32,099 bases of DNA. Source: an uncultured Cytophagia bacterium (GTDB taxonomy: Bacteria; Zhuqueibacterota; Zhuqueibacteria; Residuimicrobiales; Residuimicrobiaceae). Position 1 is the stretch's first letter. Each line of letters starts with the position of its first letter. Below are positions 1-32,099 of this stretch, piece after piece. The DNA is taken from NCBI GenBank assembly GCA_964554965.1, contig CAZKQR010000002.1, forward strand, positions 1 through 32,099, written 5' to 3'. A program made the translations under genes and the position numbers. Under the pieces are notes generated by a model that made no database searches, was not told the DNA's origin, and worked only from the letters and a program-made list of their open reading frames with translations.

Positions 1-398
1 GGGGCTGAGATGATGGAGGCTGTTTTTTTTCCGGCAAAGGCAAAGGCCTCGCGCCAGGAATAAAAATGGTTGCCCTTCAAATGCATATAGGTTGCGCGCG
101 CGACCGCGGTATTCGTATACAGAAAGGCGATCAGCAGCGCCAGAACACCCAAGCCCCAGAGCAGCCAGGCGTACCATGGCGCGCTGCTCTGCACGCCGGG
201 CAGACAGGGCAACAGCCCATGGCTTTTCCAGACCTCATGGATCGAAGCGCCTTGCGCCATCAGCGCAGCGTAGCTGAACGCCAGATAGGTGAGATAGCCG
301 CTCCCGGTTCCCAGCCATTGAACCCAAATCCGTTGGAGGCTGAACGCCAGCCGCGGCGCTCTCAGCAGATCGTGTACATCAAACCGTAACGTTTGCAT
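1..398 (-). CDS. hypothetical integral membrane protein, N-terminal part (gene continues beyond the left edge)
   Basis: Absent from the ORF track because no stop lies in the window. My own translation of the minus strand from ATG 398-396 stays open to nt 1 (MQTLRFDVHDLLRAPRLAFSLQRIWVQWLGTGSGYLTYLAFSYAALMAQ...APWYAWLLWGLGVLALLIAFLY...). GGAGGA Shine-Dalgarno at 408-403, 4 nt before the ATG. Two helix-length hydrophobic stretches. The + strand ORFs 66-389 and 92-277 are R/Q/P-rich antisense shadows. No family recognised. Confidence 0.55.
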   Translation of the reverse strand, partial: MQTLRFDVHDLLRAPRLAFSLQRIWVQWLGTGSGYLTYLAFSYAALMAQGASIHEVWKSHGLLPCLPGVQSSAPWYAWLLWGLGVLALLIAFLYTNTAVARATYMHLKGNHFYSWREAFAFAGKKTASIISA

Positions 399-460
399 GT
401 CTTCCTCCACGACTAAACAGCCGTTGCCCGCATAGAGCAGGATAGTTAAATTAGGGGATT

Positions 461-919
461 TTATCCTTTGTTGTCAAGTGGTTTTCTGCTCAGCTTTGCC
501 AGGGCCCGGTTTTCCAGCCGGTGCATGCGCCGCCGCTGATCTTCGCTGTCGTCGTCATGGCCGAGCAGGTGCAGGACTCCGTGCGCGGTCAGGCGCAGCA
601 CCTCCGCCTGCAGGGAGACGCTGTACGCCTTGGCCTGTTTCTCCGCCACCGGCATGCAGACATAGATCTCGCCCTGGAGAAAACCCGGTCCCGTGGAATA
701 GTTCAGCGAGATCACATCCGTGAGGCGGCGGGCGCTGAAATGACGGCGCCCGAGTTTGCGAATGGACTCGCCATCCACCCAGTACAGGTCGAGGTGATAG
801 TTGGTCCAGCGCCGATTTGCATTCAGCAGGTTGCGCACCAGCCGGCGTACCGTGCCTTCGTTCATCGTCCACCCGGTCTGCGGCCAGATATCAACTCTGC
901 GCAGGATTTTCGTCTTCAT
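461..919 (-). CDS. ybeY: rRNA maturation endoribonuclease YbeY
   Basis: ORF 461-967. It carries the zinc-binding H-x3-H-x5-H motif of the YbeY family (HGVLHLLGHDD). I place the start at the internal ATG 919 (MKTKILRR...) because the 16 upstream R/P/K-rich codons overlap the end of the preceding gene. Conserved phoH / HD-membrane protein / ybeY gene order. Confidence 0.9.
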   Translation of the reverse strand: MKTKILRRVDIWPQTGWTMNEGTVRRLVRNLLNANRRWTNYHLDLYWVDGESIRKLGRRHFSARRLTDVISLNYSTGPGFLQGEIYVCMPVAEKQAKAYSVSLQAEVLRLTAHGVLHLLGHDDDSEDQRRRMHRLENRALAKLSRKPLDNKG

Positions 920-3218
920 GTTTTTCCTCTGCGCCCGCCTGCAACGCGGCGGTTTTGGGATATTCAATACGGCGATGAAACAGACCGTTTAATATTTTCT
1001 GAAAGGACAGCGATATTTTTGTCAGATCCTGCAGCGTCAACGGCGACTCGTCCAATTCACCGCTCTTAAAGCGCTCGTCGATCATGTGATCCACCATCTG
1101 CTTGATGCGGCTGGGCGACGGTTCTTTCAGCGTCCGTGAGGTCGCCTCCACGGCGTCCGCAAGCATGACGATGGCGGTCTCTTTGGTCTGCGGCCGCGGG
1201 CCCGTGTAGCGGAATTCGGTGTCGGAGACATACTCGCCTTTGTTCTGTTCCACCGCTTTTTGATAGAAAAAGCTCATCAGGCTGGTGCCGTGATGTTGCT
1301 CGATGAATGCCTCCACCACTTGAGGGAGGCGCAGAGTGCGCGCCATTTCACTGCCCTTGCGGACATGGTTGAGCAGAACCAGTGAACTCATCGTCGGCGT
1401 CAATTTTTCCTGCGGATTGCGGCCGCGGGCCTGGTTCTCGACAAAATATTCGGGCTTTTCCATCTTGCCGATGTCGTGATAATAGGCGCCCACCCGAGCC
1501 AGCAGACCGTTGCCGCCGATGGCCTCGGCCGCTGCCTCGGCCAGATTCCCGACCATCAGGCTGTGATGGTAGGTGCCCGGCGCCTGCAGCGCCAGCTGCC
1601 GCATCAGCGGGTGGTTCAAATCCGACAGCTCGAGCAACGTCATGTCCGTGGTCCTGTTGAACAGATATTCCAGAATCATGATCAGGCCGTAGGCAAAGAT
1701 GGGCGCCAGAAAGCCGTTGATCAGGCCGTAGCCCAGGTCCCGGGAGATCTCTTTGATGGACAGATAATTCAGATAGTCCTGCACCAGGATGGCGACCACA
1801 TAGGCGGCCATGACCGCGGCCATGGTGCTCAGGATCCAGCGCCGTGAACGGACGCGGCTGGAGGAGAGCATGGCGAACAGGGAGACGAAGAACGAAATAA
1901 AGGTGATGTCGTACTCATGACCGCGCATGGCGCCCATCAGCAGATTGATGGTGACGGCATAGGCCAGGGCCACCGGAATGTCGAAAAAAACAACCACGAT
2001 GATCACGCCCATGGTGACCGGCGCCACGAGCGCCGGCAGACTCAACTCATTGGCCAGAAACACCACCAGCCCGGTGAGCAGAATGGTGACGCCGAGGAGC
2101 AGCAGTTGCTTGGGCCGGTCAAAGATCTCCCGGCGGACCTTGTAAAGAAACGCGATGAGGATGATCAACAGCAGCAGGGTGAAAAAAAAGTTGCCGATGC
2201 TGTAGGAGAATCGCGACCACAGGCCGGAGGCCTCCTTGCGCTCGATGCGCGCCTGCGTCAGTGAATTGAGCTTGTCGATGTGCTCCAGGCTGATGCGTTG
2301 ATGGCTGTCGATGATCCGTTCGCCGGCGAGCACCTGGTCCTTGGCCAGCGGCACATTGGCCACTGCCTCCTCCTGCCGCTGAATGGTTTCCGCGGCGTTG
2401 TAGAACAGATTGGGCGCCAAAAAATGAACGGCGATCTTGTAGGCCAATCGGGCCATGTTCTCGTTCAAATCCGAGTCGGCGCGCAACTGCTCGAGAAAGC
2501 GCGCCTGTACCTCCAGCGGGCCTCGGTAATAGTTGGCGTCCTCCAGCATCTCACCGGTGTTCGAGCGGACCGAGATCTTGCTCGACTGCGTGGCCAGGCT
2601 GTTCTTTTCCACATTGAGAATGCCGGCGCTGAACATCTCCTTGAGCAACGGCAGCACCACCGCCTGTATCGAGCGGGATAAAGCCAGCCGCGTGGAGAGA
2701 ACGCCGTTGAGGTTTTCCACGGCGCCGGAGGCCACCGGATTGATCAGCACGGAAAGGTCGTCGACAGCCAAAGCCACGCCGTTCTTTTCAAAAAAGCCGC
2801 GCAGCTCTTCCCCGGTGAGGGAGGGCTTTTTCAGCTGCTCATGCAACTGGACGAAAAGCCGTTCCGCCGCATGCGTCTGCACCGCTGCGATGCTGCTGTC
2901 GCGCTGAAACACCGGCGCGATCGAAGAGCGAGCCTGGGCGACATCGGCGGTATATTCGAGGCTGCTCTTGTTGACCGGAAAGGTGTAGGGCGCAATGATC
3001 TCGGGGCCGACATACACCTTGCCCTCGCGCAGATCCCCGTATTGAAACTTTGCGGTTCCCGGGAACAGCAGGGTGATGAGCACCGACAACAGCAGCACGC
3101 CGTATATCTGCCGCTGATAGCGGAAGAACCAGGTCTGATCGCCTTTATTCGCATACAAGCCCGGGGGTTCCTGCGATTCATTGATCATCCGTTCCAGTCG
3201 TCGGCGCATGGCGTTCAT
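891..3218 (-). CDS. 7TM-receptor HD-domain membrane phosphohydrolase (PgpH/YqfF-like, HDIG)
   Basis: 775-aa ORF. N-terminal signal-anchor helix, large extracytoplasmic region, a block of about seven hydrophobic helices in the middle, and a C-terminal HD domain (HHSLMVGNLAEAAAE, YYHDIGK, EQHHGT). ATGA start/stop overlap with phoH at 3215-3218 indicates translational coupling. Confidence 0.9.
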   Translation of the reverse strand: MNAMRRRLERMINESQEPPGLYANKGDQTWFFRYQRQIYGVLLLSVLITLLFPGTAKFQYGDLREGKVYVGPEIIAPYTFPVNKSSLEYTADVAQARSSIAPVFQRDSSIAAVQTHAAERLFVQLHEQLKKPSLTGEELRGFFEKNGVALAVDDLSVLINPVASGAVENLNGVLSTRLALSRSIQAVVLPLLKEMFSAGILNVEKNSLATQSSKISVRSNTGEMLEDANYYRGPLEVQARFLEQLRADSDLNENMARLAYKIAVHFLAPNLFYNAAETIQRQEEAVANVPLAKDQVLAGERIIDSHQRISLEHIDKLNSLTQARIERKEASGLWSRFSYSIGNFFFTLLLLIILIAFLYKVRREIFDRPKQLLLLGVTILLTGLVVFLANELSLPALVAPVTMGVIIVVVFFDIPVALAYAVTINLLMGAMRGHEYDITFISFFVSLFAMLSSSRVRSRRWILSTMAAVMAAYVVAILVQDYLNYLSIKEISRDLGYGLINGFLAPIFAYGLIMILEYLFNRTTDMTLLELSDLNHPLMRQLALQAPGTYHHSLMVGNLAEAAAEAIGGNGLLARVGAYYHDIGKMEKPEYFVENQARGRNPQEKLTPTMSSLVLLNHVRKGSEMARTLRLPQVVEAFIEQHHGTSLMSFFYQKAVEQNKGEYVSDTEFRYTGPRPQTKETAIVMLADAVEATSRTLKEPSPSRIKQMVDHMIDERFKSGELDESPLTLQDLTKISLSFQKILNGLFHRRIEYPKTAALQAGAEEKHEDENPAQS

Positions 3219-4267
3219 TCGGACTCTCCCGGCTTGCTGCGGCCGTTGGCGCTGTTCTTTTCATAGGCCTTGATGATCTTGCGAACCAGGGGCTGACGAA
3301 CGACATCGCGATCCGACAGATAGGCAAAGCCGATGCCTTCGATCCCGCGGAGAATGCTCTGGATCTGCACCAGACCGGATTCGGTCTTGTCCGGTAGATC
3401 AATCTGGGTGATGTCGCCGGTGATGATGGCCTTGGAATTATTGCCCAGGCGGGTGAGAAACATCTTCATCTGCAGCGATGTGGTGTTCTGCGCCTCATCG
3501 AGAATGACAAACGCGTTATTGAGCGTGCGGCCGCGCATATAGGCCAGCGGCACGATTTCGATGACGCGGGTTTCCAAAAGCCGCTTCAGTTTGTCGGCGG
3601 GCGCCATATCGTACAACGCGTCGTACAACGGCCGCAGGTAAGGATCGACTTTTTCGCGGAAATCGCCGGGCAGAAAACCGAGGCTCTCTCCCGCCTCCAC
3701 CGCCGGACGGCAGAGGGCGATGCGTTCCACCAGTTTATCCCGCAGGGCGGCCATGGCCACGGCGACCGCCATGAACGTTTTACCGGTGCCGGCCGGACCA
3801 ATAGCGAAGACGATGTCGTTTTGCCGGCAGATGGCCAAATAAGCCTGCTGCCCCTCGGTCCGGGGCTTGATCAAACCGTTGCGTGTGTAGACGATCACCT
3901 GATCGCTGTCCGCGGACTCGCTCTGCTCTCTGGTCTTGGACGCCAGATCGGTCACCCGGGAGACTGCGAGTATGTCGTCGGAAGAGATCAGGCCGTTGCG
4001 GTTGGCCAGATAGATCAGTTCCTGCAGCACCTTTTCCGCGCGATGCACCTGAGCTTCCATCCCGCGCAGAATGATCTCCTGACCGCGGGCGATGATCTGC
4101 GCGTCCAGCTCCTCTTCCAGCAGGCGAAGGTGGCTGTCCCGCATTCCGAACAGAATCAGGGGATCGATGCCTTTGAGGACTATTCGGCGTTCGTAATCGC
4201 CTTCCACACCTTTTTTTGCTGTCACAGTTCGGGTTCTCACCTCGGGTTCATCAGGGTATCGGCTCAA
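3215..4267 (-). CDS. phoH: PhoH-family ATPase (PhoH/YbeZ-like)
   Basis: 350-aa ORF with Walker A GPAGTGKTF, Walker B ILDEAQN and the PhoH signature ITGDITQIDLP. Start uncertain: the longest ORF begins at TTG 4267, and GTG 4225 (VTAKKG...) is preceded by GAGGTGA at a plausible spacing. Confidence 0.9.
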   Translation of the reverse strand: MSRYPDEPEVRTRTVTAKKGVEGDYERRIVLKGIDPLILFGMRDSHLRLLEEELDAQIIARGQEIILRGMEAQVHRAEKVLQELIYLANRNGLISSDDILAVSRVTDLASKTREQSESADSDQVIVYTRNGLIKPRTEGQQAYLAICRQNDIVFAIGPAGTGKTFMAVAVAMAALRDKLVERIALCRPAVEAGESLGFLPGDFREKVDPYLRPLYDALYDMAPADKLKRLLETRVIEIVPLAYMRGRTLNNAFVILDEAQNTTSLQMKMFLTRLGNNSKAIITGDITQIDLPDKTESGLVQIQSILRGIEGIGFAYLSDRDVVRQPLVRKIIKAYEKNSANGRSKPGESE

Positions 4268-4312
4268 CAGGCCGTGCGTGCGCCGCGCGGCAGGCCGCCG
4301 GGTGCACAGGGC

Positions 4313-4359
4313 TTAAAAAAAAACTCTCGATCCGGTTGTCGAACAACCCGGATCGAGAG
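4313..4359 (-). terminator. Rho-independent terminator of the lipoprotein/LysM unit
   Basis: On the minus strand: CUCUCGAUCCGG(G)UUG-UUCGA-CAACCGGAUCGAGAG, about 15 bp with one bulged G, followed directly by U9 (A-run 4315-4323 on +). It lies ~120 nt downstream of the LysM gene stop, which leaves a long 3' UTR. Confidence 0.65.
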
Positions 4360-4482
4360 TCACCTTTTATACAGCTTCCGGTCGCCACATCACCGAGTTC
4401 CATACGGTTCTGCCGTTTTGCGTTTCGAATCCGTTCAAGCCTTCGAAGAACGCCCGGATGCTGCCGGAAATGATCAAAGCGA

Positions 4483-5331
4483 TCAGCGCGGAATCACCAG
4501 CACCGTGTACGGATACAGGCGGGCGGGATTGCCGCCGATGATGGCTTTATTCTTTTCGTACAGCTTGGTCCACTTGGTCGGATCACCGAACACTTTGGGG
4601 TTCGAAGCGATCTTTTTCAGATAATCACCCTTGGCAACCAGATATTCATCCGGTCCGCATTCGCGATGAATCTTGAAGACCTGTTTCGGATAGATCAAGT
4701 CGGGATCTTTGATCTGATCTTTGTTATACGAATAGATGCGCATCCACTGATAGGGATTCGCATAGATATCCTTTTTGCCCGCGATCTTCCACAAATAATC
4801 GCCGACCACCACGGTATAGTTGTCGTACATGGCCTTCGGCATCTTGTTTTTGATCTGGGTGATTTTGCCCTCGATGGAAGCGATCAGATTCTGCATCTCC
4901 GTCAGGACGGAGATCTTGTTCTTTTTGGCTTCCGCCAGTTTGGCTTCCAACGCCGCCACTTCATCACTCCGTTTGAACAGCTCTTCCGGCGACAGGGCCA
5001 ACAGGCCGTCCGCCTGGCTGTCCAGCGCTTTCAACATGTTGCGATACGCATCTACACTGGCTTGGTCGGTGCCGATCATCTTGAGGATTTCGCCCCAGAT
5101 TTTTTCTGTTTCGGCGGTAATGCCGGCCAGTTCAGTTTTTAACGCGGCAACGCTTGATGCACATTCCTCAACTGCTTTCTTTGCATTGGCCTCTCTGGTC
5201 TGCCAGTCTTTGAGTTGAGCATTGTACTCATCCATGCTCATCTTTTCTTGTGCAGTCGCATAGGAACCCGAAAGCATCGTAAAGGAAAGCGCAAGCGTCA
5301 GAATAAGCAAAACTTTGCTGGAGAACTTCAT
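4483..5331 (-). CDS. secreted coiled-coil protein with two C-terminal LysM peptidoglycan-binding domains
   Basis: 282-aa ORF. Sec signal peptide (MKFSSKVLLILTLALSFTMLSGSYATA/QE), ~150 aa of heptad-like A/E/K/L-rich sequence, then two LysM repeats (YTVVVGDYLWKIAGK...IYPKQVFKI and YLVAKGDYLKKIASN...LYPYTVLVIP). Confidence 0.85.
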   Translation of the reverse strand: MKFSSKVLLILTLALSFTMLSGSYATAQEKMSMDEYNAQLKDWQTREANAKKAVEECASSVAALKTELAGITAETEKIWGEILKMIGTDQASVDAYRNMLKALDSQADGLLALSPEELFKRSDEVAALEAKLAEAKKNKISVLTEMQNLIASIEGKITQIKNKMPKAMYDNYTVVVGDYLWKIAGKKDIYANPYQWMRIYSYNKDQIKDPDLIYPKQVFKIHRECGPDEYLVAKGDYLKKIASNPKVFGDPTKWTKLYEKNKAIIGGNPARLYPYTVLVIPR

Positions 5332-5373
5332 TGACTCCCTCCGTAAAGGTTTAATTCAGACTCTTGTTCCCAA

Positions 5374-5646
5374 TTACCATGCAGCCAGTCTTTTCGCCAC
5401 ATCTACTTTTTCCTGCTTCATCGTTTCGAGCTTTTGTTTCGCTTCCGCTAACTGAGCTTGCAGCTTGGCTTTATCGCTGCTGCAGTCGGCGGCCTTTGTC
5501 TCGGCGGACAGGGCTGCGGCTTTGGCATCCTCTAATGCCTTCAGTTGCTTCTCATTGGGATGTTTGCTGCACCCAACGATCACCAATGCGACCAAAAGAA
5601 CAACGAATACGGCTAGCCGTATGCTGGTGGTGGAGAATCGCTTCAT
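5374..5646 (-). CDS. small coiled-coil lipoprotein
   Basis: ORF 5374-5649. The track start is TTG, and ATG 5646 follows AGGAGG by ~10 nt. Signal peptide with lipobox LVIVGC, then ~65 aa of A/K/E/L/Q-rich helix (KQLKALEDAKAAALSAETKAA...KLQAQLAEAKQKLETMKQ). Confidence 0.7.
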   Translation of the reverse strand: MKRFSTTSIRLAVFVVLLVALVIVGCSKHPNEKQLKALEDAKAAALSAETKAADCSSDKAKLQAQLAEAKQKLETMKQEKVDVAKRLAAW

Positions 5647-5781
5647 CAAGGCTACACCTCCTTTCGCATGAACTGCTCGTACCTTCTATTGCTACGGTGA
5701 TAAAAGATTTTTGCGTGGTATCCCCATTTACCATCCAGACACACTAACACCGTAAGAATAAGCGGTATCTCTCCTTGATCC

Positions 5782-5810
5782 ATTTTAAGAAAAAATTGGG
5801 TAATTGTCAA
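5782..5810 (-). promoter_or_regulatory. sigma70-type promoter for the lipoprotein/LysM unit
   Basis: Minus strand reads TTGACA (5810-5805), an exact 17-nt spacer (ATTACCCAATTTTTTCT), then TAAAAT (5787-5782). It sits in an AT-rich island. The implied leader to the ATG at 5646 is ~125 nt. Confidence 0.5.
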
Positions 5811-5824
5811 GAATATTCGTGTTT

Positions 5825-5852
5825 ATCAAACCCCTTTTTGCCCAAAAAGAGG
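5825..5852 (-). terminator. weak candidate terminator downstream of aspS
   Basis: Minus strand: CCUCUUUUU-GGGC-AAAAAGGGG (9 bp including one G-U pair), starting 9 nt after the aspS stop. It is followed only by UUUGAU, so the U-tract is poor. Confidence 0.3.
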
Positions 5853-5861
5853 AGAAAAACG

Positions 5862-7622
<1,761 letters not shown>

Positions 7623-7644
7623 ACTATTTTCTCACTTTTGATCA

Positions 7645-7677
7645 TAAATAAAAAAATGTCAGGTGGAAGCACCTGAC
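7645..7677 (-). terminator. Rho-independent terminator ending the TPR/ExbBD/TonB-like operon
   Basis: Minus strand: GUCAGGUG-CUUC-CACCUGAC (perfect 8 bp, 7677-7658) followed by AUUUUUUUAUUUAU (7657-7645). Confidence 0.7.
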
Positions 7678-7781
7678 CGCTTGCTTGTCTTTCGCTGATC
7701 CGCATGAGACAGCCGGGATGGGAGCAAAAGCTGAAGGGGTGCGCGACCGCGCCCAGGGTGCGGGGCGACGCTGCGGCCTTG

Positions 7782-8828
7782 TTAAAAACCGAAGGTATAA
7801 ACCTGGCGGAAAACGGCGTTGCCCAACCGCTCATCGATGGCGCCGAAATCATCCCATCGTGAAACTCGGGACAGGATGCAGCGTTCCACGTTTTCATTGT
7901 CGAGCGTCGAGGAGAGGATCGTCGCGTTGGTCACCGTGCCGTTGGGGAGGATGGTGAACCGCACGACCACCTTGCCCTTCAATTCGGGATTGCGTTTCAG
8001 CTCCCGTTCATAACAATACTGGATCGCCTGACTGTGGCTATAGACGATGGCCGACACCTCGTTGACGTCGCGCGCGCCGGCGACGGATCCGCCGCCGCCC
8101 TGCAGATGGCTCTCTTCGGTGAGAGGCGCCAGCTCGACGGTCTCGATGTCGCTTTTGCGGGTCACCACCGAACCGGAGCCCGCTCCGCCGGCAGACCCGC
8201 TGCGCGCGCCAATGCCGGGACCGGAGATCAGGTCGTGACTGTTGACGCCGCTGGTGGTGGTGCGGCCTCCACGCACGCCGGCGACGCCCGCTGTTCCGGC
8301 CGCCGTGCCGCTACTCCGGGTGGACCGGCCGCTTGCGGCCAACCGGTCGACGTTGTCAAACACCTGATCAAAGGCCTGAGAGGCTTGACCTTCGCTGGCC
8401 ACCACATCGCTTACCGTTTGATCCTGCGCCTGTCGGCTTCCAGTGGTAAGGATGGCCAACAGCCCCTGACCGCTGACCTCTGCCTCCGCCTGACCCACGG
8501 CCCCGCCGCCGGGTCCGGACGGCAGCCTCAGGCTGGAGCCGCCTCCAGCTGCGCCGCCGGACGTTCGCGTTGCTGCAGAGGAAACACCGCTCCGCTGCTC
8601 CGCGGAGCTCGGGCCTCCTGCCGCCGGCCGCCGTGCGGCGAGCGGCGCCCTTTTCCTCTGCACATCCACAGGCAGGTTCTCGATCATTCGATTGGCGATG
8701 CGCACCGTCTGCTCCTCCCGGTCCAGCACCAGCCGCGCGTAGCGGTCCTGAATGGTGCGGATCGTGCTGTCGGGCACGGTCACCGGCGGCGGATTGAACA
8801 GGAAATAGAGGACAAACGCCACATGCAA
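7782..8828 (-). CDS. TonB-like energy-transducer protein with AgmX/PglI-type C-terminal domain (5' end unresolved)
   Basis: 348-aa ORF from TTG 8828. Partial N-terminal hydrophobic helix, PPPV, a long Gly/Ser/Ala/Thr-rich low-complexity linker, and a C-terminal domain IQYCYERELKRNPELKGKVVVRFTILPNGTV...VERCILSRVSRW with two conserved-looking Cys. I recognise this domain as the TonB-related AgmX/PglI tail. The frame stays open upstream to 8933 and encodes the rest of the TM helix (see findings), so the true start is probably upstream of 8828. Confidence 0.8.
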   Translation of the reverse strand: MHVAFVLYFLFNPPPVTVPDSTIRTIQDRYARLVLDREEQTVRIANRMIENLPVDVQRKRAPLAARRPAAGGPSSAEQRSGVSSAATRTSGGAAGGGSSLRLPSGPGGGAVGQAEAEVSGQGLLAILTTGSRQAQDQTVSDVVASEGQASQAFDQVFDNVDRLAASGRSTRSSGTAAGTAGVAGVRGGRTTTSGVNSHDLISGPGIGARSGSAGGAGSGSVVTRKSDIETVELAPLTEESHLQGGGGSVAGARDVNEVSAIVYSHSQAIQYCYERELKRNPELKGKVVVRFTILPNGTVTNATILSSTLDNENVERCILSRVSRWDDFGAIDERLGNAVFRQVYTFGF

Positions 8829-9004
8829 AACAAACGAGGCAGACAGAATGAGCAGAAACTCGCGATCCAGTTCCTCAAACGGCTTTCGATAATATTTTTC
8901 CGGCAGGGCAGCGACCGTAAAAAAACTCCTCGGCTAATCACTCTCAGGCGCTCAGGTCGAGCGGCAGATCTCTTCGGCACGAAGCGTCGGACAAACCGCA
9001 ACGC

Positions 9005-9502
9005 TTATCCGCCTTTTTGATACACCACCAAACGCATGTTGGGAAACTCGGAACGGCCGCAGGTGGCCATCACCTTGAGCAAAGTGTTGAAGGGCAGCTT
9101 TTGATCGCCCTGAATGGTGACCTTGCCGGTGAACTTGATGCCATAGCTCTCTTCCATCTTTTTGGCCTCCTGCGCATACTTTTGCAGTGCCTCATACAAC
9201 CGGGGGATCAGCAGATCAGACTGGCTCGCCAGATTGCTCAACCGCTCCACCGGTTTTTCATTGACCAGGATCCACTCTTTAGATACGGTCACGTCCAACG
9301 CCACCTCCGGCAGCTGTTCGCTGGTGGATTTAGGCAGGGTCAGGTCCTGAGAGGGATGGGTCAATTGGCCCTCGATGTTGTAGCTTTTGATCAAGAACAC
9401 CAGAATGATGGTAAACATGTCCATCATGGAGGTGAGGTTCAACGCCACTTTGGTCTGACCGCCGGTGTTGTGCCGCTTGATGCGTGACGGTATAAAAGCC
9501 AT
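9005..9502 (-). CDS. ExbD/TolR-family biopolymer transport protein (paralog with the canonical TM Asp)
   Basis: 165-aa ORF. Short basic N-terminus, one TM helix LNLTSMMDMFTIILVFLI with Asp28 at the ExbD D25 / TolR D23 position, and a periplasmic domain ending ...FPNMRLVVYQKGG. Confidence 0.9.
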   Translation of the reverse strand: MAFIPSRIKRHNTGGQTKVALNLTSMMDMFTIILVFLIKSYNIEGQLTHPSQDLTLPKSTSEQLPEVALDVTVSKEWILVNEKPVERLSNLASQSDLLIPRLYEALQKYAQEAKKMEESYGIKFTGKVTIQGDQKLPFNTLLKVMATCGRSEFPNMRLVVYQKGG

Positions 9503-9522
9503 AGGGGGTACCTAATCGATTT

Positions 9523-10059
9523 CTATAAAATTCCCGCGCTGATGACCACTTCAGGGAACAACTCGTAACCGACATTGTTCACTTTGATGCTGCGCGCCGC
9601 ATCCATGGTGCTGACCAGGGTCTGATAGTCTATATTCATCTCGGCCTGAATGATGATCTTGCGGGTGTCCATCGGCGAAGTGACCACGCGCTGCTTGAGC
9701 TCATACAGTTTGCGATTGAGCGCATCGAAATCATAGCCTCCGTCGGGCCGCAGGCCGATGGTGGGCCCGCCGGTGGCCGGATCCCGAAGCACCGCTTGCG
9801 AGCTGGAGAGATAAAAACCCCGCGCGGTGATCGAAATGGTCAGATCCAGTCCCGGCTGCGCCTCTTTGGCCATCATCGTCTGACTCACCGGGCCGCCGGC
9901 GGCACGGGGCAGATTCAACTCGATGACGCCGTACTTGACGAATTGGGTGGTGGACAAAAGAAGCGGTATCAACACCACCATCATATTCATCACCGGAAAC
10001 AGGTTGAGCTCCACCTGTTCCGGTTCCAGATGACGACGTTGAGAGGGTTTATAAGCCAT
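9523..10059 (-). CDS. ExbD/TolR-family protein (paralog with Asn in place of the TM Asp)
   Basis: 178-aa ORF with the same architecture. TM helix LNLFPVMNMMVVLIPLLL, with codon AAT at 9987-9985 (Asn25) where ExbD/TolR have Asp. Its start is 2 nt after the ExbB-like stop. Confidence 0.9.
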   Translation of the reverse strand: MAYKPSQRRHLEPEQVELNLFPVMNMMVVLIPLLLSTTQFVKYGVIELNLPRAAGGPVSQTMMAKEAQPGLDLTISITARGFYLSSSQAVLRDPATGGPTIGLRPDGGYDFDALNRKLYELKQRVVTSPMDTRKIIIQAEMNIDYQTLVSTMDAARSIKVNNVGYELFPEVVISAGIL

Positions 10060-10061
10060 GC

Positions 10062-10712
10062 TTAACGATTCCCGGTTAACAGGTTAATCAGTTTCACCAT
10101 GTGCTCGTCGATCTCATCGATGATCTTGCCGGTCCGGTTGGTCAGATAGGTGTAGGCGAAAATCGTCGGAATGGCGATGAACAGACCCACCAACGTGGTG
10201 TTCATGGCCGTGGAGATGCCGGCCGCCAACAGACGGGCTTTTTCCGATGCATCGATGCCCGGCGCAGAAATCGAACGGAAGGCGATGATCAGACCGTAGA
10301 TGGTGCCGAGCAAACCCAGCAGCGTGGCGATGTTGGCCAGCATGGCCAGATAATTGGTCCGCGCCTGCAGCTTGGGGATGACTTCGAGCATGCCCTCATC
10401 CACCGCGTTCTGAATGGAGCGGAAATCCACCTGCTGCTTATTGACTACAGAGCGCAAGCCGCTGGCCACGACCTTGGGCAGCGCCCGGTCCTTGGCGCGC
10501 AGGCAGAGATCCAGAGCGTCCTCCAGCTTGCCGGCGGTAACCAGTTTCCGGATCTCTCCCATAAACTTTTCGGCATTGATGTCACTGCGGCCGAGGATAA
10601 AGATCGCACGTTCGATGGCGATCGCCACCGCGAACACCGCTGGAATCACCAACGCCCACATGTAAAAATAACCGGCAGCGTCCGGACTAAAGTTACGGAA
10701 TATCTCAGCCAT
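10062..10712 (-). CDS. MotA/TolQ/ExbB proton-channel family protein
   Basis: ORF 10062-10733. I place the start at ATG 10712 (MAEIFRNF...), preceded by GGGAGG at 5-6 nt. Three TM helices with the family-typical C-terminal pair (LANIATLLGLLGTIYGLI, AAGISTAMNTTLVGLFIAIP). Confidence 0.9.
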   Translation of the reverse strand: MAEIFRNFSPDAAGYFYMWALVIPAVFAVAIAIERAIFILGRSDINAEKFMGEIRKLVTAGKLEDALDLCLRAKDRALPKVVASGLRSVVNKQQVDFRSIQNAVDEGMLEVIPKLQARTNYLAMLANIATLLGLLGTIYGLIIAFRSISAPGIDASEKARLLAAGISTAMNTTLVGLFIAIPTIFAYTYLTNRTGKIIDEIDEHMVKLINLLTGNR

Positions 10713-10768
10713 GGAAGCCTCCCAAAAGAGCAATAAAAGAATGCGTGCCGAACGAATAAAATAAAAAG

Positions 10769-10797
10769 AATATATTCTTATTTCTTTTCTTTAGCAA
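10769..10797 (-). promoter_or_regulatory. candidate internal promoter ahead of the ExbB/ExbD/TonB-like genes
   Basis: Minus strand: TTGCTA (10797-10792), exact 17-nt spacer, TATATT (10774-10769). It lies inside the last codons of the 114-aa gene, and the -10 overlaps a perfect 14-bp palindrome AAGAATATATTCTT (10766-10779). An AT-rich context makes chance matches likely. Confidence 0.3.
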
Positions 10798-11122
10798 GAT
10801 TTTTTTTGGCCGTTTGCATGCGCGCCCCCTCCTCCTTTTCCCGAGCCACCTCGTCGAGAAACACCGGCCGCTGTTTGAGCTCGGCATCGAAGGAGCGCGT
10901 CAGAGGCGCCGCCTCGCCGACCTCCGGAGCCACCCGCTTGGGAATCAGGGTGACCGCCGGTTTTTCGATCACCGCTTCGATATGGATGTCCTCCAGGGAC
11001 ACCTCCGTGGCCGCCGACGGCGCCGGCAATCCCCTGGTCGAGTCAGCGACCGCCGGGGACGGTTCCTGGCTGCCGGCTATGGCCGCCAGGATCACTATGA
11101 ACAACATCAAACAGTGTCGCAT
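10778..11122 (-). CDS. small secreted protein, no recognised family
   Basis: 114-aa ORF. ATG 11122 preceded by GAGGCAGG. Signal peptide MRHCLMLFIVILAAIAGS, a Pro/Ala-rich mature part with the segment EDIHIEAVIEKPAVTLIPKR, and a Lys/Glu-rich tail. It lies between the TPR genes and the motor genes. Confidence 0.6.
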   Translation of the reverse strand: MRHCLMLFIVILAAIAGSQEPSPAVADSTRGLPAPSAATEVSLEDIHIEAVIEKPAVTLIPKRVAPEVGEAAPLTRSFDAELKQRPVFLDEVAREKEEGARMQTAKKNLAKEKK

Positions 11123-11204
11123 CCTGCCTCAATCCTTGATTCATTGCCCTGCGTCTCGCGGCTGCACCGCGGGCCTTGCCCATTACCGGCGCCGGTCGCA
11201 CCGG

Positions 11205-14200
11205 TTACCGCTGTCCGGCGTGCATCGAACTCGACCTCTCCCAGCCGGCGACCTGCCGCACTCGCAACTCTACCTGAAAAGAGGGCGGCCGGCCTTCACC
11301 CTTCATCACCTCCAGAGCGAGCAGATTCTGCCCGCTCACCAGACCCTCGGTGAGCTCCACTTCCATCATTTTGTTCTCCTCATCCGCGCCGTGAGTCTGC
11401 CGGATGAGCTCGCCGTTGAGGTACACTCCCACAGCATGAGCCGCCGGAAACGACACCCAGCCGCGGACCGGCAAACCGGTCACGGTAAAAAACTTTCGCA
11501 AAAACATTTTTGGAACCGGGATCAAGCGCACCACCAGGGAGTCGCTGGGATCGCTGACCGGCTCCAGCAGCCAGACGGCCCGACGGTCCAGCGGATCCAC
11601 CGCTGCAACCCGGGACCATCGCGAGGCGTCAAAATCCGCGCCAGCCCAACCGGTCATAGAGATGGACGCGGCTCGCCAGGTGGTATCGCTGACGGTCAGC
11701 TGCTCCTCGACTTTAAGGTTCATCGCCGCCGCATAGTTCTCCGGATCCACGGCCACCAGCAGAGTGAGAACCTCTTTCGCCGCCAGGCTGTTGATGGCGA
11801 ACTCTTTGGACAAACCATAGCCACGTTCCAGCACCTCTTTTTCTACATGACGCAGAGTCGACCGGTTGCTGTCAAAAGTAAACAGCGCTTCTTCAAAAAT
11901 GGGGTCTTCGCTCTGAGCAAAGCGGCGGCCGGCCAACGCGGCGCGTTCCTTGGCGTCCGCTGTAACCAGCTCGCATTGTTCGGCAAACTGAAAAACCCGC
12001 CACAGCAGGCTGTCCTGAAAAGCGACGGCTGTTGTTTCATCTACGCGCCAATGGGGGAGCATGAGCAAAGTCCGCCGGTAGCCCGCCAGAGCGCTGTCCA
12101 TGATGGCCTGGGAAAAATCCACCATGTTGGACATATCCTTGGCGTAGGTGGCCAGAGCATCGAGCTGGTCCTCCAGGGAGCGGCCGCTGTAGATCAGATT
12201 GGAATAATTGATGAATTGATTCGAAAGCGTCGCCAGTCCATCAACCGCCAAACGGCTGAAGCCTTTGGGAATGGCGCTGTGCGCGGCGAGCAGCTTTTTC
12301 CTGGACAGAGCGACCCAGGGCGAATCATAGCTCATGGAATCGGCAGAAAGAATGTTCGCCTGATGGCCGGCCAACGCCTGCTGCAGCAGCGGAATGGCGC
12401 CGATCTGCAGCAACTGCTTCTGATAGACCAGACGCTGAAGATCATTGAGCCCTTTGGGAACCGGAGCGTTCTGCACCGCCAGGGCGGACTGATACCGCCA
12501 TTCGCCCATGTTGTAGTGGACCTCTGTCAGCCTCTCCTTTGAACGGTCGATCCATTTGTCGGCGATGCGCAGCATGCTGTCCTGGGCCGCGGTGGCGGAC
12601 ACCTGAGCGCTGTCCGAGAGGCCTTTCGTCAGATCCAGGTAATAGCTCTCTTTCAACCGGGACAATCCCTTGATGGCGTTGCGAAACACTATGGCCGCGC
12701 GTTCAGAGAGAACCACGGCGGCGTCGTTGATCTCCTTCTGAGCGACGATCCGGCGGTTGCTCTCCATCTCCGGCAGTTCCTGAGCCGCCCAGGTTTCAGC
12801 GAACCGTTGATAAGCGACACCCACCAGGTGGGTGGCCTCATACACGCGGGGTGTGCCATAGCCGGCGCAGTTGCCCAGACGGCGGACGATCTCGAGCAGC
12901 AGCTCCTTTTTCTGCTCTTTCGCCGCCGCCAGATCAGCCGGCGGCAGACGGAAGGCAATGGCATCAAACGCCTCGGTTTGGATCGCGGCGATGGCGAACT
13001 CGGATTCTGCGGCATAATAATCGTTACGATCCAGGCCTTTGCGGTGCAGGGCCTCGCTGAGGCCGGCGGCCTGCAGGAATTCCTGCAGCGCTTTGCCCGA
13101 CTGGCCCAGCTGATGGAAATGGAGGCCGCGCAGATACGCGGCCTCCACCGTACGCGGGGATTCGGGAAATTTTTTGATAAAAGCGGACAGCGCGTCGAGG
13201 GATTTCTCCTGCTTGTTCATCCGCTGATAATACACTGCGATGTCAAACGCCGCATCATCGGCATATTCGTCGGTGGGAAAGCGCTGCAAAAACGAACGGT
13301 TGATCTTGATCGCGCTCTCCCAATCCTCTGATCGGGCGTAATACAGCCCGGCGTTGTACAGCGCGTCGCGCGCTTTGAGGGTGTCCGTCTGTATCGAGGC
13401 CAGGCGTTCGTAGGTCAGGGCGGCGTTGCGATAGTCGCGCACCTCCACATAGTCAAAGGCCAGGTTGTTCTGCGCATCGAGCACATAGGCCGATTTGGGC
13501 TGGGTCGTCAGCAAGGCCCCGTAGGTTTCGATCGCCCGGTTGTACTCGGTGGCCTTGTCGAATTCCAGCGCTGCGTTGAACAGCGCCAGGTCGGCGAACG
13601 CGCTTTTCGGCGCCTCGGTGACCACCCGGCGGTACTCGTTGCCCGCCTCCAGATGCTTGTTGTCCTCTGCCAGCATCTCCGCCGCCAGATAGATGGATTC
13701 CGCCAGACGCCGGCTGGCCCGGGTTTTGGTCTCCTCAGACGCGTCGCTGTTGGCGATGCGGCGGGCGATGATCTCCGCGCTGCGGAAATCCGCTTTGCCG
13801 AAATAGCTCTCCATAATGGCGCTGCGGGCCTGGGCGAACTCTTCGCTGCCCGGGAAATGACGCAGCAGGGTGTTGAAATATTTCAAAGCCTCTTTGTATT
13901 GATGGCGATGATAATACAGCGCGCCGGCGTTGGCGAGAAAAACCGGCGTCTCGGAATCGTGCGGGAACAGCTTGATATAGTTGTCATAGGCCTGAGCCAG
14001 CCGCTGCTCCTCGGCCGTGAGCTGGTGCGGCTCAAGCTTCATCCTTTCGCGGAACTTGACTCCCTGGGGATTTTTGGTCTCCTTTTGCAGATCCGCCAGC
14101 GAGACGGTCTGCTGCGCCGCCCGTTCGGCGTCGGTGATCTCCTCCAGCGCAGCGTCGCGCGCCAGGGCCACGGCGTTGGTGGCGGCGAAACGCTGATAGG

Positions 14201-15755
14201 GCGAATTCCAATACAGGTTGCTGACGCGGAGATATTCGTCGAAAGCCTGCTGCGTCTGCTTGAGTTTGGTGTCCATGGTCAATGCCATGTTCCAGTGGAT
14301 CAGCGCAGCGCTCGAGTCCGCGGCAAAGCCGTCCAGATATTTCCGGCTCTGCAGCACCGCCTGCTGAAAAAACTCGATCTGGCCGGTCTCCTGGCCGCGG
14401 TTCAGCAGCACGGTGATGTTGTCGCGCAGCGCACTCTCGACCTGCAGCAGCGCCCGTTTGCGCACCGCGGCGTCCGTATTCCGGTTCCACCAGTCGCTGC
14501 CTTGGCCATAGGTGGTGCACAGGACCTCGCGGCTGCGAAAGGCCTGCGCCTGATCCTCCAGGCGGCGATGACATTGCACGATGCGGTTCTGCACCACCGG
14601 CGCCAGCGGATCGTTCGGATACAGCGTCAGCAGCAGGGTGAACGCCTGCAGCGCGTTGGGATAATCCTCTTTCTCGTTGAAATAGGCGTCGCCGATGCGC
14701 TTGAGCACCTGAACGCCATAGTCGCGGCCGCCGATTTTCCGCAGATAGTCGGCCGCCCGGTTAGCGCCGCCGTAATCCAGAAACGAAAGACCAATGTATT
14801 CCACGGATTCATCCACCAGAGAGGGGTTGGTGAATTTCTCTTGCGGATCGAACTGCCGGGCTTTTTCGATGTCATCGGCAAGCCGGGTAAAATAAGAGAT
14901 CGCCCGCGGGTAGTCGTTCATCCGGTAGTAACACCACCCGAGGCGATACAGGGCTTCGTTGTAGCGCGGGCTGTCGTAAAAGGGAAGGATGCGTTCGAAA
15001 TAGGTGATGGCGGTCTCCACCGCATTCACCGGCGGATTAAAATAATACTCGCCTAGCCGCATTAATGCATCCGGCATGAGACTGCTGCGCGGAAAATCAT
15101 TCACCACTTTTTCATAAAACGCCCGGCTGCTGTCGGCAAAACCGGACTCCTCCATCAGAAAGCCGATGTTGAAAAACGCATCGTCCACCAGATCGCCGTG
15201 GGGATATTTTTCCACCACCGACACATAGAGGTCCAAAGCCTTGCCGATGTTTTTCTGCGGCTCTGTGGGTGGCGTCGGCTGCTGGCCGCGTTCGTAGAGC
15301 GCGTAGAGGCGGTCGTACTCTTGCATCTCCAGCTGAAAATCATCCTGCGCCTGCTCATAATACAGCTCGGCCAGGCGCATCATCACTTTGTCGCCGGATT
15401 TGCCGGCGGGTTTGCGCGACAGAAACAGTTCGCCGTCGCGGATGCCGCGCTTGCGCAGTTCCAGCCGTTCGTTCTGCAGCCGGGTGATCTCGCGTGCATA
15501 ATGACTGCGAAAGCGCTCCAGCTCTTCCAGCGAAAAGGATTTGATCACGGAATCGCGCATGGCAAGAAACGCGCGGGCTGAATCGCCGACGGTGCGGGTA
15601 TCGGCCGCCCGGCCCGGTCCACAGAGGGCGCACCCCCACAGCCCCAGCAGCAGCGCCCGGATCAGAGTGCGCCGTACGGTTGTCTGGCTGATACATTGTC
15701 CTGGTACCACAATGGCCTCGGTTATACGAATGGTCGCCGGCAGCATGGTCTGCAA
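11205..15755 (-). CDS. giant exported TPR-repeat protein with a C-terminal galactose-binding-like domain
   Basis: 1516-aa ORF from TTG 15755. Alternative starts are ATG 15746 and GTG 15710, the latter preceded by GAGG. Signal-like RRTLIRALLLGLWGCALCGPGRA/AD. Many BamD/CpoB-like TPR units with recurring helix-capping modules (KYPHGDLVDDAFFNIG, DFPRSSLMPDALMRLG, HFPGSEEFAQARSAI, RFPTDEYADDAAFDIA, KFPESPRTVEAAYLRG). The last ~160 aa are non-TPR. Confidence 0.85.
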   Translation of the reverse strand: MQTMLPATIRITEAIVVPGQCISQTTVRRTLIRALLLGLWGCALCGPGRAADTRTVGDSARAFLAMRDSVIKSFSLEELERFRSHYAREITRLQNERLELRKRGIRDGELFLSRKPAGKSGDKVMMRLAELYYEQAQDDFQLEMQEYDRLYALYERGQQPTPPTEPQKNIGKALDLYVSVVEKYPHGDLVDDAFFNIGFLMEESGFADSSRAFYEKVVNDFPRSSLMPDALMRLGEYYFNPPVNAVETAITYFERILPFYDSPRYNEALYRLGWCYYRMNDYPRAISYFTRLADDIEKARQFDPQEKFTNPSLVDESVEYIGLSFLDYGGANRAADYLRKIGGRDYGVQVLKRIGDAYFNEKEDYPNALQAFTLLLTLYPNDPLAPVVQNRIVQCHRRLEDQAQAFRSREVLCTTYGQGSDWWNRNTDAAVRKRALLQVESALRDNITVLLNRGQETGQIEFFQQAVLQSRKYLDGFAADSSAALIHWNMALTMDTKLKQTQQAFDEYLRVSNLYWNSPYQRFAATNAVALARDAALEEITDAERAAQQTVSLADLQKETKNPQGVKFRERMKLEPHQLTAEEQRLAQAYDNYIKLFPHDSETPVFLANAGALYYHRHQYKEALKYFNTLLRHFPGSEEFAQARSAIMESYFGKADFRSAEIIARRIANSDASEETKTRASRRLAESIYLAAEMLAEDNKHLEAGNEYRRVVTEAPKSAFADLALFNAALEFDKATEYNRAIETYGALLTTQPKSAYVLDAQNNLAFDYVEVRDYRNAALTYERLASIQTDTLKARDALYNAGLYYARSEDWESAIKINRSFLQRFPTDEYADDAAFDIAVYYQRMNKQEKSLDALSAFIKKFPESPRTVEAAYLRGLHFHQLGQSGKALQEFLQAAGLSEALHRKGLDRNDYYAAESEFAIAAIQTEAFDAIAFRLPPADLAAAKEQKKELLLEIVRRLGNCAGYGTPRVYEATHLVGVAYQRFAETWAAQELPEMESNRRIVAQKEINDAAVVLSERAAIVFRNAIKGLSRLKESYYLDLTKGLSDSAQVSATAAQDSMLRIADKWIDRSKERLTEVHYNMGEWRYQSALAVQNAPVPKGLNDLQRLVYQKQLLQIGAIPLLQQALAGHQANILSADSMSYDSPWVALSRKKLLAAHSAIPKGFSRLAVDGLATLSNQFINYSNLIYSGRSLEDQLDALATYAKDMSNMVDFSQAIMDSALAGYRRTLLMLPHWRVDETTAVAFQDSLLWRVFQFAEQCELVTADAKERAALAGRRFAQSEDPIFEEALFTFDSNRSTLRHVEKEVLERGYGLSKEFAINSLAAKEVLTLLVAVDPENYAAAMNLKVEEQLTVSDTTWRAASISMTGWAGADFDASRWSRVAAVDPLDRRAVWLLEPVSDPSDSLVVRLIPVPKMFLRKFFTVTGLPVRGWVSFPAAHAVGVYLNGELIRQTHGADEENKMMEVELTEGLVSGQNLLALEVMKGEGRPPSFQVELRVRQVAGWERSSSMHAGQR

Positions 15756-15770
15756 GTCAGCGGAGAAAAG

Positions 15771-18674
15771 CTAGGGCGTCTGCGTCCGGTTGAGTTGCTC
15801 TTCCCACCCTTCCTGCTCCTGCTCTTTCTTGTCGAAATAAAACTTGTCAAAATAGGTCTGCCGTTCCAGCTGCTCCAGTTGGATCTTGCGGGACAACAGG
15901 CTGTCCTGCAGTCTGCGAATGTCATTTTCATAGCCCTGCAGCCGTGATTCGATCTCGCTCCGGCGATCCGCCAGAACCGCTTCGATGCCTTTCAGCCGCT
16001 CGGCATATTGATCGATGGTGTTCAAACGGTTCGAACGTTCTTTGTAGATGATGTCAGTCAGGCCGAAACCGGCCAGATCGTTCCACAGCTCGGCATTGGC
16101 CGCCACGGGTTCGGGCCGGACGTCGGCCACGCTTTTGCGCAGCACGCTGAGGCGATCCCGCAGATGGCTCAGATCGGTCTCGAGCAGGTCCAGATCATTG
16201 CGGCTGCCGGCAGCCCCCTTATTCCGGCTGAGCCGCTGATACTCTGAGACCAGGTCCACATTGCGCTCCAGACGACGTTTTTCCAACTCGAGGTCGCGAA
16301 CCACTTCAGTCAGATTGGTGCGCTGATACTCCCGGCTCGCTTCCTTGGCGGCCAGCGGAAAATCGAGCAGGAAAGCGGTGTTCACCACCTCCTGGTCAGA
16401 GCGATAGGTTTCCAGAACACGGACGATCCGCGCCAGCTGTTTGCGGGCTTGCTCAGCCAGGTCCGGCCGGTTCTCCTGTTCCGCTATTTCAATCACCGCT
16501 TCCAGATCATCCAATTGGTTGAAAAGCTCGAGCCGTTCATCGTAATAATCCTGCAGCAGCAGGCTGCCGCTGTCCGTACGGCTGTTGACCACTTCCAGAT
16601 GGCCGCTGAGCTGTTCTTTGATCTTGTCGATCTCGGCGTACAGGGCCACCTGTTTTTTATCCAGAGCCTCACTCTCCAGGCGATTCAGCTCACGCTCATG
16701 GGCAGCCGCCGTCTCACGCTCCAGGTTGTAGGCTTGTTTTTTCTCCTTCTCATTCTGGCTGCGGACCACATAGCGATAGGCGTTCAACGCGCTCAGCGGC
16801 TGCTGCAGAAGCCGTTTGCAGTGGCCGGCCAGGGTCAGCGCTTCATAGGTGAATTGAGAGGCGAGAAAGTCGTTGAGCAGTTGGGAGGAGCGCGCCAGAG
16901 ACCGGTCATAATCGCCCAGGCGCAAACTGGCCCAAGCCTGGCCGATCAGCGCCTGATCATAGTTTTCAAAACCCTGAGAGACCCGTTCGAAATAGGAGAG
17001 CGCGTTTTGGAATTCGCCGCGCTGATAGTGGATCAGGCCCAATTTCAGCAGCGCGGTGTTGCGGATATAAGCGGTCTGCAGATCGGTCCACGGATAGCTG
17101 GCCTCGTCGGTCAAAGATTGTAGAATGGGAATGGCTTTGGCGAAATCATTTTGATTCAAATGCACAAGAGCGAGCAACATCTGCGCCGGCATATGGTATT
17201 CGGAAGAAGAAGGAATGGCGTCGATGGCGCGGCTGGAGGCAGCCAGATCGTTGTCGGTGAATAACCGGTTGGCCGCCATATAATGGGCGAAGGTTCGTTG
17301 CTGTGCATCGGCCTGCGGTTCCTTGAGCAGCCGGTCATAATGAGTGAGAAAATCCTGCTGTAGATTAAAAGTGGCGGCGTACTGCATCAGACGGATCAGG
17401 CTGGCGGCGCGATAGCGGCTTGAGCTGGTGTCCGCGGCCAGGGCCGAATAGAGATCGCGCGCCGTATCATAGGCCTTGCGGTGATATTTGCATTCCGCCA
17501 GATAATAATTGAGCGGCACAAAATAAGAATAATAGGGGCTGAATTGCGCTTTGATGCTCTCGATCTGGAACTCGGCCAGCCGGTACTCGCCGGTGGAAAA
17601 ATTCACCGCCAGGCTGCCGAGTTCGCGCTGCAGCATGCGGTCGCGCTGATCCAGCGTGGCGGATTCCAGCAGCCGTTTTTGAATGATCTGATATTCGGTC
17701 AGCCGCGTTCGGACGTCCAGCAGCCGCTCTTTTTTCCAAACGTCGATGTAATCTGAAACCGTGGGATAGGCGGTGAGAGAATAGCCGGCCTGGCTCAGCA
17801 GGTCGATGAGGTTTTTGTCCACGCGGTTGAGCAGAGCGGATCTGACCGCCTCCAGCCGCCGGGCTTCCTGGGCGCTGCCGTTCTCTTTCAGCGAATCCAC
17901 CTGCTGCATGACCAGGCTCAGGGATTGCGCTTCGTGGCGCAGCCGCAGCATCGTGGTGTCGGCTATGGGGCCCAGTTTGTTCCAGCCGCTGAACACCTGA
18001 AACAGCCGCTTCTGCTGCTCGCTGATGCTGTTCAGAGCGTCCGCGTTGTTCTGCTGTTCCGCCCGGCCCCGGGCCCGTTCCAACGCATCATAGATATTGA
18101 GCAGAGAATCCAATTCGCCGGTGTATTCATCCAACATGCCGCCGACGCGGCGGCTGCTGTAAATCCCTTTCTTATAGAGCGCAGGATCGTCCACCGAGGC
18201 CAGCAGATCCTGTTTGGTGCCGGCCACTTGATTCAGCAGACGTTCGTCGCCGCGGTAATCCGCCACCCGCTGCAGTTTTTGCAGATCGTCATAGACATCC
18301 ACCAGCCGCGCCAGTTCCTGCTGATAAGAGTGTACCAGCGTATCGCGGTGATCATAGATCTGACGAAAGCCGGCCTGATCAGCGGCCAGCCCTTCCGGTC
18401 CGCGGGCCTTGATCTCCGCATGGAGGTTTTGCACCAGTTGCAGCACCTGACGTTCCTGGGCCAACAGGTCGCCCACCGCATCCCGGGTCTTGTCGTTGAG
18501 ATAATAGCGTAGTCGTTCTTCAAAGGGTATTTCAGGAGAAGGGCTCGTTTGCGCCCAGGCGATAGAGCGCACGGCGGTCAGCAGGAGAAGGAAGAGCACC
18601 ACCCCCCCAGGGCTAAGCAGTATCGGAACCCGTCGCCGGATGCAGAACGCGGGATGAAAGCGGAATCGATTCAT
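15771..18674 (-). CDS. exported coiled-coil / TPR protein
   Basis: ORF 15771-18692 begins at GTG. I favour ATG 18674 (MNRFRFHP...), preceded by GGAAAGGG. Sec signal ...LLLLTAVRSIAWA/QT. Long E/R/L/Q-rich heptad regions at the N- and C-termini, with central TPR-like repeats (LGLIHYQRGEFQNALSYFERV, QAWASLRLGDYDRSLARSSQLL). Confidence 0.85.
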   Translation of the reverse strand: MNRFRFHPAFCIRRRVPILLSPGGVVLFLLLLTAVRSIAWAQTSPSPEIPFEERLRYYLNDKTRDAVGDLLAQERQVLQLVQNLHAEIKARGPEGLAADQAGFRQIYDHRDTLVHSYQQELARLVDVYDDLQKLQRVADYRGDERLLNQVAGTKQDLLASVDDPALYKKGIYSSRRVGGMLDEYTGELDSLLNIYDALERARGRAEQQNNADALNSISEQQKRLFQVFSGWNKLGPIADTTMLRLRHEAQSLSLVMQQVDSLKENGSAQEARRLEAVRSALLNRVDKNLIDLLSQAGYSLTAYPTVSDYIDVWKKERLLDVRTRLTEYQIIQKRLLESATLDQRDRMLQRELGSLAVNFSTGEYRLAEFQIESIKAQFSPYYSYFVPLNYYLAECKYHRKAYDTARDLYSALAADTSSSRYRAASLIRLMQYAATFNLQQDFLTHYDRLLKEPQADAQQRTFAHYMAANRLFTDNDLAASSRAIDAIPSSSEYHMPAQMLLALVHLNQNDFAKAIPILQSLTDEASYPWTDLQTAYIRNTALLKLGLIHYQRGEFQNALSYFERVSQGFENYDQALIGQAWASLRLGDYDRSLARSSQLLNDFLASQFTYEALTLAGHCKRLLQQPLSALNAYRYVVRSQNEKEKKQAYNLERETAAAHERELNRLESEALDKKQVALYAEIDKIKEQLSGHLEVVNSRTDSGSLLLQDYYDERLELFNQLDDLEAVIEIAEQENRPDLAEQARKQLARIVRVLETYRSDQEVVNTAFLLDFPLAAKEASREYQRTNLTEVVRDLELEKRRLERNVDLVSEYQRLSRNKGAAGSRNDLDLLETDLSHLRDRLSVLRKSVADVRPEPVAANAELWNDLAGFGLTDIIYKERSNRLNTIDQYAERLKGIEAVLADRRSEIESRLQGYENDIRRLQDSLLSRKIQLEQLERQTYFDKFYFDKKEQEQEGWEEQLNRTQTP

Positions 18675-18748
18675 GCGCTGCCCTTTCCACACACAAAAAG
18701 CGAAAACGGCGCGTAAGGGTGTTTGGCGCCGAATTCATATTTGAAATA

Positions 18749-18777
18749 ATATTAAAGATATTTTTATTCTCTGTCAA
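18749..18777 (-). promoter_or_regulatory. sigma70-type promoter of the TPR/ExbBD/TonB-like operon
   Basis: Minus strand: TTGACA (18777-18772), exact 17-nt spacer (GAGAATAAAAATATCTT), TAATAT (18754-18749). It sits in the only AT-rich island between the atpC stop (18809) and the first TPR gene. Confidence 0.55.
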
Positions 18778-18808
18778 GGGAATAATTACGCGCTGGCACG
18801 GTTCCTTT

Positions 18809-19225
18809 CTAGCTTCGGGCCCGTTGTTCGGCCACGGTCAATCGATTGATGGCGCGTGCCAGAGCCGCCTGGGCCCTGGCAAGGTCGATATCCACTGTTC
18901 TCTCTTCGTGCAGCCGTTTCCAGGCGCGTTCTCGGGCAGCCTGAGCCCTTTGCACGTCGATCTCACTCGCCTCCTCGGCGGTTTCCACCAAAACCGACAT
19001 CTTGTTTTCCATCACCTCGGCGAATCCGCCGCTGGTGGCAAACCACTTTTTGCCGTTCTCGGTGTCCACCTCAATAGCGCCGATCTGCAGCGTGGTCAAA
19101 AACGGAGTGTGATTGTAGAGGATGCCGAAACGGCCGCCGATGCCCGGCGCCTGAACCTGGCGCACCGGGCCGGAGAAAACCACTCGCTGGGGCGTGATAA
19201 TTTCAAGCTTGAATAATTTTTCCAT
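18809..19225 (-). CDS. atpC: F0F1 ATP synthase subunit epsilon
   Basis: 138-aa ORF. N-terminal beta-sandwich (LEIITPQRVVFSGPVRQVQAPGIGGRFGILYNHTPFLT) plus a C-terminal helical hairpin. Last gene of the atp operon. Confidence 0.95.
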   Translation of the reverse strand: MEKLFKLEIITPQRVVFSGPVRQVQAPGIGGRFGILYNHTPFLTTLQIGAIEVDTENGKKWFATSGGFAEVMENKMSVLVETAEEASEIDVQRAQAARERAWKRLHEERTVDIDLARAQAALARAINRLTVAEQRARS

Positions 19226-19294
19226 AATATCTACAATTGGGTTAGGATCGCAATGGCGGACCGGACCGCTCCGCTGGCCGGCCCGTCACCGGAG

Positions 19295-21642
<2,348 letters not shown>

Positions 21643-21645
21643 AGA

Positions 21646-23178
<1,533 letters not shown>

Positions 23179-23187
23179 TCATAAGGT

Positions 23188-23748
23188 TCACTGTAAGGTT
23201 GATTCGAATTTGGCTTGCCCCAATTCCTTGCGCAGGCGATCGAGCTGATGGCGCAGACTGGCATCCAGCACCCGTCCGCCGATGCGGATCACCAGACCGC
23301 CGAGGATCGTTTCATCGATAGAGTTCTCGACCAGCACCTCGGCCTGGTAATTCTCCGCCAGCTGCTTGCGCAGAGACTCGATCTGCTGCGGGGAAAGCGC
23401 CACCGCCGACGTCACGGTCGCCCGCAGTCGATGATGCCCGGCGTCGTACAGACGCCCCATCTCGTATTCGATCTCCTGATACAGCGATTGGCGTCCTTTG
23501 CGCAACAGCAGCAGCAGGAAATGATAATACAACTGGGACACTTTGCCGGCCAACGCTTTTTCCAGCATCTGGGCTTTGAAACGCCGATCCACCTGTGGCG
23601 AAAGCATAAAGGCGCGCAGGCGGTCATCGTCGGTCAGCAGCCGGGTGAACATCTTCACCTCCTGCATGATCTGCGTTTCCGAATGGTGTTGGCCGGCCAA
23701 CTCGTAGAGCGCCCGGGCATATCGTCGGGCTATAGGATGAGGCCTCAA
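23188..23748 (-). CDS. atpH: F0F1 ATP synthase subunit delta (OSCP)
   Basis: 186-aa ORF. TTG start overlapping the atpF stop (TTGA). IARRYARALYELA N-terminal signature. Lies between atpF and atpA. Confidence 0.9.
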   Translation of the reverse strand: MRPHPIARRYARALYELAGQHHSETQIMQEVKMFTRLLTDDDRLRAFMLSPQVDRRFKAQMLEKALAGKVSQLYYHFLLLLLRKGRQSLYQEIEYEMGRLYDAGHHRLRATVTSAVALSPQQIESLRKQLAENYQAEVLVENSIDETILGGLVIRIGGRVLDASLRHQLDRLRKELGQAKFESTLQ

Positions 23749-24239
23749 TTTACATTACCTATTTTTTGCAGCGATTCTTTGACCAATTTTTCGTGATCTT
23801 TTTTATCCAGAGATTTGCCGATCAGCTTGCCGGTGGCGGCCATGGAGAGTTCAACCGCCAGATCACGCAATTCCGCCACCGCCTTGTCGCGACTGAGCTG
23901 GATCTCACGTGTGGCACGCTGGATCAATTGCTCCGCTTCGGTCTGGGCCTTCTGTACGATTTCAGCTTTGCTGACTTCGGCGGACTGACGCGCTTTGACC
24001 AGTATCTCCTGGCTCTCCCGGCGGGCTGCATCGAGGATCTGGGCCTGCTCGGACAGGGTCTTTTTGGCTTCCTGGGAGACCTTTTCCGCCTGCTCCAGAG
24101 AGGCCTTGATCTGTCCCTCCCGCTCATCCACCATGCCGAGGATCGGTTTCCACGCCAGCTTGCGCAGGATCAGCAGCAGAGTGAGGAACGTGAGGATCGT
24201 CCAAAAAATCGCACCACTGTTCGGGGTCATGAGTTCCAT
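23745..24239 (-). CDS. atpF: F0F1 ATP synthase subunit b
   Basis: 164-aa ORF. A single N-terminal TM helix (IFWTILTFLTLLLIL) followed by a long charged helix. Confidence 0.9.
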   Translation of the reverse strand: MELMTPNSGAIFWTILTFLTLLLILRKLAWKPILGMVDEREGQIKASLEQAEKVSQEAKKTLSEQAQILDAARRESQEILVKARQSAEVSKAEIVQKAQTEAEQLIQRATREIQLSRDKAVAELRDLAVELSMAATGKLIGKSLDKKDHEKLVKESLQKIGNVN

Positions 24240-24256
24240 GAGGTAACCCTATTCCT

Positions 24257-24484
24257 TTATTTGAAGGCCAACATAATGCAGATGGCGGCGGCGAACAACG
24301 CCACGCCTTCGATCATACCGGCGGTGATGATCATGGCGCCGCGAATATCACCGGCGGCCTCCGGCTGACGGGCGATGCCGCTGATGGCGGCGCTGGCTAA
24401 TTTGCTGATGCCGTACGCAGCGCCGAAGGTGACACCGGCTGCGCCAAGACCGGCTGCCAAGAATGCAAATGCTTTGGGATCCAT
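24257..24484 (-). CDS. atpE: F0F1 ATP synthase subunit c
   Basis: 75-aa hairpin protein with loop ARQPE and the carboxylate in helix 2 (GMIEGVALF). AGGAGGA Shine-Dalgarno before the ATG. Confidence 0.95.
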   Translation of the reverse strand: MDPKAFAFLAAGLGAAGVTFGAAYGISKLASAAISGIARQPEAAGDIRGAMIITAGMIEGVALFAAAICIMLAFK

Positions 24485-24559
24485 ACTTCCTCCTGAATGA
24501 TGGGATGAGTGTTATGTGAATGGTTTGGTCGCTTCTCCTCCGGCTCGCCGCCACGGACT

Positions 24560-25387
24560 CTAGTGCTCAGAGGCCAGAGATCCGGCGATAAAGACCGAAG
24601 ACAGAATGGTGAAAACATACGCCTGAATAAAGGCGATCAGAATTTCCAGGATGCTGGAAAAAACCATAATCGCCAGCGGAAACGGGGCGATGAAATAATT
24701 TTTAAAAATAAAAATGATGCTCATCAACGACAGAATCGTCAAATGGCCGGCGATCATGTTGGCGAAGAGTCGAATGGTAAGAGCGAAATGCTTGGTGATC
24801 AGACTCATCACCTCCACCGGCACCATGACAAAGCCCAGCCACCAGGGAATGCCGTGCGGCATGAACTGGCGGAGAAAACCGCCCACCCCGTGGGCGCGAA
24901 TGCCGGCCAGAATGACGGTCAACAGCGTGAGGATGGCCAACCCCGCGGTGACGCCGATGTTGCCGGTGGCGGTGGCGGCGAACGGAACCAGGCCGAGCAG
25001 ATTGCACAACAGAACAAAAAAGAAAGCGGTCAACAGATACGGCGCATACGCTTTGCCCGCCGGCCCCAGATTGGGTATAATGACGTCATCGCGAATGTAA
25101 AGCACCAGCGCTTCCAGCGCGTTGGCCATCCGGCCCCTTGGCACCAACCCCTTGCGCCGAAAGGAAAGGCCAAAGGCCAGGATCATGATCAGCGACACGA
25201 TCCACATCATCACCGTATGGTTGGTGATGGTCAGATCGATGCCCAGGACCGTCGGCAGGTTGATCACCGGCCGCGCCATGATGTGATGCATCATAAAACC
25301 GACGCCGGCCTCGCCGCCGTGCTCCCCGAGTTCCGCGGCCGCGTGAGAACCATGATCAACGATTTTTTCAACCACTTCTTGTGTCAT
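24560..25387 (-). CDS. atpB: F0F1 ATP synthase subunit a
   Basis: ORF 24560-25525. Start placed at ATG 25387 (MTQEVVEKIV...), which forms an ATGA overlap with the upstream gene stop. Multi-TM protein with the conserved Arg region (LTIRLFANMIAGH). Confidence 0.9.
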   Translation of the reverse strand: MTQEVVEKIVDHGSHAAAELGEHGGEAGVGFMMHHIMARPVINLPTVLGIDLTITNHTVMMWIVSLIMILAFGLSFRRKGLVPRGRMANALEALVLYIRDDVIIPNLGPAGKAYAPYLLTAFFFVLLCNLLGLVPFAATATGNIGVTAGLAILTLLTVILAGIRAHGVGGFLRQFMPHGIPWWLGFVMVPVEVMSLITKHFALTIRLFANMIAGHLTILSLMSIIFIFKNYFIAPFPLAIMVFSSILEILIAFIQAYVFTILSSVFIAGSLASEH

Positions 25388-25794
25388 TGCTTGTCTTTTT
25401 TTAATGTTTCTTGGACCAGCCGCACTTGTTGCACTTGCAGCACCAGATAAAACAGAACGAACGAGACGAAAAATCCGCTGACCGGCAAAGCCGTAAACCG
25501 GATCAGGATGATCATGACCAGGCAAAAGAGCGCCAGGCGGAACAGCATCCCTCCCCAGACCACCTTGTAAAAGGTTGCGCTTTTTTTGTTAAAACCCCAC
25601 CGGACGGAGGCCACCCCCAACAGGACGGTGACGAGGCAGACCAGATAACCCAGACTGAAGGAATAAACAAAAGGCAAGCTGGTAAGATAATATACCAACG
25701 GCAGAATTACCGCAAAACCGATCGTCGTATAAAGTAAAATCCGTAGCTCGCGTTTCGTGCTCTCAGTTTTTGTTGCCATCCTTGGTTCTGTCAT
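25384..25794 (-). CDS. small polytopic membrane protein in the AtpI (ATP synthase protein I) position
   Basis: 136-aa ORF with four hydrophobic helices, immediately upstream of and translationally coupled to atpB. Alternative start at ATG 25779. Confidence 0.6.
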   Translation of the reverse strand: MTEPRMATKTESTKRELRILLYTTIGFAVILPLVYYLTSLPFVYSFSLGYLVCLVTVLLGVASVRWGFNKKSATFYKVVWGGMLFRLALFCLVMIILIRFTALPVSGFFVSFVLFYLVLQVQQVRLVQETLKKDKQ

Positions 25795-25999
25795 GAACAG
25801 GGTACACCGCGCGATAGATGTTCAAAAAGCCCGCCGCTGCTCCCAGCATCAGGCCCAACAACGATAACACCGGGGTGGTATGCAGCTTGCCGTCCAGCCA
25901 CCAGCCGCCCGCGAATCCCAGGCCAAAGGCCACAGCAAGCTGCAAGCCTAAATCGAGATACCGGCCGTAGGACCGCATATTCCATTTGGTTTTCATCAA
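25763..25999 (-). CDS. AtpZ/AtpI-family small membrane protein
   Basis: 78-aa ORF (TTG 25999 or ATG 25996). Two-helix pattern LDLGLQLAVAFGLGFAGGWWLDGKLHTTPVLSLLGLMLGAAAGFLNIY, typical of the ATPase_gene1/AtpZ family. First gene of the atp cluster. Confidence 0.75.
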   Translation of the reverse strand: MMKTKWNMRSYGRYLDLGLQLAVAFGLGFAGGWWLDGKLHTTPVLSLLGLMLGAAAGFLNIYRAVYPVHDRTKDGNKN

Positions 26000-26048
26000 C
26001 AGGAACGCTCTCCTTCAGCCGCCCGGGACTCGGCCTTGCGGCAGGGTC

Positions 26049-26453
26049 CTACTTTATGATGGAATCGTCCTCTTTGGCCGACGCCTCTTTCTTCTTAGCG
26101 TCGGCGCTTTTAGCCGTTTCGCTCATGGAACACTTGCCGTCAAAGACAGCGCCTTCGTCGATCACCAGCTTGGAGGTTTTGAGGTCGCCGTGGAACTCGG
26201 ACTTGCTCTCGAGCACCGTGCGCCCCGGAGCGGTCAGGGATCCGAAGATCTTGCCGCCCAAAATCAAATTTTTCACCGTCACTTTGCCGGTGATCTCGCC
26301 CTCGGCGCCGACGATCAGGGTGTCGGAGGAAGTGACATCCCCATTCACCTTACCATCGATCCGCAGAGAGTGTTCGACTTTAAGATTGCCGTCGACCACC
26401 GAACCACGGCCGAGAATGGTGCTCAGCTCCCCCGGCTTGTCCAAGTTTTTCAT
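26049..26453 (-). CDS. bactofilin (polymer-forming cytoskeletal protein)
   Basis: 134-aa ORF. Beta-helical repeat pattern of the bactofilin/DUF583 domain (IDGKVNGDVTSSDTLIVGAEGEITGKVTVKNLILGGKIFGSLTA...LVIDEGAVFDGKCSM) and a Lys/Ala/Glu-rich C-terminal tail. Confidence 0.9.
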   Translation of the reverse strand: MKNLDKPGELSTILGRGSVVDGNLKVEHSLRIDGKVNGDVTSSDTLIVGAEGEITGKVTVKNLILGGKIFGSLTAPGRTVLESKSEFHGDLKTSKLVIDEGAVFDGKCSMSETAKSADAKKKEASAKEDDSIIK

Positions 26454-26495
26454 CTCACGGTTCCGTTTTTTTTATGATGCCGGATCGTCCACCGA

Positions 26496-27428
26496 TCACA
26501 TGCGTGCAAAAGCCAGAATATATTTTTTAGGGTTCTGTGGAACGCCGTCCTTCCAGATTTCAAAATGCAGATGCGGCGCAGAGCTGATGCCGGAATTGCC
26601 CAGCAGCGCGATCACATCGGCCTTGCGGACCATGGCATTGCTTTCGACCAGCAGCGACTGGTTGTGGCCGTAAAAGCTGAAATAGCCTTTGCCATGGTAC
26701 AGAATGATCAGATGGCCGAGGGACTCGGTCCAGCCGGAAAAAACCACCACCCCGTCGCCGGCCGCATGAACCGCGGAACCGCGCGGCGCCGCAATATCCA
26801 CGCCCCAATGGCGGGAGGCAGAGCTTCCGCCGGCCGAGGCCTCGTAATCGTTGGTCAACACCCCTTCCACCGGCAGATAGGTGGGCAGATCACGCAGATA
26901 CTCGTGCAGGTCGCTCTGAGCGCCGGCCTGGGTCATGATGATTTTTTCACCCACGCGCACCTGCTCCGGGGCAGAGCCTTGGCCGGACCTTTGCAACCGA
27001 CCGTCCGGAAACGGCCGCTCGAGCGACAGGGCTATTCCGGCGGACCTGGACTCTGCCGCACCGGGTGCGCCCTGGCCGCCATGATCCAAGCCCAGCGCGG
27101 CCTCAATTTTTCCGTCCAACTCTTCCATGGATTTGAACGCCGCGGACAACTCCTCGATGCGCCGGCTGTTTTCGTTCAGCTGCCGGTTGGCCAGCTCCAG
27201 CGAATGGAGGCGCAGACGATCGTGCGAGATCGCCGCGTAGGCGTAAAACCCGAAGAGAATATGCAAAACCAGCAAAACAGCGGCGATCTTGAGGATCAGC
27301 AGGCGCCGCGCTGTGAGAACAAACGTCCTGGGCTGAACCCCACCCTCCGGCACCACCAGAACCTGCAGGCTGCGGCCGGTCTTTTTTTTTCGCGCTTTGG
27401 GGCGATATTTATCTATGTTGAATTCCAC
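26496..27428 (-). CDS. membrane-anchored M23 (LytM-type) metallopeptidase
   Basis: 310-aa ORF with a GTG start. Basic cytoplasmic N-tail (~40 aa), one TM helix (LLILKIAAVLLVLHILFGFYAYAAI), a coiled-coil segment and a C-terminal M23 domain. Both catalytic motifs are intact (HWGVD = HxxxD; HLHFE = HxH). Confidence 0.9.
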   Translation of the reverse strand: MEFNIDKYRPKARKKKTGRSLQVLVVPEGGVQPRTFVLTARRLLILKIAAVLLVLHILFGFYAYAAISHDRLRLHSLELANRQLNENSRRIEELSAAFKSMEELDGKIEAALGLDHGGQGAPGAAESRSAGIALSLERPFPDGRLQRSGQGSAPEQVRVGEKIIMTQAGAQSDLHEYLRDLPTYLPVEGVLTNDYEASAGGSSASRHWGVDIAAPRGSAVHAAGDGVVVFSGWTESLGHLIILYHGKGYFSFYGHNQSLLVESNAMVRKADVIALLGNSGISSAPHLHFEIWKDGVPQNPKKYILAFARM

Positions 27429-27481
27429 GTTGCCCTATCGGCTTTGATGGCCCGGCCGGCGGACGTCCCTGCCGCGCCCGG

Positions 27482-28339
27482 TCAGTCGCCGGATATCAGC
27501 GCGACCAGTCGATCCAGATCGTCCGCCGAATAATAATCGACCTCGATAACGCCCCCCTTGCTTCGGCTCCGTACGGTCACCTTGGTGGCCAGCCGCGTAC
27601 GCAATTTGTTCTCAATGTCCTGAATGAACACCGCCTGCGTCTCACCGGCGCGGGATTTGGGTTTGCTCTTTTTGCTCTGGCTGCGCACCAAATTCTCCAC
27701 CTGCCGGACCGAGAGCGACCGCTTGATGATCTTTCGCCACAGGTCGATCTGCTCCTCGTGGCTGTCCAATGAAAGCAGGGCACGCGCATGGCCCATGGTC
27801 AGCTCGTTGTTCTGCAGGCTCTCCTGAATGCGCCGCGGCAGCTTGAGCAGACGGAGAAAATTGGCCACCGACGCACGATCCCGGCTGACTTTGACCGCCA
27901 CATCCTCCTGAGTCAGCTTGCATTCATCCATCAAACGTCTATAGCTGGCCGCCAACTCCATGGGGTTGAGATTTTCCCGGTGAATGTTCTCGATGATCGC
28001 CAGCTCCAGCAGTTCCGCATCGGTCTCCACATCCATGAGAAAGGCCGGGATGGATTCCATGCCCAGATCCCGCACCGCGCGCAGCCTGCGCTCCCCGGCG
28101 ATCAGCTGATACCCGGCGCCGTGCCTGCGCACGGTCACCGGCTGGACCAGGCCTTTTTCAGCGATCGATTGTTTTAATTCGGCCAGTGCTTCAGGCTTGA
28201 ATGTTTCACGCGGCTGAAACGGATTGGGCGAGATTTTATCCACCTCGATGTACTGAATGGATTTGGACTGCTTTTCTTCCGCAGGAACATCAGGGATCAG
28301 AGCGCCGAGACCCCTCCCCAGCGCTTTTTTATTCGCCAT
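27482..28339 (-). CDS. parB: chromosome partitioning protein ParB (Spo0J)
   Basis: 285-aa ORF with [19 protein letters not shown], the ParB box [15 protein letters not shown] and an HTH region. Its start overlaps the parA end by 11 nt. Confidence 0.95.
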
Positions 28340-29093
28340 TCTTGATTATTTCCTCAGCCAGACTCATGTAATTTTCACTGCCGGACGATACCGCGTCATA
28401 AAGAATAATCGGCTTGCCGAAACTGGGGGCCTCACTCAAGCGCACGTTGCGGGTGACGATGGTGTCGAACACCTTGCCTTCAAAATAACGGCGCACATCC
28501 TCGGCCACCTGCCGCGACAGATTCAGGCGGGCGTCGTACATGGTCAGCAAAACGCCTTCAATCAACAATTTCTCGTTGAGATGCTTTTGCACCAGACGAA
28601 TCGTGTTCAATAATTGCCCCAGCCCCTCCAGGGCGTAATACTCGCATTGAATCGGAATCAGCACCGAATCCGAAGCAGCCAATGAATTAAGGGTCAACAA
28701 TCCCAACGAAGGAGGACAATCGATCAGAATAAACTTGTAGGCATCGCGCACTTCGGTGATCTTGCGCAGAAGCCGATGTTCACGCGAAAGGACCGAAACC
28801 AGTTCCACCTCTGCGCCCACCAGATTGATCGAGCTGGGCACCAGTTTCAGATACTTTAACTCTGTATCCACCACCGCGGCAGACAGAGATTCCTCGTTGA
28901 TCAGGACGTCATAGATGGTCTTTTTCATGTCCTTTTGATTGAAACCCAACCCGCTGGTGCTGTTGGCCTGCGGATCCATGTCGATCAGTAAAGTGGGATA
29001 TTCAGCCACAGCCAGACACGCCGCTAAATTGACCGAAGTGGTGGTTTTGCCCACCCCGCCCTTCTGATTCGCTATCGTGATCACCTTCCCCAT
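28329..29093 (-). CDS. parA: chromosome partitioning ATPase ParA (Soj)
   Basis: ORF 28329-29198. Start placed at ATG 29093 ([18 protein letters not shown], deviant Walker A), preceded by GGAGGA at 9 nt. The 35 upstream codons run into the promoter region. Confidence 0.93.
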
Positions 29094-29126
29094 CCCGGGG
29101 CGTCCTCCATAAAGGAATAATGTGCT

Positions 29127-29155
29127 AATATAGCCTTTCCTGTTAATAAAATCAA
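29127..29155 (-). promoter_or_regulatory. sigma70-type promoter for parA
   Basis: Minus strand: TTGATT (29155-29150), exact 17-nt spacer (TTATTAACAGGAAAGGC), TATATT (29132-29127). The TSS would fall ~25 nt before the parA ATG. Confidence 0.5.
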
Positions 29156-29191
29156 GAAAATGTTTCCCGACAAGAGGTCGGAGTTTTTGAC

Positions 29192-29220
29192 TTGACATTA
29201 AGGCAAAAATAAATTAACAT
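29192..29220 (+). promoter_or_regulatory. sigma70-type promoter for the proline dehydrogenase gene (divergent from the parA promoter)
   Basis: Plus strand: TTGACA (29192-29197), exact 17-nt spacer (TTAAGGCAAAAATAAAT), TAACAT (29215-29220). An overlapping second TTGAC lies just upstream (TTGACTTGACA). ~45-nt leader to ATG 29272. Confidence 0.5.
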
Positions 29221-29271
29221 GAAACGCATTTTTCGGATTCCCCCTCGATCACTCTTGGGAAGGAACAGACC

Positions 29272-30177
29272 ATGAACCTGTTTAACCACCTCATCGTTGC
29301 TTTTCTCCCGCTGGTGCCCAAGCCGATCGTCCGATGGATCTCGCGACCGTACGTGGCAGGCGTCGAGCTGGCGGATGCCGTCCGCACGGTCAAGCGGTTG
29401 AATCAACAGGGCATGTGCGCCACGCTGGACGTGCTCGGCGAGAGCACCCGGGACCCCGCCCTGTGTGAAGAGGCCATCGCAGACTATCATCGTGTGCTGG
29501 AAGCCATTGAACAGGAAAAGCTGGACTGCAACATTTCCCTGAAACTCACCCAGTTGGGGCTGCTGATCGATCGCGAGCAATGCCGGCAGAACGTGCGCCG
29601 CATCATGCAGAAAGCGGTCGACTGCGGCGTCTTTGTGCGCGTGGATATGGAAGATGCCGGCGTCACCACCGTCACCCTGGAGCTGTTTCAACAGCTGCAT
29701 ACGGAATTCCCCAACAGCGGCATTGTGCTGCAGGCCTATCTGCGCCGCACGCTGGCGGATTTGAAAAACTTGACGGCGCAAAAGACCAATTTCCGACTGT
29801 GCAAGGGCATTTATATCGAATCGCGCACAGTGGCGTTTAAAAATCCCCAGATCATCAACGAAAATTATACCCTGCTCCTCGAACGCGGCCTGCAGGCCGG
29901 CTGCTATGTCGGCATAGCCACTCACGATGAAAAGCTGGTATGGCAGGCGTTGCGCCTGATCGACACCCTGGCCTTGTCCCGCGATCGTTACGAATTTCAG
30001 ATGCTGCTGGGCGTGGATGAAGAGCTGCGCGACCTCATCGTTCAGGCAGGCCACAAGCTGCGCGTCTATGTGCCCTTCGGCAGACGCTGGTACGCCTACT
30101 GCACCCGGCGGCTGAAGGAGAATCCGCAGATCGCGATCTATGTCCTGAAAGCGCTGCTGGGCATCAAAAGCAAATAG
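29272..30177 (+). CDS. proline dehydrogenase (monofunctional PRODH family)
   Basis: 301-aa ORF. TIM-barrel PRODH pattern (ATLDVLGE, ISLKLTQLG, VRVDMEDA, IVLQAYLRRT, FRLCKGIY, IATHDE, YEFQMLLGV, VYVPFG..WYAYCTRRLKENP). Confidence 0.9.
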   Translation: MNLFNHLIVAFLPLVPKPIVRWISRPYVAGVELADAVRTVKRLNQQGMCATLDVLGESTRDPALCEEAIADYHRVLEAIEQEKLDCNISLKLTQLGLLIDREQCRQNVRRIMQKAVDCGVFVRVDMEDAGVTTVTLELFQQLHTEFPNSGIVLQAYLRRTLADLKNLTAQKTNFRLCKGIYIESRTVAFKNPQIINENYTLLLERGLQAGCYVGIATHDEKLVWQALRLIDTLALSRDRYEFQMLLGVDEELRDLIVQAGHKLRVYVPFGRRWYAYCTRRLKENPQIAIYVLKALLGIKSK

Positions 30178-30213
30178 ACGGCGGCCGCTCGAGCCGTCAT
30201 GGACGCAAACTAA

Positions 30214-32099
<1,886 letters not shown>

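Follow-up and report, generated by a model that had tools for sequence, protein, structure and literature searches.

The operon considered here raises the question of what kind of envelope machine is built when a MotA/ExbB channel, two ExbD paralogs and a TonB-like protein are encoded together with two giant exported TPR proteins and a small secreted one. It lies in a window of 32,099 nucleotides, by which we mean the whole stretch of DNA analyzed, and an earlier note made from its letters had likened it to the core of the Glt gliding and Nfs spore-coat machines of Myxococcus xanthus or to a divergent Tol-like system. That core complex, which comprises gltC, gltD, gltE and gltG, aglR, aglQ and aglS and one extra gene, is found clustered in non-myxobacterial genomes, where its function is unknown (PMC3169522). 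"Basal transport machinery" is the term that has been used for the seven-protein core, and Agl-Nfs is known to transport glycan by moving its strands (Wartel et al. 2013, PLoS Biol; PMC3858216).

A conserved seven-gene unit

All seven co-directional genes expected from the earlier note are present as minus-strand ORFs (Table 1), with intergenic gaps of 2-86 nt, and lie between a promoter (18749-18777) and an intrinsic terminator (7658-7677 plus a T-run), one of each for the whole unit. The promoter, which had been called near-consensus, ranks first among 10 promoter-like sites where 4.2 are expected, and its motif recurs in related genomes: TTGAC(A/T)-17-TAnnnT stands at the equivalent place upstream of gene 1 in loci L001-L005, L007, L009, L017, L037 and L045, and also in many more distant KSB1 loci. 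The terminator, likewise recovered as proposed, is an 8-bp stem at 7677-7658, GTCAGGTG-CTTC-CACCTGAC, followed by ATTTTTTTATTT. The leader hairpin is kept within the window's own clade, and RNAalifold gives it 7 pairs with little covariation, so that an RNA structure and a DNA palindrome are both possible; it may serve as an attenuator or an operator. Rfam and tRNA scans across the window returned no matches.

Table 1. Features of the operon, with positions in the window
Feature	Coordinates	Strand	Basis or remarks
Sigma-70-type promoter, TTGACA-17-TAATAT	18749..18777	-	10/12 consensus positions
Leader hairpin CGGCGC, 13-nt loop, GCGCCG, then T-run	18695..18731	-	Between promoter and gene 1
Gene 1, 973-aa coiled-coil/TPR protein, GltC position	15771..18692	-	Signal peptide, central TPRs
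Gene 2, 1516-aa exported TPR scaffold, GltD position	11205..15755	-	YbgF/CpoB and BamD models
Gene 3, 114-aa secreted small protein	10778..11122	-	Conserved strand motif, no family
Gene 4, TolQ/AglR-like MotA/ExbB channel	10062..10733	-	Pfam MotA_ExbB 91 bits
Gene 5, ExbD/TolR paralog 1, 178 aa	9523..10059	-	Pfam ExbD 52 bits
Gene 6, ExbD/TolR paralog 2, 165 aa	9005..9502	-	Pfam ExbD 56 bits
Gene 7, GltG-type TonB-like transducer, 378 aa if ACG start	7782..8918 (ORF listed 7782-8828)	-	
Intrinsic terminator 3' of gene 7	7645..7677	-	Stem + T-run

The order of the seven genes is invariant in 61 of 61 KSB1 and Calditrichota loci, these being the related genome loci, from two phyla, that span the whole operon. 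Because the order is identical in all of them, the arrangement is far beyond chance, and the neighbors of the 1516-aa protein, which the earlier note had proposed to check in other genomes, are fully conserved. The operon sits between atp and aspS, and in Delongbacteria it directly follows atpDC. Six proteins were compared with AtpD, the small protein being left out. For five of them identity follows that of AtpD closely (Spearman 0.79-0.95), and the TonB-like protein gives 0.48; this tracking fits vertical descent.

The same order, with position-by-position homology that is weak for gene 1 in two clusters, also occurs in Delongbacteria, a Myxococcales MAG, Microvenator marinus and two further bacteria, and the closest ExbB relatives outside KSB1 sit in clusters of identical gene order. 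Against NCBIfam the Microvenator neighbors score 61 bits with the GltC model, 108 with GltE and 130 with GltG, and in two outgroups GltE appears to be fused to the end of the scaffold. A homologue search toward M. xanthus GltD and GltG returned Bradymonadales-type proteins only, and a PDB sequence search toward the same two proteins returned TonB domains only (E>0.06). The link to Myxococcus is drawn from the NCBIfam models and the tables of Luciano et al.

Motor proteins and transducer

The ExbB and two ExbD proteins anticipated in the earlier note were returned by Pfam, as was each further predicted family in profile searches, including the AgmX/PglI tail of gene 7. The gene 4 product, which probably starts at ATG 10712, is nearer to TolQ than to ExbB. 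It scores 72 bits with the TolQ model (cutoff 221) and 36 with the ExbB model (cutoff 206), both below cutoff, and its nearest solved structures are TolQ (E 4.5e-10) and then ExbB (E 2.5e-5). With the ExbB proteins of the outgroup clusters it shares 40-47% identity.

The two ExbD paralogs score 34 and 24 bits with the TolR model (cutoff 127), and they differ at the residue that matters for proton binding. Gene 5 reads PVMNMMV instead of P..D, which places an Asn at the position of the transmembrane proton-binding Asp; counted on the alignment, about 60 of its 69 orthologs have Asn here and 7 have Asp, and the first ExbD paralog of all five outgroup clusters carries Ser, Asn or Cys. Gene 6 retains the transmembrane Asp within the motif SMMDMFT, which does not vary among 68 orthologs or in any of the outgroups. 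The profile of each paralog selects the outgroup paralog of matching position in the five clusters. The cluster thus holds one TolQ-like and two different TolR-like genes, as a core complex does.

Gene 7 encodes, in order, ~20 cytoplasmic residues with a short motif, a transmembrane helix with SxxxH, a linker of ~200 aa and an AgmX/PglI domain. The C-terminal domain scores 90.4 bits with the AgmX/PglI model NF033768 (cutoff 40) and 33 bits with the TonB C-terminal domain model TIGR01352 (cutoff 27), and falls just under the cutoff of Pfam TonB_C (23.9 against 24.6). The GltG model matches the protein along its positions 448-626 with 81 bits; as the equivalog cutoff is 650, we do not regard the protein as GltG itself. 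It nonetheless has the single transmembrane helix, long linker and AgmX/PglI-type domain of a GltG-type transducer, and the linker, which is Gly/Ser/Ala-rich, bears the motif GLLAILT; a GLLxxL(S/T) linker motif and the C-terminal domain are common to gene 7 and GltG-like proteins. The SxxxH motif of the helix is found in KSB1 and is missing in Calditrichota orthologs and outgroups.

The earlier note's description of this TonB-like protein stands for its tail and linker; the start of the listed ORF needs correction. As listed, the frame opens at TTG 8828, in the middle of the transmembrane helix. The stretch upstream of this codon encodes the conserved N-terminal motif and the SxxxH helix but contains no in-frame ATG, GTG or TTG. 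An AGGAG at 8926-8930 is followed after 7 nt by ACG 8918, which would give a protein of 378 aa, and this arrangement of a Shine-Dalgarno sequence and then ACG is kept in five independent genomes, with ATT or ATA in two others. Translation therefore most likely starts at ACG 8918. A frameshift in the T7 run at ~8919-8925 was considered as the cause of the missing start and rejected, because the five independent genomes keep both the frame and the SD-then-ACG arrangement while the T run varies. An exact look-up of the gene 7 protein as listed found it not on record, most likely because the listed start is wrong.

The periplasmic proteins

The gene 1 product begins with a signal peptide ending AWA-Q, and its translation more probably starts at ATG 18674 than at GTG 18692. 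Its TPRs are confined to the center, where the earlier note had placed them (Pfam, residues 499-605). It scores 40 bits with the NCBIfam GltC model (cutoff 450), and its family profile matches the first gene of the Delongbacteria cluster (672 aa, E 2e-43) and, over the central TPR region only, the GltC-like protein of Microvenator (749 aa, E 1e-31). An AlphaFold2 model made with no alignment is all-helical with long helices at both ends; it is of low confidence (pLDDT 43), and so its secondary structure alone was used.

The many BamD/CpoB-like TPR modules that had been read in gene 2 are borne out by matches to the YbgF/CpoB model TIGR02795, where the 117 bits (cutoff 90) add up the matches of repeated TPR modules in a protein six times as large as CpoB, and to the BamD model (91 bits). 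The protein is collinear over ~1000 residues with the 1183-aa protein in the GltD position of Microvenator (BLASTP E 3e-55, profile E 6e-121) and, by way of this reference, appears indirectly to be of the GltD type. NCBIfam gave no GltD-type match for gene 2 at E up to 10; it probably holds no GltD model, because the Microvenator protein also matches only YbgF and BamD.

The C-terminal part of gene 2 (residues 961-1516) was modeled by AlphaFold2 with a pLDDT of 90. In the model, seven helices of ~35-44 residues form a helical-hairpin domain that precedes a beta-sandwich at ~1349-1502. In fold the sandwich is similar to the sugar-binding domain at the N terminus of GH2 glycosidases (Foldseek E ~6e-4), with ~160-170 columns superposed at 4.5-5 Å, and four Trp residues of gene 2 are invariant (W1360, W1370, W1395 and W1505). 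On the strength of this fold similarity we call the domain sugar-binding-like, and it may be a glycan binder. Lipoprotein status was considered for both large proteins and rejected, a lipobox-like motif occurring in 2 of 75 and 4 of 67 orthologs.

Gene 3 matched no family in Pfam or NCBIfam, in keeping with its earlier description as an orphan. The protein shows a strand motif that is conserved (LEDIHIEAVIEKPAVTLIPKR ... RSFDAEL), and its tail is rich in Lys; a gene occupies this position in 61 of 61 loci, 50 called by BLASTP and 11 by position. Nearly all of these 11 have EKP(x)V and xSF..E motifs by eye, L063 being weaker. The motif and the position recur in Myxococcota, Delongbacteria, Microvenator and two further clusters, the match of the Microvenator small protein resting on the shared motif.

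Which envelope machine?

The nearest published counterpart is the cluster Fisuc_1892-1897 of Fibrobacter succinogenes S85, listed as having the core layout without GltE in Table S3 of Luciano et al. (2011, PLoS Genet; PMC3169522). It contains homologues of GltC (746 aa), GltD (1292 aa) and GltG (308 aa) together with AglR and an ExbD/AglS homologue (PMC3169522). By that listing the two loci are alike in forming one operon with a putatively GltC-like gene, a GltD-like gene and a small gene before the motor, and in having one TolQ-like protein, two TolR-like proteins and a short GltG-like protein without FHA domains. GltE is absent from both, our operon having no gene for a GltE-type TPR lipoprotein and giving no match to the GltE model. 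The differences are in size and apparently in domains: gene 1 is longer here and has long coiled-coil arms (973 against 746 aa), and the scaffold would have an extra helical domain and the sugar-binding-like beta-sandwich (1516 against 1292 aa). In distribution, the core is patchy in Proteobacteria, with horizontal transfer, whereas in KSB1, Calditrichota and Delongbacteria it is found at every locus examined and in a vertical pattern.

With the Agl-Glt and Agl-Nfs machines of M. xanthus the operon has in common a motor of the AglR/Q/S type, a transducer of the GltG type that ends in an AgmX/PglI domain, a TPR pillar of the GltD type and, in the GltF position, a small protein that is largely disordered. 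It differs in coming without the GltA/B/H/K barrels, an adhesin, GltI/J, GltE and the cytoplasmic platform, and its transducer is without FHA domains; every equivalog model stays far under its cutoff. The scaffold and gene 1 have signals of the signal-peptidase-I type, unlike GltD and GltE, for which a start at Cys1 is described. [quoted passage not shown] The head of that transducer, however, is a vWA domain and not of the TonB/AgmX type, and a giant GltD-like scaffold is not described there (PMC12204202).

Together these comparisons lead us to conclude that the operon probably encodes an Agl-Glt/Nfs-type core complex that stands alone and that, like the one listed for Fibrobacter, has no GltE. 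The genes are clustered in one unit with a small gene ahead of the motor, as in that complex. The Glt/Nfs-core-like machine proposed in the earlier note is thus supported by the profiles, the conserved order, the GltC, GltE and GltG matches in Microvenator and the Fibrobacter listing; of the Glt-core parts that it had named, the motor, the transducer and a scaffold in the GltD position are there, but GltE is not. Against the core-complex reading stand the low scores with the GltG and GltC models (81 against 650 and 40 against 450 bits), the absence of GltE and of any outer-membrane partner encoded nearby, and the presence of SxxxH in KSB1 but not in Calditrichota or the outgroups. Moreover, phylum-wide conservation beside ATP synthase fits a Tol-like housekeeping system equally well.

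The operon might, then, be a functional replacement of Tol-Pal that tethers or constricts the outer membrane through its CpoB-like TPR modules, a reading that we consider rather unlikely. The likeness is real: the channel has TolQ as its best-matching characterised family, the stators are TolR-like, the transducer with its SxxxH helix is TolA/TonB-like, and the TPR modules of the 1516-aa protein pass TIGR02795. The operon is also found at every KSB1 and Calditrichota locus examined, with a pattern of vertical descent and in the housekeeping context atp-aspS, and the sugar-binding-like domain could bind peptidoglycan. Yet TolB and Pal, which the earlier note had reported missing, are absent in or near the operon and were not found by profile searches anywhere in the 32-kb window. 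There are two heterologous TolR paralogs here, one of them Asp-less, in place of one; the C-terminal domain, which the TolA model does not match, belongs to the AgmX/PglI type; and the TPR modules lie inside a 1516-aa scaffold, so the YbgF score is one summed over repeats. As a statement about role, replacement of Tol-Pal is compatible with homology to the Glt core.

That the operon is instead the housekeeping ExbB-ExbD-TonB transducer for TonB-dependent receptors is very unlikely, despite the shared gene families and the TonB-like C-terminal fold. TIGR01352 is passed, the SxxxH known from TonB and TolA recurs in the gene 7 helix, and the phylum needs a TonB system, since Caldithrix abyssi has TonB-dependent receptors such as BtuB and one for thiamine (PMC5317091). 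But the protein misses the Pfam TonB_C cutoff, belongs to the AgmX/PglI subfamily, has no Pro-rich linker and lacks SxxxH in the Calditrichota orthologs; the score of gene 4 with the TolQ model is double that with ExbB models; and the two giant and one small periplasmic proteins, always present, have no use in a TonB system. No receptor gene adjoins the operon in any of 80 loci, in agreement with the earlier note, and profile searches found none in the 32-kb window. A complete gliding-motility machine like Myxococcus Agl-Glt is more improbable still, to the point that we give it hardly any credence. The motor, transducer and scaffold genes are homologous to Agl-Glt, but relatives of GltA, GltB, GltH, GltK, CglB, GltI, GltJ and AglZ are absent from the window, which agrees with the lack of outer-membrane Glt components observed earlier, and the transducer has none of the cytoplasmic FHA domains of GltG. 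Core genes by themselves are insufficient for motility (Luciano et al. 2011; PMC3169522), and for C. abyssi flagellar genes and occasional tumbling, but no Bacteroidetes-type gliding machinery, have been reported (PMC5317091).

For the preferred reading, a GltE-less core complex, a working model can be borrowed from Myxococcus, to which experiments on core members are confined, so that each step of the mechanism is proposed by analogy. In the AlphaFold model of AglR5-QS-GltG, which is similar to TolQ5R2-TolA, the linker of GltG winds around GltD, and GltF contributes a strand to the C-terminal domain of GltG (PMC11761067). Five TolQ-like ExbB subunits would, correspondingly, surround one ExbD1-ExbD2 heterodimer in the inner membrane, and proton flow would power this 5:2 motor with ExbD2 alone providing a protonatable Asp. 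The motor would act on the transmembrane helix of the TonB-like protein, whose disordered linker would cross the peptidoglycan and bind along the 1516-aa TPR scaffold, with the AgmX/PglI domain docking on the scaffold and the conserved strand of the small secreted protein adding to that domain. The putatively GltC-like 973-aa protein, with its coiled-coil arms, would connect the scaffold toward the outer membrane, and the sugar-binding-like beta-sandwich may hold a glycan, which could be peptidoglycan or a surface polysaccharide. Most likely, the machine would exert force on an envelope polymer or an outer-membrane attachment, or would move it in a directed way, which would make this a basal, housekeeping machine for surface transport or tethering and not a motility engine.

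Since 2011 the core has been recognized as a unit that can occur alone, and the gliding and spore-coat machines of Myxococcus are presumed to descend from it. What is new here is an ExbD1 without the transmembrane Asp, the beta-sandwich of the scaffold, the strand motif of the small protein and the apparent ACG start. The sugar-binding-like domain, the strand motif and the Asp-less stator paralog kept across phyla offer experimental handles, and since cultured Caldithrix abyssi and Fibrobacter succinogenes, the latter with the sister layout, exist, the function of the core is testable outside Myxococcus. A bolder proposal, which we hold to be unlikely as a whole, is that the operon of KSB1, Calditrichota and Delongbacteria is the ancestral, vertically inherited housekeeping form of Agl/Glt, a proton-driven machine that grips an envelope glycan by the sugar-binding-like domain of its scaffold and replaces Tol-Pal, with an asymmetric stator of whose two ExbD subunits a single one can be protonated. 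If so, an FCB-type envelope-maintenance system would be the source of the gliding and spore-coat machines of myxobacteria, not the reverse. In at least two phyla the operon is present at every genome locus examined, apparently inherited vertically and located beside the ATP synthase genes, and such a distribution points to a basic rather than an accessory function in the envelope.

Layout of the operon and its surroundings

All seven co-directional minus-strand ORFs claimed by the earlier note are present in the window, with intergenic gaps of 2-86 nt. They are equipped with one promoter and one terminator, both of which had likewise been proposed: TTGACA-17-TAATAT is the top promoter-like site of the region (10 sites found against 4.2 expected), and the GC-rich 8-bp stem after gene 7 is followed by ATTTTTTTATTT. 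Between this promoter and gene 1, the leader carries a GC-only inverted repeat (CGGCGC, 13 nt, GCGCCG, then TTTTCGCTTTTT) that is kept in the window's clade; the hairpin found there in the related locus L045 differs in sequence and does not align with it. With covariation this slight, the repeat could serve either as an attenuator or as an operator bound by a protein. A weaker match to a promoter (TTGCTA-17-TATATT, 9/12) lies across the 3' end of the small gene, immediately ahead of ExbB, and might drive the motor genes from within the operon.

The upstream neighbor is the F1Fo ATP synthase operon (atpB ... atpA, G, D, C), whose last genes are atpD and atpC, and the downstream neighbor is aspS. 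Housekeeping genes lie further out, with an M23 peptidase, ParB and ParA on one side and, on the other, PhoH, a LysM-domain protein and a 7TM receptor that carries an HD hydrolase domain, which are syntenic in many relatives. Pfam (E ≤ 0.001) returned nothing for an ORF that shares 47 nt with the start of parA. The ∼530 nt between the LysM protein gene and aspS hold no assigned gene and are AT-rich (GC ∼0.49, against 0.58 for the window), and tRNA and Rfam scans of this stretch gave no match. As the earlier note had said, no TonB-dependent receptor, TolB or Pal is encoded within the 32-kb window.

Features of the window, with coordinates
Feature	Coordinates	Strand	Product
Gene 1 (GltC position)	15771-18692	minus	973 aa
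Gene 2 (scaffold, GltD position)	11205-15755	minus	1516 aa
Gene 3 (small protein)	10778-11122	minus	114 aa
Gene 4 (ExbB)	10062-10733	minus	223 aa
Gene 5 (ExbD1)	9523-10059	minus	178 aa
Gene 6 (ExbD2)	9005-9502	minus	165 aa
Gene 7 (TonB-like transducer), as listed	7782-8828	minus	348 aa
Promoter	18777-18749		
Terminator stem	7677-7658		
Leader inverted repeat	18695-18731	minus	
Weaker promoter-like site	10769-10797	minus	
Shine-Dalgarno and ACG of gene 7	8916-8930	minus	
Segment with transmembrane Asp position, ExbD1	9979-9999		
Segment with transmembrane Asp, ExbD2	9416-9436		
ATP synthase operon	18809-25525		
M23 peptidase, ParB, ParA	26496-29198		
ORF overlapping parA	29152-31548	minus	798 aa
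LysM protein, PhoH, 7TM-HD protein	891-5331		
AT-rich stretch	5332-5861		

Conservation within and beyond KSB1 and Calditrichota

A search with the 1516-aa scaffold returned only full-length matches of about 1500 aa which, where a source was given, came from candidate division KSB1 (Zhuqueibacterota), Calditrichota and unclassified bacteria. Taking one genome per species, we obtained 80 loci, 61 of them long enough to span the operon, and the neighborhood conservation looked for around this protein was found in every one of the 61, with seven genes in the same order. BLASTP detected six of the genes in every such locus and the small gene in 50; the remaining 11 small genes were recognized from their position, and by eye almost all of them show the motif (that of L063, from Calditrichia, less clearly). 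Among the complete or nearly complete genomes with the operon are OZ254086.1 (Calditrichales), JACKDE010000004 (KSB1) and Caldithrix abyssi. The flanks (atpAGDC, and aspS with the LysM, PhoH and 7TM-HD genes) are kept in many loci where the contig reaches. The adjacency to the ATP synthase operon is retained across candidate phyla, the operon following it directly in many KSB1 and Calditrichota loci and in one Delongbacteria genome (L087 1-1406). Identity to the window's operon proteins tracks AtpD identity: of six proteins compared, the small one being left out, five gave Spearman coefficients of 0.79-0.95 and the TonB-like protein 0.48. Such a fall in step with AtpD points to vertical descent. 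The L063 locus also has, at 14839-15256, an extra, apparently frame-broken ORF between scaffold and small gene that bears a classical TonB C-terminal signature (PIYPQSAIDAGIEGTV...), an insertion present in no other locus.

An ExbB search of all cluster representatives yielded full-length relatives of 35-48% identity, those named being from Delongbacteria, Raymondbacteria and Myxococcales. Five outgroup clusters share the layout of the operon. In the Delongbacteria cluster, the scaffold is encoded as two genes (L087 3794-9989), and tandem ExbB paralogs of 225 and 230 aa stand before the two ExbD genes.

Gene order in the outgroup clusters (sizes in aa)
Cluster	Gene products in order
Myxococcales MAG	TPR (cut by contig end), 117, ExbB, ExbD, ExbD, TonB-like 335
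L085	TPR 699, TPR 1350, small 129, ExbB, ExbD, ExbD, TonB-like 342
L086	TPR 556, extra ORF 112, TPR 1333, small 120, ExbB, ExbD, ExbD, TonB-like 354
Delongbacteria (L087)	after atpD-atpC: 672, 555 + 1069 (split scaffold), 89, extra ORF 117, two ExbB, two ExbD, 344
Microvenator marinus (L084)	TPR 749, TPR 1183, TPR 424, 77, ExbB, ExbD, ExbD, 475

Per-gene profiles were built from the KSB1 and Calditrichota orthologs and run on the outgroup proteins. They match the protein in the same position; the match is less secure for two of the gene 1 counterparts and for the small protein of Microvenator. The scaffold profile gave E values of 6e-121 to 8e-118, and the Microvenator counterpart aligns in one collinear match of about 1000 residues (BLASTP E 3e-55); the transducer profile gave 3e-32 to 2e-25, and the two ExbD profiles each match their own counterpart. 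For gene 1 the range was 2e-43 to 1e-12, with the giant TPR protein of L085 and L086 outscoring the first gene through its TPR repeats. The small protein profile reached 2e-7 to 1e-5 in four clusters; the 77-aa Microvenator protein lies beyond it and is linked by the motif hxIxGxhEKPxh ... [RK][ST]F..E[LI] only. NCBIfam models match the 749-aa (GltC, 61 bits), 424-aa (GltE, 108 bits, almost the full model) and 475-aa (GltG, 130 bits, positions 224-647) proteins of Microvenator. Wza-like polysaccharide export genes (Poly_export/SLBB) lie a few kb from two of the clusters (L084 15621-16232 and L085 13668-14714); none was seen in the window, and their presence there fits a glycan-related output.

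Motor, transducer and exported partners

Gene 4 encodes a MotA/TolQ/ExbB protein (Pfam, 91 bits). The TolQ model gives it 72 bits and the ExbB models 36, each below its equivalog cutoff, and its closest solved structures are TolQ (E 4.5e-10) and then ExbB (2.5e-5). Genes 5 and 6 encode ExbD/TolR proteins. At the position of the transmembrane Asp, ExbD1 has Asn in about 60 of 69 orthologs and Asp in 7 (counted from the printed alignment), whereas ExbD2 has Asp in all orthologs; likewise, in all five outgroup clusters Asp occupies this position in the second ExbD, and Ser, Asn or Cys in the first. Given this split across KSB1, Calditrichota and the outgroups, a stator heterodimer with one protonatable subunit appears to be an old, conserved trait of the operon's family. 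An Asp-less ExbD1 is common to the KSB1, Calditrichota, Delongbacteria, Myxococcota and Microvenator clusters, and a small KSB1 subclade (L026, L030, L031, L034, L038, L039 and L041) has Asp in both paralogs.

The AgmX/PglI tail predicted for gene 7 was confirmed (NF033768, 90.4 bits against a cutoff of 40). The protein is also above the TonB C-terminal cutoff (TIGR01352, 33 bits against 27) and matches positions 448-626 of the GltG model with 81 bits, far under its cutoff of 650. Its linker is Gly/Ser/Ala-rich and retains a GLLxxL(S/T) motif common to the outgroup transducers. The listed ORF (TTG 8828) begins within its own transmembrane helix; in-frame sequence 5' of this codon encodes the motif LPEKYYRKPFEELDREF, conserved and cytoplasmic, and the N-terminal half of the helix with SxxxH, and the frame contains no ATG, GTG or TTG between the preceding stop codon and TTG 8828. 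An AGGAG/GGAG Shine-Dalgarno sequence is followed after 5-8 nt by ACG, both in the window and in four independent relatives (L002, L003, L005 and L037) whose neighboring scaffold is 50-93% identical, and the codons adjoining the ACG differ among them. The same position holds ATT in one further genome and ATA in another (the loci surveyed include L007 and L009), and more distant relatives have ordinary start codons. A frameshift error is an unlikely cause of the lacking start, because the Shine-Dalgarno sequence and ACG are retained in five genomes while adjacent codons vary. Gene 7 most probably starts at ACG 8918, giving a 378-aa product, in what looks like conserved initiation at a near-cognate codon. 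Initiation at ACG is very unusual in bacteria. Weak initiation at such a codon would hold the amount of transducer below that of the motor.

The signal peptides of the two large proteins are of the ordinary type, and neither protein has a lipobox. TPRs occupy only the center of the gene 1 protein, which matches the GltC model weakly (40 bits of 450); long helical arms are predicted to flank this core from secondary structure, used here because the single-sequence model is poor (pLDDT 43). The small protein has no family match in Pfam or NCBIfam. The scaffold is a chain of YbgF/CpoB- and BamD-type TPR modules (TIGR02795, 117 bits summed over several stretches) that extends ∼490 residues past its GltD-like part. 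AlphaFold2 (pLDDT 90, 31-sequence alignment) models this extension as seven long helices and a β-sandwich (residues ∼1349-1502) without a Pfam match; among natural structures, the sandwich is most similar to the sugar-binding domain at the N terminus of GH2 glycosidases (Foldseek E ∼6e-4). The extension has four invariant Trp residues and is also present in the Delongbacteria protein. The scaffolds of L085 and L086 end differently, their final 400 residues being classical TPRs with 63-64 bits against the GltE model. In those two clusters GltD and GltE thus seem to be fused, and the window's scaffold to carry another C-terminal module.

Relation to the Agl/Glt core complex and proposed mechanism

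A core complex of gltC, gltD, gltE, gltG, aglR, aglQ, aglS and one gene without myxobacterial homologues is encoded as a single cluster in Fibrobacter, Geobacter and Gamma- and Betaproteobacteria (Luciano et al. 2011, PMC3169522). In Table S3 of that study, the Fibrobacter succinogenes S85 entries are homologues of GltC (Fisuc_1892, 746 aa), GltD (Fisuc_1893, 1292 aa), AglR (Fisuc_1894), AglS (Fisuc_1896, ExbD) and GltG (Fisuc_1897, TonB family, 308 aa), with GltE absent; by these entries the cluster has the same architecture as the window operon. In Methylibium, a gene absent from the table lies between gltE and aglR, the position of our small gene. Taken together, the shared layout, the position-wise homology with its NCBIfam GltC, GltE and GltG matches, and this published complex support the Glt/Nfs-core-like interpretation of the earlier note, and they support assigning the operon to the already known Agl/Glt core-complex type.

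Outer-membrane and cytoplasmic Glt parts are absent from the window, so that a complete gliding machine is unlikely. That the operon is the housekeeping TonB system would accord with the TonB-dependent receptors of C. abyssi (PMC5317091), but the obligatory giant partners and the subfamily of the C-terminal domain make this unlikely as well. Replacement of Tol-Pal, for which phylum-wide conservation and the CpoB-type modules speak, is a claim about role only and compatible with Glt-core homology; we give it a modest probability.

For the Agl/Glt-type assignment, the literature offers a working model. The seven-protein core was described as a possible 'basal transport machinery', and Agl-Nfs moves glycan strands around the spore, needing the proton-motive force and AglQ D28 (Wartel et al. 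2013, PMC3858216). AlphaFold models AglR5-AglQ-AglS-GltG as a TolQ5R2-TolA-like motor, with the disordered GltG linker wound around GltD, the TPR pillar, and with GltF, small and disordered, adding a strand to the GltG C-terminal domain (2025, PMC11761067). By sequence, the operon supplies a TolQ-like channel, two unlike TolR-like subunits, a membrane-anchored TonB-like transducer and three exported partners. By analogy with TolQRA, ExbBD-TonB and the Agl-Glt model, a proton-driven 5:2 motor would act on the transducer helix, and the linker would pass force to the TPR scaffold; the small protein would complete the sheet of the transducer C-terminal domain, the GltC-like gene 1 protein would reach towards the outer membrane, and the scaffold β-sandwich may hold glycan. 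On this analogy, the operon most likely serves to exert force on an envelope polymer or attachment point, or to move it.
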